Source of the DNA: a bacterium | GTDB taxonomy: Bacteria > Zixibacteria > MSB-5A5 > CAIYYT01 | DNA: 64,000 nucleotides | Direction of reading: 5' to 3' | Assembly (NCBI GenBank): GCA_016708315.1 | Contig: JADJGC010000008.1 | Span: 31,699-95,698 of the forward strand | In this document: positions 1 to 64,000 of the stretch, piece after piece | Layout of the letters: every line of letters begins with the position of its first letter | Numbering within the stretch: position 1 is the first letter of the stretch | Made by a program: the position numbers and the translations under genes | Notes under the pieces: generated by a model | Told to the model about the DNA's origin: nothing | The model's database searches: none | The model's input: only the letters and a program-made list of their open reading frames with translations

Positions 1-230
1 CTTGGTCTTGAGCTGCGACGCTTTGACAAAAGGATTCACGCCTTTTGTGTTTGGCCGGGTTCGCGCTACGCAATGGTTCGCCCACGGAAATGAAGTTCGA
101 TTATTTCAAGTCAAAACGAGGAAAGTCCTCTTGGCTTAAATCACAGTTCAGCTGATAGAAAGCGACGGCTGCCTCTGTGTTTCAAATGGTGCGAACCATT
201 GGTCGTACTGCTTCAGGAAGGATTGCATGG

Positions 231-1136
231 TCAGATCCATAAGCACCTGCCGGAAGGCTTCCTTGTTGGGACGAGGCTCAGGGATGGTACCCAGGACAAT
301 GTCACCCTGACGACCGGTATCCAGGTCCGTGGCTTGAAGATTGACGTGAGCCTGGCTCCAATCGGCGGCTTTTGCCCCGCGTCCTTTTTGACTTCCAAGT
401 CGAGTGCCGCCAGGGCGTCGAGTTTGTCAGGATTCGTCAGTCCTTCGCGAAGCTTCTCGTAATACTGCCCCAACGTCACCGGCCCGATGCCGCCGATTGG
501 CTTGATCCCATCGGAATCATCGCCCGTGCAGGCGAGGAAGACCGCCATGTCCGGGCCCGTCAATCTTGCATTTGTTGGAAGGAATCCCTGTTTCAGATGT
601 GCATCAATATTCGCGGCGGTTACCAGCTGCCTCTTTTGCGGGTTGTAATGACTGACGTTAGTCTTCACGAGTTGGAGCAGGTCTTTGTCGTAGGAGACAA
701 TTACCGCTGGGTTGCGGCTCGATTGAACTGCTTTGGCAATGAGGTCTTCCGCCTCCATGCCGGGGAATTCGTCGCGAGCGCCGATCACGGCAATTCCGAG
801 GTGCGGCAGGCATTGCGCCAGCCGATGAAACTGTTGGCGCAGATAAGGTGACCCAGTCTTCCGCTTGTAGGTGGGCAGGAGTTCGGCGCGAAATCCATCC
901 CGTGACGAATCCGCGAAGGCGATGACGCGGGCGGGCCGCTGCTTTGCCAGCGTGCTCAGTTGGTTGAACGTCCCCACGAGACCCCATGTGGGTTCTCCCG
1001 TTACTCTGGAAGTAACCTGGCGTGGATCCAGACCGCGAGGGCCCGGCATGTATGCCAGCCGGTGAAGGAAACCGGTCAGGTCAATATAACAAGTGCTGCC
1101 GGGCGGCAGCAGCGGAAGCCCATGCGCAATCTTCAT
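231..1136 (-). CDS. 5'-3' exonuclease / flap endonuclease (PIN + H3TH), stand-alone (phage/Pol I N-domain-like)
   Basis: Motifs IDLTGFLHRLAY, AFADSSRDGFRAELLPTYKRKTG, YDKDLLQLV, GIKPIGGIGPVTLG match the Pol I 5'-3' exo / FEN family; ends TGA at 231-233. Confidence 0.8.
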   Translation of the reverse strand: MKIAHGLPLLPPGSTCYIDLTGFLHRLAYMPGPRGLDPRQVTSRVTGEPTWGLVGTFNQLSTLAKQRPARVIAFADSSRDGFRAELLPTYKRKTGSPYLRQQFHRLAQCLPHLGIAVIGARDEFPGMEAEDLIAKAVQSSRNPAVIVSYDKDLLQLVKTNVSHYNPQKRQLVTAANIDAHLKQGFLPTNARLTGPDMAVFLACTGDDSDGIKPIGGIGPVTLGQYYEKLREGLTNPDKLDALAALDLEVKKDAGQKPPIGARLTSIFKPRTWIPVVRVTLSWVPSLSLVPTRKPSGRCLWI

Positions 1137-1386
1137 CTCCCCATTCTAAGATCGCCGGGCCACGGTCGCTGGGTTGGCGCGCCCTGTCGGTGGATGTTAC
1201 GTCTGTGTCGCTTTCCTTCGTTTGCCAATGAAGAGCCTTTGTAGGAATTATGGGAAGCAATCGCGCCGGTGCGCGGGCAGGATCGCGCCGCAGAATGTTC
1301 CCGCCAAGAATGAAGTTGAATGCGTGCTTTCGCCTTCTTGCGCGGCTCACTTTGGTCACTTGCCGGCGTGATGATGCGGGCGTGAC

Positions 1387-2046
1387 TCAGGGCTCTTCCT
1401 CTTCCATTTCCGGCACATCGCCCTGCGCAAGGTTGCTCTCCACGACGTTGGCCGGAACGCCGGATGCTTTGGCTTGGGCGACGAGTTGCTCCAGCTTCGC
1501 CTTGCCCTCCACGCACGCCTTTTCCGGGTCACCGATTCCGAAGACTTGCTGCGATAGCAAAAGCTTCTGAACCTGACGATCCCAACCTGCCGTCGGGTCG
1601 GGTTGGATGTGCCGGAGAGCTTCGGCCGTCACTTGGATGTCTCGCAAAACCTGCCGCTGTTCGGCTGTGGGCGCAAAGATACCCGGGTTGTTGGACGCCG
1701 GTGTCACGCCGCCGGGATCTTGAGCCAAACATGCGCTCTGAGTGTTGTTCACGGTCGGGTTCTTTATGTCCTTGTCCGCCGGATTGAGTTCCTGAAGATA
1801 CCACGCTCCTTCGGCGAGAAAGAAATTCTGGATGTGGTCGCCGACATCCGCGCTGATGCCCGTGATTTGGTCATCCTGATAGGTGAACGCGTTGGCCAGA
1901 TGCTCCCGTCCCTGGTCATACAGGGCCACCACGTCTTCCCTGGTGTAAACTTCGACCAGCACGAACGGCTCTGTGATTTCCGCGAGTGGCTGGCCGGATT
2001 GGTTGTAGCGGAACGTCCCGCCGTGGGTGACGATTTTCAGTTGCAT
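1387..2046 (-). CDS. hypothetical protein (acidic C-terminus)
   Basis: 219-aa ORF, codon usage consistent with neighbours; no recognisable motif. Confidence 0.45.
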   Translation of the reverse strand: MQLKIVTHGGTFRYNQSGQPLAEITEPFVLVEVYTREDVVALYDQGREHLANAFTYQDDQITGISADVGDHIQNFFLAEGAWYLQELNPADKDIKNPTVNNTQSACLAQDPGGVTPASNNPGIFAPTAEQRQVLRDIQVTAEALRHIQPDPTAGWDRQVQKLLLSQQVFGIGDPEKACVEGKAKLEQLVAQAKASGVPANVVESNLAQGDVPEMEEEEP

Positions 2047-2083
2047 AAATTTCTCTCCATTCTAGGGCTCTTGAGTTGTCCTG

Positions 2084-3238
2084 CTATTTGAGTTGGACGA
2101 GCGTTTCCTTCAGACCGGGAACACCGGTGATGTTCCTGGCCAGCGCGGGTTGTTCTTTGAGCGCTTGCGCCACCAGATCGGAGGCTTTTGCAGTCAGGCG
2201 CTTCAGGAAGACGGCTGCCTGCGCCGGCTCCAATTCCGGCAGATGCTTGAGAATCATCAATAGCCTCGGCTTTTCTGGACGAGCTTCGAAGACCTGCACC
2301 CAGCTGCGGACCTTTCCGATGACAGGCCCAGCTTCCTGCAACTCTTCTTGCGCCGCTTCTTGCAGGTAATGCAACAAGGTGCGCTGGGTGCCGTCGCGAA
2401 AGGTGGCATTCTCGTAGCCAATGGTGCCCGACAAGTGATGGAGCAGTTGGCTCCACAACTCGCTCTTGGGTTCCATGCGCGCGAGTTGTGTCTCGGTGTA
2501 TCCCTTCAAGATGTCATTGGCATAATCCCACGTGCGCGGCGTCGCGTAAGGCTGAACGGCTTCAACCATTTCTTTGGTGAAATAACACAACCGATCCGGG
2601 TTGCTGGCGATGAAACCCCGGATACCGGGATTGATGTGGCTGCCCCAATTCAGCCACTCGAGATGATTGAAGGTGAGTTCATGCAGGTTAACCCGGGAGA
2701 TGATGGGGCTGGGAATGGGGTGAACGGCCTCGGAATCCTTCGGCCGGTTTCCAGCGAGCACGATGCGATTTTGTTTCGGAAAATTGTAGCTGCCGGTGAT
2801 GCATCGTTTTTGAGTCGCCTGAAAGATCGGCACCTGGGTGCTGGGCGGCACCGTGTTGAACTCGTCGAAGAAAAACACCCACAGCTCGGGATCGTCGGTA
2901 GCGGGAAATTCAAAGTTGTGCGCGTAGTAGGTGACGAGCCCGCTGGTGTTGTCCTTGATCCGATCCGGGTGAACCTTTCTCAATTCCTCCAGAGCAATGA
3001 CGCGCGGGATCCCTTTGAGTTCACTCGCATCGTAGCACGACAGCGGAATCACGCACAGGTTGGCTTTCAATTCCCGACAGACGTCCTCGACCAGGGCCGT
3101 TTTGCCGACTCCCGGCGGTCCGATGAAGCAGGTCGGCAGATCGATGTCCTTGTGCATATTCTGAAGCAGAATGCGCCGGCCAATTGCGTAGCCGATCGCC
3201 CGCTCCGGGAACAAAGGTTCTGCCAGGTTCTTTTGCAT
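2084..3238 (-). CDS. AAA+ ATPase (AAA_5 / MoxR-dynein-like)
   Basis: Walker A GPPGVGKT, Walker B FFFDEFN, second-region LAGNRPKD. Confidence 0.75.
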   Translation of the reverse strand: MQKNLAEPLFPERAIGYAIGRRILLQNMHKDIDLPTCFIGPPGVGKTALVEDVCRELKANLCVIPLSCYDASELKGIPRVIALEELRKVHPDRIKDNTSGLVTYYAHNFEFPATDDPELWVFFFDEFNTVPPSTQVPIFQATQKRCITGSYNFPKQNRIVLAGNRPKDSEAVHPIPSPIISRVNLHELTFNHLEWLNWGSHINPGIRGFIASNPDRLCYFTKEMVEAVQPYATPRTWDYANDILKGYTETQLARMEPKSELWSQLLHHLSGTIGYENATFRDGTQRTLLHYLQEAAQEELQEAGPVIGKVRSWVQVFEARPEKPRLLMILKHLPELEPAQAAVFLKRLTAKASDLVAQALKEQPALARNITGVPGLKETLVQLK

Positions 3239-3264
3239 CGTTTTCAGGTCGGAAGGAATTCGGT

Positions 3265-4359
3265 TCAGTGCAGGCGGCGTGGCATGGCCAGATACATGCA
3301 GTTGTGGCCTTGAAACACCAACGGTGATTGCGGCCCTTGGAGATCGAATCTTACCTGGGCGTCGGTGCTCGCCTCGAGCGCTTCGGCGATGTAGCGCGGT
3401 GCGAATACGGTCGTGCAGGTTTCCCCCTGATAGTCCATCTCCAGCGACTCGTGAAACTTGCAGGTGGTCTGGGCCTGGATCACCAGCCGGCGCCCCTCAA
3501 AATGCAGATCGACCGTGCCCTCCTTTTCCTCCACTGCGGCGCTGGCGCGCTTCAATGCCTGCAACAACGCCTCCCGCGAGATGCTGTTTTCCCGCTGCAG
3601 CGGCCGGATGAATTTGTGGTAGTTGGGGTAGCTCCCTTCGACCTGCGAAAAGATGAGCCGGTAGCGCCCGTTGGTGACCGTTTCAAAGTCAAAGCTGACC
3701 TGGCGCTCTCCTACCGTGCAAGTGACTTCGCTCTTCCAGGTCAAATGCGAGGCGAGCAACTTGGCGATGGCGCTGGGGATGATGCATTGCAAGTTCGGGT
3801 CGGAGGGTGGTGTGGTCGGCGTGAATTCCACCAGCGCCAGGCGTCGGCTGTCGGTGGCCACGACGCGTCCCTGTCCGTCCGGAAAGTGCAGGTAACAGCC
3901 GCACAAGACATGTCGTTCGTCGTCCACGGCGGCGGCGAAGACGGTTCGGCGCAACGCCATGCACAGAGTGGCTTGATCCACCTTGAACGAGTTCCCGGTG
4001 GGCGCGGGCACATTTGGAAAATCGTTTGGTGGCAGCTCGGGCAGAGCCAGCTCGATGTTTTCCGTCGTGAAGTTGAAATGCTTGCCCGAAGTGGATTGGG
4101 CGTGAAGTTCCCGGCCCTGAAGCGTCTTGGCAAATGCGAGCAGCTTGCGCGCTGGCACGAGCGCCACTCCCTCCTCGCCTTCGGCAGGAAAGGAACATTG
4201 CACCTGATTGCTGGCGTCAGTGCCGGTGAGCGTGAGCACCCCACTCTTGAGTTCGATGAGCACGTGTGTCGCCGCAGGCAAAGGGGTGCGGGCCGGGATG
4301 ATGCCTTCGACAACCTCCAGCGCTTTCTGGAATTCTTTGGCGACCGTGTTGAACTTCAT
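3265..4359 (-). CDS. dnaN: DNA polymerase III beta subunit (sliding clamp)
   Basis: 364 aa; N-terminus MKF..V..ARTPLP..HVLIELKSGVLTLTGTDASNQV and ATDSRRLA are typical of DnaN. Confidence 0.85.
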   Translation of the reverse strand: MKFNTVAKEFQKALEVVEGIIPARTPLPAATHVLIELKSGVLTLTGTDASNQVQCSFPAEGEEGVALVPARKLLAFAKTLQGRELHAQSTSGKHFNFTTENIELALPELPPNDFPNVPAPTGNSFKVDQATLCMALRRTVFAAAVDDERHVLCGCYLHFPDGQGRVVATDSRRLALVEFTPTTPPSDPNLQCIIPSAIAKLLASHLTWKSEVTCTVGERQVSFDFETVTNGRYRLIFSQVEGSYPNYHKFIRPLQRENSISREALLQALKRASAAVEEKEGTVDLHFEGRRLVIQAQTTCKFHESLEMDYQGETCTTVFAPRYIAEALEASTDAQVRFDLQGPQSPLVFQGHNCMYLAMPRRLH

Positions 4360-4527
4360 GTCGTTTTAGGTGTTTGGCGCAGTTGTGCTCATTCGAACGC
4401 GAACGTGAGATTTTCCCGGCTGTTCTGAAAGGGAGCCGGGCATCTGGCCGAGGCAGATCTCGACCGCTTGTCGGGCTTGAGGACCTCGCCGTTGCCAAAG
4501 GAGAGGCCAAAATCCAGCTCGAGATTC

Positions 4528-7500
4528 TCACCGTTGGCTCGAGGCCGCACGCAAGCCGATGTAGAATTCGTGAACTGGGCCGGGACAGCCGCGCGCGGCG
4601 AACTCGGCCTGGTAATCGACGTTGTTAGCCTCAGCGGGCCGCGCCTCGGCCAGCAGCGTCTGCATCAATTCCAGTTCGCGCATCTTCTGGGTTTCAGCCA
4701 GTTCCACCAATTCTTCGTTCGTGCGCTGGGTGACGTTGCCGCTGACCAGCTCCACGTTGGCGTTGTTGCGGCGCAGAGCCATTTGGAGCATGGCTTCGTC
4801 GATGCTGGCGCGGCTTGGGTGTTGCGTGACCATATAGGTCACATCCACCGTTGCGGCTCTCTGCTTGGGCCGGGCAATGCGCCCTTCCAGTTGTTGCAGC
4901 GGATAGAAGACGTACTCGGCCTCGACCACGATGAGGGCGGACGCTTTGACCAGATTGTTCAAGCTCTCGTTGATGAGCGGCGTCCGGGTTAGAAAGATGG
5001 GCTTGCGTGAGCGCACATAATGCTGGTCGATCCACTCGCGGCGTTTGTGCGGCTGGGCGGGACGCTTCTCATCCAGCTTGACGAAATCGAAATCCGCCGC
5101 GGTGAACATCTGCACCAGGAGCTCGTAAGTCTTCTGTTGTTTGCAGGCCACGATGACGTTGCGTCCGGTGACCACCATTTCCTGCAACAAAGTGATGAGT
5201 TGTTTAACCTTGGCCTTGAGCGCGACGGCCTGAAGCTCGGCCATCTGGGTGAACCAATCGCGACGTTGAGTGAGACTGAACACCGGTTTGTCGGCGACAA
5301 AGGTCTGCTTCATCGCACTCAGGACATCCTCGTACTCGTCGAGAATGTCGCCCTCCAAAGGGATCGCCAGGAAATGCCGGCGCACATCCGGAATCTTCAA
5401 CCCCATGCTCCGGCTGGTGGCGTGGAGTTGGGCTTGATGGAGATACTTCCACAGCTTCGGCGCGTTGGCGGGTTCAGGCATTTCCTGCTTGTTGCGGCGC
5501 GTGGCGATTCTGTTGCCCTTCGGGTCGTGGATGGCATCGCGCGTCACGCGGAAAGTGACGTGCTGTTCGATGAACTCGTTCTGCTGGTCGTAGGCGTAGG
5601 GGAATTCGGGTGAGTTATAGCCCCACGACAGCGTGAAGATCTGCCACATCTCCGCCGGGGTTCGGCGCAGCAGCGTGCCTGACAAGAGAAAAGTCCTCCG
5701 CGTGTGGATGGATCTGACGGCCTCATAAACCTTGGACTCGCCAGTCAATGAGTGGGCTTCGTCGCAAATTTTCGTGTCGAACAGATTCTTGATGAGCCGA
5801 TACGCCGGGAACTGCAACGCGCTGCGGAATCCCTGGTCGCCTCGGCGCGGCTTCTCCTCGTCGCCCAGTGCCGCCAGCAGGTCGGCCACCTCTGGTGCGA
5901 CTTCTCCGGGCGATTCGTCCTCGACCCGCCGGTAACTTCTGGCCAGGTAACCACACACGCGACAATGACCGTGCCGGGAGAACGTGCCGAATTCGCGCAG
6001 ACCGACGGCGGCCTTGCCGCGTTTGACGTACTCGACGACCTGTTCGCGAATGGCTTTGCGGGTCGCACAGCTCAATTGAATCCATTTCCGCGTCTTGCTG
6101 ACGTTGAAGAATTTTTGAGCGGCCAGTTCCAGGCAGCGCGGGCACTCCTGCACGTGCTGGTGGAAATGGAAGGGAACTCGTTTGACCTCGCCCGTGATGA
6201 CGTTCTGTTCTCTCAGTTTGAGGATCTGCTCCTTGACTTGCCGCTCGGCGTTTTCGCGCGTGCAAATCAGGGTGTGAACGCGTTCGTTGGCGTTGTCCTG
6301 CTCTTTAACGTCCACGGGATACGGATCGAAGGTCTGATTGGCCAGCCCGCCGATGGTGAGGAATTCCTGGGAGAGTACATAGAACCTGGTTCGTTCCGGC
6401 TCCACGCCACGGTTGACCTCCGCCTGCAGTTTACGAATGCAGGCAGCGCTGTGGATGTGCGTGACGTCCAGGCCGAGTTCATCGCGCAGTTCCTTGATGA
6501 TCTCGCCCAGAATCTTGCTCTTGGCGATGAAGGCCACGCGCCGCGCCCCGGCGGCGATGGCGGCGTAAGCGGCGAGACGGGTTTTGCCTGAACCCACGTG
6601 GTGAGTCAGCACCACGCCGCGTTTCAAAGACGCCAGGCCAGCGTGCAACATCTGGACGTCGGTGAGTTGAGCCTTGAGTTGGCTCAAGCACTGAATGCGC
6701 GCCTTCAACTGCTCCGGGTAGGCTTCCGAGAGAGTCTTGATTTCTGGAGGCGGAAACACGCGCAACACCTGGGCGAGGTTCGGGTCTTTGCTCGTGATGT
6801 GGATGCGGCGTCCGTACAGTGCCTTCAACCGTTGTTTGAGCTCGTCCACTTTGCCCGGATTGCCCATCGCGGCGGCCTGCTGGATTTGGCGGGTCAGATC
6901 ATATTCATCGGCCGTGATGACCTTGTAAGTGTTGCCGGTCTGCTGACTGTAAGCATGGATATCCGCCGGCTTAAGCTCGCTCGTCATCGCCAGCGCGGTG
7001 TAGGTGCAGTGCAGGCTCATGTTCCGGCGGGTAAGCCTGGCTTGGTCTTCCTGTCCCTCCTCGGCTTCCAGGAGTTGCGCCTCCGGCAACTCGATCACCT
7101 CGCTATGCTGGATCGGATACACGTAGTATTTTTTGCCCCGGATGAAAGCCCGGACCTTTTTGTTTCGGATGGTGAAGAACACATCCTCTTGGGCGCAGTA
7201 GTAACCGGGCTTGTAATAGGCCAGCAACTGGTCGCCCGTCGGCTTGATCATCGGCACAGTCTGCTGCCGGTAGAAGTCGGCCTGCTTTTCCATCCGACGC
7301 CGGCTCTCGTCACTGTCGGGAAATTCCAATCCAAGCAAACGATGCAGCGCGACGGTTTCTTCGTAGCCGATGGCAGAGGCGAGCAGCGGGTTGCGGACGG
7401 CGGTGTAAAGAGATGTCTCCCGCATTTCCACCGGGTTGTAAACCATCAGCTCCGGCATGAGCTTCAGAAAGAAACCGGCCATCTCACTGATCTGCGGAAC

Positions 7501-7914
7501 GCCGCTCGATGGAACTGAGACTTGTTTCTGCTCCTCAAGGTTGAACTGCGTGTCGAGATACTGGAGCGGGATGATCTCGCACTGGCTGGGAGCAACGGCC
7601 AGTTCGCTCTTTAAGCTCTCGTGCAAGTCAGACTGTTGGAAGTTGACGTGAATCTTGTCGATCACGTCGTCGCTGCTGAAGACATGATGCGGGCTGCTGT
7701 AGTAATCGGTCTCGTGTTCCAGCGAGCATCGGCCGCCGACGTTCAAGAAATAGACGTAATCACGGTTCTTGTGGCGCAGCGTGAAGCTGCCCAAGTGTCC
7801 CGGGACTGGCTTGGGGCTGACGATCAACGGCCGGAAACGCTGATCGAACATGGCAAGCGCCTCCTGGGGCTGATCCGTCAGCACGAGAACGTGAGCGGGC
7901 AGGCTCAAAGTCAC
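4528..7914 (-). CDS. SNF2-family helicase with about 430-aa unknown N-terminal domain and Cys-rich insert
   Basis: GSGKT Walker A, DEAHSL box, LLLSGTLL (SNF2 motif), helicase-C block (FLTRTPL...VVEAEYVFYPLQQLEGRIARPKQ); CPRC...HCRVCGY zinc-finger-like insert. Confidence 0.8.
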   Translation of the reverse strand: MTLSLPAHVLVLTDQPQEALAMFDQRFRPLIVSPKPVPGHLGSFTLRHKNRDYVYFLNVGGRCSLEHETDYYSSPHHVFSSDDVIDKIHVNFQQSDLHESLKSELAVAPSQCEIIPLQYLDTQFNLEEQKQVSVPSSGVPQISEMAGFFLKLMPELMVYNPVEMRETSLYTAVRNPLLASAIGYEETVALHRLLGLEFPDSDESRRRMEKQADFYRQQTVPMIKPTGDQLLAYYKPGYYCAQEDVFFTIRNKKVRAFIRGKKYYVYPIQHSEVIELPEAQLLEAEEGQEDQARLTRRNMSLHCTYTALAMTSELKPADIHAYSQQTGNTYKVITADEYDLTRQIQQAAAMGNPGKVDELKQRLKALYGRRIHITSKDPNLAQVLRVFPPPEIKTLSEAYPEQLKARIQCLSQLKAQLTDVQMLHAGLASLKRGVVLTHHVGSGKTRLAAYAAIAAGARRVAFIAKSKILGEIIKELRDELGLDVTHIHSAACIRKLQAEVNRGVEPERTRFYVLSQEFLTIGGLANQTFDPYPVDVKEQDNANERVHTLICTRENAERQVKEQILKLREQNVITGEVKRVPFHFHQHVQECPRCLELAAQKFFNVSKTRKWIQLSCATRKAIREQVVEYVKRGKAAVGLREFGTFSRHGHCRVCGYLARSYRRVEDESPGEVAPEVADLLAALGDEEKPRRGDQGFRSALQFPAYRLIKNLFDTKICDEAHSLTGESKVYEAVRSIHTRRTFLLSGTLLRRTPAEMWQIFTLSWGYNSPEFPYAYDQQNEFIEQHVTFRVTRDAIHDPKGNRIATRRNKQEMPEPANAPKLWKYLHQAQLHATSRSMGLKIPDVRRHFLAIPLEGDILDEYEDVLSAMKQTFVADKPVFSLTQRRDWFTQMAELQAVALKAKVKQLITLLQEMVVTGRNVIVACKQQKTYELLVQMFTAADFDFVKLDEKRPAQPHKRREWIDQHYVRSRKPIFLTRTPLINESLNNLVKASALIVVEAEYVFYPLQQLEGRIARPKQRAATVDVTYMVTQHPSRASIDEAMLQMALRRNNANVELVSGNVTQRTNEELVELAETQKMRELELMQTLLAEARPAEANNVDYQAEFAARGCPGPVHEFYIGLRAASSQR

Positions 7915-8270
7915 CAGACAGTTTTCGAGGAGTTCCCGGTAACTGGCGCAGTTGTCGCCGACCGCCTGAATATTCGAGATCCAGTAACGGCTGTGCGTAT
8001 CGGCAGCGACAGCCTGCTCTCGGCTCAGGTAAAGGGGATTGAGGTGACAGCGCCGGTGTAAGCCTTGTGCAGCGTATCAACGTTGGTGTACTTCCCGAGG
8101 CAGATCGCCAGCGAGAGGTTGGGACGGATTTTGCGGTAAAGCCGGACGATGAGCGAAACCCATTCCTGATCGGAGACGATGGTCCGCTTCTCCGGTTTCC
8201 TGGTTTTGTCCGGCTGGCAAGCGGGTGTGAGAGCGGGCAGAAGCGGCGGCTCAAGTAACTCTTCCATGCG

Positions 8271-8783
8271 TCAATTTTGTGTGGCCGCCTTCAAGAGGCG
8301 CTTGAGGACCTCGGGGGCAGGCTCGGCGATGACGCGGTAGCTTTTGTTTTCCGGGTTGAACTGGTCGGATTCCACCTCGCACCAGTCTTTCAGCAAGTCC
8401 GGCTGCTCCAGGATCAGTTCCTTGATCTTGAGCGTGTCCGCGTAAGTGAGTTGTTCACCGCTTTTGCGCACCAGCCAGAGCGCCAGCAAGCCGGCGCCCA
8501 TCGTCGGCACCAGGCTGGGGAAGAGCAGTTCGTTTGCTTGGTCGATCCCGCTGTCCATCGCGTGCCGGAGCAGTTTCCTGTCTCCATAAGCGGCGTGGCG
8601 GCCCTCGTGTCCAAGCAGGTCGTAACCCTGAACGGGCATCGGCTTTTCGCCGGTCTGGATCCGGACGAGGGCGAAGCTGGGTCGAGTCAGCGTGCCGTGC
8701 CAGTTGACACCCAGGAATTGCTGGTTGCGGGCCGCGTTGCTCACGATGACCCGGTTCCTCTGCTGCGGAAGAGCGCGGATCAT
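8271..8783 (-). CDS. hypothetical protein
   Basis: 170-aa ORF immediately downstream of the VWA gene (4-nt gap), same strand. Confidence 0.45.
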   Translation of the reverse strand: MIRALPQQRNRVIVSNAARNQQFLGVNWHGTLTRPSFALVRIQTGEKPMPVQGYDLLGHEGRHAAYGDRKLLRHAMDSGIDQANELLFPSLVPTMGAGLLALWLVRKSGEQLTYADTLKIKELILEQPDLLKDWCEVESDQFNPENKSYRVIAEPAPEVLKRLLKAATQN

Positions 8784-8786
8784 GGA

Positions 8787-10154
8787 TCAGAGATAAATGA
8801 CGGTGCCAGGAATGGAGAGGCCGGCGACCGCGCCCATGTTGCACTGCTTGGTAGTGGTAACCCACACGAAGTCGGCCGGGACGGAGTCGGGGAATGATCC
8901 TGCCAGATCGGTGAAAACGACGGTCAGGTCGCATCGATACTTGCTGTTTCCGCCCGGAGGCGGGCCACCGTTGGACAGCATTTCCTGGATGTTCGCGGCG
9001 ATGCAGCGAAAATCCGTGCCGCCTCCGCCGACGATCGCGAGCTCATTGAGGTTCTGGACCGGATCCCCCTCTTCGGTCACTTCAATGCGGCTCAGGATGG
9101 AAGTGTCAAAACAACTGATGCCGTAGGTCATCTTCTTCTTCCGCTTGGCGAAGAAGTCACGGAAGACCTTCATGCAGTCGCCGATGTCCCCGGCCGAGAT
9201 GCTGCCCGAGCAATCGATGAACAATTCGATGTGCCCGGTCTTCTCTTCGATCGGATCGGCCTTCTTGGGAGCAAAATAGTCGTTGGCCAGTTTCTTGTTG
9301 TGGTAAAGCGCCAGGTCGTCGGCGACGGGATACTTCGAGCGCAGACAGTCCATGATGGCCTCGCTCGCGTCGCGCGGAGGATTGGCCTTGAAATAGAGCA
9401 GCCGTATGCCGTTCATTCCTTCGCTGCCGAAATCGTTGGTCTTCATGAATTCGGCCACCCAATCGTTGATCATCTCCTGGGCGAAGGTTTCATGAACCTG
9501 CGGCGAAAAATCCTGCAGGTTCGCCACGCGTCCATTCAAATCCGTGAGTTCCAAGAGCGGCGTGCCCGTCAGCTCGGCGGATTGAAGTGCGCCCTGTTCC
9601 AACAACGTCAATGCTTCCTCTGCGATCTTGGGACCGGCTGGCAAGGCGGCCAGCGGTTTGAAGACATAACCGTGCTGTTCCCAGTGGGGCGAGTTGGCCG
9701 GCTGCTTGACCCCCAGCGACCGCATGTGATGCGCCACGGCTTGAGTGAAAGCCAGGTTGAGCATGGTCTGCTGATCCGGCGCCGCCTTGAGGTAACGCGT
9801 CTGGTAACCGAGCGCGAAATAGCTGGTGTGAAAGAGAACCAACCAGAACGCCGCCCTGTTCTTTTCGTCCTCGCTGATTGGCGCGGCATCAATGGCCTGC
9901 ACCACGCGCGTGTTGAGGCGCAATGTGTCCGACCAGATGAAACTCTGCTGGTCCAGTTCGATCTTCAGGTGGCGTTCAAAGATATTGCAGAAGGGACGGA
10001 GCAGCGGGTGATCGCGGTGCGCTTGAAACGCCTTGGCCAGGCGTGAATCCAGAGGCGAAAGCAAACCGCCAAGAGTCTGGCTGACAGCGCGCTGCGTGGC
10101 GGCGACATTCGCGTCATTCAGCGAGCGCGAGGTCAAGGGGGTGGTTGTGTTCAT
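8787..10154 (-). CDS. VWA-like domain protein (DUF2201/ViaA-like), likely partner class of MoxR-type ATPases
   Basis: C-terminal IELFIDCSGSISAGD (MIDAS-like DxSxS) ... VVFTDLAG; start moved to MNTTTPLTS (ATG at 10154) from ORF 8787..10271. Confidence 0.6.
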   Translation of the reverse strand: MNTTTPLTSRSLNDANVAATQRAVSQTLGGLLSPLDSRLAKAFQAHRDHPLLRPFCNIFERHLKIELDQQSFIWSDTLRLNTRVVQAIDAAPISEDEKNRAAFWLVLFHTSYFALGYQTRYLKAAPDQQTMLNLAFTQAVAHHMRSLGVKQPANSPHWEQHGYVFKPLAALPAGPKIAEEALTLLEQGALQSAELTGTPLLELTDLNGRVANLQDFSPQVHETFAQEMINDWVAEFMKTNDFGSEGMNGIRLLYFKANPPRDASEAIMDCLRSKYPVADDLALYHNKKLANDYFAPKKADPIEEKTGHIELFIDCSGSISAGDIGDCMKVFRDFFAKRKKKMTYGISCFDTSILSRIEVTEEGDPVQNLNELAIVGGGGTDFRCIAANIQEMLSNGGPPPGGNSKYRCDLTVVFTDLAGSFPDSVPADFVWVTTTKQCNMGAVAGLSIPGTVIYL

Positions 10155-10442
10155 GCTTTGTTGTTTGATGGGCAACTCGGGGTTGCGTGCGTGGCTTTTC
10201 GTTTGGCGGCCAACACGCATACGATGCCGACCTGCTTTCCATCGCCACCCCCGTTCAGCTCTCGCACTCATCCATCGAAAATGGGCCTGGGATCAAACGC
10301 CACAGGGTGCGCCGCCCTAAAATGGAACTGTCGGCCGTCCTGCAAGCGACGGACATAAGCTCCCCTGTCGGGAGGAGATGCGCTGGTGTAAACGTTGCCC
10401 GGTGCGGATGTCGGAAGCCTTTGGTCGGCGACGCACAACAAA

Positions 10443-10799
10443 ATGAAACTGCAGAAATTCCGCAACAGAAAGGCCAAGGGTTTCACCCTGGTGGAACTGA
10501 TCGCTGTCGTCAGCGTAATCCTCATCCTCGTGGCGATCGTCGTGCCCCGCATCGGCGATTTGCGCGGCAAAGCGGCTGACGCCCGCGCGCAATCGAACGT
10601 GAAGATCGTTCAGGGCGCGATCGAACGGGCCGCCGTGGAGGGCGCCCTCACGGCCGCCAACGCGACGGATCAGGCAGCCATCTACAGTGTGCTGACCACG
10701 GCCACCAATGGCATGTCCGGCGCTCCGTATCTGTCCGAAATGCCGAGTCCGGCGCCTACGATCAGCGGGGCGTTCCCCAACCTGAGCGTCGGTCAGTAA
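10443..10799 (+). CDS. prepilin-type N-terminal cleavage/methylation domain protein (pseudopilin)
   Basis: MKLQKFRNRKAKGFTLVELIAVVSVILILVAIVVP class III signal; terminator downstream. Confidence 0.75.
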   Translation: MKLQKFRNRKAKGFTLVELIAVVSVILILVAIVVPRIGDLRGKAADARAQSNVKIVQGAIERAAVEGALTAANATDQAAIYSVLTTATNGMSGAPYLSEMPSPAPTISGAFPNLSVGQ

Positions 10800-10823
10800 C
10801 GTGTCTGGCGTGCCCCACCAAGC

Positions 10824-10856
10824 CCCGGCAGCCGAACTGCCGGGGTCTTTCTGTTG
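10824..10856 (+). terminator. rho-independent terminator
   Basis: ccccggcag-ccgaa-ctgccgggg stem-loop followed by tctttctgtt, 25 nt after the pseudopilin stop. Confidence 0.5.
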
Positions 10857-10893
10857 CAGCATGCAGCGTGGAATCCTGAACCTAAAATGGAGT

Positions 10894-11232
10894 ATGAAAA
10901 GGTCCGCTCAACGTGCGTTCACGGTAATTGAGATTCTGGCTGTCGTAACCGTGATCGTCATTCTGGCGGCCATCATCATTCCGCGGGTGGTGATTCTGCG
11001 TCAGCAATCAACGCAAGAGCGAAACAATTTCAACGCGCGCCAGATCGCCAATGCGATCGAGCGGTTCCAATTGGAAGGAGGAAATGTGACCAACGTTTCC
11101 TCGGTTGAATCGGTCGTGAATCAGTTGATCGACCGGCAGACGCTCTGTCCGTCGGAGAAACTGACCTCGCGTCAAATCACGATGATCAGCACCAACGGTT
11201 ACCTTTTCTTCTACGGAACCTACGACGATTGA
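10894..11232 (+). CDS. prepilin-type pseudopilin
   Basis: MKRSAQRAFTVIEILAVVTVIVILAAIIIP. Confidence 0.75.
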   Translation: MKRSAQRAFTVIEILAVVTVIVILAAIIIPRVVILRQQSTQERNNFNARQIANAIERFQLEGGNVTNVSSVESVVNQLIDRQTLCPSEKLTSRQITMISTNGYLFFYGTYDD

Positions 11233-11239
11233 TCGACGT

Positions 11240-11686
11240 TCATCTGTTCCATCCGGCAACGCACCTGACTCCCGCCACCAGGCAACCTTCGGGCGTGAGA
11301 AGCTTGTGCTTTTCGACCAGTTCCTTGCCCATTCCCGTAATCTTCCATTGGCCACGCGGGTCCTTGAAAACGAACCCACCGCGGTAGAGTTGGGTGAACA
11401 ACTCAGCGCTCACTCTTTTGCCTTGAAGGATGGACTCGAGTGCGGCCGCAAGTGTTGAGCCGCCGGCAAGGGATGGCAGCAGCCGGCAAGGGATGGTCGC
11501 GTCCGGTTCATCCGGAGGAAGGATTTCTCGATTTCGATTGCGATGTTCATCGGTCGGCGGATCGGATCGTCTCCTCCTGTCCTTTTGTTCCCGGACTAAA
11601 CGTTGAGCAGCCTCCAATCGCTGCCGAATCTTTTCGGGGTTCTCAGTCGGCTCGGCGGAATGCCGTCGGGAAAACCACTTCCACAT
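11240..11686 (-). CDS. hypothetical protein
   Basis: 148-aa ORF downstream of the sigma-factor gene. Confidence 0.4.
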   Translation of the reverse strand: MWKWFSRRHSAEPTENPEKIRQRLEAAQRLVREQKDRRRRSDPPTDEHRNRNREILPPDEPDATIPCRLLPSLAGGSTLAAALESILQGKRVSAELFTQLYRGGFVFKDPRGQWKITGMGKELVEKHKLLTPEGCLVAGVRCVAGWNR

Positions 11687-11732
11687 GACGCCGAGTGGTT
11701 GATTTTGGCGAAGCCTTTTGCCCGATTCAGGA

Positions 11733-13073
11733 TCAGGTTGCCAGGAACCGGACCTTCTCGCTCTGGATGGCGGGATCGGACCGCATCTTGGCGATGGCCC
11801 TGGCCTCGATCTGTCGGACCCGCTCGCGCGTGAGTTTCAGGCTGGCGGCGACCTCTTCGATGGTTTTGGTAAGACCCCTGGCCAGTCCGTACCGAAGCCG
11901 GAGCACCTGTTTTTCGTTTGGCGCCAGACCGCCGAGCAGTTGGCCGATGGCCTGCCGTAAGGTCTCGCTTTCGTCGAGCGTGATCCCTTCGTCGCCGACC
12001 AGCTCCTGCTCGAACGTCTCCTCCTCCCTCCCGTGGACCGGCTGTTGAAGACTGCAAATCTGGCGGAGAGACAATGCGGCCTCAACGTTGTTCCGGGCAG
12101 TCTTCAGTTGTTTGGCCAAGTCCTCCGAGGTCGGTTCGGGTTTTCCCTCTGCCGAGGCTGCATCGCGGAGCTTCTGGATCTCGCGCAACATCTCATGCAG
12201 GGCGGGCGGGAATCGTATCACGTGGCCCTGGGTCATCAGAGCGCGCATGATGCTTTCTTTGATCCAACAAACGGCGTAGGTCGAGAGATTGAACCCCTTC
12301 TCCGGGTCGAAGCGCTCGATGCCTTTCATCAAGCCGAGGTTGCCCTCCTGAACCAGGTCCTCAAGTGTCAGGCTCCGGTTCTGGAATTTCTTGGCGATAT
12401 GAATCACCAGCTTCAGATTGCACTCAGCCAGTGTGGCGAACAGGGAGTCGGCGTTTTCGGCGTGCGGTCGGAGTTGCCGGATATGGTGAGCAAGCTCATT
12501 GATTCGCAAGCCGCTGATCGTTTCGAGTTGCTTGGCCGCGCCGGCCCAGCGTTCGAGTTCCGCCGCGGACTGACGCTGGGTTGAGATGACGCGGCTGATC
12601 CAGGGGCGCTGCGGGAGATCCGCGAACCGGCGAATGAGGTCGCGGCTCCAGGCGAGGATAAGTTTGGGTTGAATGCACCAGTCCGCCAGTCTCGGGTTCT
12701 TCAACGAAGCCTTCTCTTGCAGGTTCTTGAAGAAGAGAAAGCGGTCGGTCGGCCGGCTCGCTTGTTGGGTTCCTTTCTCGTTATGTGCCAGAAAGAAATT
12801 CGTCAATCTCTCGCCATTCAGAAGTTCCTCCAGAACCTGGGTCAGAAAGAAGACCTTGCCGGGAATTCGATCCAGGATGTCGCGGCAAGCGATCACTTCG
12901 CGATGATAGTCCCGGGCCAGTTCAATCTGCTGCTTGGGCGCAATCCTGGGACAGTTCTGGAGTGAAGCAAAGTAGGCATCCAAGGCACTCCCGCCCGACG
13001 GAGGGCATTGTTCAAAATCGTCGGCCTCGCGGAGGATTTGCTCGGTGTCGAGGATGTCGAATTCAACGCGCAC
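11733..13073 (-). CDS. RNA polymerase sigma-70 family factor (RpoD-like, regions 1.2-4)
   Basis: Region 2 LVQEGNLGLMKGIERFDPEKGFNLSTYAVCWIKESI; region 4 TIEEVAASLKLTRERVRQIEARAIAKMR. Confidence 0.85.
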   Translation of the reverse strand: MRVEFDILDTEQILREADDFEQCPPSGGSALDAYFASLQNCPRIAPKQQIELARDYHREVIACRDILDRIPGKVFFLTQVLEELLNGERLTNFFLAHNEKGTQQASRPTDRFLFFKNLQEKASLKNPRLADWCIQPKLILAWSRDLIRRFADLPQRPWISRVISTQRQSAAELERWAGAAKQLETISGLRINELAHHIRQLRPHAENADSLFATLAECNLKLVIHIAKKFQNRSLTLEDLVQEGNLGLMKGIERFDPEKGFNLSTYAVCWIKESIMRALMTQGHVIRFPPALHEMLREIQKLRDAASAEGKPEPTSEDLAKQLKTARNNVEAALSLRQICSLQQPVHGREEETFEQELVGDEGITLDESETLRQAIGQLLGGLAPNEKQVLRLRYGLARGLTKTIEEVAASLKLTRERVRQIEARAIAKMRSDPAIQSEKVRFLAT

Positions 13074-13075
13074 AA

Positions 13076-13678
13076 CTATTCCACATTCTGCGGCGCCGCT
13101 GACGCTTCGGCCAGCCGGCGCAGCACTTTGTCCTGGTTCTTCAATACGGCGATGATGTTGGTCAGCCGCGCTTCGTTCTTCTCCTGAAACGCCTTCAATT
13201 CCTGTTCGGCCTCAGTCTGTTTGGCCACCAAGGCCCGGTGCGCCTCGGAAAGGCGGGTTTCCAGCGCGGGAATCTTCTGCATTTCATCATTGAAACTCCT
13301 CCGCAGCGCTTCCTCGGCGGCCCTCAGTTTGTTGGCCGTCACTTCGAGACTCGCGACTTCGGTGGAAAGATCCTTCGGGATTTTGAGGGAGCCCACTTCC
13401 TCCAATGCGGCTTGAGCAGTGGCCCGCGTTTGCGTCAACTGCGTTTGAAGGAGGGCGACACGGACATGCAGACGATGCCCGTAAATTCCGGCACCGCTGG
13501 CGACGACCATGGCCAGGCCGGCAACCAATAGCAACAACCCGCTCGCTCTTTGAAAGGTTTTGCGGTCTTCTTGCGGGGACTCGGCTCGTATCGCTGCCGA
13601 GGTTTCGGCGCTCGACGGCGGCGGAGTGGGCGGCATTGGTTCCGGAGGCTCGATTCCTCCAATACGGGGTCCATTCAT
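13076..13678 (-). CDS. membrane-anchored coiled-coil protein
   Basis: Pro-rich N-terminus, one TM (LLLLVAGLAMVVASGAGIY), then heptad-rich region. Confidence 0.5.
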   Translation of the reverse strand: MNGPRIGGIEPPEPMPPTPPPSSAETSAAIRAESPQEDRKTFQRASGLLLLVAGLAMVVASGAGIYGHRLHVRVALLQTQLTQTRATAQAALEEVGSLKIPKDLSTEVASLEVTANKLRAAEEALRRSFNDEMQKIPALETRLSEAHRALVAKQTEAEQELKAFQEKNEARLTNIIAVLKNQDKVLRRLAEASAAPQNVE

Positions 13679-13682
13679 AGCT

Positions 13683-15029
13683 TCACTTCAATTGCTCCAG
13701 GAGCCGGGCGTTTTGTTTGAGTTCATCCACAACGAGTGGTCTCGATGGCTCCCTTCCTGGCTCCGGTTTGGTCTCTTTCGAAGTCTCGGATACGGGATGT
13801 GTGTTCTTCGTTTCCGGTTCAATTCCTGCCTTCAGCGCGGTCGTATATTCCTCCTCTGCGCGCTCGACCGCCGTTTTGGCTGCTTCCTCGTCGATCTTGA
13901 ACTTCGTGAGATTATCGCCGGATTCCTGCAAGTCTTTGAGCAGCCGGGTTTGCTCGGCCTTTGCCTTCGCCAGCTTGGTCTCTGCTTCAGATGGTGCGAT
14001 GTCTTCGATCGCTCCCTCGCGTTCCAGCATCGTACGGCGCTTCTGTTCCAGTTGCCGGATTTCCAATGAATTCGTCGCCGCCTTTTGCGATAGGTCGTGG
14101 ACCCGATTCTCGGTTTCGATTCGCCGGGCAATGATCTGGTTGGCCTGCTCGGTGCGAAGATCGAGGGCCTGCTTTCTGGCATGCACCAAGGCCTTGTCAG
14201 TCCACGAACTCTTTCGGACCAGGAAGCTTGAATTGGCTTCCGCTGAGAGTGTGGATTCCTGGTCGGGCTGGCTGTCTTCGATCTTCAATTTGCCTTCCGG
14301 AATCCTGGGTTCGTTGTGGTCGTCGAGGATCGTCGCCGTGATGAAGATGGTCAGATAATTGACGTCCTTTTTGTCCTGCTCGTTGCGGAACAGTTTCCCG
14401 AGGCCGGGAATATCGCCCAAATAGGGCACCTTGTTCCGGCTCTTGCTGGACGTGGAAGTTCGCAAGCCGGCGATGACCACGGTGTCTCCGCTGTCCAGGG
14501 TGAACTCGCCGTTGAACGCGCGGCCCGAGGTCTGCGGCACCTGCCGCGGTGGAGTGCCTTGGGTGCCGGAGGAAACGGTGACGAACTGGTCGAGTTGACT
14601 GACGCTGATCGCGGTGCCCAGTTTGAGACGAACGCCGTCCTGGATGCGCGGCAGGATGTTGATCGTGGTGCCGACGTTTACGAACGAGGTGTTGTCGTAT
14701 CCGACGCCGGACCCGCCAGCGGAGTAGCCGGCCGCAACGGAACTGCCCGAGATGTAGGGAATCTGTTGCGTCGCCGCAAAGGCGACCTCCCGGCCGTTGG
14801 CGGTAATGGTCGAGGGTTGGGCAACCGTCTCGCCTTTCTGATCGTTCACGAAGAAATTGACGGTGGCGGAGATGTCGTTGCGCAGAACGATGGAACTCAT
14901 CGGATTCCCGAAGGAGGATGCGAGCTGACGGAAGCTGCTCATGGCGCCGAACGAATTGGTGCGCTGCCTGCGGACGTTCCCGGCGGCACCAAACCAAAAG
15001 TGAGTCCGGGCGAAAGCATGCTGGCCCAA
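13683..15029 (-). CDS. secretin (GspD/PilQ family), C-terminal secretin-domain fragment; gene split by frameshift
   Basis: VPYLGDIPGLGKLFRN...LTIFITATIL secretin signature; overlaps the upstream fragment in another frame. Confidence 0.8.
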   Translation of the reverse strand: MGQHAFARTHFWFGAAGNVRRQRTNSFGAMSSFRQLASSFGNPMSSIVLRNDISATVNFFVNDQKGETVAQPSTITANGREVAFAATQQIPYISGSSVAAGYSAGGSGVGYDNTSFVNVGTTINILPRIQDGVRLKLGTAISVSQLDQFVTVSSGTQGTPPRQVPQTSGRAFNGEFTLDSGDTVVIAGLRTSTSSKSRNKVPYLGDIPGLGKLFRNEQDKKDVNYLTIFITATILDDHNEPRIPEGKLKIEDSQPDQESTLSAEANSSFLVRKSSWTDKALVHARKQALDLRTEQANQIIARRIETENRVHDLSQKAATNSLEIRQLEQKRRTMLEREGAIEDIAPSEAETKLAKAKAEQTRLLKDLQESGDNLTKFKIDEEAAKTAVERAEEEYTTALKAGIEPETKNTHPVSETSKETKPEPGREPSRPLVVDELKQNARLLEQLK

Positions 15030-15919
15030 TCCACCCCCATCCGGCTCATCGGATTCGAAGTGGTGGCGAAAATGCGGACGTCGATGCGGATATTGGGGTT
15101 CCGCATATTGGCGATTTCCAGATACTTCGCGACGCGGTCCGCCGCCTGACGGGTGCCATAAAGCAGCACTTGTTGTTTTTCTTCGTAGTACCAGACCTTG
15201 CTGCTTTTCTCGTCACCCACGTTGGCCACCTTCTCCAGCAGCGATTCGATTTCCCCATATTTGCCCCCGTTCTCCACAGTGAGCGATCCGGCGCTGGCCG
15301 AAACGGCGTTGCCCGCACCAGAATAGCCGGCGCCGCCACCCGTCGGCGCGCTCTGAGCCCCGCCTTTGAACCGATCGATGAAGTTGTCTTTCAACTTGAA
15401 TTTGTAGAAGGCGACCTGGTTCGTGTATTTGCGGACGGTGTAAAGTCCAGTGTCGGCGTCGTAGAGTTCCAGGCCGCGATGTTTCAGGAGGAACTCCATC
15501 AAATCCCTCGGCTTGGGCTGGGCCATTTGCAGGGTGATCTCCTCGTCTGGAATCTGGTCGGCTTCCGGTTCCAGATAGTTCAGGCCGGACGAACGGGCCA
15601 GCAACTTGAAGACAGATCGCAACGGAACACCTTCGATGGCCAGATAGGGGGCGTCATTCGTTTCGGGGGCGACGGAGAGGATCGGGCTATTGGTTCCCGC
15701 CGGTTCAAACAAGCCCATGAGCCGAACCTGGGTGTCGGTTGTGAAGGGCAGGCCCGGCTTGTCCGCGCGATTTGTTGCAGCGGCTGTCATGTCGACGGCG
15801 GCTGTCTTGTCCGGGTCCGGCCGGGTTTCGGTATTTGTTTGCGCCGTGAGCGCCGTGCCCATCAGGCACCAGCAAAGGGTCATTGCTCGCAGACCGGCTT
15901 GCATTCGGAATCTCATCAC
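14939..15919 (-). CDS. secretin N-terminal fragment (signal peptide, N-domains, start of secretin domain)
   Basis: Signal peptide, VPLRSVFKLLARSSGLNYL N-domain motif, IRIDVRIFATTSNP...GVDW; ends TGA at 14939-14941 inside overlap. Confidence 0.75.
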   Translation of the reverse strand: MMRFRMQAGLRAMTLCWCLMGTALTAQTNTETRPDPDKTAAVDMTAAATNRADKPGLPFTTDTQVRLMGLFEPAGTNSPILSVAPETNDAPYLAIEGVPLRSVFKLLARSSGLNYLEPEADQIPDEEITLQMAQPKPRDLMEFLLKHRGLELYDADTGLYTVRKYTNQVAFYKFKLKDNFIDRFKGGAQSAPTGGGAGYSGAGNAVSASAGSLTVENGGKYGEIESLLEKVANVGDEKSSKVWYYEEKQQVLLYGTRQAADRVAKYLEIANMRNPNIRIDVRIFATTSNPMSRMGVDWASMLSPGLTFGLVPPGTSAGSAPIRSAP

Positions 15920-15963
15920 ATCTCCATTCTAAGGCGCTCAGGATGCGCCTGGTCGTTCCACTT

Positions 15964-17904
15964 TTATTTGAAGTCCTCTGCCTGAAAATCGAGAAACAGT
16001 TTCTGGGCGTCTTTGAGGTCCACCTGGCCTTCGTTGACCAGTTCCATGGCCTGCGCCATGATCGGTCTGAAGGCAGAATGTTGCTCGGCGTGCCGCACAA
16101 TCTCCGCGTGAGTCTGTCCCTTGAGCAGGAGTTCCCGCATGCCGGCGTCCACGGGAATGATTTCGGTGATGATTCTGCGGCCGGTGTAACCTTTGTGGCA
16201 GTTGCGGCAGCCGATGGTGTTGGCATGGTAAATCGCCGGATTCAATCGCACGCCGCTTTGCTTCTCGATGCGCACCATCTCCAGTTCGGTGGGCCGGCGG
16301 CTCTTGCGGCAGACCGGACACAGGCGCGGGATCAGGCGCTGGGCCAGAATCAGGCGCACCGCATCGGCGATCTGGTGCGCTTCCACATCCAAAGCCTGCA
16401 ACCGGTCGAACGTCCCGCTCGCCGAGTTCGTGTGCAGTGTCGTTAGAACCAAATGACCCGTATTGGCGGCCTGAACGGCGATCTGCGCCACTTCCCGGTC
16501 GCGGATTTCGCCCAGGAGAATGACGTGGGGCGCCTGGCGCAGGAGCGCGCGCAGGCCGCGGGCGAATGTCAACCCGATGACCTCGTTCACCTGCGTCTGG
16601 CTGATGCCGGGGATGTAAGTCTCGATCGGATCTTCGAGGCTGCACACGTTCAGCCGTTCGCGGTCCATCTCCTGGATGGCAGAGTACAACGTCGTTGTCT
16701 TGCCGGACCCGGTCGGGCCGGTGACGATCATAATGCCATTCACCATGCTGAGGGCCTTGCGCATGAGCTGAAGATGCCCCGGGTGCATGCCCAGCTTGTC
16801 GAGGTTGGGAAAGCGAATGGTGGCACTCAGCAGCCGTAGCGTGATTTTCTCTTCCTGACTGTCCAGCACCGGCATGGTCGCGGCCCGGATTTCCACGGGC
16901 GTGCCCCGGATGCTGAGGGTGATCTTGCCGTCCTGGGGCAGGCGCTTCTCGGTGATGTTCATGCCGGCGCGCACCTTGAGATGCAGCACGATATTGGTTC
17001 CGTACTGTTTGGGCATCCCGTCGAAGAATGTCGTGTTGATGCCGTCAATGGTGAAGCGTATCCGGTAATCGTTGATTTGCGGCTCGACCAGAATGTCGGA
17101 GGCGCCACGCTTGTAGGCGGCGAAGATCGCCGCCTCGGCAATCAGCTTGACCTTGACGTTCTTCGGATCGAGTTGCTCGTCGGTGAATTGGGCGGGGTCA
17201 ATGCTGTCAGCGAGGCTGTCGGGAATAACGTCGTCCTGCTTGATGAACTTGGACAACTGGATCGTCTTGTTAACCTGTTCCTCAAGGAAGCGATTGTAGT
17301 CCCGTGGCAGGACCGGGATCAGTTGCACGGCCAACCCCTGGCGGCGGATTTGCTCGGACACGGTCTCGACGCTGTTGAAACGGTCCCAGTTGAGCACGTA
17401 TCCCAACTGCATCAATCGATGGTTCTCAAACAGGATGACCGCTTCCACTGCCTTCAACGTTGCGGCACTTACGCGCTTGGACTCCTGCGGCACGTCGACG
17501 ATGTCCAATCCAATGCAGGACTCGCCTTTGATTTTGCGGGAGAACCAGTATTCCCATTCCGGCGAAACGTCGTCAAAGCTGTCGGTTGCTTTGATCTTCT
17601 CGAGAGCATTGCGATCTTCCTCCGTCAGTGCGTTGTGTGTCATCTGCCACTCGGCCCATTCCCTCGGCACTGATGGGGGCGGCTTGGAGTCCGCTGAGTA
17701 GGCTTTTGCCGATGGGCCGGCGTAGCGTTGGTCCCACGCTTCCGCCAGTTTCTGAAATGCACTCCAGGTGCAGAGGACCATCTGAAGGTTCTCCTTGTGG
17801 AAACACGCCGGCAGCGGCACGTGTGGATCGTAATGTGCCAGCAGAATTCCTGGTCCTTGCGTCATCACCGGCACGTGTCCGTTTTGCTCCCGTTGAAACC
17901 CCAA
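15964..17904 (-). CDS. type II secretion / type IV pilus assembly ATPase (GspE/PilB)
   Basis: GspE_N domain, Walker A MIVTGPTGSGKTTTLYS, Asp/His boxes, C-terminal CxxC...CxxC. Confidence 0.9.
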   Translation of the reverse strand: MGFQREQNGHVPVMTQGPGILLAHYDPHVPLPACFHKENLQMVLCTWSAFQKLAEAWDQRYAGPSAKAYSADSKPPPSVPREWAEWQMTHNALTEEDRNALEKIKATDSFDDVSPEWEYWFSRKIKGESCIGLDIVDVPQESKRVSAATLKAVEAVILFENHRLMQLGYVLNWDRFNSVETVSEQIRRQGLAVQLIPVLPRDYNRFLEEQVNKTIQLSKFIKQDDVIPDSLADSIDPAQFTDEQLDPKNVKVKLIAEAAIFAAYKRGASDILVEPQINDYRIRFTIDGINTTFFDGMPKQYGTNIVLHLKVRAGMNITEKRLPQDGKITLSIRGTPVEIRAATMPVLDSQEEKITLRLLSATIRFPNLDKLGMHPGHLQLMRKALSMVNGIMIVTGPTGSGKTTTLYSAIQEMDRERLNVCSLEDPIETYIPGISQTQVNEVIGLTFARGLRALLRQAPHVILLGEIRDREVAQIAVQAANTGHLVLTTLHTNSASGTFDRLQALDVEAHQIADAVRLILAQRLIPRLCPVCRKSRRPTELEMVRIEKQSGVRLNPAIYHANTIGCRNCHKGYTGRRIITEIIPVDAGMRELLLKGQTHAEIVRHAEQHSAFRPIMAQAMELVNEGQVDLKDAQKLFLDFQAEDFK

Positions 17905-17976
17905 TGCCTGGCAACGGGCGAACAGTGTCGGGGAAGCCGTGACGTGGACGTTGGTTAGAAACGACAGTTCCAGAAC

Positions 17977-18183
17977 CTAGGCAATGAATCCGGTCAGGTC
18001 CTCCTCGCCGAGAAAATTTTCGTCGCTGGACCGGATGGTATTCGAGGTGAGAAACTCGAAGAGATTTGGAACTGGCTCCTCAAAACGCAGGAGATGCTCC
18101 TGGGCAAACCGATCAAGGAGTTGTTGCAGCCCTGGCGTGACAATCAGCGCGGATGCTTCGGAGACGGTCTCGGAGCCTGTCAT
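17977..18183 (-). CDS. small acidic hypothetical protein
   Basis: 68-aa ORF in otherwise empty 545-bp gap. Confidence 0.25.
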   Translation of the reverse strand: MTGSETVSEASALIVTPGLQQLLDRFAQEHLLRFEEPVPNLFEFLTSNTIRSSDENFLGEEDLTGFIA

Positions 18184-18449
18184 CTTTTAATTATAGGCTC
18201 GTGGAAGACAAGAGGCGGAATCGTCGCGGTGGCGCCTTCCCGGCTCTATAATTCATTGGGATGAATCCGAGAATCGATCTCAGCCCTAAAGAGGTCGAGA
18301 GACTCCCCCGCGGAGTGCATCCCTGCCGCGAATACCGCGTGTTCGACCACAAACACGACCAATAGGTCCTCTACCGGGAATTTCTGTACGAAACGGCGCA
18401 CGGCATAGCGCACATCATCCTGGCACCCGGGCGAAACCTGCAGCAAGGC

Positions 18450-19739
18450 ATGGCGGCGGCCGATCGACTCCTGAAGGGCTGCTCCACAAACACGCTTCTC
18501 GAAACCGGGGTTTACGGGATTGTGAACTCCGTTCGGAACCACGAAGAAGCTTGTTCCGGGTCTCCGCTGGTGCTGGCCGTGGCGCGTTCCGGTGTCCATA
18601 CAGAATGGTCGTCGGAGCGTATGCTTGAAATCCTTTCCGGGGATGGCCAAACGCGGCCTTCTCGCCTGCACCGGAGCATGGTCAACCGACCTGCGCTCAT
18701 GTTCCGCTATCAACCTTTTGCGGAACGAGGCTATTTGCGGATCAAGCCAGGTTACGTTCCTCCCGAAGTTAAGTTGAAATACGCCGCACCGGTAGGGTGC
18801 GCCAGCAACGAACTGTTCTTGGCCGGGAAGATCGCCAATCGTTGGTCGGACGCCTTCTATCAGTCGGTCTTGACCAACGTGGATTACAATCTTTGGATCA
18901 CGGACGATGAAAAGAGCGCAATGTGCTTGTCGCTGCTGCCGCTGCTGCTGGGTCTGAAGATGGATGTAATTGGCATTCCTGGAAACTGGTCAAGAGGCAG
19001 CCACCGGGAGATGGACATTTGGAAGCTCGCGACTGAACTCGAGGCCTATCGCTTTATGACAGCGGAGGGCGCTCGCCGGCGGGTGGGGATTGTTTTCCGC
19101 CAGAATAGCTGGCTTGATGCTGAGTCGGTGGATGCACTTCTCCGTTTGTGCAAAACCTTGCGGGAGGCAGGGGCATCGGTTTTCGTCGCAGTCGTTCCAT
19201 CTGAAGCTCGGCAGGAGGGCATCGACCATTTCTTTGCGAAACATTGCGTTCGCGGAAACGTGCTCGCCTTCGGGCCAATGCTCGATCTGTTAAGCCGCTC
19301 AGTCTATCTGGACGGCGATTACGAGGTCAGCCATCCCGCCCCCGATGTGTCCTGCCGTCTGAAATCACTCGGCGAACGGGCGGAGGTGTTTTATGAGGTT
19401 CAAGAGAAGCTCAGAGACAAACCATTCACCGAGTTGCCTCCACGTGTTATCGACCGGGTGGTTTCCGAAATCGGACACTTGGCGACCGGCGAAGAGGGAG
19501 GAGACAGCTTCCGTCATGAATTTTGCGCCTTATCTTTGGAAGATCAGGCATCGCGGTGGGCGGACTGGATGGCTCAGAACCCTTTTCAAACAAAACTGGA
19601 TCGTGAACTGGACTCATTTATCCCGCCCGTATTTCGCGACCGGGGATCGATTGCCGCCCGGTTCTGCTTCGAAGACGCAGCGAACAATCGCCTGCCGCTG
19701 GAAACGTCAAGACAAGCCGGGAACGGCCCGTCCAAATAA
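18450..19739 (+). CDS. hypothetical protein (only long plus-strand gene in this half)
   Basis: 429-aa ORF, protein-like composition, moderate GC3; start uncertain. Confidence 0.45.
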   Translation: MAAADRLLKGCSTNTLLETGVYGIVNSVRNHEEACSGSPLVLAVARSGVHTEWSSERMLEILSGDGQTRPSRLHRSMVNRPALMFRYQPFAERGYLRIKPGYVPPEVKLKYAAPVGCASNELFLAGKIANRWSDAFYQSVLTNVDYNLWITDDEKSAMCLSLLPLLLGLKMDVIGIPGNWSRGSHREMDIWKLATELEAYRFMTAEGARRRVGIVFRQNSWLDAESVDALLRLCKTLREAGASVFVAVVPSEARQEGIDHFFAKHCVRGNVLAFGPMLDLLSRSVYLDGDYEVSHPAPDVSCRLKSLGERAEVFYEVQEKLRDKPFTELPPRVIDRVVSEIGHLATGEEGGDSFRHEFCALSLEDQASRWADWMAQNPFQTKLDRELDSFIPPVFRDRGSIAARFCFEDAANNRLPLETSRQAGNGPSK

Positions 19740-19758
19740 ATCTCCAACAAGATGCCGC

Positions 19759-20187
19759 TCATGCGGCCTTCGGTTCCGAGTGCATCTCGATGCGTTCAGC
19801 GAGCAGTTCGGCCGTTTCATACCAGGGAAAACAGAAGCACGCATCGCCGCTGAACACGATCTGGCCGTGCTTGTCTTTATAGCCGTACGCGCCCCAGCGA
19901 TCCACAAACTCGCACCATTCCGGGCGCTCACCCTGGACAATCTCGCGGAACAGATCTTTGTAGAGGTCGAGGATGTTCGGCAGATTTTCCGGCTCAGCGT
20001 GTTCGTGGTAGTCAGCCCAGTCTTGCCGGCGCGCTCGCGCGCCAAACCGCCGCCGGATTTCAGGGTCGGTGTCAGCCAGATTTCTCATCCGGCAGATCGC
20101 GCGTCTGGCCTTGCGTCCGTAGCACACATCTGCGCCGTGGTAGATGGCGATGGGCGCGACGAGATTGAAGAGCTGTGGTGTGGTCAT
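19759..20187 (-). CDS. hypothetical protein
   Basis: Last gene of a four-gene operon that is partly translationally coupled (ATGA stop/start overlap at 20779-20782; genes 2-5 nt apart elsewhere); start at MTTPQLF (ATG 20187). Confidence 0.5.
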   Translation of the reverse strand: MTTPQLFNLVAPIAIYHGADVCYGRKARRAICRMRNLADTDPEIRRRFGARARRQDWADYHEHAEPENLPNILDLYKDLFREIVQGERPEWCEFVDRWGAYGYKDKHGQIVFSGDACFCFPWYETAELLAERIEMHSEPKAA

Positions 20188-20191
20188 ACGA

Positions 20192-20782
20192 TCACGCCAA
20201 TTGGAGCGGTTGCTCGTTCGCGGTTTCGATGACGCGGTACGCGTTCTGCCCCCGAATTTTGGCGCGCTTGATTCCACCTTTGGCAAACAGGCGATAGAGC
20301 CTTTGTCGTTCGTGGTCGCGTCCCTGGTGGTAAGTGTGCCCGATGACCTGGCACAAATCCCAAAGGCGCTCGGGCGGCAGCGATGAACACAATGCGCGCC
20401 ACTCCGTGTGGCCGGCATCGAGGTAAACGTAGATGCCGCCTCCGTCCTTTCGAATGATCACGTGTCGCCCTGCATGACCGTTCACGGCGTAAATTCCATA
20501 GCGGTAACTGTCGCCGGTCCATTTCGTCGCGCTGTTGAAGGAGCACGGACGTCCTTCGCCGAACAATCCTGCGCCGAGAAAGTCGAGCGCAGCCACCTCG
20601 ACGATCACGTACTCGCCCATCACAATGCCGGTGTGTCCGATGACCCAGGCTTTGAGTCGTTCGGGCGCGGCGGGCGTTCGGTCGCTTCCCGTGTGCTCGC
20701 TCTTGTACCAGTAGAGCCGGGCGGCATCGTCGCTGTGCCAGCCGCAGACTGCGCCGCCCATTTCGTAGGGGATCAATTTCAT
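20192..20782 (-). CDS. hypothetical protein
   Basis: 196 aa; start overlaps upstream stop (ATGA). Confidence 0.5.
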   Translation of the reverse strand: MKLIPYEMGGAVCGWHSDDAARLYWYKSEHTGSDRTPAAPERLKAWVIGHTGIVMGEYVIVEVAALDFLGAGLFGEGRPCSFNSATKWTGDSYRYGIYAVNGHAGRHVIIRKDGGGIYVYLDAGHTEWRALCSSLPPERLWDLCQVIGHTYHQGRDHERQRLYRLFAKGGIKRAKIRGQNAYRVIETANEQPLQLA

Positions 20783-21099
20783 TCAATGAATTCGTAGGTG
20801 AGTATTTTCTTACCGTCCCGGTAGATGACGGCTTTGCCATCCTCGACGGCAAAATCCTTTGCCTTCGGATAATCCAGCCACGACCAGCGTTGTGGACCGG
20901 CCGGTTTGTCCGTCATGTGTTGGCGGTCGAACGCTACCGAGTTGGTCTGCACCCTGGCGACAATTCGTTCCTCCGGTGGCGGAGTCGGTATCACCGTGTT
21001 GCCGACGTTGCCGCGAATGACCAATCGCGGCATGTGAAATGTGACTCGGAGTTTCACGCCGGCGACCAGCCGGCGCTTGAAATCGGCAAGCGTTTTCAT
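20779..21099 (-). CDS. hypothetical protein
   Basis: Start at MKTLADFKRR (ATG 21099). Confidence 0.45.
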   Translation of the reverse strand: MKTLADFKRRLVAGVKLRVTFHMPRLVIRGNVGNTVIPTPPPEERIVARVQTNSVAFDRQHMTDKPAGPQRWSWLDYPKAKDFAVEDGKAVIYRDGKKILTYEFIE

Positions 21100-21101
21100 C
21101 T

Positions 21102-21602
21102 TCAGAAGCCGTAACGGGTGTAAGCCTCGTGCGAGTACTTGAGTTTCACGAAATCCGGATGGCGATCCCACTGACAGGCACCGCGGCGATCCTCGATGCA
21201 TTCGAAGACGCCGCTTTTCCAGATGAGAAACCATTCACCGTGACAGAGGATGCGGATGCAGGCCCGGTCGCCGTCGAATCGCGTCGCTTTGGTGACGTAA
21301 CCGCACGCTTCGCTCACCTTTACCAAGTGTTCGTAGGCTTGCGTGACCGTCCACCGAGCGTTGACCTCAGCTTCTCCCTGGCCGGAAATCACGATGTTGC
21401 GCTTGCCTTCGACCTGCAATTGGTGCTCGCGCTCCATTGCCTCGCCGAATGTGGCGCGCTGGTGGTTGCGGTAGAGGTACGGTTTGCCACTCGGCCATGG
21501 ACCGGATTTGTCAGTCAGACAGCCGTCGCACTTTTCATGCGTGGCCAGATAAAGACACGTCTCGCAACTGATCGGGACTTTTTCTTTGAGGTCGTCAGCC
21601 AT
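21102..21602 (-). CDS. Cys-rich hypothetical protein
   Basis: Start at MADDLKEK (ATG 21602); CETC...CDGC and further Cys/His. Confidence 0.45.
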   Translation of the reverse strand: MADDLKEKVPISCETCLYLATHEKCDGCLTDKSGPWPSGKPYLYRNHQRATFGEAMEREHQLQVEGKRNIVISGQGEAEVNARWTVTQAYEHLVKVSEACGYVTKATRFDGDRACIRILCHGEWFLIWKSGVFECIEDRRGACQWDRHPDFVKLKYSHEAYTRYGF

Positions 21603-21621
21603 AAACAGTCGTCGGCCGAGT

Positions 21622-22230
21622 TCAGGAAGCGGTGGTTTTCTCAGAATCGCCCGGAGCGTAGTTTTCCGTGGACACAATGGCAGCCTCGGCCAACCCACCA
21701 CTCGATCCTTTGTTATCCAATTCGATGACCGCCGAGGTCGTGTTCCGCCAACCCGGCTGGTGATCGATGATCAGACATTGTTCGATGCCGTAATGACTGA
21801 TGTTCTCCTTGAGCTTGTCGAAGAACGGCATCAGCAAATCTAGGTTGGCCTCGTCGATGTGCGTGCTGGGTTCGTCCAGGATCAACACATGAACGCGCGG
21901 GAGAATCATTCGTTGCAGCGCAATGCGGAACGCGATGCCCACCAGACTGGAATAACCGCCCCCGAGTGCCAGCGCCGAACTGGCCTGGGTATTCCGATCC
22001 TCCACCAGGATCTCCAAGTCCGCGCCCAAGTGCAGCTTGACCGGCAATTCCATCTCAGTGAGCAGAAGATTGGTTTGGTTGAGCGCCTCATGAAAAAAGC
22101 TGGTGAGAAACTTCAGCGGCCCGTTGTCGTAAGAGAGAAATTTGCTGACGGCCTCCAGATCGGTCACATTTCGCGTCTGCTGGTCGAAACTTTCCTTGTG
22201 TGCGCGCAATTCGTTCAATTGCTGGCGCAA
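21622..22230 (-). CDS. sbcC: SbcC/Rad50-like ATPase C-terminal fragment (signature motif + Walker B); frame open upstream to 22404
   Basis: LGGGYSSLVGIAFRIALQ (ABC signature), VLILDEPSTHID (Walker B/D-loop); the same frame reads coiled-coil sequence upstream to a stop at 22405-22407. Confidence 0.7.
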   Translation of the reverse strand: MRQQLNELRAHKESFDQQTRNVTDLEAVSKFLSYDNGPLKFLTSFFHEALNQTNLLLTEMELPVKLHLGADLEILVEDRNTQASSALALGGGYSSLVGIAFRIALQRMILPRVHVLILDEPSTHIDEANLDLLMPFFDKLKENISHYGIEQCLIIDHQPGWRNTTSAVIELDNKGSSGGLAEAAIVSTENYAPGDSEKTTAS

Positions 22231-22319
22231 CTGGCCGCCTTGTTGTTGGAGCAGTTCCGTCTCCGCGCGTAACTGCTGAATTTGGCCGATCGCCTTTGAA
22301 GTTCGGCAATCCTTTCTTT

Positions 22320-24386
22320 CTAGAATGATCCCCAGACGAGACTCGTGAGTTTCTGGCTGGCGGAAGCGATCCCGCTCTTCAGAGCTTCCACGTTGCGGAG
22401 TTTCTCAAAGCGGTTGGTCCAGTCGCCGCTCGCCTTTTGAAACGCGTCCTGTGCCTGATTCAACTCTTCTTCCTGACCCCGGCAAAGCTCAGTGTAATCG
22501 GTGTCGTTTCGGTAATCCTCCGGTTTGGCTTTGAGGCCGTGTTCCAACTCGCCGAGCTGCCCTTGGATCATCTCGGCTTGCTGTTTGAGCCGGGCGCGTT
22601 TCCTGGCATTTTCGTGCGCTGTCGTCTGCTTCCCCAGCAGTTCGCGTATTCGCACGCTTCCCTGTTCGATTTCATGGGCCAGTCGAGCGTCTTCGGCCGC
22701 ACGCCCTTGCTCTGCCGGTGACTCGGATACGATTTTCTCGCGCAGAGCATTTGCCTCCTTAGTCGGCGGAGTCAGGGCCGCTGTGACCTTCTGGTAGCCC
22801 GCGAGCACAATCTGAATCTGGCCATCCTCACTTTCCGGAAGTTGGAAAGCCGCCATCTGGGCGTTCAACTCCCGGCGCTTCCCGGCGCAGGCCGTTTCGT
22901 CTTGTTGAATCTGCTGGCGCAGTTTCGGAATTTCCGTTTGAGCCTGAGTCCATCGTTGGTACTCCGCCGCGGCTTGCGGGGATTTCTTCAGGTCGGCTTG
23001 CAGCTCTTTCGCCAACGCGTTGAGTTCGTCGCGGCGCTGAACCAGGGCAGGCTTTTCCCAGGCACGCTGGCAGAGCGGACATTGTTCCGTGGCAACGGTG
23101 GCGTGGCGATGAAGGCTGACGAGTTCCTGCAGCTTTGCCTCACTGGCCTTGCATGCCTTTAGCACTGCTGGCGACGGAGGCCGAACCTGCTCATACTGCG
23201 CCAGTCGTTCCTTCTGCTGGCTCAAGGCATGTTCCTGTGCCAGGAGTTGATGACTTGCGGTGTGAAGCTGGGATATATGGTCGAGCGTCAGCCGGTACCA
23301 ATTCGGGCTGTGTTTGAGTTCCGAGACGGTCTTCTGACTTTCGACGATGATTTTCTCCAGCTTCCCGAGTTCGCTGCGGAGTTGTTCCAGCGCCTGGCGA
23401 GCGCGGGCGATTTCATTCCTGCGATTGATCTTTTTCTGGAGCGTGTCGCTGCTCTCCTGAATCTGTTCAGTGTAATTGGTGCTGTCCTCTGGTGTTCCCG
23501 CCAACTCCTCTTGCGTGCGGCTCAGTTCTCGCCGCGCTTTCTCGACTTTTTGATGCTGCAGAGCAATCTGACTTCGCGCCAGTGCCGCACGAATGGTTTG
23601 AATCCGTTTTTGCAGCTCATCCAAATCCGGCAGCGGTTGCGAGATCCCTGCCTGTGTCTGGGCGAGTTTTCCCTGCTTGGCGGTGAGTTCTTTTTCGGCG
23701 CTCTCACGGAGCGTTTTGATCTCCTGGAGGCTGTTGAGTTCGCGTTGCAACTCCTCCGCTGGCGGCAAGGCCGCAGCGGTGACCTTCTTCTCTTCGGTCC
23801 GCCTTTCAAGCTGCTGCAGTTTGCCTTCGACATCGTGCATCAGTGGACTTGGGTCGAGGACGGTCGGGTAAGCGCGAACGAATTTATTGAGGGTTGCCTG
23901 CTTTTGCAGGAATCCTTTGAACCCGCAAATCTCAATGAACTTGGTCAGCCGCTCCTTGCCGCGCTCTTTGAGGAGACTGGCGATTTGTCCCTGGGGCGCG
24001 ATGAACAATTCCAGGAGGGTTTCCTGGCGACCGAACCATTCCTGAAGCTGCCTTTGGATTTCGTCCGCGTTGGTCAGCGTTTTGTCCGCGAATTCCAGCT
24101 TGGCTCGGGTTTGGCGCGGCTTGATCTCTCGCGAAATGGTGAACTGCGTCCGCTCGTGGGTCAGAGCCGTGAGTCGCAGAGATGCCTGCTTCGCTCCGTA
24201 CTGGATCGCCGATGCATCGCCGAATTCGCTCCGTCCCAAGGCGAGCACCCGGCCGATTGCCCGGACGAGGTTGCTCTTGCCGGAATTGTTTGGCCCGCTC
24301 AACAGGATGATCGGTTCGTCCGGGAACGTCAGGTCCAACCGCGAATGCTGACACCAATGCTGCAATTCAAGTCGGAGGAGTTTCAT
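22320..24386 (-). CDS. sbcC: SbcC/Rad50-like ATPase N-terminal part (Walker A, coiled coil, zinc hook); split from C-terminal part by frameshift
   Basis: GPNNSGKS Walker A, long coiled coil with CPLCQR zinc hook; ends TAG 22320-22322 while the C-terminal domain continues in another frame. Confidence 0.8.
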   Translation of the reverse strand: MKLLRLELQHWCQHSRLDLTFPDEPIILLSGPNNSGKSNLVRAIGRVLALGRSEFGDASAIQYGAKQASLRLTALTHERTQFTISREIKPRQTRAKLEFADKTLTNADEIQRQLQEWFGRQETLLELFIAPQGQIASLLKERGKERLTKFIEICGFKGFLQKQATLNKFVRAYPTVLDPSPLMHDVEGKLQQLERRTEEKKVTAAALPPAEELQRELNSLQEIKTLRESAEKELTAKQGKLAQTQAGISQPLPDLDELQKRIQTIRAALARSQIALQHQKVEKARRELSRTQEELAGTPEDSTNYTEQIQESSDTLQKKINRRNEIARARQALEQLRSELGKLEKIIVESQKTVSELKHSPNWYRLTLDHISQLHTASHQLLAQEHALSQQKERLAQYEQVRPPSPAVLKACKASEAKLQELVSLHRHATVATEQCPLCQRAWEKPALVQRRDELNALAKELQADLKKSPQAAAEYQRWTQAQTEIPKLRQQIQQDETACAGKRRELNAQMAAFQLPESEDGQIQIVLAGYQKVTAALTPPTKEANALREKIVSESPAEQGRAAEDARLAHEIEQGSVRIRELLGKQTTAHENARKRARLKQQAEMIQGQLGELEHGLKAKPEDYRNDTDYTELCRGQEEELNQAQDAFQKASGDWTNRFEKLRNVEALKSGIASASQKLTSLVWGSF

Positions 24387-25498
24387 GCGGGCTTTTCGGG
24401 GAGCGCCAGCAACCCGGACAAAGTTTGGTCAAAAGGGTCTTGCGTGAGAACCACGGCGAGGAGTTGGAGTTGGCGTTCGGTGAGTTCCTTCTGTGCAATC
24501 TCCAAAATGTCGGCTTCCTTCATGTCTTGCAGCGGCTTGGCCATGCCTCGCGACAGGGGCACTTCGGAAAACACGAGAAGTTTCTCGCGCCAGCGAGGCA
24601 AATGTGGTTTGAGATTCGCGCGAAGCCTTTCGGGATAGTGCAACGCGAGTATTCCTCCCGGATGTTTCTCAACCCACTGATCCACGGATTGAACAGCCAG
24701 TTCGGCGTCCTCTTCCGGGCTGATCACCCGTTTCAAGTAAGGCCGGTTCGGCAGGTCGACGGTTTCCCAATTCTTTCCATGCTCCCGGCCAGGATAAAAT
24801 CGGAGATACTTTTTGACCGGGTCGTAACGTCCGCCGAAGCGATCACTGACGATGTTGCCTTCGGAGATTTCTGTCATCTCAGTCGAGCCGCCGTACACGA
24901 ACCAGTTATTCCCGACTGGATCGTGAAAATCGGTGTACGTGTGCAGATTCCCCATAAACACCGTGCAGTTCTTCAACCCCAGCCCCCTCAATTCCTCGGC
25001 GCTGAAATCGTACTCTGGCTCGGGCACGTGAATCGCCCAAGCCATCAGCTCCAAGAGCCGGCCATGCAGGAAAAGGCAGCGAGTGTTCTCCGGCAACTGC
25101 TTGATTTTCTCGTAGAGCGTTTCCCGCGGTTGAAACGAAAGAAATGCCGCGGCGATTTCGCCGAGGTTTACAATCCGGCCGTTGGCGTTGATTTCAGGGC
25201 CGACGGTGTCCAGCCACGAGGCGTCGCTGCCGTCGTGGTTGCCGTCAATCGCCAGGAATGCCTTTCCAGCGTTGCGGAGTCGTTGAGCGATGTTCTGGAG
25301 TTGGATCTGATATTTCGGCAGCAGGCTCTTCCTGTGAAACGTGTCGCCGGTAAGGATGACTGCCAGGCACTTTGGATTCGTGCAACCTTCCCGTAGAATC
25401 GCTTCGATGCACTGTTGATTGTCCTGGTGGCGAATCGGCAAACCGTATTGCGCGCGCTCCAAGTGGAGGTCGCCCGTCACGATGTAGTACCGATCCAC
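24383..25498 (-). CDS. sbcD: SbcD/Mre11-family nuclease
   Basis: Metallophosphoesterase motifs TGDLHLE, GDTFH, DGNHDG, LHGRL; 4-nt overlap with sbcC. Confidence 0.85.
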   Translation of the reverse strand: MDRYYIVTGDLHLERAQYGLPIRHQDNQQCIEAILREGCTNPKCLAVILTGDTFHRKSLLPKYQIQLQNIAQRLRNAGKAFLAIDGNHDGSDASWLDTVGPEINANGRIVNLGEIAAAFLSFQPRETLYEKIKQLPENTRCLFLHGRLLELMAWAIHVPEPEYDFSAEELRGLGLKNCTVFMGNLHTYTDFHDPVGNNWFVYGGSTEMTEISEGNIVSDRFGGRYDPVKKYLRFYPGREHGKNWETVDLPNRPYLKRVISPEEDAELAVQSVDQWVEKHPGGILALHYPERLRANLKPHLPRWREKLLVFSEVPLSRGMAKPLQDMKEADILEIAQKELTERQLQLLAVVLTQDPFDQTLSGLLALPEKPA

Positions 25499-25624
25499 GA
25501 TGATGAGTTTGGCGCTGTTCGAGCCATAACCGTCGACCGGAGAGGAAGCAGATTGCGGGCGTTAAGAATTGAAACACCGTATTAAGCGGGAACGCGAAAC
25601 CAGAGGGAGGAGTTCCGCCTTGCG

Positions 25625-26479
25625 CTACGACTTGTTGCCTGGCGATTTTGCTGGCGCGTTCAACTCGATCCTTTTGGATGCCCCATTCACCGCCGGAATG
25701 GCTGGCTTCTGGTCTGGCTGGGCCGGCGTTGCGGGCGACTTGTCAAGTGGCGCCGGAGTCGTCGTGTCCGGTTTGGCGGGGGTGCTCCTGCCTCTTGGCC
25801 GCGAGAAGGTCCTTGGCGCATTGGCTTCCGTGCTGATTCTTTCCCCGGCTTTGGTGATGCGCACATGCAGGTCCTTGAGAGAATCCTGGATTTCAAATGG
25901 CCGCAATTCCTCCTCTTTGATCGGGTAGGTCGCGTTGTCAGGGATGAAGATTGCCAGTGTCTGGCTGTTGGTCTGGATAGTGCCCATGAACCAAAGCTGC
26001 TCGCTGCCGAGCGCAATCGAACTCTCTTCTATCTGCTCCTCGGTGGTGACCGTCTGCTCGTCAAGTTTCTCGGGCAGCGCGCGGAGGACATACACGTCTT
26101 TCGTGATTTTTGTCTCCAACTTACTGCCTTGAACGTGCGCTCCTTCTGTGGTCTTGGTGATGAAGGCGTAGGTCTGCAAAAATCCATGCTCGTCCGACAT
26201 TTTGCTGAACCCGAGCACTTGCATCTGTTCCACGCGCTCAGGAGCGTAGGCGGGGGTGTCATTCGCCTCGAAACGGAATGGATTTCTCGCGCTGGCCCAT
26301 TCGGTCTTCAACTCCGCGCCTTTCAGAATGGGAGTTTCGTCGGTTGTGGTGGCCTTCGCTGTTTGTGCGTTGCGACTCGCGCTCGCCTCGTTGGGAGTTG
26401 AAGCCAGCATTATATCTTGCGCAGCGACGAGTGCGGGCGCCAGCAGCAGTGCGAGCGCAGTTGGAATGGAGTTTTTCAT
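25625..26479 (-). CDS. secreted Pro/Thr-rich protein, possible PilP-like pilus assembly protein
   Basis: Signal peptide MKNSIPTALALLLAPALVAAQ; position after PilMNO-like genes. Confidence 0.4.
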   Translation of the reverse strand: MKNSIPTALALLLAPALVAAQDIMLASTPNEASASRNAQTAKATTTDETPILKGAELKTEWASARNPFRFEANDTPAYAPERVEQMQVLGFSKMSDEHGFLQTYAFITKTTEGAHVQGSKLETKITKDVYVLRALPEKLDEQTVTTEEQIEESSIALGSEQLWFMGTIQTNSQTLAIFIPDNATYPIKEEELRPFEIQDSLKDLHVRITKAGERISTEANAPRTFSRPRGRSTPAKPDTTTPAPLDKSPATPAQPDQKPAIPAVNGASKRIELNAPAKSPGNKS

Positions 26480-26991
26480 CTGCTTTGCATTTGAGGCAAA
26501 CGCACGGTCAGGGTGGCGACAACATCCTCATCCGGTTTGTTGGGGCTGGGCTTCATGACCAACGAACTGAGTTCGACGAATTGGAATGTGTTCCACAGGT
26601 CGGTCAGCAACTGGCCGAGCGTGTTGTATTGCGCGACAAAGCTGAAGCTGGTCTCCTTGGAATCGAGCTGGACCGTCCGGAAGCTGTAGATGGAGTACTT
26701 GCCATTGTTGATGAGGCCCTGGATCGAGTCCAAACCGGTTTGGTCGATGTTCCTTTGAAATATCTCGTTGGCTTTCTGTTTCTCCGGCATGTTCTGGAAC
26801 TCTCCGAGCTTCGACTGCAAGCCCGCCTTTTCGGCGAGCAACTCGTCCTTGTGCCTGATAATGCGTCCCCATTTGCCGGAGAGCGGCTTCAGGATGTGCG
26901 ATCCAGCAACCCAAGGCGCAATGGCGACGAGCGCCAGAAACAAGATCGCTGCCATGGCAGCCAGTTGAGCTCGAATGCCGTTGGATTTCAT
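26476..26991 (-). CDS. PilO-like pilus assembly protein
   Basis: Single N-terminal TM then coiled coil; 4-nt overlaps on both sides. Confidence 0.5.
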   Translation of the reverse strand: MKSNGIRAQLAAMAAILFLALVAIAPWVAGSHILKPLSGKWGRIIRHKDELLAEKAGLQSKLGEFQNMPEKQKANEIFQRNIDQTGLDSIQGLINNGKYSIYSFRTVQLDSKETSFSFVAQYNTLGQLLTDLWNTFQFVELSSLVMKPSPNKPDEDVVATLTVRLPQMQSR

Positions 26992-27575
26992 TGCTTCTTG
27001 AGTTGTATCGCGAACGCGGTGTACTCGTTCTTGGGATTGGGCCTCTGGTTGGCCGGCAATTCCTGGTATTTGGGTGTTTCCTCGCCAGCCTGAATGATTT
27101 GATAATCCGACGGCGGCGCGGGGTTCTGCACGACGCCGTCCGCGATGGCTTTTTCGAGTGCCAGACGCACGTTCACCCGGTCGTTCGCCTGCTGCAACGT
27201 GATGTAATGCGCGCGTTGCGCGCGGCCTACCAGAGCGGGCAGCCAGCCCAGCAGTGGACCTGGCCGCGGGACGGTTCGTTGCCGGTATTTGAATTGTTCG
27301 TAATTGTTCTGGGTGCGCCGGTTCTCCATGAGCTGCTCGTTCAACGTGGCGATCTCGCGCGTGGTTGTTTCCGAGATGCGCAAGGCCTGCACCTTCAACT
27401 GGTAGAGTTTGAAAAAGGCGTAACCCTCTTTTAATAGCAGCCCCATCCCGAACAGGGTGCAGACATAGAGAAGGATGAAGAGGTACTTCATCCAGCCCGG
27501 AAGCCGGAGAAGGGGCGCGTCCGGCTCGGGCTGGAGGTCGATGATGACGGGCAGTTTCAGATTACGCGGATTCAT
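26988..27575 (-). CDS. PilN-like pilus assembly protein
   Basis: One TM (YLFILLYVCTLFGMGLLL) followed by coiled coil; operon position. Confidence 0.5.
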   Translation of the reverse strand: MNPRNLKLPVIIDLQPEPDAPLLRLPGWMKYLFILLYVCTLFGMGLLLKEGYAFFKLYQLKVQALRISETTTREIATLNEQLMENRRTQNNYEQFKYRQRTVPRPGPLLGWLPALVGRAQRAHYITLQQANDRVNVRLALEKAIADGVVQNPAPPSDYQIIQAGEETPKYQELPANQRPNPKNEYTAFAIQLKKQ

Positions 27576-28525
27576 GCTTGGATTTGCGAGTGAGACTCGC
27601 GAATGATTCCCAAGTCAGGTTCGGGATAAGGCTGCACCTGGCTTTCGATGTGGTCGCTCGCCCACGCCAAGGGCTTGGTGTTTCTTTGAATGCTCTCCAA
27701 ACCACCGAAGGCCGGATCCTGGCGGTCGTGATAGACGTAAATGTTGGCGACCTCGGAAGCCGCCTTGCCGGAGACGATCTGCAGGGTGGTGTCAATTTCC
27801 TTGCTCAAGGCGTTGAGAGTGGGTCTGGTCCCAGTACCGCCGCGCTGCGTTTCGGCAATCAGACGGCTGCGGACGGTGACGATTTCGCCCTTGTGCCAGC
27901 CCATGAAAACGATGAGCTTCTGGGTGTAATAAACGAGGACGCCGGGATTGTCCCAATCCAGCGGCAGGGTGGAGACGTAAGCCAGCACGGCCGTTGGATA
28001 ATGGAAGACGCTCACCACCTCGTAACCCCAGTGGCGAAACTTCTCGATGGGCTGGGCGATTCGTTCCTTCTCGACCGCATTCAGGCAGACTCGCCCTCCC
28101 GCTTGGGACAGAAAATACTTCATCTGCTTCTCGAAGGTCCGGCCAACCTCCGCCTCCAGATTGGTGGCAAACGCGCGCTCAACTTCGCGAAGTTTGTGAT
28201 CGGCAGGGTAGATTTTGATGTTGGAGAACGGCGTGTTGATGCCCAGAAGCAGGTATTTTGCCCCGGCGGTTTCGTTGAGCATCTCGCCGACCCACGTTGT
28301 ATCCATTTCGGCGGTTTGAAAGTTTTCGCAGAAAGCGGCGTGTGGCTGGCCAAGATGCAGCTTTTTGTTTTTCAGACGCGCCTTTGCGTATTTGATGTGC
28401 TGATGGCCCAGGATCACGACGGTAAATTCGTGGCCGCCAACCTTTCGGCTGAAGTGAGTCAAGGGATCGTCGCTGCGAGCGATGAACGCCTTAAAAGAAA
28501 GAATGCTGCAGATGCTGTTGATCAT
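27572..28525 (-). CDS. PilM-like (actin-like ATPase fold) pilus assembly protein
   Basis: 317 aa, first gene of four overlapping genes, size and position typical of PilM. Confidence 0.5.
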   Translation of the reverse strand: MINSICSILSFKAFIARSDDPLTHFSRKVGGHEFTVVILGHQHIKYAKARLKNKKLHLGQPHAAFCENFQTAEMDTTWVGEMLNETAGAKYLLLGINTPFSNIKIYPADHKLREVERAFATNLEAEVGRTFEKQMKYFLSQAGGRVCLNAVEKERIAQPIEKFRHWGYEVVSVFHYPTAVLAYVSTLPLDWDNPGVLVYYTQKLIVFMGWHKGEIVTVRSRLIAETQRGGTGTRPTLNALSKEIDTTLQIVSGKAASEVANIYVYHDRQDPAFGGLESIQRNTKPLAWASDHIESQVQPYPEPDLGIIRESHSQIQA

Positions 28526-28530
28526 GGTGG

Positions 28531-29619
28531 TTACGTTCCGAGGGCGATGATCTCCTTTTTGACTTCGCCGTCGATTTGGCCCTGGCGATGGAGAATCTCC
28601 GCGGCCTTCTGCCAGTTTTGCATGCCGAAGTCGTTGTGGCCTGATTCGATGGCGCGGCGCACCCCTTGCAGGTCTCTCTGTTTGATGTAGGAGGCCACGC
28701 TGTCATTTGTCAGCAGAATCTCGCGTGCGGCCACCCGTCCTCCCTCCCGGCCTTTGACCAGGATTTGGCACAGGATGGCCTTGAGGCTGGTCGAGAGCAC
28801 GTTCCAGACGCTGGGCTGTTCGGCGGACGGAAACAGGTTGACGAACCGTTCAATCGACTGTGCCGCGTTGGACGTGTGCAGGGTGCCGAAGACAACATGT
28901 CCGGATTCGGAGGCCCGCAAGGCGATGTCGGCCGTTTCGTGATCGCGAATCTCGCCGACGAGAATCGTGTCGGGGTTCTGGCGCAGAGCCGCCCGCAACC
29001 CGAAGGCAAATGTGTTTACCGAAATGCCGACTTCGCGTTGAGAGATGTCGGAGCGTCCGTGCTTCAGGATGTACTCGACCGGCTGCTCGAGGGTGATGAT
29101 GTGTTCGCGAAAAGTGTCGGCGCGATGCTGGAGGAGCGCGGCCAGTGTGGTTGACTTTCCCTGACCTGTCTTGCCACAGACCAACACCAAACCCTGTTTG
29201 AACGCTTCAACGGTCTGCACGGTGCGCGCATCCAGTTGAATTTCATCCGGGGTGGGAATGTGATCGTTCAACGGCCGCAACGCGATTCGTGCCGTCTGCC
29301 GCAAGGCCTCGGGATCGAGAACACGATAAAAATTGAACCGGTAACGTTTCTTGTGGCAAGTGAGGGCGCCGTCCACCGATCCTTCCGGGTAGATTTCCAT
29401 CCGGGTGATGGAGCCCTTGATCACCGTCTCGCCGGCTTGGTTCAAAAAGGCGACGAGCGCGTTTTCGTCCGGCGCGATGATGGAGGTGGGACAGACTTCG
29501 CCGTTCGCGCGAACATGGATGGTTTTCCCGGCGCAGACATAAATGTCGCTGACCTTGCGCTCGACTAGTTGGTTGAGCACACCGGCCAATTGCTCGGGAC
29601 TCTGAATCTGATCTGCCAT
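28531..29619 (-). CDS. pilT: twitching-motility / retraction ATPase PilT family
   Basis: Walker A GLVLVCGKTGQGKSTT, Asp box, His box (GHVVFGTLHT), PilT C-terminal region; start at MADQIQ (ATG 29619). Confidence 0.9.
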   Translation of the reverse strand: MADQIQSPEQLAGVLNQLVERKVSDIYVCAGKTIHVRANGEVCPTSIIAPDENALVAFLNQAGETVIKGSITRMEIYPEGSVDGALTCHKKRYRFNFYRVLDPEALRQTARIALRPLNDHIPTPDEIQLDARTVQTVEAFKQGLVLVCGKTGQGKSTTLAALLQHRADTFREHIITLEQPVEYILKHGRSDISQREVGISVNTFAFGLRAALRQNPDTILVGEIRDHETADIALRASESGHVVFGTLHTSNAAQSIERFVNLFPSAEQPSVWNVLSTSLKAILCQILVKGREGGRVAAREILLTNDSVASYIKQRDLQGVRRAIESGHNDFGMQNWQKAAEILHRQGQIDGEVKKEIIALGT

Positions 29620-29626
29620 CGTTCCA

Positions 29627-30343
29627 TTATAGTGACCTCTGCGACTTCTGTTGCAGCAGGCGATGGATTTCCCCGGCCAGAACATTCATCAGACGGGTCA
29701 CGTCTTCCGGTGTGAGTAGCGGCTCGTTTGCCTTCTGCGGGGCGTTACCTGGGGCGAGGGGCGCGGTCGCCTTCGGGAGATCAGCGCTTTTGGTTCCAGG
29801 CGGCATCACGATTGGCGTTGCGTCAGCGTGCCCGCGCAATGTTGGGATCGAAGTCGATGATAGAGGAATGGCGGCCTTGGCAGGCGATGGTTTTAGCACG
29901 TAGCCGGCCGACACAGTGTCTTTCTGCTCAGCCGGCTTCACCCTGTTCAGCAACTCCCTCAGACACGCCGGGCTGGCCAGCACGAACTTGACCTGGGAAC
30001 ATGGCTGGAAGTAACCGAGCAAAACCTCGGCGGTAATGGGGTCCCAAGGACAACTGCTGATGACGACGAGCGTTTCCCCGCGCCGGGCCAGGGGAACAAT
30101 TTGATAATCCCGAAGGGCATCGGTTTCGAGTTCTGCCGCAAGAGGGCGGCAGTCGGAAAGCAAGGCATCGGTCAGGTCTTCGGTTTCGATGATTGGAACG
30201 CCCAGCACATAGGCCAGCGCGGCCATAAACTCGGCCTCGTTGACACTCTGTTTATCCAGGGTGGCAGGGCTCGCGCCGCGCCGCTCGGCGATGGCTTGAT
30301 ACACGTCGGCCAGAGTCTGATTTGGAATGTCGGCGGCGTTCAT
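29627..30343 (-). CDS. stand-alone GspE-N / MshEN-like domain protein
   Basis: GVPIIETEDL...YQIVPLARRGETLVVISSCPWD resembles the N-terminal domain of T2SS-E ATPases; Pro/Ala-rich C-terminus. Confidence 0.55.
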   Translation of the reverse strand: MNAADIPNQTLADVYQAIAERRGASPATLDKQSVNEAEFMAALAYVLGVPIIETEDLTDALLSDCRPLAAELETDALRDYQIVPLARRGETLVVISSCPWDPITAEVLLGYFQPCSQVKFVLASPACLRELLNRVKPAEQKDTVSAGYVLKPSPAKAAIPLSSTSIPTLRGHADATPIVMPPGTKSADLPKATAPLAPGNAPQKANEPLLTPEDVTRLMNVLAGEIHRLLQQKSQRSL

Positions 30344-30345
30344 CG

Positions 30346-30822
30346 CTAGGCGAATTGCAGGAGGGCTTTTCGGATGCGTTCCGGCTCACTCAGGACGACG
30401 ATTGGAAAGGGAGGCTTACGACTGGCGAGCTTCTGCCAGATGGCGGTTGGGCCTTCTCCGTCATACTGGTTGCAACCGCAAAGCACGAGCAAGGTTTCGC
30501 TGGCTTTGATCGGCACGAGGAAATGCTTGAAGCAGATCGCCTTGATTTCCTGGTTGGCGCGCAGGTGCGGCGCGAGTTCCGGCAGGGGCCAATAGGAGAT
30601 TCGGCTGGTTTTGAGAACGTGATAGAAGATGGCTTCGGCGCGTGCCGGCGTTCCGGCCAGTTCCATGCAGAACAACAGCATCGGTGTGATGGGGCGTTGC
30701 GCCGCCGCGTCCTGTTGTGTCCTGTGGTCGTACTCGGACGCCAATGTTTCTTTGGTGGCCTCGGTCGCCAGATTGAAGCAGGCAATCAATTCCATGAATT
30801 GTTTGCGCGATGGTGTGTTCAT
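30346..30822 (-). CDS. hypothetical protein, possibly second degenerate GspE-N-like domain
   Basis: KHFLVPIKASETLLVLCGCNQYDGEG resembles the same fold signature; 3-nt gap to upstream gene. Confidence 0.4.
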   Translation of the reverse strand: MNTPSRKQFMELIACFNLATEATKETLASEYDHRTQQDAAAQRPITPMLLFCMELAGTPARAEAIFYHVLKTSRISYWPLPELAPHLRANQEIKAICFKHFLVPIKASETLLVLCGCNQYDGEGPTAIWQKLASRKPPFPIVVLSEPERIRKALLQFA

Positions 30823-30907
30823 CTTGCGTAATCCTTAAACGTAACGCTCCAACAGCCATTTTCGGAGTTGGCCTCGCTTGGTCCGACAGCGTTGTGGTCG
30901 CCTCCTT

Positions 30908-31705
30908 TCATTCCAGGGCCTTCAAGGCAGCAGCGACTTCCTCATGGATTTCTCCTTTCCGTGCGAGCTCATCCAGGCAGCTGTTCCAATCGATGCCTCC
31001 TCCGGCGCTGATCAGCTCCCGAATTCTCACGGGCGGCACACTTTGGTTGTTGAGATGATAGAGCAGTTGCGCGAGGTCCTTGGTTCGGAATAGCACTTCG
31101 TAACCCAGGACCCGCCGTGGGTCCTGCTCCGTTGCGTTCCTGGCTGGGATCAGGTTTTGCGCGACGATACACAGAAGGTTGTTGGCAAGCATCTGCGCCA
31201 CCAAACGAGAATCGGTTCCGGCCTGGGCCAGAATGCGATCAATGGCCTGGTACGCGGAGGACGCGTGCATGGTGCCGATGATCAAATGGCCGGTTTCGGC
31301 GGCGGTGATGACCGTGCGCATGGTTTCCGCATCGCGGATTTCGCCAATGGCAATGACCTCCGGTTTCATGCGCAGCGCATCCATCAGCCCTTTGGAATAA
31401 CTGGCGCAGTCGACCCCAACGCTGCGCTGAGTCACCATCGAGTAGGCGGACTGCTGCTTGTGCAAACGGGGAGCAAACAGAAACTCGACCGGATCCTCAA
31501 GCGTCACCACGTGGTAGGGGTTCGCGTCGATCAGATGCTGGATGACGGCAGCCAAAGTGGTGGACTTGCCGGCGCCGGTGGGGCCGGTGATCAGGATCAG
31601 TCCCTTGGTTTGTTGCAGCGTCTGGACGAGTTTGTCGTAGTGTTTTTGCTGGAGACCAAGCTTGTCCAGGTCAAGCAGGTTTCGATCAAGCACCCGGACG
31701 GTCAA
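30908..31705 (-). CDS. PilT-family ATPase, ATPase domain (TTG start directly after in-frame TAG)
   Basis: LILITGPTGAGKSTT Walker A, Asp/His boxes. Confidence 0.8.
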   Translation of the reverse strand: MTVRVLDRNLLDLDKLGLQQKHYDKLVQTLQQTKGLILITGPTGAGKSTTLAAVIQHLIDANPYHVVTLEDPVEFLFAPRLHKQQSAYSMVTQRSVGVDCASYSKGLMDALRMKPEVIAIGEIRDAETMRTVITAAETGHLIIGTMHASSAYQAIDRILAQAGTDSRLVAQMLANNLLCIVAQNLIPARNATEQDPRRVLGYEVLFRTKDLAQLLYHLNNQSVPPVRIRELISAGGGIDWNSCLDELARKGEIHEEVAAALKALE

Positions 31706-32092
31706 CTACGGCCCGCTCAAGGTGCTGACCAGGATGGCGCGGTAGCGGCATTCTCTTTGGATCTGGTCGAGCGCCGAGGAGAGGGTGCCGGAGAAATGAT
31801 ATGACTCCTTGTTGGCAATACAGTTCCTGGCTTCTTCAAAGCGTGAATTGAGCAGGAACTGGAGGACCACGTCCATTTTGTCCTGGTCGATCACGGGCGC
31901 TCCAGTCACTTCGGTGAAAAAGCCCTGGCGGCGGATAAACGGTTTGCGGCCCAGGGCGATGTAGTAGTCGTTGACGTCCGACGTGATGACCAGATTGAGG
32001 ATGCCGCGGGCCTGGTCTGCGGCCTGATCCACCTCAAGGTTTCTGGGGAGCATGGTGATCATGGTTGTGGTTTGCAGGTGCGGGCTTGCCAA
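31706..32092 (-). CDS. PilT N-terminal domain, separated from ATPase domain by an in-frame TAG (31706-31708)
   Basis: SDVNDYYIALGRKPFIRRQGFFTEV resembles the PilT N-domain; same reading frame as 30908..31705. Confidence 0.5.
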   Translation of the reverse strand: MASPHLQTTTMITMLPRNLEVDQAADQARGILNLVITSDVNDYYIALGRKPFIRRQGFFTEVTGAPVIDQDKMDVVLQFLLNSRFEEARNCIANKESYHFSGTLSSALDQIQRECRYRAILVSTLSGP

Positions 32093-32294
32093 CGGGTGTC
32101 GCTGTCTTGGGTTTCTCCACCAGGATCGGGATGCCTACAACCGTGGTGCGTCCGTCCGCCAGGTACACCGTTACTCGCTTGTGGCCGATCGCGACCAGAT
32201 CCATGCTGCGTTTCTTCCCGTCCCACAGTTTGACGGGCTCGGCCCGCACGATGGGCGCAGCCAAAAGCACAGCGAGGCAGATCAGAGTTTTCAT
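32034..32294 (-). CDS. small secreted protein
   Basis: Signal peptide MKTLICLAVLLAAPIVRAEP, His-rich tail. Confidence 0.35.
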   Translation of the reverse strand: MKTLICLAVLLAAPIVRAEPVKLWDGKKRSMDLVAIGHKRVTVYLADGRTTVVGIPILVEKPKTATPVGKPAPANHNHDHHAPQKP

Positions 32295-32485
32295 AATTCG
32301 TTCAGCACCGCTCGCAACTTCTCCCGATAATCCTCCTGCACCTTTGGGTCGGGGCGAAACGCGTTGGTGACGGCCAAACCGAAGACGGCAATCACGCGCC
32401 CGCTGCCGTCAATCACCTCTTCGCCGATGAGTTGGTTTGTCAGCGGCCGGACGAGGAAGGTCTTGCCCAGCGACCCCGTTTCCAC
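32291..32485 (-). CDS. fragment 3 of the same disrupted gene
   Basis: As above. Confidence 0.3.
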   Translation of the reverse strand: METGSLGKTFLVRPLTNQLIGEEVIDGSGRVIAVFGLAVTNAFRPDPKVQEDYREKLRAVLNEL

Positions 32486-32649
32486 GCTTCTGTCACCAGC
32501 CCGACGGCGTCGCGCGCGGCGACATTGTAGAGGCGGAAGCGGCCGACGCGAATCTGGTGGAACACCTGCATCGGCGTTCCTTCATAATTGATTTCAATGT
32601 TTGCAGCTTCCATTGGACATCCGGGAACTGAGATAAGCGAAGAAGGCAT
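32440..32649 (-). CDS. fragment 2 of the same disrupted gene
   Basis: Overlaps end of 32594..33598 and start of 32291..32485 in different frames. Confidence 0.3.
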   Translation of the reverse strand: MPSSLISVPGCPMEAANIEINYEGTPMQVFHQIRVGRFRLYNVAARDAVGLVTEAWKRGRWARPSSSGR

Positions 32650-33598
32650 TCAGGAGTTGCTTGAGATCGGCAGGCAAAGCTCCGTACTGCATGCGCGCGT
32701 AACCACTCGGCTCGTTCTGAACCTGCTCGTCAGTGCATAATCCCTGTTCAGTGATTCGGATGCGCAACGGCAGATACGTGATCTCGCGGGTCTTGCCGGA
32801 GATGTAGAGATTTTTTCGCGAACGGCGGATCGGCACGACCACCTCGCCGCATTGGACCTGTTGGAGATGGCGAATAAGGTTCGCCTCGGCTTTGTTACGG
32901 TGGATGGACCGGGCGACCTCGATGGGCCGGGCTTGTCCGTAAAGGGCGGTTTCCAATCCCTGGACGGTTCGGTGCAGGAGATACATTCGAACCTGTGGCG
33001 TCGTATGCACCTGCATGTAGGGCTGGCCTTGAGACTGTGACGGGCTGATGAAAAGTCGCTGGTCGGTGACCCGGATTTCTACCGCTCCCTTCGCCGTTTG
33101 CAGGTCGAGCGTGTCCAGCTCGGGATATTGTGCCAACAGTTGCTGATATTTTTGCTGAAGCGTTTCGAGATGGCGGAACATTCCGTAACTCCCCGGCTCG
33201 GTGCGCAAGCCGGCCACGTCATCCAACGTCGAGTTCAGGATCTCCGGTGACGACGGTAATTGCGGACTCTCTAATCGCGCTCCGTGCGATTCCTCGACTG
33301 GTATTAGGGTTAGTATGTGGGCTGCTCCTTGCTGAAGACGCTCTTCGTCGAGGCACTGCAAAGTTTGCATGAGGTTGTAAATGTGGTAAGCGGGCGCTCC
33401 ATGCAGATCGGTGACACGTGGACATCCATATAGGGCTACGCCACAGAGATTGCTTTTGGCGAGCTGAGGAATCCCGTCGGACACCGCCACGGTGACGATC
33501 TGATTGCCAAAAATAAATTGGGTCGGCTCGAGGTCAGGATTTTCGTCGAGCAGTCTTTGCAGTTCCGTTCGGAGGCGCTGTTCGATATCAGCACTCAT
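32594..33598 (-). CDS. hypothetical protein, N-terminal 334 aa of a gene apparently split into three frames
   Basis: Long ORF; two shorter ORFs follow in the other two frames with overlapping ends. Confidence 0.5.
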   Translation of the reverse strand: MSADIEQRLRTELQRLLDENPDLEPTQFIFGNQIVTVAVSDGIPQLAKSNLCGVALYGCPRVTDLHGAPAYHIYNLMQTLQCLDEERLQQGAAHILTLIPVEESHGARLESPQLPSSPEILNSTLDDVAGLRTEPGSYGMFRHLETLQQKYQQLLAQYPELDTLDLQTAKGAVEIRVTDQRLFISPSQSQGQPYMQVHTTPQVRMYLLHRTVQGLETALYGQARPIEVARSIHRNKAEANLIRHLQQVQCGEVVVPIRRSRKNLYISGKTREITYLPLRIRITEQGLCTDEQVQNEPSGYARMQYGALPADLKQLLNAFFAYLSSRMSNGSCKH

Positions 33599-33602
33599 AA
33601 TT

Positions 33603-34409
33603 TCAGTTTAGTGCGCGTGCGGTTCGGCGCGTACTCCCTTGCAAAGATTCCTCAACCAGCTTCTCCACGTCCCTGACGCCATAAGGCGGGAGGGCCACCA
33701 CGTTGGTGTGCAGCCGATGGTCATGATAGTTGAACACGACGTAAGTACCCGGTTCGGTGGGAGTGCAGTAAATCGCCTGGGTGGGTCGTTGGAGGTAGAG
33801 ATCAAACGGGACGCGGGCATCGGACAATTGCATCCGTGGAGGCCATCCAAAGCGGTTGGTCAAATTTCGCAACTCAAGGATGATCCGGTCTGTTTCTTCA
33901 AAGGGCTTGGGGCTGGAAAAGGAAGCCATCTGCGCAACCTGATAGCGCCGGTAGACTTCCTGCCAGAAATTCTCCCTCACCGTGAGTTGAGCACCCTGGT
34001 CGGAGCCCCGGGACGACGCCAGCACGACGCTGTTGATTTGGCCCTCGGAATCCTCAACCAGGATGAACAGGTCGAACCAGGGATTATAGAGCACGTCTGG
34101 CTGAACCGGCAAGGATCCCATGACGAGGTACGGCACGAAGACAGGTGAATAGAGACTTTGAATCTCATGTAGCAGTTGCAGTCCATGCGGGGTAAACGCC
34201 TCTTCAGGCGGGTGGTAAAGACTCAGGATTTCGTGGCGATAGAGCCTTTGCGCGGCCTTGCTGTATGCCGACTTGAGCTGTTGGCTGGTTAGCGTTGTCG
34301 GGGCGGGCCACAGCCAAATGAACAGGATCAATGCAGCGAGGACGGCGCTTATCGCCATCAGGATTCGCCACGCCCATTTTTTTATTCTTCCAGGTGATTT
34401 GTAGCGCAT
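33603..34409 (-). CDS. membrane-anchored hypothetical protein
   Basis: N-terminal TM (ILMAISAVLAALILFIWLW). Confidence 0.5.
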   Translation of the reverse strand: MRYKSPGRIKKWAWRILMAISAVLAALILFIWLWPAPTTLTSQQLKSAYSKAAQRLYRHEILSLYHPPEEAFTPHGLQLLHEIQSLYSPVFVPYLVMGSLPVQPDVLYNPWFDLFILVEDSEGQINSVVLASSRGSDQGAQLTVRENFWQEVYRRYQVAQMASFSSPKPFEETDRIILELRNLTNRFGWPPRMQLSDARVPFDLYLQRPTQAIYCTPTEPGTYVVFNYHDHRLHTNVVALPPYGVRDVEKLVEESLQGSTRRTARALN

Positions 34410-35143
34410 TGGATTGTTGGTTGTTCGTCCAGGACTTGCGGAGCAGCCAGATCGAGACGAAAGCTCAGGTCATAGCCCATGCGAATCATCAGTTCGCGGA
34501 TTTCCGCGGGGTTGATATGAGGTGACATCTGATGTTGAAGGATCAATTTCATCAGCCTCCCGCTGATCCGCGCATTCTCCTGGTCGCGCGCGAGCCGGTC
34601 CGGATTGGCCGGGACCAAAGGCCAATTCTCCGCGCTGCCAAACTGGTCGCGAATCCAAAGCAGCTCCTGCAGATAGCCGGGCGGGACCGACGCGTTTGGT
34701 TTCCGCTCCGACAGATGGTTCAAATAGCAGAGATGTTGCAGCGCCTGGCTGACGGGCGAGGTCAACCTCAAAGGGTTCTTTTCCCACCTCCGCAAGATCA
34801 CCTGCCGGGCTTCCTTGAAGCTCTTCTCGATTTTGTCGTGAAAGATGCCGCGCAGACAGAGATTGATGCGCCAGTCCTCACAAATGTTGTAGAGGATGAA
34901 CCGATAATCGTCGGCTTCGAGAAAGTGAGTGGCAATCGAATGCAACCCTTCGTGGGCCGCCATGAACGGCCAGCAGGGCGGGCCGAAATCCCGGCTGCCC
35001 TCGCCGACATATAGAATTGACGGAAGCCGGCCGGGCTGTGAGTCCACGCCCCAGGTGTTGAAATCGGGCAAGCTCTGGATCTCCTTCAAATTGTGCTCCG
35101 GGATGAGGCACGCCAGCCGCAGGATTGTGTCGCTCGTGATCAT
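34382..35143 (-). CDS. putative HExxH zinc metallopeptidase
   Basis: AAHEGLHSIATHF; start at MITSDT (ATG 35143). Confidence 0.45.
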   Translation of the reverse strand: MITSDTILRLACLIPEHNLKEIQSLPDFNTWGVDSQPGRLPSILYVGEGSRDFGPPCWPFMAAHEGLHSIATHFLEADDYRFILYNICEDWRINLCLRGIFHDKIEKSFKEARQVILRRWEKNPLRLTSPVSQALQHLCYLNHLSERKPNASVPPGYLQELLWIRDQFGSAENWPLVPANPDRLARDQENARISGRLMKLILQHQMSPHINPAEIRELMIRMGYDLSFRLDLAAPQVLDEQPTIQCATNHLEE

Positions 35144-35160
35144 GCGTTTGACGCTGCGGC

Positions 35161-35943
35161 TTACCTGGAACTCAGGCGCTTCCAGGCGACAGAACCGACG
35201 AGAGCGATGCACACAACGATCCAGGTTATCAAGGAGCGCCGTCCTGGCTTTTTGTCCTGCGCGGGCGGTTGAATGACGCTGGCAGGTGCCGCAGCCTTCG
35301 GAATATCCCTTGCCTGGCTTCGGATGGGAACAGGCGCTTCGATCAGCTTGTAACGCGAGTCCGCCGGAACGACTTTGACTTTGGCTCCACCTTTCTCAGA
35401 AAGGATCATCCGCTTTTGCGGCGGCTCGATGCTCCTGGCGGAAGTTGCGAACGTGTTCTCCGGCGGACGATTCGAGAAGGAACGAATGTGGTTTGCGTGA
35501 CCGACATCGTAGCCGCCAGGAAATGCGCCGCCATGATAGCCCGCTGGCCAGGGATTGGTTCTGGCCGACGGGTTCGCAACGCCCATATTACCAGCGCCGC
35601 TTTGTTCGTACGCAATTGAAATGTTCTGGGGCGAGGCGATCACCAGACTGGCCGCGTGAGCGTATTGTCCGTTGAACCCTCGAAACTCGGCTTCCGGTAC
35701 GGTGACGTTTCCGGGAAAGCCAACCAGCAGTGTCTCCAATGCGGGGCTGCCCTGTCCGACCAGAGGCACTTCGAACTGGCCGATCATGCGTTTGGGAACC
35801 AGGACCGACGTGCTGGGATCGCCAATGCGGCTCAAGTAAACCGTGTCGTACGTCTGGTTATCGACGCGGATACGAACCGAGGCGGCCCCACCGCACGGAA
35901 GGGCAGCGAGGATCGCCGTTGCCCAAAGGCAAAGTGCTCTCAT
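35161..35943 (-). CDS. secreted protein with C-terminal membrane anchor
   Basis: Signal peptide MRALCLWATAILAALPCGGAA; C-terminal TM WIVVCIALVGSVAW. Confidence 0.5.
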   Translation of the reverse strand: MRALCLWATAILAALPCGGAASVRIRVDNQTYDTVYLSRIGDPSTSVLVPKRMIGQFEVPLVGQGSPALETLLVGFPGNVTVPEAEFRGFNGQYAHAASLVIASPQNISIAYEQSGAGNMGVANPSARTNPWPAGYHGGAFPGGYDVGHANHIRSFSNRPPENTFATSARSIEPPQKRMILSEKGGAKVKVVPADSRYKLIEAPVPIRSQARDIPKAAAPASVIQPPAQDKKPGRRSLITWIVVCIALVGSVAWKRLSSR

Positions 35944-36048
35944 GTACCATTCTAGTTCACCGGCTTCCATCACCATCCGGTGACATTGATGATGCGAAGA
36001 TGTTTTTCTCCGGGTATTCGGCGCGCGTTGGAGCCTCTGCGAATTAAA

Positions 36049-36564
36049 ATGGGTTGTATGGGCTTTTTGTGTAGGCGAGTGAGGCCAAGTAAGGGTTTCA
36101 CCCTGATCGAAGTTGTTTCCGTCGTGGCGGTGATCTTCATCCTCGCCGGCGTGATAACGATTCGTTTGGGCGACCTCCGCTCCTCAGCCCTGGCTGCGTC
36201 AGCCCGCGCTTTGGAGAAAGAGTTCGCCAACGGGGTTGAGCAGTTAACCTCCGGTGGGACTGGTTTGGAGCCATTCCAGACGGTGGCAGCCAGCGGTGTG
36301 TTGGTGTCGCAGAGTGCGTCGGACCCTGAATTCATGTCCCTGCAAACCGCCAGCTACCGGCTCTCCGCTCCTGCGGACGTGAACCTGTCGCGTGTCGTTG
36401 GCGCCGTGAGCCAATTGAACACGATGCTTTCCGCTCGCGGGTTCGGTGTGGTCAAGGGAAACGTCAGTCAGGAAATGCTGAGCGCCTTCAACGCGGATCT
36501 GGTTGTGGTCCGGGACTCGGGTAACTCAATTCGCGGAGTGTATCTGAAATTCTCGAAATCATGA
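36049..36564 (+). CDS. prepilin-type pseudopilin
   Basis: KGFTLIEVVSVVAVIFILAGVI. Confidence 0.7.
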   Translation: MGCMGFLCRRVRPSKGFTLIEVVSVVAVIFILAGVITIRLGDLRSSALAASARALEKEFANGVEQLTSGGTGLEPFQTVAASGVLVSQSASDPEFMSLQTASYRLSAPADVNLSRVVGAVSQLNTMLSARGFGVVKGNVSQEMLSAFNADLVVVRDSGNSIRGVYLKFSKS

Positions 36565-36899
36565 AATCCCGCGCAGGTTTTACCCTGGTTGAGTTGGTGG
36601 GAGCGCTGGCCATCATCAGCATTCTTGTGGGGATGGTTCTGGTAACGACCGGCAATTCTCGGGACCGGGCTTTGCAGACGCGCATTTCGGTTGACCTGGA
36701 AGCCATCAACGCCGCCAAAGGTTTTTGGGTTCTGGATCACAACGGCGCGGCATTTCCGACTGATGAATCCGGGCGGTTCAACGCGATCCGCAAATATCTG
36801 GAAGTGAACCGCAGCTTTTCCTCCCTGGCGGATTATCAACCGCCGGGGGTCAGCTATTCGATCAACGGCATTGGAGTACCGCCTTCACACGCACCGTAA
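36561..36899 (+). CDS. prepilin-type pseudopilin
   Basis: MKSRAGFTLVELVGALAIISILVGMVL; 4-nt overlap with upstream gene. Confidence 0.75.
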   Translation: MKSRAGFTLVELVGALAIISILVGMVLVTTGNSRDRALQTRISVDLEAINAAKGFWVLDHNGAAFPTDESGRFNAIRKYLEVNRSFSSLADYQPPGVSYSINGIGVPPSHAP

Positions 36900-36900
36900 C

Positions 36901-37275
36901 ATGAAACCGACGTCACGCATGCGGGGTTTTTCGCTGATTGAGGTAGTGGCGGTGATGGCGCTGCTGCTGCTGATCATGGGGCTTGGATTGTGGGGACTGG
37001 GCGGTTCTCGTGGACGGCAGTTGCGCGAGAAAGTGGTCCTGGATCTGGCTCGGATTGACTCCGCGAAAGCAACCTGGCGCGCCGATCACCCACAGGCAGC
37101 ATTCCCGGACGATGAGGCCGCGCGCTTTGACGCCCTCCCGGTCCTATCTGGTCGCAAGGTGCCACCCTGCCTCTTTGCAGCCGAACACGAATCTGGCCGG
37201 AATGGTTGTGTACGCGATCAGTGCGGAGACGAATGCGGCCAGCGCTCGAAATCTCTCTTCCTCACAACAGTTTGA
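36901..37275 (+). CDS. prepilin-type pseudopilin
   Basis: MKPTSRMRGFSLIEVVAVMALLLLIMGL. Confidence 0.7.
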   Translation: MKPTSRMRGFSLIEVVAVMALLLLIMGLGLWGLGGSRGRQLREKVVLDLARIDSAKATWRADHPQAAFPDDEAARFDALPVLSGRKVPPCLFAAEHESGRNGCVRDQCGDECGQRSKSLFLTTV

Positions 37276-37354
37276 TCGTTCCTCAGGCGAGTGGATTCCT
37301 TGAGCGACCGGCGGAACCTTGACTTCCTTCCGCCTCCCACCCTAACTGTCCGCG

Positions 37355-37858
37355 ATGAATACCTCGCTCGCCAACCTATCCGCTCAACAACTCAGGCGTG
37401 CTGCGGCGATCAAAGATCAGATCGAGTCGCTGGAGAAGGAGCTCCAGCGAATCTTCGGCGCTGCCGCAACGGCTGAAAAACCTCAAGCCCCTCGGAAGAA
37501 AAGGCGCCGCATGAGCGCAGCCGGTCGCGCCAGAATCTCCGCGGCCGCCAAGGCCCGTTGGGCGAAAATCAATGCTGCGAAGAAAAATAGCGCCCTTTGG
37601 GCCCCCCCCCGGGGGCCGACACCCGTCCCCTCCGGAAAATCTTGCCTCAACACGACCAGGCGCTATGAGAGCCGCTTTATCTGCCGTTGCGCTGATTGTG
37701 GCAACAACGATTTCGCAAGCCGGCACGTTGAGGAAGGACTTTTCCCGTCCGCCAGTGCCGGGTCACTGTTGAGCCTCGTTGCCCAGAGGGACACGTTACA
37801 TGCGACGACGTTAAGTACGTCGGAGTTTCCAAAAAGAGTGGGAAGTCAATCACCCTGA
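37355..37858 (+). CDS. small basic hypothetical protein; only the first 85-90 codons look genuine, the remainder likely read-through across a homopolymer
   Basis: MNTSLANLSAQQLRRAAAIKDQIESLEKELQ...KARWAKINAAKK, then the G3C10G5 tract. Confidence 0.25.
   Translation: MNTSLANLSAQQLRRAAAIKDQIESLEKELQRIFGAAATAEKPQAPRKKRRRMSAAGRARISAAAKARWAKINAAKKNSALWAPPRGPTPVPSGKSCLNTTRRYESRFICRCADCGNNDFASRHVEEGLFPSASAGSLLSLVAQRDTLHATTLSTSEFPKRVGSQSP
37598..37616. repeat. G3-C10-G5 homopolymeric palindrome
   Basis: gggcccccccccgggggcc; perfect GC hairpin potential, no U-tract. Confidence 0.8.
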
Positions 37859-38028
37859 CCGGCAAGACCGCTCACACCACTAGCGCGGATGGCGTCACGC
37901 CATCTCGTTTCATGGGCTACACATTCAAGAACGGTGACACGACCTATTTCGTGTCCGAAGGTGGTGAGCTTCGCGTTACTCGTGGCTCGAACGTGATGGT
38001 TCAGGAGCGAGGAATATGGAGGTGGTGA
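37732..38028 (+). CDS. small secreted protein, C-terminal part (no start codon in this frame; putative signal peptide lies in frame of 37638..37772)
   Basis: Frame reads ...VTCDDVKYVGVSKKSGKSITLTGKTAHTTSADGVTPSRFMGYTFKNGDTTYFVSEGGELRVTRGSNV..., protein-like; MRAALSAVALIVATTISQA signal peptide in adjacent frame. Confidence 0.3.
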   Translation, partial: GRTFPVRQCRVTVEPRCPEGHVTCDDVKYVGVSKKSGKSITLTGKTAHTTSADGVTPSRFMGYTFKNGDTTYFVSEGGELRVTRGSNVMVQERGIWRW

Positions 38029-38044
38029 GCCAGCCATGATGAAG

Positions 38045-38641
38045 TCAGTTAAGATTGCGCAGGAAGTTTTTGCGATGCACGCCGGCGATGGGTCCGAATT
38101 TGCGGATGGCCTCGACATGTAACTTGGTGCCGTAGCCGACGTGCTGATCGAATCCATACTGCGGATACTGTGTGTGCAGCTCCCGCATTTGCCGGTCGCG
38201 CCGCACCTTGGCGAAAATCGAAGCGGTGGCGACCGTGATGCTGGTCTCATCGGCGCGTGGTGCGCATAGTCCGGGAAAGGTGTCGTCGGCGATCGTTCCG
38301 TCAATGATGACCCGGTCAAAGTGGGGAAGCTTTTGGAGCGCTTCCTTGAACAGTCGCAGGTTCAATGCGTTCAAGTTGCTTGTCTCCACCTCGGATGCCG
38401 ATGCTTCCGCGTACGCGACGTGCAGCAAGCCTTTGGCGACAAACTCCCGGGTTAGCAAGTCCACCAACTGCTCGCGTTCCGCCGCTGTCAGGGCCTTGCT
38501 GTCGCGAATGTCGCAGGATGGTTCTGCTGCGGAATCGTAGGCGCACGCCGCGACGACAAGGTTAAAGGCGAAGGCGCCGCGGCCAACCTCGTCGCATCCG
38601 GCCACGATGAGTCCCTGCTTGCGACCAAGGTAATCTTCCAT
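38045..38641 (-). CDS. rnhB: ribonuclease HII
   Basis: IVAGCDEVGRGAFAFNLVVAACAY, DSKALTAAEREQL, HRKNF; start at MEDYLGRKQG (ATG 38641). Confidence 0.85.
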   Translation of the reverse strand: MEDYLGRKQGLIVAGCDEVGRGAFAFNLVVAACAYDSAAEPSCDIRDSKALTAAEREQLVDLLTREFVAKGLLHVAYAEASASEVETSNLNALNLRLFKEALQKLPHFDRVIIDGTIADDTFPGLCAPRADETSITVATASIFAKVRRDRQMRELHTQYPQYGFDQHVGYGTKLHVEAIRKFGPIAGVHRKNFLRNLN

Positions 38642-38807
38642 GCTCCAATCGGCCTTCCGCCCTCTCATGCAAAATGGGTTTGGCGGAGATTCTTGCTTCC
38701 CCATACCCCATTCTAGGGCGGTGACTGGCGCGAGCGGGAAGAGCGTTACGTCAGGTTTGAAATCCCGATATGCCATCGCGTCCGGGGAGCGTTCGGATCG
38801 GACAGAT

Positions 38808-39356
38808 TCAGCGCGCGGTTCCGAAGTCGAAATCTTCGCTGCATCCCTTGCAGACGCCTTTGGGCGAGCCAGTGAAGAGGAAAACCATGTCCTGCTTGGG
38901 CTTGGCTTGGGCGCAGCTGGCGCAGTAGGCCATCTCAGGACTCCACACCGGCATGATCCACACCCTCACTTGCTCCAGCGGATGAGTTCCGTGGCGACCT
39001 GGTAATCGGACACCATTCTCAACGACCTGCAGAACATCGGGGTGCCCGTTGACCGCGGCGATCCAGAAGGATTGCGGAGGCGGTGGCTCCTTGAGGCTTC
39101 GAAATGTCTCGCGAACACTGCAACAATTATCTGGTTGCAGCCTCTCGGCAACCTGCTTCAAGCATCGAGAACACTTGAGCATGGTCGGCGTCCACACGGG
39201 AGCGAGCCATTCCTGAACGCAATCGAGAGGTTGTTCATCAACTTCGCCCGGAAACAAGCACGCGTCGGTGTTCGGGGCGACGCGCAGCACGGTGCATTGA
39301 TCATTCACCACCACCAGCCAGCACGAACCAGATTGAAGAACCGCCCTCATATTCAA
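38808..39356 (-). CDS. Cys-rich hypothetical protein with internal duplication
   Basis: PVWTPTMLKCSRCLKQV and PVWSPEMAYCASCAQAK repeated modules. Confidence 0.45.
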   Translation of the reverse strand: MNMRAVLQSGSCWLVVVNDQCTVLRVAPNTDACLFPGEVDEQPLDCVQEWLAPVWTPTMLKCSRCLKQVAERLQPDNCCSVRETFRSLKEPPPPQSFWIAAVNGHPDVLQVVENGVRLPGRHGTHPLEQVRVWIMPVWSPEMAYCASCAQAKPKQDMVFLFTGSPKGVCKGCSEDFDFGTAR

Positions 39357-39408
39357 ATCCCAGTGTCACTCATTCACGCTTAAATTATCGGCCATTTTTC
39401 CGCTGTTT

Positions 39409-41424
39409 TTAAGCAACATTTATTCCAATCGCCAGCTCCGTTTTGTGCGTGCTGACCTGGATTTCGCTTGTCCACTGCGAATATTGCTCGCGAGTCGGCA
39501 ACGGATGGTCGGGATCGTCGAGATGAGTCGCCTTGATGCCGCCGGGCAGACTGCGAATGAAATAGCTGGCGTAGCTGGCGGTGAGAAGTTTCGGGTCCAG
39601 CAGGACGAGAATACCTTTCTGGTTCTCTTCCCGGATGAGCCGCCCCCACCATTGTTTCCAGCGGCGGATCGTTTCCGGGAGCGTGTCGTCCCGGAACGGG
39701 TTGAGCTTTTTGCTTTTCAGATATTCCTGGCGCGCCTCGCGGTAGGGCGTTTGCTGGTCGAAGGGAATCTTGGTGATGATCAGCGCGCGGATGCGAATAT
39801 CCACTCCGGTGCCCATCGCGTGATTGCCCAATATGATGGACCGCGGATCACGATTGAATTTCTCCACGAGTGCCTCGGGACTGGTGTTTCGCTCCTGCGC
39901 GAGCAGCTGGTAGCCTTCGCGCCGGCACCAATCTTTCAGCAACAATTCCGTTTCCTGCAGTTGCTTGTAATTGGTGAAAAGCGCCATGACGCGACCGTCA
40001 GTGAGGTTTGCAATCCGTTCGATCTCTGCGCTTATCGCCGGCGGGTCGCTGATGCCTCTGTCGCGCGGCGGCAGGAACACGCGCATCTGCTTGCGGTAAT
40101 CGAAGGGCGACGGAAAATTTGCCGTGTGCCAGTCGGGAGCGCTGAAAGTCTTCTTCGTTTCCGGAATGGAAGTGCCGATCAGGGTCGCCGAAATGAGTGT
40201 GGTTTGCTGGAAATGGCTCCACAGGCCGGTCAGGACGTCGTGCAGATCGAATGGTTTGAGCTCGAGGTTGATCGCGGTTTGGCCATGGATTCCGGGTGTC
40301 CGGGTCAGGAGCATGACGTAGTTGGGGAGCTGATGTCCCAAGTATGAGCGAAGCGCGTTTTCGGAAAAACCCAGACGGCTTTCAACTTCCCGGTAGTCTT
40401 GAGCGGCTTCGTCGGTGGGCGCTTCTTTGCGCAGAAACGCCGCCATTGCCTTGATTTCCCGGATGGCGGATGCCACTTCCGTGCAGGCAAGGCCGCACGG
40501 ATCGTCAGGCTTGACGATTTGTTGTCCTTCCGGCCCCTCAGCAAGCGAGCGCCGGATGCGTTGCAATCGTTGGGATACGAGATCCAGGCGAGTTCGCAGG
40601 TGCGTTCGATCAAAAGTGTCGCGTCCCAGCATGTTCACCGCGCCCTCAAGCGCCCGCATTGAAACGTCGGCGCTCTCCACTTCCGTCATCCGGCTCAATA
40701 GGATGTGTGCCTCGTCGAGAACAAGAATGGGCTTGGGTTGTTCGGTCTCGCCGGGCACCGGTTTGCCGGTGTGCTTCAGGTTATAGCCGAGCAAATCCGT
40801 GTTCACCACCACGATCCGGGCTTGCTCGGCCAGCTTGCGAGCCTGTCGGCGGTAACAGCCGTGTGAAGATTTGCAGCAGTTTCCTTCCCCATTGATCTGA
40901 GCCCAGGCGGAGTCCGAGATTTTGATCGGCAATTCCTCGCGCCATCCGTGGGCCAGCTTTTCCAGGCGGTCGAAGTTGTCCAACAACTGGTGCAAGTCGG
41001 CTTCGCCCCTGTGCTGAGATCGGAGAGCGGCTCGTTTGAGCCGGTTCAGGCACAGATAATTGTTGGCGCCTTTGAGGATGGCGCTTTCCTTCAACTCGGG
41101 GAACTCCCCGGCGAAGCGCGCCATGTCACGCTCGATCTGGGCTTGCAGGTGTTTAGAGGCAACGGCGATCACAAAACGCTGCTTGGGCGTGCTTCGCAGA
41201 TACAGCGCGATCGGGATGAGATAGGCCAGTGTCTTGCCCGTTCCGGTCGGTGCCTCGATGAGCATGGATTTTTGCTCGTGGATGGCTTTGTTGAACGTCA
41301 AAGCCATTTCCGTCTGGCTCCAGCGAGCACGCCCGCCAAACCGCGTCACGATTGGACCGTCGGGACCGAAAAAACGTTCCAGTTCCGCAGCCGCCCCAAG
41401 GCAGGCTGGCATCTTCAACTTCAT
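39409..41424 (-). CDS. DinG/Rad3-family (DEAD_2) ATP-dependent DNA helicase
   Basis: EAPTGTGKTLAYLIP Walker A, VLDEAH box, Cys cluster CLNRL...CCKSSHGCYRR (Fe-S-like), helicase C-terminal block. Confidence 0.8.
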   Translation of the reverse strand: MKLKMPACLGAAAELERFFGPDGPIVTRFGGRARWSQTEMALTFNKAIHEQKSMLIEAPTGTGKTLAYLIPIALYLRSTPKQRFVIAVASKHLQAQIERDMARFAGEFPELKESAILKGANNYLCLNRLKRAALRSQHRGEADLHQLLDNFDRLEKLAHGWREELPIKISDSAWAQINGEGNCCKSSHGCYRRQARKLAEQARIVVVNTDLLGYNLKHTGKPVPGETEQPKPILVLDEAHILLSRMTEVESADVSMRALEGAVNMLGRDTFDRTHLRTRLDLVSQRLQRIRRSLAEGPEGQQIVKPDDPCGLACTEVASAIREIKAMAAFLRKEAPTDEAAQDYREVESRLGFSENALRSYLGHQLPNYVMLLTRTPGIHGQTAINLELKPFDLHDVLTGLWSHFQQTTLISATLIGTSIPETKKTFSAPDWHTANFPSPFDYRKQMRVFLPPRDRGISDPPAISAEIERIANLTDGRVMALFTNYKQLQETELLLKDWCRREGYQLLAQERNTSPEALVEKFNRDPRSIILGNHAMGTGVDIRIRALIITKIPFDQQTPYREARQEYLKSKKLNPFRDDTLPETIRRWKQWWGRLIREENQKGILVLLDPKLLTASYASYFIRSLPGGIKATHLDDPDHPLPTREQYSQWTSEIQVSTHKTELAIGINVA

Positions 41425-41581
41425 TCGTTTCCTTGTTGGGGTGCCGGCCGTGGGAGATTGGCATCACCCTCCAATTCCACGCGGCGTCAGCTGCGGCAAG
41501 GGCGTAACTGACTTCGGCGGCGCAGACGAGGTGCGGTCTTGGTTGGTCTCCGAAATCTCTCCAACAGCGGCCGGAACCTCC

Positions 41582-42025
41582 TCACTTTGGTTGGGATCTT
41601 TCAAAATGACTACTTGGACTCCACGGCCGCCGTTGCTGCTGGGTTCTGCCGACTGCGGTGCGGCTTGGGTTGCTACGAGAGGCGAAGGTGATTTGCCGGT
41701 CCACCAATGAGGGAGCAACGGGGCTGAGTTTGGATCGATCAAGCAGGTTCTGGAAAATTGTGTCGCGCAACAGTTCTTCGGCTTGTTCGAGTGAGAGATC
41801 GCGATGGGAGGCGATCACTTGCACAAGCTGCTCCATCGTCATCCCGCGGACTCGTTCCCTCAGAATCCTTTTCTCTAGACGCGAGAAACCATCTGGGCTG
41901 CTGATGCGCACGGTTTCCAGCAGGACGCCGCGCTCGGAGGGCGTTTGAGTCTGTTTGTAGAGTTCCAGTAGTTTCTCGACCTGATCCATTTTGGCATTCG
42001 CTTCGCGGTTCAGACGCGAAATCAA
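41582..42025 (-). CDS. hypothetical protein
   Basis: 147-aa ORF. Confidence 0.35.
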   Translation of the reverse strand: MISRLNREANAKMDQVEKLLELYKQTQTPSERGVLLETVRISSPDGFSRLEKRILRERVRGMTMEQLVQVIASHRDLSLEQAEELLRDTIFQNLLDRSKLSPVAPSLVDRQITFASRSNPSRTAVGRTQQQRRPWSPSSHFERSQPK

Positions 42026-42117
42026 TCAATCCGTCATCGGCCCATAACATTATAGGTGAAGCGGAGGCCAGGAGACGCCTTTCAAAGCGTTACAATGGAT
42101 TTAGACGATCATGCGTT

Positions 42118-42567
42118 TTGCGAACAGTTATGCTTGAGGTCGACACGTTTCCGGGGCACGTGCCGGGCTTGCCATCGCAGGCCGTGGCTGCCGGCGATTT
42201 GCTTCCGCCGCGTTTGGGGCGGATGAAAATGTCTTTTGATCGGCTCGCCGTCCGTTCGGCTGCCGAGCAACACATTCAATCGGCTCCCGGAGTTTATGCC
42301 CTCTGGGGCCGTATGAGTGATGGGGACGTCTTGGGGCTTCACCAGGTGCATGACACTTGGCGAATGACGCGGGTTCCTGTTCCTCCCGAAGCGGTCCGAT
42401 TGCTGGACCTGCCTGATGTCATGGAAGCGCGCAATGAATTGTTCTGGGTCGAGATCGCTCCGAACCAGGTTGAGATCCTCCGCAATGGCGAGCGTTTCCC
42501 ACTCTGGCAAGCAGAGTCGCCACTACCAGTGCGCGACTCAACGTCGCCGGATCTTTCGATGGGCTGA
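42118..42567 (+). CDS. hypothetical protein (convergent with the polymerase gene; stop codons abut)
   Basis: 149-aa ORF, GC3 about 68%. Confidence 0.35.
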   Translation: MRTVMLEVDTFPGHVPGLPSQAVAAGDLLPPRLGRMKMSFDRLAVRSAAEQHIQSAPGVYALWGRMSDGDVLGLHQVHDTWRMTRVPVPPEAVRLLDLPDVMEARNELFWVEIAPNQVEILRNGERFPLWQAESPLPVRDSTSPDLSMG

Positions 42568-45500
42568 TCACGGTTTCACTTTGTTCCAGCCATCCAGCCC
42601 CAAGTGTTTGAGCCCCGGGATTTCGATGTCCGGCTGATCGGGATGCGGAACGAATTCATTCACCTCCGGTCCGTTCCACTCGCAGGTAAACTTCATTTCG
42701 ACGCGCAATCTGGGCCGTTGGTTGGAGGGAATCTCCAGCATGATGCGCGGCAGCAACTCCTGCGCAAGACCCACGACCGACCAGTGCACGAGGTAGCGCA
42801 GGGAATCATGCAGGATGTCAATCAAGAGAATCGGCACGTTGGGATTGCGCTGGCGGAACTCGACCCAGTTGGCGCAGGCCTCCATGATGTAAATAGCCAC
42901 GCCGTGTTGAATCTGCCAGTTGGAAGCTTCACGGCGCATGTCCTTCAAGCCACGCAAGAGTTCGCTGTCCCAGCGGTTTTCCTGGCTGAGGATGGCGCGC
43001 ACCAGTGCGGGGTCGAGATAGCGGCGGCGAAATCCAGCGGGACTCACCTGGTAGCCATAGACGCCCTTGTGGGTGAAATAGGTGCGGCCGGTGGACCCGA
43101 CCTCCTGGGCTATCACCCGGTTCATCTGCGCTTCCAGATAGTCCCAGGCAACACGGTAAAGCTCCCGGTAGGCGTCCTTGATGTGCGACACGTTTTCCGC
43201 CGTGTGAATGACGGGTTGTTTGGCACGGACGGCCTCGCGATTCAGGCTGCGCGCCATCGCTTCATTTCCGCGTTGATAGGGGATGCCGAAGGTGAACGGT
43301 TTGGCTTCGTCGCGGGCGGTCTTGTGGTGCTTCTTGATTTCGGCATCACTCAATTGGCCCAGATGTTCCGGGTCCTTGGCGCGGGCCAGCGACGCATGCG
43401 GGTCGCGCTGCGGATCGTTCATGATCTCGGTCATGTTCGGATCGCCGGAAACCTGCGCCAAGCGCTGCACCTCCGCCGCAGCGTAGTCCAACTCCACCAT
43501 GAACCAGCCGCGCGGTGCCATTTCGAGCCCGCGAATCGAATGCGGCGGAGCTTCGCCGATTATTTTTGAGACATATTCCTCCTCGCCTTTCGGGATGGCG
43601 CTCACGTTGGGCGAAGTTCTGAGCCGATGCGTTTCCAGTGATCCCCAATAGGTGGTGAACAGAATGGACTTCTCCCGGTTGACCGCCATGGAAATCGCCT
43701 TCTGGCGTTTGCCCACGACTTTGGCGTCCTGCGCCTTCTTCCGATCCACCTCGCCCGCGCCGAACAACTCAAGCTGGTCGCGGTCGGCGTCACCTTCAGC
43801 TTCCAGGGCTTCGAGGAATTCTTTGACGCGACTCGTGCCCCAGGAACCGTCCTTGCGGCAGTAATTGTTGGCCAGCGTGGCGATCGAACGGCAGTCGTTC
43901 AGTTTTTCGCACAGAGGATCGGCAGTTGCCAGCATCTCCAGCGTCTCCTGGTTTGTGGAGGCGGTAAGGACCGGGTAATCGCGCTCGGGAATCTGCAAAG
44001 GAAACGGGCACTCACCACTGCCGAGCCGCTTTCTGGTCGCGGCATCGTTGAGGTCGAACACCGCGCTGCCGTGTTGTTGGTGGATCCAATCCAGCAGGGA
44101 TTGCACTTTCGTCTGGTCCGCGCGCTCCAATTTGACGCTCGACTTGAGCAGCGGCTCGGCCGTTGCCCTGAAAAGTATTTCACGGACGGCCCGCATCCAT
44201 TCACGGGCTGGCTTCTCGGTGGTGAACATCGGATACAAGCCGATGCCCTGGGGCGGTTGGTTGAACAGGATTTGACGCAGTTGCGCAGCCGAGGCCGGGT
44301 TCACTTCCGACGTGGTGACGCGGGTCTTGATGTACGCCACGGTATCGGCCAGCAGTATTTCGAGCCGGCTGTCGTACCACTCAATGTTTTCGGAGAGCCG
44401 TTTGAGACTGAACGGATGTCCCACCAGTTCCATCTCGATCAGCGCCCCCATCTGTTTGCGTTTCACCTCGAAGTAAGCGTGTTCCAGGGTCCAGCCCTTG
44501 GTGTAGGTTTCCGGCTCGCGGCGCTTGAGGTCTTCGTCCTGTTGTTTCATGTCCTCCAGCATCACCGGGACGAGTTCGAACGTGCGGCGACCGTCTTTGC
44601 AACCGTACGGCAGCCGAATCTCCGGCGGCACGAGCCCGTAACTGCCTTCTGTGATCCCGCGCGTTTCCCGGTAGCGGGCCACTTCGGCTTTATGGTCTTC
44701 TTTGCCGAGGTAAACTTTGATGAGATCGTCCAACCCCTGCGGCTGGCCTTCGTCGAGCACCTTCGCCAGATCGTAGGTGCAAATGTGCATACGGTCGCGC
44801 AGGTCCACGCCGAACAGGAGCATCTGCAGCACGTCCACCTTCAAAGCGTGCCCGACAATCTTGATCTCCGGCCGGCGCAGGTATTGTTTCAGAATCTCGG
44901 CCAGCTCTTTTTGGCTCCCTTGGAAAACCCAACGCACGTCATCGATGTAAGCGCGGAAAGTGTGGCCAGGCGGCGTCCATTGTTTGAACGCTTCCTCGCT
45001 TGGAAAAATGTAAACCGTGCCCTTGTCATCCGGCAGATCGTACGGATTGCGCAGCACCGGCTCGTGCCGGCCTTCACGGACGCGAATGTTGAGCGTCCGG
45101 CTGCGGGTGGCCAGGATGATGTCGAGAATCTGATAATCGGTGATGTCGTGCCCGACGAATTCGGTATCCAGCGAGAACACTTCCTCGCGATCATCCTGGA
45201 TTTCCTGCAGATGCTTTTGAAGTTCGTCCAGGCTGTCGAGGCAGTGGCTCGGTGGATCGGGCTTGGTGTCGTTGGTTTGGTTGAACCAGTTCTTGAGGGC
45301 ACCGCGCAGCGTCCGTTCCCAGGATTTGATCCACTCCGGGTTGCCCAGCAGACTGACTGGCTGCGTGGCGCAGATGAGATAGCTCTGATACTGATCGAGC
45401 GGGATAAGCTGGCCCTGCAACTCCGTGACGGTAGCGCCATCGAGATGTCCGGCCAGATGCGTCACCACGTTGGCGCCAAAACTGATGATGAGCTGGGGCT

Positions 45501-45996
45501 TGTGGTCCTGAATCAAGCGCTCGATGAACTGGAACCCGTACCGCTCCTGCCCGAGATTAACGCGGGTCTTGGGCGGGACATACCACGGCACCAGATTGGC
45601 GTGCATGCAACGACGCCAGTTCAGCCCGAGCTTCTGCAGGACGTGCGCGGTCAGCAGTGTGTAGGCTTCGCCGGTCATCACTCCGACAAACTCGCCGGGG
45701 TGCTTCTCCATTTTGCGCATTTCATGGAAGGAAGGATGGTGGGCGACCACCAGCACACGATTCCAGTCCGCCGGGCAATGGAACGGAAACCAGCATTCCT
45801 TTTGCTGGGTCGCGCGTTTGCCGGCCAGCGACCCTGTGAACTCTTGAAAGGGCGGACCGCCGTCGGTCAGTTGACGATATTGCCTTTCGGGAAACGGCGC
45901 CGGTTCCGCGACGAAGAGAGTCAGTTGGTCATCCGCTTTGGCGCGGCTTGCCAAAGCGGGGTTGCTGCCGTTGCAGTTGGACGCGCCATCATGCAC
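42568..45996 (-). CDS. polA: family-A DNA polymerase with 3'-5' exonuclease domain and N-terminal UDG-like domain (no 5'-3' exo domain)
   Basis: FSLDTEFVG (Exo I), LDYAAAEVQRLA (motif A), KTARDEAKPFTFGIPYQRG (motif B), ILLIDILHDSL (motif C); N-terminal ECWFPFHCP...VVAHHPSF reminiscent of family 4/5 UDG. Confidence 0.9.
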   Translation of the reverse strand: MHDGASNCNGSNPALASRAKADDQLTLFVAEPAPFPERQYRQLTDGGPPFQEFTGSLAGKRATQQKECWFPFHCPADWNRVLVVAHHPSFHEMRKMEKHPGEFVGVMTGEAYTLLTAHVLQKLGLNWRRCMHANLVPWYVPPKTRVNLGQERYGFQFIERLIQDHKPQLIISFGANVVTHLAGHLDGATVTELQGQLIPLDQYQSYLICATQPVSLLGNPEWIKSWERTLRGALKNWFNQTNDTKPDPPSHCLDSLDELQKHLQEIQDDREEVFSLDTEFVGHDITDYQILDIILATRSRTLNIRVREGRHEPVLRNPYDLPDDKGTVYIFPSEEAFKQWTPPGHTFRAYIDDVRWVFQGSQKELAEILKQYLRRPEIKIVGHALKVDVLQMLLFGVDLRDRMHICTYDLAKVLDEGQPQGLDDLIKVYLGKEDHKAEVARYRETRGITEGSYGLVPPEIRLPYGCKDGRRTFELVPVMLEDMKQQDEDLKRREPETYTKGWTLEHAYFEVKRKQMGALIEMELVGHPFSLKRLSENIEWYDSRLEILLADTVAYIKTRVTTSEVNPASAAQLRQILFNQPPQGIGLYPMFTTEKPAREWMRAVREILFRATAEPLLKSSVKLERADQTKVQSLLDWIHQQHGSAVFDLNDAATRKRLGSGECPFPLQIPERDYPVLTASTNQETLEMLATADPLCEKLNDCRSIATLANNYCRKDGSWGTSRVKEFLEALEAEGDADRDQLELFGAGEVDRKKAQDAKVVGKRQKAISMAVNREKSILFTTYWGSLETHRLRTSPNVSAIPKGEEEYVSKIIGEAPPHSIRGLEMAPRGWFMVELDYAAAEVQRLAQVSGDPNMTEIMNDPQRDPHASLARAKDPEHLGQLSDAEIKKHHKTARDEAKPFTFGIPYQRGNEAMARSLNREAVRAKQPVIHTAENVSHIKDAYRELYRVAWDYLEAQMNRVIAQEVGSTGRTYFTHKGVYGYQVSPAGFRRRYLDPALVRAILSQENRWDSELLRGLKDMRREASNWQIQHGVAIYIMEACANWVEFRQRNPNVPILLIDILHDSLRYLVHWSVVGLAQELLPRIMLEIPSNQRPRLRVEMKFTCEWNGPEVNEFVPHPDQPDIEIPGLKHLGLDGWNKVKP

Positions 45997-46011
45997 CGAA
46001 TTGTGTTTGGT

Positions 46012-46470
46012 TCAGAACTGGAGGTTCGACGACAGCAGATCGGCTTCCCTCCGGTTCTGGCGGAGACGGCACACGTTGGCCCGGATTTGCTCCAACTCTT
46101 CGGGCGAGAATGGTTGCTCCGGATTTTTGGCCGATTCGACTTCGCCGCGATAGACCGCCTCGATGATCAGGAAATGGGACTGCCGGCGTTTACCGGGGTG
46201 GTAGGACCGCGGCCGGAATACTTGCGTCAGCCAATGCTGGATGAAGCCGGGGGCGCGGCCGATTTTGATCAGAATGAGTGTCATCGTCAGCGCCACGAGC
46301 CACAGGGCGATGTGCCAAATCGGGATGTTGACAGGCATGAAACTGGAGATGCCCAGCGGACCGAGAAAACCGATGACCATGATCACGAACAGGTCGAACA
46401 CCTCCAGGTAATAGAGAAAGCGGATTGGCGCATTGATCTTGCGATTGTAGGGGATGATCCGGCAGTGCAT
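46012..46470 (-). CDS. small membrane protein (2 TM), possibly a T4SS component
   Basis: Two hydrophobic helices; directly downstream of the VirB4-like gene. Confidence 0.45.
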   Translation of the reverse strand: MHCRIIPYNRKINAPIRFLYYLEVFDLFVIMVIGFLGPLGISSFMPVNIPIWHIALWLVALTMTLILIKIGRAPGFIQHWLTQVFRPRSYHPGKRRQSHFLIIEAVYRGEVESAKNPEQPFSPEELEQIRANVCRLRQNRREADLLSSNLQF

Positions 46471-46505
46471 TTGGCGGCAGCGTGATTATCGGTTCGCGAT
46501 CCGGT

Positions 46506-47756
46506 TCAAGCTTTGACTCCTTTGGGGTAACGCTTGGCGAATTCGATGAGTGCATCGGTGAGCGTCAGGCCCGAGCCCACTAGCTTTTCGAACTCGAGTT
46601 TGTCAGCCGGCCGCGTAGTGGTGGTCGCATAAAGCAGGGGCGGCATTGTCAGTTCAAGAATCAAGCGCCGCGTCCCCTGCGTGCGCCGCTGGATCATGTA
46701 GCATTGGGAGAACTGTCCGGGTTCGGTCACGAGGCGCATCGCCAGCAGATCGCCTTCGTGCCCTTGAATGTAACGGACGGTTTCCTCAGCCACGTTGGTG
46801 GATAACTTGAACAGGAAAAACGTGCTGATCGAATCGCGAATGGCCTCGCTGTTTTTCAAGCTGCCCCATTCCGTAATGCCTTGCGAGATGAACATGAGGG
46901 CGATGCCGTATTTGCGGTACGTGCGCGCGGCCTCTTCAAGGAATTTCGCGCAGATGGGTGAGGACATCAGGTTCCAGCCTTCGTCGATGAAGAAGATTTT
47001 GTCCTGGGCGGCAAACTCGCGCGTCATGGTCTGGGCGAAGCGGATCGCGACCATCATCGTCACGGGACCGACGTCGCGGTCGTCTTTGCGCCGGGTGAAG
47101 TCGAACACGGTGAAGGGATTCCTCGCCGTCACCATGCTGGTTCCGTCAAAGAGATTTCCATAGCTGCCGCCTTTGCACCAAATGCGCAGCCGGTTGCCCA
47201 GCGACTTGGCGTTGGGTGAACTCTGGTTGGCGAGAATCTTTTGTACATCGCTCAATATGACTTCCTCGCCGCGCGCCACCTTGGCCTGATACGCCTGGCG
47301 GATGCACTCGGTGAGCAGCATCCGGTCTTCCTTGGGGAGTTGGTCCTGGTCGTTTTCGATCACCATGCGCTCGACGAGCAGCGCGTTTTGAATGATCTCC
47401 TCTTCGCCGGGAATGCTGCCGGGCGGCGCATAGAGGAAGTTCATCCGGTTGCGGTCGTTGTCCAAATCCATCGTGAGATAATTGCCGCCCAGGACGTGGC
47501 AGAGCTTGTAGTAAGAGCCGCCAATGTCGATGCCGACGCAGCGCGCGCCACCAGCCATTTTCTGCAAAAGAATCAGGTTGGTCGCTACGGATTTGCCCGA
47601 ACCCGATGACCCCGCGATCATCATATTGAAGTTGTTCAGATTAGTGAAGTCATGGGGCGCAAAATTGTACATTGTGCCATGTCTCGTATGGAATAGGCAC
47701 GAAGGTGGGGCTTCGGTTCCGTCGGGCAAATACAGTGCGGGCAGCAAGGTCGCCAA
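46506..47756 (-). CDS. VirB4/TrbE/TraC-family conjugative ATPase, C-terminal ATPase part; gene split by frameshift
   Basis: MMIAGSSGSGKS Walker A, IWCKGGSYGNLFDG, FFIDEGWNLM Walker B, RKYGIALMFISQ. Confidence 0.8.
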   Translation of the reverse strand: MATLLPALYLPDGTEAPPSCLFHTRHGTMYNFAPHDFTNLNNFNMMIAGSSGSGKSVATNLILLQKMAGGARCVGIDIGGSYYKLCHVLGGNYLTMDLDNDRNRMNFLYAPPGSIPGEEEIIQNALLVERMVIENDQDQLPKEDRMLLTECIRQAYQAKVARGEEVILSDVQKILANQSSPNAKSLGNRLRIWCKGGSYGNLFDGTSMVTARNPFTVFDFTRRKDDRDVGPVTMMVAIRFAQTMTREFAAQDKIFFIDEGWNLMSSPICAKFLEEAARTYRKYGIALMFISQGITEWGSLKNSEAIRDSISTFFLFKLSTNVAEETVRYIQGHEGDLLAMRLVTEPGQFSQCYMIQRRTQGTRRLILELTMPPLLYATTTTRPADKLEFEKLVGSGLTLTDALIEFAKRYPKGVKA

Positions 47757-49047
47757 CCTGGCTCGAAGAATAGGCGTGATCGCGGTAGCGATCCTTGTCG
47801 CTCAAGTATCCCGGGGTGGTCTTGAGAAAATACGGGGCAATCGGCGTGGTCTCGTGGATCCAGGTCATGCCCTCGTTCTGCTGCCCGAATTGGCGCTGTT
47901 CCAGCACCAGATTATTGAGCGCATCCAGGTCGGCGGCCCAGAGATGAATTGAGTGTGCGGCGGTCCAAGGGCGGTCCTTGCCCGTGGCTAGTTCGTCAAT
48001 TTCCGCTTCAATCTCTTCCAACGTTCGGCGCAGCTCGGGTTGTTTCTCCACGCGGCCCAGCACCTGAAGGCGCCGATTTTTGAGCCGGCGCAGCCGCCTG
48101 CCAATGTCGCTGCTGCGCGCCTCCACGCTGAATGCGCCAGAGACAAAACCCGGCGCCAGCATCTGCGGCAGCAACATGCCAAACTGCAACTGTGTGGGCG
48201 GCTCGTGAAGAAACAAAATCCGCCGGTAAAGGCCGTCCATTTGAATCCAACCCTGCCGCGGGTTCACTTCCATCTGGCCATGGACGAAATAGGATGTGGC
48301 CGGCTTCGGTTCAATCGGAGCGTAAGGCGGCGGCCGCACGCCTTGTGAGTACGACTTCGGGTTGTACCACCAGTAAAGCGTCTCGACGATGTCTTCGGAG
48401 GGCAGGAGTCTCGACTCGATGCCAGCGGCCTTCAGGATGGCCTGAGCCTGCTGCGCCTGTTTGGAGAGCAGGTTGACGGCGGTGTTCCACTCTTCCTCCG
48501 TCAGGTTCGCAGCCTCGGCCATCGAGAGTTCAAGGCTGTCGCGCAGGAAATGGGTCACGCGACTCAACCAGTTTTCCTTGGGACTCAATTTGCGATGCCG
48601 CTTGATGCGCTCGGAGAATTCCACGATCGGCTCGACGCCGACGAAGAGGTAGCAGGCGTACCGGCGCAACTGGTTGGTGGCGACTTTCTCCTGGTAGTGC
48701 TGGCCGATGTCCTGCTTGAACTGCGCCAGCAGGGGATTGCCTTTGGGCGTCGTCGACAAGTAGTCATCCAGCAATTTGCCGTATTGATTGTGGCAGATGG
48801 TGATGAACTGGAGCCGGGTTTCTGTGTCGCCCATCACGGCCAACTGGTTGAGCATGCTGCTGAAAGCGTTGTGCAGTTCATCCGCCTGCGCGCTCGAAAC
48901 AAAGAGGGTGTCCGGATACTGCACCCGCAACCCGACCGCCAACGACATGTCCTGAGCAACGATGACGTGGTTGTCTATCCAGGCGATGGGAATTTCTTCA
49001 TCGAGACAAACCCCGGAAAGACGGTTGATCCGCTCGTAATCCAGCAT
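47650..49047 (-). CDS. VirB4/TrbE-family ATPase, N-terminal part
   Basis: 465 aa with CagE/TrbE/VirB4 N-region character; overlaps the C-terminal part by 107 nt in another frame. Confidence 0.7.
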   Translation of the reverse strand: MLDYERINRLSGVCLDEEIPIAWIDNHVIVAQDMSLAVGLRVQYPDTLFVSSAQADELHNAFSSMLNQLAVMGDTETRLQFITICHNQYGKLLDDYLSTTPKGNPLLAQFKQDIGQHYQEKVATNQLRRYACYLFVGVEPIVEFSERIKRHRKLSPKENWLSRVTHFLRDSLELSMAEAANLTEEEWNTAVNLLSKQAQQAQAILKAAGIESRLLPSEDIVETLYWWYNPKSYSQGVRPPPYAPIEPKPATSYFVHGQMEVNPRQGWIQMDGLYRRILFLHEPPTQLQFGMLLPQMLAPGFVSGAFSVEARSSDIGRRLRRLKNRRLQVLGRVEKQPELRRTLEEIEAEIDELATGKDRPWTAAHSIHLWAADLDALNNLVLEQRQFGQQNEGMTWIHETTPIAPYFLKTTPGYLSDKDRYRDHAYSSSQVGDLAARTVFARRNRSPTFVPIPYETWHNVQFCAP

Positions 49048-49092
49048 GCCCCAGTATAAGGCCGTCCGTCTCGGCTTTCGCGAAGAGCCGAC

Positions 49093-49359
49093 TTATTGTT
49101 CGGAGACAAATCGCTTGAGCTTCGGGTCGTCCGTGGGATCGCCGGAAAAGACGGTCTCGCCGTCCACACTGACCGTGAAATGTCCCTGGTCGATGTTGAT
49201 GTAGGCCTCCTTGCCGTTGCTGTGCGCGTAATAGTAGTCCACGCCGCATCTCGTATCAGGCCCGTTCTGAGATTTCCAAGCCTTGGCGCGTGTGCCCGTG
49301 AGGACGGCCAAAAGCCCATTGAAATCATAGGTCACGACTTGGCAGGCGGGTTTATTCAT
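49093..49359 (-). CDS. hypothetical protein
   Basis: 88-aa ORF between the trbC remnant/terminator and virB4. Confidence 0.4.
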   Translation of the reverse strand: MNKPACQVVTYDFNGLLAVLTGTRAKAWKSQNGPDTRCGVDYYYAHSNGKEAYINIDQGHFTVSVDGETVFSGDPTDDPKLKRFVSEQ

Positions 49360-49424
49360 GCGCGTTCGTTTGGCGATTAACTCTTAGACCAGCGGCTGCA
49401 ATCGTAATCTCCTCCAACCTTTCG

Positions 49425-49453
49425 ACAACAAAAAAGCCCCGGCTGTCCGGGGC
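49425..49453 (-). terminator. rho-independent terminator downstream of the trbC 3' remnant
   Basis: Minus strand: gccccgg-acag-ccggggc followed by ttttttgttg. Confidence 0.5.
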
Positions 49454-49479
49454 TCTCGCAATTGCATCCTGCCGCGATC

Positions 49480-49615
49480 TCACTGAGCCGCCCATGCGAG
49501 TATGACCTCGATTATTTTTGGCACGAGAAACAGGCAAACCGCGCCACCGAGGTTCTTACCCATCGCTTCCATGTCTCCGTTTTTGAATTTGATGGCGGCG
49601 ACGCCCATAAACAAG
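49480..49615 (-). repeat. direct repeat copy 1: truncated 3' end of trbC/virB2 pilin gene (about 49 codons, upstream stop in frame)
   Basis: Translates to FAATPLFMGVAAIKFKNGDMEAMGKNLGGAVCLFLVPKIIEVILAWAAQ*, 80-95% nt identity to 62649..62787. Confidence 0.7.
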
Positions 49616-49997
49616 GGTGTTGCGGCAAATTACCTGTTTTCTGGCGAAACAGCTCATTTTCTGGATTTCAGCCGCGCACTCCGCCGACCAATATGATGTT
49701 GGGATCCGAGCTGAGAGCGCTGCGAGTCTTACCAGTCGCGAGGAAACGCCGGGCCGGATAGATGGATAGCGCGCGACGTGTAAGAGGGAAACTCCCCGAT
49801 GCGGGGTTGTTGGCCGCAGGAGGCGAGGGTCGGAATCGCCCAGCGAGGGGAGCTGTTCCGAAACCCGCCTAAACCATTCAGCAGCGGTCACTTCTCTAAA
49901 TGCTGCACTGGTAAGGAGATTATCACTTTCCGGTGATTGAATCAAGCGAACAAAGCGTGACGGACACCAACAATTTGCAACAAGAGCGAACACCTTT

Positions 49998-50033
49998 AGT
50001 GCCCGTTTTGATGCCCGTTTCAGTGCCCGTTTT
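49998..50033. repeat. 3 x 12-bp tandem repeat (agtgcccgtttt / gatgcccgtttc / agtgcccgtttt)
   Basis: Read directly in the roughly 540-bp non-coding tract between the repeat copy and the island. Confidence 0.6.
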
Positions 50034-50154
50034 CGGTTCGGCAATCTGGTCTGCCGGCTGCCCGGACAGGACGAAAATCCGAAGGGGAGAATTTTCGGGT
50101 GGAGCGGCCTGGTCCGGGTCCTGTGATAATCTGGCGGCGCGGTGGATCGAAACC

Positions 50155-52281
50155 TCAATCTGCTGCGAGCATTTTTTTGCAGTGCGGGCATTCAGGGATC
50201 CGGGCCAGAAACGGAGCTGAGGTGGGCGGTAACAAAGGCGCGCACATGTCCGCGCCGAACATGTGCACGGGGTCAAACTTCTCTGGCGTGGCAATCGCGG
50301 CCGAATCGTGTGGAATTATAAAAGCATAATCCCGGTGACAATCACCGCATTTTCGACGGCCCCATTCGGAATCACAGTCCCGGCAGGTCATCATGGCGGC
50401 GTCTTCCTGCTGGTCCACGGAAGTTGATTGGCAGCATGGACAAGATTGGAGGACCTGGAGTCGGTCGCGCACATTAACAAGGCGCTCAAAAATCCCGCTT
50501 ACAACCCTGAGGGTTGCTTCTTCTTTTTGCTCCTGTGCGTTAATCTCCTTTTTTTGAAGGTTTACAGCGGCAAGCAAACGACGGTTATCCCGAACACGGT
50601 GCTCCTCCCGCTTAAGATTTTCCCGTGCGGAATAGGTTTGTTCCAATTGGCGCTTTGCTCTGGTAGCCCGCATTTGCGCTTCTGCGATCAAGGAGTCATC
50701 GGGCGGCACGGAAAATAGAAAATCCTGTTCCACCATGTGGATGCCGTGGCGGTGTGACAATTCGTGCCACACGTCTGCCCAGCCGTTCATTGGCACGCGG
50801 ACCGGAAGACTTGGCCAATCCAGTTCAGCGATCACCCAGCGAATGATACGCGCCACCAATTCGGTGGAGTCAATTTTCAGGGGCGATACTTCCACCCAAA
50901 CCATGTTGTCCGAAAACAAGGCCGAGGACCGAAGTCGTTTGAACTTTTCCACCACTGGATCCGACCAGTCAGCGGCAGTAGCACCAGAATCATCCACGCT
51001 CACGATCAACACTGGATGGCTTTGTTTTTTCATTTCGAGGAAAGTCTGGAAGGCAACATCGACCTGTTTTTCAGATTGCGCTCGCCAGCAGGTGTATAAC
51101 CCAACGATATGCAATTGTGGTTTTCCGTGGCATTCCAAAAGAAGTGAGTAATCGTTCTGGACCAGCAGCGTCCACTGGCGGGCCAAGCTTATTCGCTTTC
51201 CGAGCGCAATGGGTTGATTCGTGTTTTCGGTCGGAATCAGTCCGAGTTGCCGGCACGCGCGGATGGTCAGCAACACCGTGAATAGATTCCAATCCGAACA
51301 CGCCCGCCTTCGATTTGCGGCGCGCTCGGCAGGGGTAGGCGGCTTAACCGAGGCCACGCGTTCCCACATGTGCCACAAATGAAAAGCCTGGCGATAGTGG
51401 GCATCACTTTGAAAGACGTTCGTTGAATGCAATGGACTCTCGACCGCGGCGAAGTGCGGCATCTGCTTGAAGAGAAACGTATCGGCCAGTGCCAGCAGGC
51501 GCGCGCGGGCGGTTTCCAGGTCATGAATGAGTTGGGCGAGACGGTCGCGGCTCGGATGGCTTGAAAAAGCCTCACCCCATAAAATGAAAAGCCGGTCTCG
51601 ACGGAAGCGCGTGCCTTGTGCTGCCTCCGAATGTTCACTTGCTTCATCCAGGGCCTGCAAGATTTGCTGTAATTTCTGGAGTCGTGGATGGAGGACGCCC
51701 AAAATCCGTTTGCGGAGAGTAGCTACGGCGCGGTTTTCATAAATGTCCCATTGGTCTCGCCTTGATTCCGCAAGAATGCGCCTGGGGCGAACCCCAAGGA
51801 AGGTCCGGGTTTGCCAATCCTCCGAGTGGGCGGCGAGCGTCGCCACGGCGCGATGGGAGACCCGTCGCGCACGCCCCACTTCCTCCCGAATTTCCTCAAT
51901 CGTCAGATGACCTCGTGGATTGTGGCTGAGCGTTTCCACATGCGGCAGCGCCTGAATCAAAGCCTGCTCATAGTCGCGCAGGTCCAAGTCTGAGGTGATC
52001 GTTGGGTCCAGCGGAACCAAGCGCGGCCAAGGTTGCAGTTTCCCACCCCAAAGCGGCTCGATCCTGGCGGCGAGATTTCGCAAGCTTTGACAAAGCGTTT
52101 CAGTTGGCTCGCTGCCGGAATCGGGGCGCTCCAAATCCCGCTCCGTTCCCGGCCAAACGTGTCCGTTCCGGACAGATTGCCAAAGCCCCAAGAACGGCAA
52201 TGACTCAGGGGTTGAGCAAGACTGTCCCGTAATCCGGTTGCGCCAGAGTGTTTCCATCAATCGATCAGGTTGCGCCCCCAT
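50155..52281 (-). CDS. McrC-like partner of the McrB-like GTPase (candidate nuclease subunit); Cys-rich C-terminus
   Basis: 708 aa, start overlaps upstream McrB-like gene (operon order mcrB-mcrC); C-terminal CPCC...CRDC...CGDC...CPHC zinc-ribbon-like cluster; PD-(D/E)xK motif not confidently identified by eye. Confidence 0.5.
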   Translation of the reverse strand: MGAQPDRLMETLWRNRITGQSCSTPESLPFLGLWQSVRNGHVWPGTERDLERPDSGSEPTETLCQSLRNLAARIEPLWGGKLQPWPRLVPLDPTITSDLDLRDYEQALIQALPHVETLSHNPRGHLTIEEIREEVGRARRVSHRAVATLAAHSEDWQTRTFLGVRPRRILAESRRDQWDIYENRAVATLRKRILGVLHPRLQKLQQILQALDEASEHSEAAQGTRFRRDRLFILWGEAFSSHPSRDRLAQLIHDLETARARLLALADTFLFKQMPHFAAVESPLHSTNVFQSDAHYRQAFHLWHMWERVASVKPPTPAERAANRRRACSDWNLFTVLLTIRACRQLGLIPTENTNQPIALGKRISLARQWTLLVQNDYSLLLECHGKPQLHIVGLYTCWRAQSEKQVDVAFQTFLEMKKQSHPVLIVSVDDSGATAADWSDPVVEKFKRLRSSALFSDNMVWVEVSPLKIDSTELVARIIRWVIAELDWPSLPVRVPMNGWADVWHELSHRHGIHMVEQDFLFSVPPDDSLIAEAQMRATRAKRQLEQTYSARENLKREEHRVRDNRRLLAAVNLQKKEINAQEQKEEATLRVVSGIFERLVNVRDRLQVLQSCPCCQSTSVDQQEDAAMMTCRDCDSEWGRRKCGDCHRDYAFIIPHDSAAIATPEKFDPVHMFGADMCAPLLPPTSAPFLARIPECPHCKKMLAAD

Positions 52282-54646
52282 TCAAGCGTTTGATTTCCCG
52301 TTCCAGCAACTCGTAACATTTTACCGGTTGGTTAGGCTTATCAAAATTATCCCATTCCTGGATCAAATGGGTTTGGAACTCTTCGAGTTGTTTCGCCCCG
52401 AGATCAAACCTGCCGCGCAGCTTGCGAAGCAATTTGGTCGCAAGGATATGATCTGTGGCTTCACCCAGAGTGCCGCCGGCTTCAATAATAACCGGCACAA
52501 ACCGATTCATCTGGCTTTCGAGCCGATTGCCCCAGCCTAAACCCAGTTTGGCGAGCTGATGAGTGAGTGACTTATCCAAAAAGTTCTTGGCTCGGATAGC
52601 GGCATCCTTATGTGTGTTTACCGCCCGATTAAAGGCTCCATCGATTGCGTCCTGTGTGATCGGGACCGGCGAGTTAAGCGGTCTGGGCACGAAGGCCTCG
52701 GGGTGTCTCGGAAACTCCATCACATGGGAGCGGTCATAGGTTTTGTCGGCGAAATCCTTGGTGGTTTCGTCATGATTGGCCGTGCCGATGAACCAGACGT
52801 TGCGCGGAATGCGCAACCAGCGGGCTTCCTCGAGCAGCTGCGGAGCACCATCAATCCTGGACGTCAGCAGACTGACACGCTGCTTCTCCGGGATTTGTTC
52901 GAGTGCCGACAGGAAATCCGCAAAGTAGTGCTCCGGATGCGATAGATTCATTTCGTCCAAGACAATGAAAAACGGAACGTTCCGGTAGTGAGGCTGTTGG
53001 GCACGATACAGAGCCTGGAGAAACTCCGACTCATAATAACGTTTCTCGAATGCGTTGTAATAGCCCAACAAGTCGTTCCGGTCGCGCCAGCCAGATTGGA
53101 CTTCGACGATAGCCGAGGTGGCGCCGATGGCCCGGGCAAATTCGCGGGGGAGGCTAGTTTTACCAGTGCCGCTGATGCCTTGGAGCAAATGAAGCCGACT
53201 GGTGGCCAGACCGGCAAGAAATGCGCGCACGTCCTTGTCCCGGTAATAAAGTTTTTTCTCGCCTATCCGATTCCGAATCTCGTCCACCAAGTCTTTGAGC
53301 GGCGGCAGTTTCTCGAGCACCCTTGCCGGGGGTGTTTGAAGAGTCGCATCGCCATCCATCTCGATAAGGCTAGGGAAAACGCATTGAGCCTTCGACTTGT
53401 CAACTAGTTCCCCAAGCTCGCGGCGCAAATCCTCGACACAGGAACGTAGGGCGCGTTCGCGGCTATCCCAAGCTGCTTTCTGGTCTCTCAAATTTTGCAT
53501 TTCAGCAACGCCGATGGATAATTTGCTCATCTGGGACTGCAACGATTGGTTATCTTGGAGCAACCGTGCCAAATCCGAATGCAGAGTCTCATTCTCGCTT
53601 TCCAAGCCGATGAGTCGGGCAATCTGATCATCTGCAGGTTTACGGGCCAGTTCCGCCACCAACTTTCCGTGCCGCTCCTGCAACGTGGTCAGTTCAGACA
53701 GCAATTCTTCCCGTGTTTTTCCGGCGGCAACGCGTTCGGTTTCCTCGTAGCGGCTAATCTGCTCGGCAAGCTGTTTGCACCGGGCCAAAGCACTCTGCAA
53801 ACGGCTTTCCCGATCGGTAACCGCTTCCCGGACTTTTTCCTCAATTCTTGAGACCCAGTTGGTCTTAAGTTCTTCCGCCTCCTGCTTGGCCCACTCGGCT
53901 TCACGCTTGGATCGAGCCACTGCCTGTTTTTCCAACTGAAGTTGCTGTCTGCCTTCCTCCACGCCGACCAACTCGCGTTCCCGAATCTGGCGAAGCTCAG
54001 TTTCATATTTCTTTATGCCATCGAGATAACTCTGATGATGCTCGGCAATCTGCTTTGCCAAGGCCTTGGCTTCTTCATCAAGTTTTGCGAGTGCCTGACG
54101 ACGTTGTTGCAAAAATCCAGACTCGGCGTCGATCTCTCGTTCCTTTAGTTTTTCCTCTGACTGGATGATGTCTCTTTCCCGACGGTCCAACCCCGATTTG
54201 CGGTCATCCAATTCGCGCTGGGTCTTGCGCTGTTCATCCTTTTGCTGGCGTAGTTCCTCCTCACGCTTCTGAACCTGTGCGTTATGTTCATGGGCTTCGG
54301 CTTCCCGATTTTTGGCTTGTGCCTCTGCGGCCTCCATGCGGCTTTGGGAACGCTCAAATAGTTGCCGAGCTTCGTGAGCCACTTTCCATAGATTTAGCGG
54401 ATCAATTTCCGACGCGACGGGGGCCAGTGGCGGCATGGGCGGATTGTTGAGATCCTCCTCGGTCAGAAGGTTGGTCGCCTGATTCGAAATTACAGTGATC
54501 TGCGCCACAACTTCCGCAGGAGTGGATGGGCCAGCGGGATTGACAGGTGATGCCGAGGTTCCGGCATTCGCCACCGCCGGCTGCATATTTTGCCGTCTGT
54601 TATTGCGATCTTTTTTGCTCATAGTTTTGAGGCTTTGTCGTTGCAA
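52265..54646 (-). CDS. McrB-like AAA+ GTPase (AAA_5) with about 450-aa N-terminal coiled-coil domain
   Basis: GISGTGKTS Walker A, FFIVLDEMNLSHPE (McrB DEMN Walker B), GTAN...DRS signature; N-terminal half is E/R/K/Q-rich heptad sequence. Confidence 0.8.
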   Translation of the reverse strand: MQRQSLKTMSKKDRNNRRQNMQPAVANAGTSASPVNPAGPSTPAEVVAQITVISNQATNLLTEEDLNNPPMPPLAPVASEIDPLNLWKVAHEARQLFERSQSRMEAAEAQAKNREAEAHEHNAQVQKREEELRQQKDEQRKTQRELDDRKSGLDRRERDIIQSEEKLKEREIDAESGFLQQRRQALAKLDEEAKALAKQIAEHHQSYLDGIKKYETELRQIRERELVGVEEGRQQLQLEKQAVARSKREAEWAKQEAEELKTNWVSRIEEKVREAVTDRESRLQSALARCKQLAEQISRYEETERVAAGKTREELLSELTTLQERHGKLVAELARKPADDQIARLIGLESENETLHSDLARLLQDNQSLQSQMSKLSIGVAEMQNLRDQKAAWDSRERALRSCVEDLRRELGELVDKSKAQCVFPSLIEMDGDATLQTPPARVLEKLPPLKDLVDEIRNRIGEKKLYYRDKDVRAFLAGLATSRLHLLQGISGTGKTSLPREFARAIGATSAIVEVQSGWRDRNDLLGYYNAFEKRYYESEFLQALYRAQQPHYRNVPFFIVLDEMNLSHPEHYFADFLSALEQIPEKQRVSLLTSRIDGAPQLLEEARWLRIPRNVWFIGTANHDETTKDFADKTYDRSHVMEFPRHPEAFVPRPLNSPVPITQDAIDGAFNRAVNTHKDAAIRAKNFLDKSLTHQLAKLGLGWGNRLESQMNRFVPVIIEAGGTLGEATDHILATKLLRKLRGRFDLGAKQLEEFQTHLIQEWDNFDKPNQPVKCYELLEREIKRLNGGAT

Positions 54647-56243
54647 GATTCAGTAGACACCCAGTTGCGTGAATAATCAGCTCCCACATCTCTTCTGCTT
54701 CCGAAATTGAAAAGCGTTTAGGCGAAGGGTTGTGCGAGTCATCATGAGATCCCGCGTTGCCTAGGTCGATTATGCGGGCAAGCTTGCGCAAGAACTCTAC
54801 ATCTTTGGACGCTGCTTTTCTGAGGGGATGGACCGGGTGCAATGATGACGCCAACAAAGTTGCAACCACTGCACTTGGCAATTTGTAAACGTTACCCACA
54901 TCCCGGCATATTCCAATTATGAGGCCTTTGTTTGGCTTTCCGCCCGACTTATCAATCTGAAAAACTCCGGGCAATGGCAGGCGTAATCCAATTGATTGAG
55001 CTATGTGGTCAACGGTTGCCCGGTCAATCGCAACGTCGCCGTTAAGAAGTGCCGGCGCATTACTCAACGATGAAACTCGAGCGATTGACTTCAGCAACGC
55101 TTCAAGCGTCCTTCGACATGATTGCATGACCGAGCCGAGGTCACTCTGAGATTCTCCTTCGGTGGCTCTCGCCAGGGATAAACTTTTGGCCGCTGCCACC
55201 AGGTGCTCAAAAACGGCGGAGGTTGCCTTAATATCGAGGGACAGTCGCGCCACGACCTCGGATTCGGCAATTTTTTGTTGCTGCTCCAACAACTCCTCCA
55301 AGGCCGGAGCATCCTTAATCTGCGCGAATCGCAAAAAATCCCGCTGGGCACCAGCCGCGCCCTCATCGTCTCTAGCTATTCGTTGCAGTTGACGCCACAT
55401 TTTCTCGTCGCACCCAAATCCGAACGGATCACAAATCTGAGGTAGAAATGCGCTCCCTTTGGGCAAGTATCCAAACGTAACCAGCCCGGCTGGCTCGGGC
55501 TGGTCGCTAATCGAAGCGATACGCGCGAGCAATTCAGGTGAATCATCGCCGGCGATTCCCATTATCTCCGATGCATCCAAGCGCATTGATTTTTTCTGTT
55601 CTTCACGACGGCGACACTGCTTTACCGCCCGCAAAATCATGGCGCTGGATGGTTGCACCGGGCTCGCCGGGGCATCGAAGGTCCAAGCAGGAACCTTGCG
55701 TAGCCCCCTTTTTGAATCCAGTGCCAAGTTCAAACGTCCCAGTCCATAGCCTATGGTGGTTTCTTGAAGCTGAAGCTGTTGGCTGAAGTGCGGCCAGAGT
55801 TCGCCGCTCCAGGGGTCTTGGAATACCCAACCGGTGATCAATGTATCTATGATCAATTCTTCTTTTTCAAGGACGTCAAGCCCCTTGGGTGTCGGGCGGA
55901 ATGATTTCTGGTCCACCCAGCCAGAACGGACCAACTCCATGCCGATATTTTCAACCAGGTGAGGATGGAGGTGAAGTTTGGTGGCGATCTCCGCGACCGA
56001 ATATGAATTGCTGCACCACAAACCGAGCACTGCTTTCTGGAGAAGGTTGATGCGTTGGTCTGATGGTGCTGGTGCCACCACCCGCCATGCGGCGCATGGC
56101 CAAACAAGATAGACACGCCCCGTGCGATCATAATCGTGGTGGGCGGCTCGGGGACCGTAATTTAAGACAAGATCCATGGTGTCAGAAAATTGCCCCATGG
56201 CTGCCCCGGCAAAGTTTTTGGAATGCATGGAGGCCGGGGACAT
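54600..56243 (-). CDS. hypothetical island protein (possible wHTH near N-terminus)
   Basis: 547-aa ORF between helicase and McrB-like genes, overlapping both. Confidence 0.5.
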   Translation of the reverse strand: MSPASMHSKNFAGAAMGQFSDTMDLVLNYGPRAAHHDYDRTGRVYLVWPCAAWRVVAPAPSDQRINLLQKAVLGLWCSNSYSVAEIATKLHLHPHLVENIGMELVRSGWVDQKSFRPTPKGLDVLEKEELIIDTLITGWVFQDPWSGELWPHFSQQLQLQETTIGYGLGRLNLALDSKRGLRKVPAWTFDAPASPVQPSSAMILRAVKQCRRREEQKKSMRLDASEIMGIAGDDSPELLARIASISDQPEPAGLVTFGYLPKGSAFLPQICDPFGFGCDEKMWRQLQRIARDDEGAAGAQRDFLRFAQIKDAPALEELLEQQQKIAESEVVARLSLDIKATSAVFEHLVAAAKSLSLARATEGESQSDLGSVMQSCRRTLEALLKSIARVSSLSNAPALLNGDVAIDRATVDHIAQSIGLRLPLPGVFQIDKSGGKPNKGLIIGICRDVGNVYKLPSAVVATLLASSLHPVHPLRKAASKDVEFLRKLARIIDLGNAGSHDDSHNPSPKRFSISEAEEMWELIIHATGCLLNLATTKPQNYEQKRSQ

Positions 56244-57336
56244 ATTGGGAAAATTCGGACGAGGCCATGGCTGAATCTCCGACCGTAATCAATAATCGCT
56301 TTTGGCGACTCATCGCGACACACAGGCGGTTTTCAAGCAATAGATGGCCGAATTTGCGGCGAACACTTTTATCATCGGCGGGTTGAATTCGGTTTGAACG
56401 AGTCAGCGAGAGGATGACAACATCGAATTCCTTGCCTTGAAAGGCATCCACGGTCCCGACGCGAAGACGTTCGCACACTTCGCGTTGAGCGTTGACTGTG
56501 CTGCGCCAGGCATCCGCAATGACCAAATCGTTATCATCCGACAGGGTTGTCAGGTCCACCCGTTGCATTGCGGTCATGATGGCCTTGACCTGCGCGGCAT
56601 AAAAAGAAATGATCCCCACGCTCAACCCGGGAGATTCTTGCAAGATGCGGCGTGTTTCGGCGGCAATCCAATCCGCCTCACAATGCCGAACCCAGCTGTG
56701 GTCGGCGTGTTCCTCTGCACCGTTGTAGATGGGCAGATTCTTCCAAACCGCAAGTTTTCCCTCGTAGCTTCCGCCCAAGCCGTGGGCAAATTGCGGGTTC
56801 AATTCGGCACCATCGGGCGATAGAAACGCCTCACCGTGGTCCTTGTAAAAGGCGTCACTTACAAAAGTGCCCAGCACCGGATGCATCCGGTATTGGGTGT
56901 CCAGCGTGACCCAGCGTTTTATACCGTCTAATTTCTCCAAATCCTTGACGTGGATGAACAGCCGTTCAAACAGGCTCTTACGGATCTGGTCGCGGGTCTC
57001 ATCACGAACAGATTGCTCAAGTTCGCGCTCCACTTCTGGCTCCAAAAGATGGGGCAGTTGCCGGTGATCACCCACCAAAATGATTCGCCGGGCGGCTCGG
57101 CTCAGGGGAATGAGCAAATCAAGGGGATTGGCCCGGGCCGCCTCATCGACAATGACATTCTCAAACTCAAGATCGTCCGAGAGCATTTCCATCATCCGGT
57201 CACTGACCGCCTGCTGACAAGTTGCCGCAAGGACCACCGTGTAATTCTCGACGGTTTTCCGCAACCCGACCGGGTCATTTCGCAGGTCCTGAATCAGTTG
57301 TTCGAGCACCATATCCGGCCCCCTCAGCCGACGCAT
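56182..57336 (-). CDS. Upf1-like SF1 helicase, C-terminal part (motifs II-VI); split from N-terminal part by frameshift
   Basis: IVDEAARANP (motif II), ILVGDHRQLP (III), VDAFQGKEFDVVILSLTRSN (V), CVAMSRQKRLLITVGD (VI). Confidence 0.75.
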   Translation of the reverse strand: MRRLRGPDMVLEQLIQDLRNDPVGLRKTVENYTVVLAATCQQAVSDRMMEMLSDDLEFENVIVDEAARANPLDLLIPLSRAARRIILVGDHRQLPHLLEPEVERELEQSVRDETRDQIRKSLFERLFIHVKDLEKLDGIKRWVTLDTQYRMHPVLGTFVSDAFYKDHGEAFLSPDGAELNPQFAHGLGGSYEGKLAVWKNLPIYNGAEEHADHSWVRHCEADWIAAETRRILQESPGLSVGIISFYAAQVKAIMTAMQRVDLTTLSDDNDLVIADAWRSTVNAQREVCERLRVGTVDAFQGKEFDVVILSLTRSNRIQPADDKSVRRKFGHLLLENRLCVAMSRQKRLLITVGDSAMASSEFSQYVPGLHAFQKLCRGSHGAIF

Positions 57337-59515
57337 TGCGAACGCACTTGTCCAAGGTGGAAATCATCTCATCAAGAACGTTGATGACTTCCGAATTGAC
57401 CAATGGGGTTCGGGAAGGCGGGGTAGATAATTGCAGGGCATCCAACAGCCGATTTTTGACCAATTCCATTGCCGGCAAGAAGTCGGGCGCAGACTCACTA
57501 TCCCAGTCTCTGGCCTTTTCCAAAAGGGCGCGGTCTTCGGCAGTGAGCCAAGAGCCTGATGATAATTGATTGAGAACCCGCCATGCCATCTTCGGCCCGT
57601 CATCGGCGAACGCCTCTTTCTGAATGCGCAGACCACGGACCACCTGGATGGCTGCCTGACACTCGTCGTCCTGACCGGCCACTCCCAGTTTGAGGCGGTC
57701 AGCCACACTGACAATCCGGTCAGACAAATCCGCTGGCAAATGCTCGCCTGCCAACGAACGTAAATCCAACAGCATGCGAGCGGCTTCGGTTTCAGTTCCA
57801 GGAGATTTGACATAGGAGGCATGTCTGATCCGAATTGTTTCCAGCAACTTTCTCAACGGCTTTTTTGGGCTGGCTGCCAAGTCCGCCTCCAAGGCTTCCG
57901 CGATCCGGTTGGTCCAAGCTATCAAGGGCAGACTTTCGGAGTTGTCTCCTCGTCGCCGGCCCACCTTCATCGCCGGAAGGCCGAAAATCTCGGTCATGGC
58001 CGCCGCATTCTCGACCGCATCATGTTGGAAGCTTGTGAGCAACACCTTTTCGAAGTCAGCGTTTTGATCTTTGGCAATTTCAGTAAGGCGCTCGATGATG
58101 GCTGATATGGTGCGGGTCTTGCCGGTGCCGGGTGGCCCTTGAATAACGGCTATATCGGGGGTGTTCAATGCAACCCTGATGGCTTCCACCTGCCGTGGGG
58201 TCGGCGCACCGGAATGAAACCGGGCTTTCGCCGCGCCGGACAACGGTTCGTGCGTCTGCACGCGGCGAACCGGCACTGGCCGGTTTTCAAGCAACAAAGC
58301 CAGTTGTGGAATTGAAGTCTTCCCGCTGGCAATGCGTGAATGCGCCTCGTTTCGGCGTGCCATTCTTTTCAAATCGCCGCGCAAGCTGACATGAATATAA
58401 CCCCGATCTGGTGGCACAACCCCATCTTGGGTATCGGGGCGCAGTCGAATGCTTTGGGTGTCGTTACCAGCCAAAGCGCCACGAAACGCCGGCCGTGATT
58501 CGCGAACCGCTATTTGAAAACTGGGCGTCTCTTCGTCGCCGGCTGGCGTGCTGGTGAGCATATCCGGGACTTCCGCTGATGCCTCCAAATCCTTGTCGGC
58601 GGTGATGCCCTGCCATAGTTGGGAGGGGGTCCATTGGCTATCGGCGGTCAACTGAAAAGACCAGCATCCATCCGGCATTCGATGACAACCATCGTAGCTC
58701 AACCAGCCAAAGCGTTTGGCCTCTTCAACGACACGCCGATGTTCCATCGCCTGGTATTCCAGCCAGACTCCCAAATAACTGCCGGCGGTGCGGACAATCT
58801 GATCGAGTTCCGTTGCCATCCCCTGCCGCATCTTGCCGGCTATGGTCTGATCAACAAATTCAAAGGCCCCTTCGGCAAGAATAACGGGGCGATATTCTTC
58901 CGGTTTGATGGCGGTCTTGGGGCGGGTTAGACGAAATGCCAACCAGCCACCTTCTTTATGCCGTTCGACATCCAGCGCGAATCGGTCACCGAGGATTCGG
59001 AAGGCTTGTTTTTGGCTATGTTGCGAGTCTGGCCGACCAATGATGATTACCCTGGCCAGTCCAGCTGGCGAATTGGGCTGGATGATTAATTTATCGGCGA
59101 GCCAAGCACAGGCGGTTTCGGTTGAGAAACGGCGTGCCTGTTGTCGTCCCATATCGGCCACCAGCTTTTCGTCCACGCCGATTTTTAGCTCAGGAATAGA
59201 AAAGCGTTCCGAGAATTCGTGAATCTGGATGGTCAAAGCGACCAACTGATTGCGGTCAGAGCGCAAACCAACCAACCAACACAACCGGGGAGCATCCTGT
59301 TCAATTGAGCGTTGCAGTTCCCTCCGACTTTTGTGGTCCCTTGCATCAACAACCAATGGTTCGGCTTGGCCCGGAAGAATAAGCGCACACAGGTCGCCAA
59401 CGCGCGTCAGCATCAACTCCCGCCCGTTGGGCGGAATCCGCTCAATTCCGACATCCACCAAGGGGACAACATCAAGCGTCAGAATCTTACCGTGTTGGAG
59501 GTTGGCGATTTCCAT
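57275..59515 (-). CDS. Upf1-like SF1 helicase, N-terminal part (large N-terminal region + Walker A)
   Basis: VIQGPPGTGKTRTISAIIERL; overlaps the C-terminal part by 62 nt in another frame at a C5 run (57319-57323). Confidence 0.75.
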   Translation of the reverse strand: MEIANLQHGKILTLDVVPLVDVGIERIPPNGRELMLTRVGDLCALILPGQAEPLVVDARDHKSRRELQRSIEQDAPRLCWLVGLRSDRNQLVALTIQIHEFSERFSIPELKIGVDEKLVADMGRQQARRFSTETACAWLADKLIIQPNSPAGLARVIIIGRPDSQHSQKQAFRILGDRFALDVERHKEGGWLAFRLTRPKTAIKPEEYRPVILAEGAFEFVDQTIAGKMRQGMATELDQIVRTAGSYLGVWLEYQAMEHRRVVEEAKRFGWLSYDGCHRMPDGCWSFQLTADSQWTPSQLWQGITADKDLEASAEVPDMLTSTPAGDEETPSFQIAVRESRPAFRGALAGNDTQSIRLRPDTQDGVVPPDRGYIHVSLRGDLKRMARRNEAHSRIASGKTSIPQLALLLENRPVPVRRVQTHEPLSGAAKARFHSGAPTPRQVEAIRVALNTPDIAVIQGPPGTGKTRTISAIIERLTEIAKDQNADFEKVLLTSFQHDAVENAAAMTEIFGLPAMKVGRRRGDNSESLPLIAWTNRIAEALEADLAASPKKPLRKLLETIRIRHASYVKSPGTETEAARMLLDLRSLAGEHLPADLSDRIVSVADRLKLGVAGQDDECQAAIQVVRGLRIQKEAFADDGPKMAWRVLNQLSSGSWLTAEDRALLEKARDWDSESAPDFLPAMELVKNRLLDALQLSTPPSRTPLVNSEVINVLDEMISTLDKCVRNASAEGAGYGARTTDSGPAK

Positions 59516-59518
59516 GTG

Positions 59519-60961
59519 TTATGGCATCGGTTTGAAAACGACCGCTCGATGGAGCCTGTCCAGTGGACCAAAGTGCAAATGCCAATGCGGGCTTTGGGAC
59601 GCTATCGGGATTGGTTTTTCGGCGGCGACACCCAGGCTATCAATCGTTTTGTCCTGACCGGTGTGCTTCACCAACAGGAACGATTCCTGAGACAGGTTGC
59701 GCACCCGAATCGAATCAGCCCGGGTGCGAGTGATTTCGACGAGCGGTTGCTCGGTCTGGTCTGATGCATCATCACTGTGAACGTGTCGGCGCAAGATTTG
59801 AACTGATTCTTTAGGTGCCAAAACGATCGTGGCCAAGGAACGACTCTGACTGGTCGAGGTTTTAACGAAGCCGCCTGGTGAAGCTCCGGTGGCAAAAGTA
59901 ATTTCAGGATCCCAAAGATAAACAACCGCCAAGCTTAACTGCGGGCGAGGCTGTCCGCACCACGGGCACTCACGCCTTTGGGGGGCGTAAAATGAAGCCT
60001 GGCAATGCGGACAAGTGATCGTCACGTCGGCCGCCTGACTGAGAGCACTGACCCATTCCCCCAAGCCGGGGCGGGCAAGGCGGTCTTTAAGCCCGTCCTC
60101 GAACATGCGCTTGAAAAGTTTTTTTACCTCCGGGGAAATTACGATGTCTCGGTCAATGCCCCGGGAGGAACGATTTTTCAAATCGGTGGTGTGTTCGATC
60201 CAAGGCATATCACCGCGAAACGCCGCCTCTTCAAGTTCCGGTTCGCCATCGTGGACCAGATTGCCCACGAACGGGTGGACGAGGGTCAGCAATTCAAAGG
60301 CAATCACAGCCAAGGCGAAAGCATCGGTCAAAGTATCCGGCCCCATGTCGCCACGAATCAATTCGGGTGCTCCATATCCAGGGGTAAAAACCCCGGAGGC
60401 GGTAGCATCGCGCTGAACATGTAAATTATCGGCATCAATCAAAAAAGCCCAGGAGTGATTTCCATCGGAGCCAAACAGAATATTCTGCGGTGAGGGATCG
60501 CCGTAAACCAAACCGCGTCCATGCAAGCGGCTGAAGACATCAAAAATGGCCACCAACTTTTGCAACCTTGCCCGCAGTCCCCCAGTGGCCACATACCACG
60601 CGGTCACACTACGACCATCTGCAGGTGGAACCATCATGGCTCGAAGTGATGACATGCCGGCGGCCAATTGCATCAGATAGCCCACATGTGGAGGTCCTAA
60701 TACAGCAATTGGTGAAGCGATGGGCAGTCCAGCCAAGTCCAACCGCTTCACCGCCTGAATGCAACGACGCAGACGCTGCCGCTCACTTTCGCTGACGGAT
60801 CGCAGGAGTTTCACGGCGAGACGGCCTTCCTTGACCTCGAAAACATCCCCTTGACCACCCTGGCCAATCAACTTTGCCAAAGTATAGCGACGGCCTTCGA
60901 GGTCCGTGACCACTTGACCACAGACGGTTGATTGGATGCGGGGTGATGGCATGGCAATCAA
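59519..60961 (-). CDS. Ser/Thr protein kinase with C-terminal zinc ribbon
   Basis: IGQGGQGDVF Gly loop, AVK lysine, LVYGDPSPQNILF catalytic loop, TPGYGAPE; CPHC...CPWC. Confidence 0.8.
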   Translation of the reverse strand: MIAMPSPRIQSTVCGQVVTDLEGRRYTLAKLIGQGGQGDVFEVKEGRLAVKLLRSVSESERQRLRRCIQAVKRLDLAGLPIASPIAVLGPPHVGYLMQLAAGMSSLRAMMVPPADGRSVTAWYVATGGLRARLQKLVAIFDVFSRLHGRGLVYGDPSPQNILFGSDGNHSWAFLIDADNLHVQRDATASGVFTPGYGAPELIRGDMGPDTLTDAFALAVIAFELLTLVHPFVGNLVHDGEPELEEAAFRGDMPWIEHTTDLKNRSSRGIDRDIVISPEVKKLFKRMFEDGLKDRLARPGLGEWVSALSQAADVTITCPHCQASFYAPQRRECPWCGQPRPQLSLAVVYLWDPEITFATGASPGGFVKTSTSQSRSLATIVLAPKESVQILRRHVHSDDASDQTEQPLVEITRTRADSIRVRNLSQESFLLVKHTGQDKTIDSLGVAAEKPIPIASQSPHWHLHFGPLDRLHRAVVFKPMP

Positions 60962-61707
60962 TGACTCAAGATGACGGCAACCGTTTTATCATCGAGATGA
61001 CCTGGCGTTGGCCATTCTCGCAAAGCCCGGCGGAGCGTCGGACCCCTTTCGATACTTGGCTTGCCAGCAATTTCGTTTCGCAACCATTTTATGAACACGT
61101 CCAATTTGTCCGGGCGCAGATCGTCAGCAATTCCGTCGGTCACGAGGACGGCGATCCATGGTTCTTTGGAAAGCGGCAGGCTAACGTGATTCCAGTCGGT
61201 CATCCGGTGGTTCACACCCAGTCCGAGGGTTTCGTTGACAAAATCCCCGGCGGGCCGAGTAGAAAGGCATTGGACCGGTTGTTTTCCCCGTTGGAAAAAG
61301 GCCATGCCGTCGCCCAGCCCCGCATATATTAATCCCGCTTTCGGATGGGCGGCAATTAGATGACAGGTGGTGGCACATTGCTGCGGCGGATGTGGCGCAA
61401 CCGAGAAACGCCATTGCGCTTCAAGCCAGCGACAAACCCATTCCGAGCCGACGTCAGTTGCCTTGGCCCACAACCGAGTGGCTCGAATGGCCGAGGCGCA
61501 TGCGGAGCGCGCTCCGAGTGCGGCAAATGGTTTTGATCCCATGCCGTCCCCGATAGAAATTGCCGCCGCTGGCCCAAACGACCGTCCCCGCCAAACATCC
61601 TCGCAGGGTTTTCCGTTCTTTTTGTGCATAGGGCCACGCACTGATGCCCCAAAAATAATTGGCGCAACAGCGAGCGTAGCACGACCATGCTTAGTAACGG
61701 ATTTCAT
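60958..61707 (-). CDS. PP2C-family Ser/Thr phosphatase
   Basis: CEDVW...SIGDGMG, AGLGDG, VLVTDGIADDL; 4-nt overlap with kinase gene. Confidence 0.8.
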   Translation of the reverse strand: MKSVTKHGRATLAVAPIIFGASVRGPMHKKNGKPCEDVWRGRSFGPAAAISIGDGMGSKPFAALGARSACASAIRATRLWAKATDVGSEWVCRWLEAQWRFSVAPHPPQQCATTCHLIAAHPKAGLIYAGLGDGMAFFQRGKQPVQCLSTRPAGDFVNETLGLGVNHRMTDWNHVSLPLSKEPWIAVLVTDGIADDLRPDKLDVFIKWLRNEIAGKPSIERGPTLRRALREWPTPGHLDDKTVAVILSH

Positions 61708-62365
61708 CTATTTCCAAGGGATCAACCGGGGCAATTTTATCAGGTGTGGCACTCCGACTGCGCACGGTAACGCTCATGGTCACCCACTTGAAAAATTTGT
61801 GAATATCGCGGGCCTGGTGGGCCTGAAACACTTTTGACTCAGGCGCATTGAGGAAACTCTGAAGCATTTGGCCATCGGCGTCCGCACCGATCGCCATGGC
61901 CATACGAGCCGCCTTGGAAGCCCGCGCTGATTCGAGCAACTGTTTCAGGGGCAACTGCCATTCGTCACTCGGCTGCCCGTCTGAAACCAGCACGAGCGTG
62001 GGACGATAAGACCGGGAAGGAACGAGTTTCTTGCCCTCCAACATGACGTGCAGTTGGGTCAGGGTTTGCCCCAACGGGGTGTTGCCCTGAGCAACCAACG
62101 GCTGCCATTTCTTTTTTGCCTCCGCCGCATTCAACAAAGGCAAATGAGCGCGGACATCGCCCCCAAAGGCAATGGCCCCGATTTGGATCATGGCGCGAAC
62201 ATCCGGCTCGGCGGCAAAGGTCGCGAGCATTTCCTCAACGGCCCGATTCAGCGCTTCAATCTTGCCGTTTTCCGCCATGCTCCCGCTGGCGTCGAGGAGA
62301 AGAAAAACAGGGAGAGGGCGGGCTTGATCGACCGTGAACTCCTTGAGTGTGATTTCGTTCTTCAT
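61691..62365 (-). CDS. vWA domain protein (TerY-like)
   Basis: MIDAS LLLDASGSM, LVLVSDGQPSD; start at MKNEITL (ATG 62365). Confidence 0.75.
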   Translation of the reverse strand: MKNEITLKEFTVDQARPLPVFLLLDASGSMAENGKIEALNRAVEEMLATFAAEPDVRAMIQIGAIAFGGDVRAHLPLLNAAEAKKKWQPLVAQGNTPLGQTLTQLHVMLEGKKLVPSRSYRPTLVLVSDGQPSDEWQLPLKQLLESARASKAARMAMAIGADADGQMLQSFLNAPESKVFQAHQARDIHKFFKWVTMSVTVRSRSATPDKIAPVDPLEIDEIRY

Positions 62366-62648
62366 GAACACATGGTAACCAAAACTGTGAGTCAGCCGCA
62401 ACGAGCGAGTCAGCTTGGAAGCGACAGCGGATGTGAAACGCTGTGGAAGTGGGTTCACGGGCTGCGACCGATAGAAAGAGTGTTCCGGCCGCCACGAGCG
62501 GAGCGGGCAGAAAGTGATGAACTACGGGCAAAGCTCGAAGCGTTACCGTCGGCTGACAAAGCGGACGGGGTACCATTCAGCCGACGCATTTATCTCCGCC
62601 GCAGCGGATATTGCGAAGCTTTGTGCCGTGCATCCGTCGCTTCCGGCG

Positions 62649-62787
62649 TTACTGCGCTGCCCAAGCCATGATAACCTCCACGATTTTCGGTACGAGGAAC
62701 AAACAGACAGCGCCGCCGAGGTTCTTGCCCATCGCTTCCATGTCTCCGTTCTTGAATTTGATCGAAGCAATACCCATAAAAATCACT
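62649..62787 (-). repeat. direct repeat copy 2 (intact 3' end of trbC)
   Basis: Aligned by eye to 49480..49615, core about 60 nt about 95% identical. Confidence 0.7.
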
Positions 62788-63029
62788 CCAAGGAGATAGA
62801 AGACGTACAGAGCGTACTTCGCCACGGAACGGAGCGTGGCCGTGAGTCCCGTGCTTTCATTGGCGGCGTCCTGGAAGTCTCCCGTGCCGAGTCCTCCGCC
62901 AATATCCGAAGAGTCGCCCGCCCCGGTGCTCTGGGCCAGGACCAGGCGCGGGCTGCCCAGCAGCGTGAGAACGAACAGGCCCACCATGAGTTTTGCGATC
63001 AGATGTTTCATAACGGTAATCGTTGTCAT
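62649..63029 (-). CDS. TrbC/VirB2-family T4SS pilin
   Basis: Signal peptide + two hydrophobic segments, 126 aa; its 3' end is direct repeat copy 2. Confidence 0.6.
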   Translation of the reverse strand: MTTITVMKHLIAKLMVGLFVLTLLGSPRLVLAQSTGAGDSSDIGGGLGTGDFQDAANESTGLTATLRSVAKYALYVFYLLGVIFMGIASIKFKNGDMEAMGKNLGGAVCLFLVPKIVEVIMAWAAQ

Positions 63030-63120
63030 TTTGTCTCCGGCCCTGTTTGGCTTCGCCGCCAGGCCCGTTTCTCCATTCTAGGTTTCGCCCAGTGGGTCCT
63101 CTACCTGTCGCTCGCTTTTT

Positions 63121-63423
63121 CTATATGTGCCCCTGATCCTGGCCAAAGCGTTCGGGGAAGAATTGGATCAAGATTCGGCACAAGCATCCGAGCGTGCAGT
63201 AACAGGAAAACACGATGAACGCCAGGATGCGGACGGCGGCGCGCAGCTTCGGCGCCTGGGCGATGTCGATGAACTCGGTGATGTAAGGATGCCAGGCGAT
63301 GGCCACGCCGGCCAGAAAGAGCAGGCTTGCGAAAACGCTCAACACGATCGCGTTGATGGATGGAAACGGTCGGGCGAGCCAGTTCATGACGGCAACAAGA
63401 ACGTCTCTCATAGCCTCATCCAC
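63121..63423 (-). CDS. small membrane protein
   Basis: Two or three hydrophobic helices. Confidence 0.4.
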   Translation of the reverse strand: MDEAMRDVLVAVMNWLARPFPSINAIVLSVFASLLFLAGVAIAWHPYITEFIDIAQAPKLRAAVRILAFIVFSCYCTLGCLCRILIQFFPERFGQDQGHI

Positions 63424-63737
63424 TGTTGGGTGGTTGGGTCGTATGCGACCTGGGCGGCAAGATTCGTTGGGTTGATCTGGTAATAATAGTGCCCCTTGGA
63501 CGCGAGTCTGACTTGCAGCTCCAGGACCCGTCCCAACGTGTCGTTCGCCGTCACTGGGAGACCCTCCATATCAGCCAGCGCTTGCATCCGCTGCACGGTT
63601 GCCAATGCGTCGCTCTGGGCAACTGTGCGGGCTTCCTCTCGCATTCCGGAGATTCGCCATGCGCCAACGGCCGCAAGGATGAACACCACGGTCAACACCA
63701 TCACCAATTCGATCAAAGTGAAACCGTCACGTTTCAT
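63408..63737 (-). CDS. prepilin-type pseudopilin
   Basis: MKRDGFTLIELVMVLTVVFILAAV. Confidence 0.7.
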   Translation of the reverse strand: MKRDGFTLIELVMVLTVVFILAAVGAWRISGMREEARTVAQSDALATVQRMQALADMEGLPVTANDTLGRVLELQVRLASKGHYYYQINPTNLAAQVAYDPTTQQWMRL

Positions 63738-64000
63738 TCTGCCTCCTGCGATTGCTGCGCACCGCATGCCACGCCAGACCCGGAGCTCCTGCGATTGCCG
63801 AGGACAATGTCGCTTTCACTGCTGATTTTCCGTCGGTGATGCCCAGCGCCTTGCCAACGGATTTGATCCCGCCCGCCAAAGCGCGTCCAATTGGCGCCGA
63901 CGGAGCATCGACTCCGCCTGATGCGCCGACGGGTGGCGCACCCGCAGCGGCTCCAACTTTACTTGCGCCTCCGGCTGCGCTTCCTGCCGCTCCAGCCCCT

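Follow-up and report, generated by a model that had tools for sequence, protein, structure and literature searches.

Comparison with homologues indicates that two overlapping reading frames on the minus strand of the DNA analysed herein (a stretch of 64,000 nucleotides, hereafter the window) are a single gene, cnuH, with a one-base lesion. One extra G (GGGG to GGGGG) shifts the frame of cnuH after Gly732. The gene would encode CnuH, the helicase of an operon predicted to be an RNA-targeting anti-phage Type II CoCoNuT, which confirms the "defence helicase" of the original prediction and makes it more precise. We consider it probable (roughly 0.6) that the extra G is a consensus error, arising from assembly or polishing of a metagenome-assembled genome, and that the organism carries an intact cnuH. 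Whether a consensus error or a very recent knockout, the case is ordinary. The coordinates of the features are collected in Table 1.

Table 1. Reading frames, G runs and operon genes around cnuH (window coordinates).
Feature	Coordinates	Strand	Description
TerY-like vWA protein	61691..62365	minus	First of the TerY-P triad; Pfam VWA, E 5.6e-11; gene order as in relatives
PP2C phosphatase of the TerY-P triad	60958..61707	minus	Pfam PP2C_2, E 2e-28
Ser/Thr kinase, third of the TerY-P triad	59519..60952	minus	477 aa; Pfam Pkinase, E 4.4e-14
cnuH	56182..59515	minus	Single gene of 3334 nt; 1110-aa UPF1-like SF1 helicase once one G is removed
5' reading frame of cnuH	57275..59515	minus	746 aa; native residues 1-732; NCBI MBK7091821.1
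3' reading frame of cnuH	56182..57336	minus	384 aa; native residues 733-1110
Extra-base site	57319..57323	minus	GGGGG on the coding strand (CCCCC on the plus strand); GGGG in relatives (GAG GGG CCA)
CnuE-like protein	54600..56177	minus	525 aa; PADLOC MkoB, N-terminal part only, E 3.4e-9
CnuB	52265..54586	minus	Coiled coil of ~440 aa, then McrB-type AAA_5 GTPase; Pfam AAA_5, E 1e-5; PADLOC PDC-M26A, E 1.4e-51
Second G run	52275..52279	minus	GGGGG, GGGG in relatives; last codons of cnuB (...NGA* to ...NGGAT*); 5 kb from the cnuH run
CnuC	50155..52260	minus	701 aa; McrC family; four CxxC motifs (residues 607-694) make up a C-terminal zinc ribbon

The two minus-strand frames overlap by 62 nt (57275-57336) and lie in different frames, and all coordinates first given for them hold. 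The frameshift proposed in this overlap was also correctly located, but the run named as C5 is G5 when read on the coding strand. Positions 57317-57324 are GGCCCCCT on the plus strand, and the coding strand at the run reads GAG GGG GCC. Deletion of one G of the run in silico restores an uninterrupted ORF of 1110 aa. Past Gly732, the first frame continues into a 14-residue out-of-frame tail, AGYGARTTDSGPAK, followed by TGA, and the 3' part is annotated by NCBI from the ATG at 57312 as a separate 376-aa protein (MBK7091820.1, IPH59_08875).

Three comparisons support a single gene. First, among the 120 best homologues, 115 consist of one protein of 1084-1135 aa that spans the whole repaired CnuH; the original prediction had proposed comparing orthologues in case these were also encoded by two genes, which these 115 are not. 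Second, the nearest homologue (90% aa and 88% nt identity) differs by one indel over 3.3 kb, located at the G run (GGGG, compared with GGGGG here), and the repaired junction ...NASAEG/PDMVLEQL... equals that of this homologue, ...NAAAEGPDMVLEQL..., residue for residue. Third, the 3334-nt alignment with eight relatives contains exactly one indel, which at the codon level is GGGG in the relatives and GGGGG here. Homopolymer runs of at least 5 nt cover 46 of the 3334 nt of cnuH, and runs of at least 4 nt cover 218 nt; since runs are so scarce and the lone indel falls at one of them, chance does not account for the break coinciding with a homopolymer. The fused homologues and the lone indel in the nearest relative thus show one broken gene rather than a two-gene design, and the choice first offered, a sequencing indel or an inactivating mutation, still stands.

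In the first ORF, residues 441-506 match positions 5-70 of the Pfam AAA_11 profile (E 5.9e-11), and in the second ORF, residues 23-95 match AAA_11 positions 183-251 (E 1.1e-16), followed by AAA_12 (E 9.5e-33). One helicase domain has been cut in two, and the AAA_11-like N-terminal part with GPPGTGKT and the AAA_12-like C-terminal part recognized earlier are both borne out. The 746-aa part contains the N-terminal OB/HIRAN/SmpB-like and other accessory domains (residues 1-430), Walker A (GPPGTGKT) and most of a helical insertion, with the helicase core confined to residues ~440-506, and the 3' ORF contains the last two insertion helices, what is left of RecA1, including Walker B (DEAA), and RecA2, which carries motifs III-VI. 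The insertion occupies residues ~529-758 of native CnuH. In an AF2 model of the 90%-identical orthologue, the break falls between helices 708-727 and 732-746, both inside the insertion that parts RecA1 strands 491-495 and 761-765. The break therefore lies in a loop of the insertion interrupting RecA domain 1, just ahead of the final two insertion helices, so that Walker A is carried by one product and Walker B and all of RecA2 by the other.

Several observations lead us to favor a consensus error. First, the sequence after the cnuH break shows no decay: relative to a relative, dN/dS is 0.081 after the break and 0.128 before it, compared with 0.06-0.23 in neighboring genes. Second, another GGGG to GGGGG difference is present at the end of cnuB. 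Third, three conserved genes with fresh private lesions within 64 kb are the usual signature of such errors. The SbcC-like gene (21622-24386) is broken by one A missing from an AAAA run (22295-22297) and by an in-frame TAG (22320-22322) 22 nt away, inside a 37-nt patch with 5 private substitutions, and an intact gene of 921 aa is present both in relatives of the same species (three Logan runs, 98.1-98.4% nt identity) and in roughly a dozen members listed for its 90%-identity cluster. A break at GGGG 22330-22333 was also considered for this gene and rejected, as alignment to relatives puts the indel at the A run. The PilT-like gene carries an in-frame TAG at 31706-31708; the corresponding codon is Glu in four intact 384-aa relatives (96-97% aa identity), and the closest relative is 99.4% identical (320/322). 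Relatives with 98-99% identity, taken from other datasets, thus have intact copies of the SbcC-like and PilT-like genes alike. Reassignment of TAG, raised by the two in-frame TAGs, was rejected because six other genes in the window end in TAG with normal boundaries. A split MshEN/T2SSE pilus ATPase at 28531-30385 was likewise rejected; a normal start follows the upstream stop by 7 nt, and these look like two real genes.

The record of MBK7091821.1 (locus tags IPH59_*) is one that we take to belong to the Nanopore R9.4.1 activated-sludge MAGs produced with CANU/Racon/medaka. For these MAGs, polishing with Illumina data consisted of one round of Racon (PMC8012365). It is known that homopolymer indels occur in Nanopore consensus sequences and fragment gene calls (PMC9262707), and cnuH resembles these long-read errors in the one-base length change in a short homopolymer splitting a conserved gene and in the similar private lesions elsewhere on the same contig; in contrast, two other lesions described herein are substitutions rather than indels. 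Two further points weigh against a consensus error. Elsewhere in the window, genes mostly meet at canonical junctions, e.g. ATGA overlaps, indicating that the assembly is not riddled with frameshifts. Moreover, a near-identical intact cnuH from another sample was not found in the junction-pattern, junction-peptide and conserved-ATPase searches: the exact junction with either four or five G was absent from the GTDB genome contigs and JGI metagenome contigs scanned, a 220-aa junction-spanning protein query returned distant short proteins only, and a search for a same-species genome through a conserved ATPase gave only 30-33% identical matches. A search for the same DNA among E. coli genomes and plasmids also gave no match.

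Alternatively, the extra G might be real, in which case a very recent slipped-strand insertion would have inactivated cnuH in the population and disabled the CoCoNuT; we regard this reading as possible but doubtful. The natural loss or inactivation of defence genes and systems is frequent, which counts for a real insertion and against a consensus error. The 746-aa product would retain Walker A and the accessory domains but have neither Walker B nor RecA2, and the 3' part would see little or no translation; as neither fragment could form the ATPase site, the helicase would be inactive. In the related Mokosh system, mutation of the ATP-binding site of the helicase abolishes defence (bioRxiv 10.1101/2022.05.11.491447), and by analogy the split of cnuH would be a true knockout. 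A homopolymer is a natural hot spot for indels, but the downstream 1.15 kb carries no second lesion and has a dN/dS of 0.081; hence the insertion would have to be extremely recent, and the six other operon genes are all intact. The substitutions to TAG in the SbcC-like and PilT-like genes are not classic homopolymer errors, are less easily explained by polishing than indels, and could mean real gene decay in the strain. However, the SbcC lesions lie within the error-dense 37-nt patch, and independent breaks in three genes that are otherwise well conserved, all within 64 kb, far exceed the normal pseudogene density of a free-living bacterium. The cnuH gene is also broken in two relatives (L009 and L010), each of the three copies at another place, but in L009 and L010 the operon contains several frameshifts, a pattern that looks like assembly noise rather than selection.

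It is very improbable that the split is functional, either as a two-subunit helicase, through programmed +1 ribosomal frameshifting on GGG-G, or as a phase-variable G tract. In principle, GGG GGC permits P-site tRNA-Gly re-pairing one base downstream, restoring the frame, and the ATG at 57312 could start a 3' product, consistent with the two separate proteins at NCBI; the GAGGGGG stretch 6 nt upstream of this ATG is probably incidental, since the other operon genes show no use of Shine-Dalgarno sequences. A genuine two-gene helicase was rejected, as the split is neither conserved in the orthologues nor located at a domain boundary, falling inside RecA1, and the other broken copies break elsewhere. 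Phase variation and programmed frameshifting were also rejected, as the tract is 5 nt here, far shorter than known contingency tracts, and 4 nt and in frame in the closest relatives. It is likewise very improbable that the G tract is a real switch, either inherited in an on or off state or leaky through +1 slippage on GGG-G, throttling a costly CoCoNuT helicase, or that the fragments reassemble into a working enzyme.

The implications are chiefly of a practical kind. At present, the public record shows the helicase as two unrelated proteins, an "AAA family ATPase" (MBK7091821.1) and a "hypothetical protein" (MBK7091820.1), and therefore a census of defence systems could overlook this Type II CoCoNuT or count it as an incomplete system. 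The fragments of cnuH also pollute protein clusters, and the lesions in two further conserved genes of the 64-kb stretch call for caution with claims on the gene content or pseudogenes of this genome. The case brings no new biology; if the extra base were real, it would add one more inactivated defence gene.

The assignment to Type II CoCoNuT relies on gene order (vWA, PP2C, STK-ZnR, CnuH, CnuE, CnuB, CnuC) and on domain content. The kinase carries, after the kinase domain, a C-terminal zinc ribbon (CPHC...CPWC) with CxxC pairs at residues 314 and 329. In the CnuE-like protein, the N-terminus gives a weak hint of a wHTH (Pfam MarR, E 0.084, residues 53-89), a GN(A/P)xSHD motif near the C-terminus is conserved in the window, L001 and L010, and the lone RxxxxH, at residue 386, is not conserved. 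The N-terminal ~440 residues of CnuB form a heptad-rich charged helix, followed by the AAA_5 match at residues 467-619 with the NxD motif GTANHDE. The CnuC of the window itself has no Pfam match, and 45 of 68 homologues match Pfam DUF2357 (best E 1.8e-9). In sequence searches against solved structures, CnuB had no McrB match at E<=0.1, and all matches of CnuC with regard to McrC were at chance level (E>=0.36).

The operon matches the Type II CoCoNuT systems of Bell et al. (eLife 2024, PMC11090510) in a CnuB with an NxD, not NxxD, McrB-type GTPase and a long coiled coil; in a CnuC that is homologous to McrC (DUF2357), has a zinc ribbon and lacks an Hsp70-like unit, for which the 701-aa length leaves no room; in a UPF1-like SF1 CnuH in which a large helical insertion follows Walker A and a SmpB-like (SPB) OB domain lies at the N-terminus; and, upstream of cnuH, in the TerY-P triad (vWA, PP2C, and an STK ending in a zinc ribbon). 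The one-base interruption of cnuH is a difference, and two others are tentative: the RelE-like RTL domain of Type II CnuH was not recovered in a fold search, and the C-terminal motif of the CnuE-like protein reads GNxxSH, compared with the canonical RxxxxH of the single HEPN domain that accompanies the wHTH in CnuE. The operon also resembles the MkoA and MkoB of Mokosh type I (Millman et al. 2022, bioRxiv 10.1101/2022.05.11.491447) in combining a COG1112/Upf1-like helicase (PADLOC MkoA, E 9.1e-89) with a Ser/Thr kinase, for which the kinase region of the MkoA model gives a match (E 6e-9). However, the kinase is fused to the helicase in MkoA and encoded by a separate upstream gene here. In addition, MkoB is a PLD-family nuclease with HxKxxxxD, whereas the 525-aa neighbor of cnuH has neither an H.K motif nor a PLDc Pfam match, and its PADLOC match covers profile positions 6-202 of 610, the N-terminal third. 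McrBC-type partners and a vWA/PP2C pair are present here instead. A candidate PLD motif in the helicase, HGKILTLD at residues 8-15, was rejected as not conserved. Compared with the eukaryotic UPF1-like helicases (Upf1, IGHMBP2, SETX/Sen1, DNA2, and ZNFX1), CnuH lies in a bacterial defence context and has other N-terminal domains and a much larger RecA1 insertion.

The helicase gene cnuH is interrupted by a single extra G, which we consider to be a consensus error with a probability of roughly 0.6. Two ORFs in different frames, overlapping by 62 nt, were observed, and the stretch at 57317-57324, which contains the homopolymer, reads GGCCCCCT on the plus strand and GAG GGG GCC on the coding strand. 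Removal of one G from the run yields an open frame of 1110 aa. Residues 441-506 of the 5' ORF match positions 5-70 of the Pfam AAA_11 profile, and residues 23-95 of the 3' ORF match positions 183-251, followed by AAA_12, indicating at the level of domain profiles that one helicase domain has been cut in two. These results reproduce the ORF coordinates, overlap and homopolymer position of the original prediction, which had also described an AAA_11-like N-terminal part with Walker A and an AAA_12-like C-terminal part. The locus is entered at NCBI as MBK7091820-22 (tags IPH59_*) on a 116,811-bp MAG contig. The finding is ordinary: the length of a homopolymer differs by one base in a gene of a known type. 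Its main use is to flag that the two 'proteins' of the record together make up a single CnuH, and that this contig needs checking against the reads.

Disrupted genes of the window and their reading frames
Feature	Position	Strand	Remark
5' cnuH ORF	57275..59515	-	746 aa, holds GPPGTGKT
3' cnuH ORF	56182..57336	-	384 aa
SbcC/Rad50-like gene	21622-24386	-	split into ORFs 22320..24428 and 21622..22404
PilT-like ATPase gene	30908-32092	-	in-frame TAG at 31706-31708

The relatives share a seven-gene cassette encoding vWA, PP2C, Ser/Thr kinase, helicase, a 525-aa protein, a 771-aa AAA_5 protein and a 700-aa protein, and the same gene order was found at 50155-62365 in the window. In Type II CoCoNuT systems, a TerY-P triad is followed by CnuH, CnuE, CnuB and CnuC (Bell et al., PMC11090510); the gene order and domain features of the window cassette identify it with this layout, and the predicted "defence helicase" is accordingly named as its CnuH. 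The features include a zinc ribbon (CPHC...CPWC) at the kinase end, a CnuB with a coiled-coil region of ~440 residues, an AAA_5 (McrB-type) domain and the NxD signature TANHDE, and a CnuC candidate with four C-terminal CxxC motifs, 45 of whose 68 homologues match Pfam DUF2357 (McrC N-terminal domain). The RelE-like domain expected of a CoCoNuT helicase was not recovered in the window CnuH. In the CnuE-like protein (54600-56177, minus strand), a conserved GNxxSH motif replaces the canonical HEPN RxxxxH; its longer form, GN(A/P)xSHD(D/E)SH at residues ~485-495, is kept in the window and in the related contigs L001 and L010, and the HEPN site of this CoCoNuT subgroup may be of a variant type or inactive. 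The helicase resembles the PADLOC MkoA model (E 9.1e-89), but a Mokosh identity was rejected, since the kinase has a gene of its own and a PLD nuclease is absent.

The repaired protein matched >1000 relatives, and among the 120 best matches 115 were single proteins of 1084-1135 aa (~93-100% coverage). The nearest homologue among the matches, P0001, is 90% identical and has exactly 1110 aa; at least eight contigs, drawn from independent samples, encode it. At the junction it reads NAAAEGPDMVLEQL, and the repaired window protein reads NASAEGPDMVLEQL. Its contigs share 88.2% nucleotide identity with the window, with a single indel in the whole 3334-nt gene (GAG GGG CCA in relatives, GAG GGGG CCG in the window). 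Three of the five short matches are broken copies, including the window's own product (P0015), and the other two are P0010 and P0092. In contig L009 (Logan ERR14822389), cnuH is broken by the loss of one G within a run of Gs near residue 653, and in L010 (JGI 3300056623) near residue 290; both operons carry several frameshifts, in cnuH, cnuE and cnuB, and are probably noisy assemblies. The predominance of fused homologues, together with breaks elsewhere in other copies, argues that the split is sporadic and not an architecture. Public assemblies also contain four short AAA_11/AAA_12 proteins (P0122, P0124, P0128 and P0130; 241-385 aa), encoded on long contigs of 21-114 kb, that seem to be the C-terminal parts of further CnuH-like helicases split in this way.

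Several lines of indirect evidence bear on the origin of the extra G. First, only two uncompensated coding indels were observed in the 12.2-kb cassette alignment, both of which lengthen GGGG to GGGGG, and on the same strand. The one outside cnuH, at 52275-52279 (minus strand) in the last codons of cnuB, changes the end from NGA* to NGGAT* and moves the stop into the start region of the next gene. Second, the SbcC/Rad50-like gene, adjoining an SbcD-like Metallophos gene, lacks one A of AAAA at 22295-22297 and has TAG at 22320-22322 where same-species contigs have CAG; five private substitutions fall within the 37-nt patch that contains both lesions. Those contigs, from three Logan runs (98.1-98.4% nucleotide identity), show one indel against the window in 4.9-5.6 kb. 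The gene is intact (921 aa) in same-species relatives (98%) and other cluster members, relatives being single proteins of about 890-970 aa (most 917-932 aa), and NCBI holds only a 688-aa N-terminal part (MBK7091786.1). Third, the TAG of the PilT-like gene replaces Glu of relatives up to 99.4% identical, and the alignment to solved PilT continues unbroken over it; the intact protein has 384 aa, and NCBI holds only a 265-aa C-terminal part (MBK7091795.1, 'TadA'). TAG is a normal stop, terminating six other window genes. To find three well-conserved genes with fresh, private lesions in 64 kb fits the pattern of consensus errors. The MBK7091820-22 record probably belongs to the activated-sludge Nanopore MAGs. 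For those MAGs, R9.4.1 Nanopore data were assembled and polished with CANU, Racon and medaka, followed by one Illumina Racon round, often at ~10-25x coverage (PMC8012365). Nanopore consensus is known to be prone to homopolymer indels (PMC9262707).

The original prediction of a sequencing indel or an inactivating mutation holds, and a very recent real knockout is the less probable of the two, at about one chance in three by our estimate. In favour of a real change, gene junctions in the window are for the most part canonical, both TAG lesions are substitutions, natural inactivation of defence genes does occur, and an intact cnuH of the window's exact lineage was not found by a junction-pattern scan of GTDB genome and JGI metagenome contigs or by junction-peptide and same-species searches. 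Against a knockout, cnuH shows no decay downstream of the break (dN/dS versus L001 0.081, compared with 0.128 before it), and the six neighbouring operon genes are all intact (0.06-0.23). The reading frame changes after Gly732, within the loop that precedes the final two helices of the insertion. The 5' product would comprise the accessory domains, Walker A and most of the insertion, followed by 14 foreign residues. The RecA1 strands not encoded there, including Walker B (DEAA), and the whole of RecA2 would come from the second frame; neither fragment alone can build the ATP site. In Mokosh, mutation of the helicase ATP-binding site abolishes defence (bioRxiv 10.1101/2022.05.11.491447), and on this analogy a real split would inactivate the CoCoNuT system. 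Any functional reading, whether a true split, programmed frameshift or phase variation, is highly improbable beside the fused homologues.

In the closest relatives, contigs L001-L006, genes for a WYL/WCX regulator, an SNF2-PLD helicase-nuclease and an MmeI/Eco57I-type methyltransferase (contig positions 1-6221) adjoin the CoCoNuT operon, a defence-island context absent from the window flanks. Beside the window operon, at 39409-49092 (minus strand), lie genes for a 465-aa protein without matches, a DinG-like helicase (671 aa), a family-A DNA polymerase with 3'-5' exonuclease (1142 aa), with a 152-aa ORF just upstream in the same frame, and a TraG/HerA-like P-loop ATPase (416 aa; PADLOC mad8, E 1.3e-13). 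Together these genes may form a further module, of a defence or mobile type.
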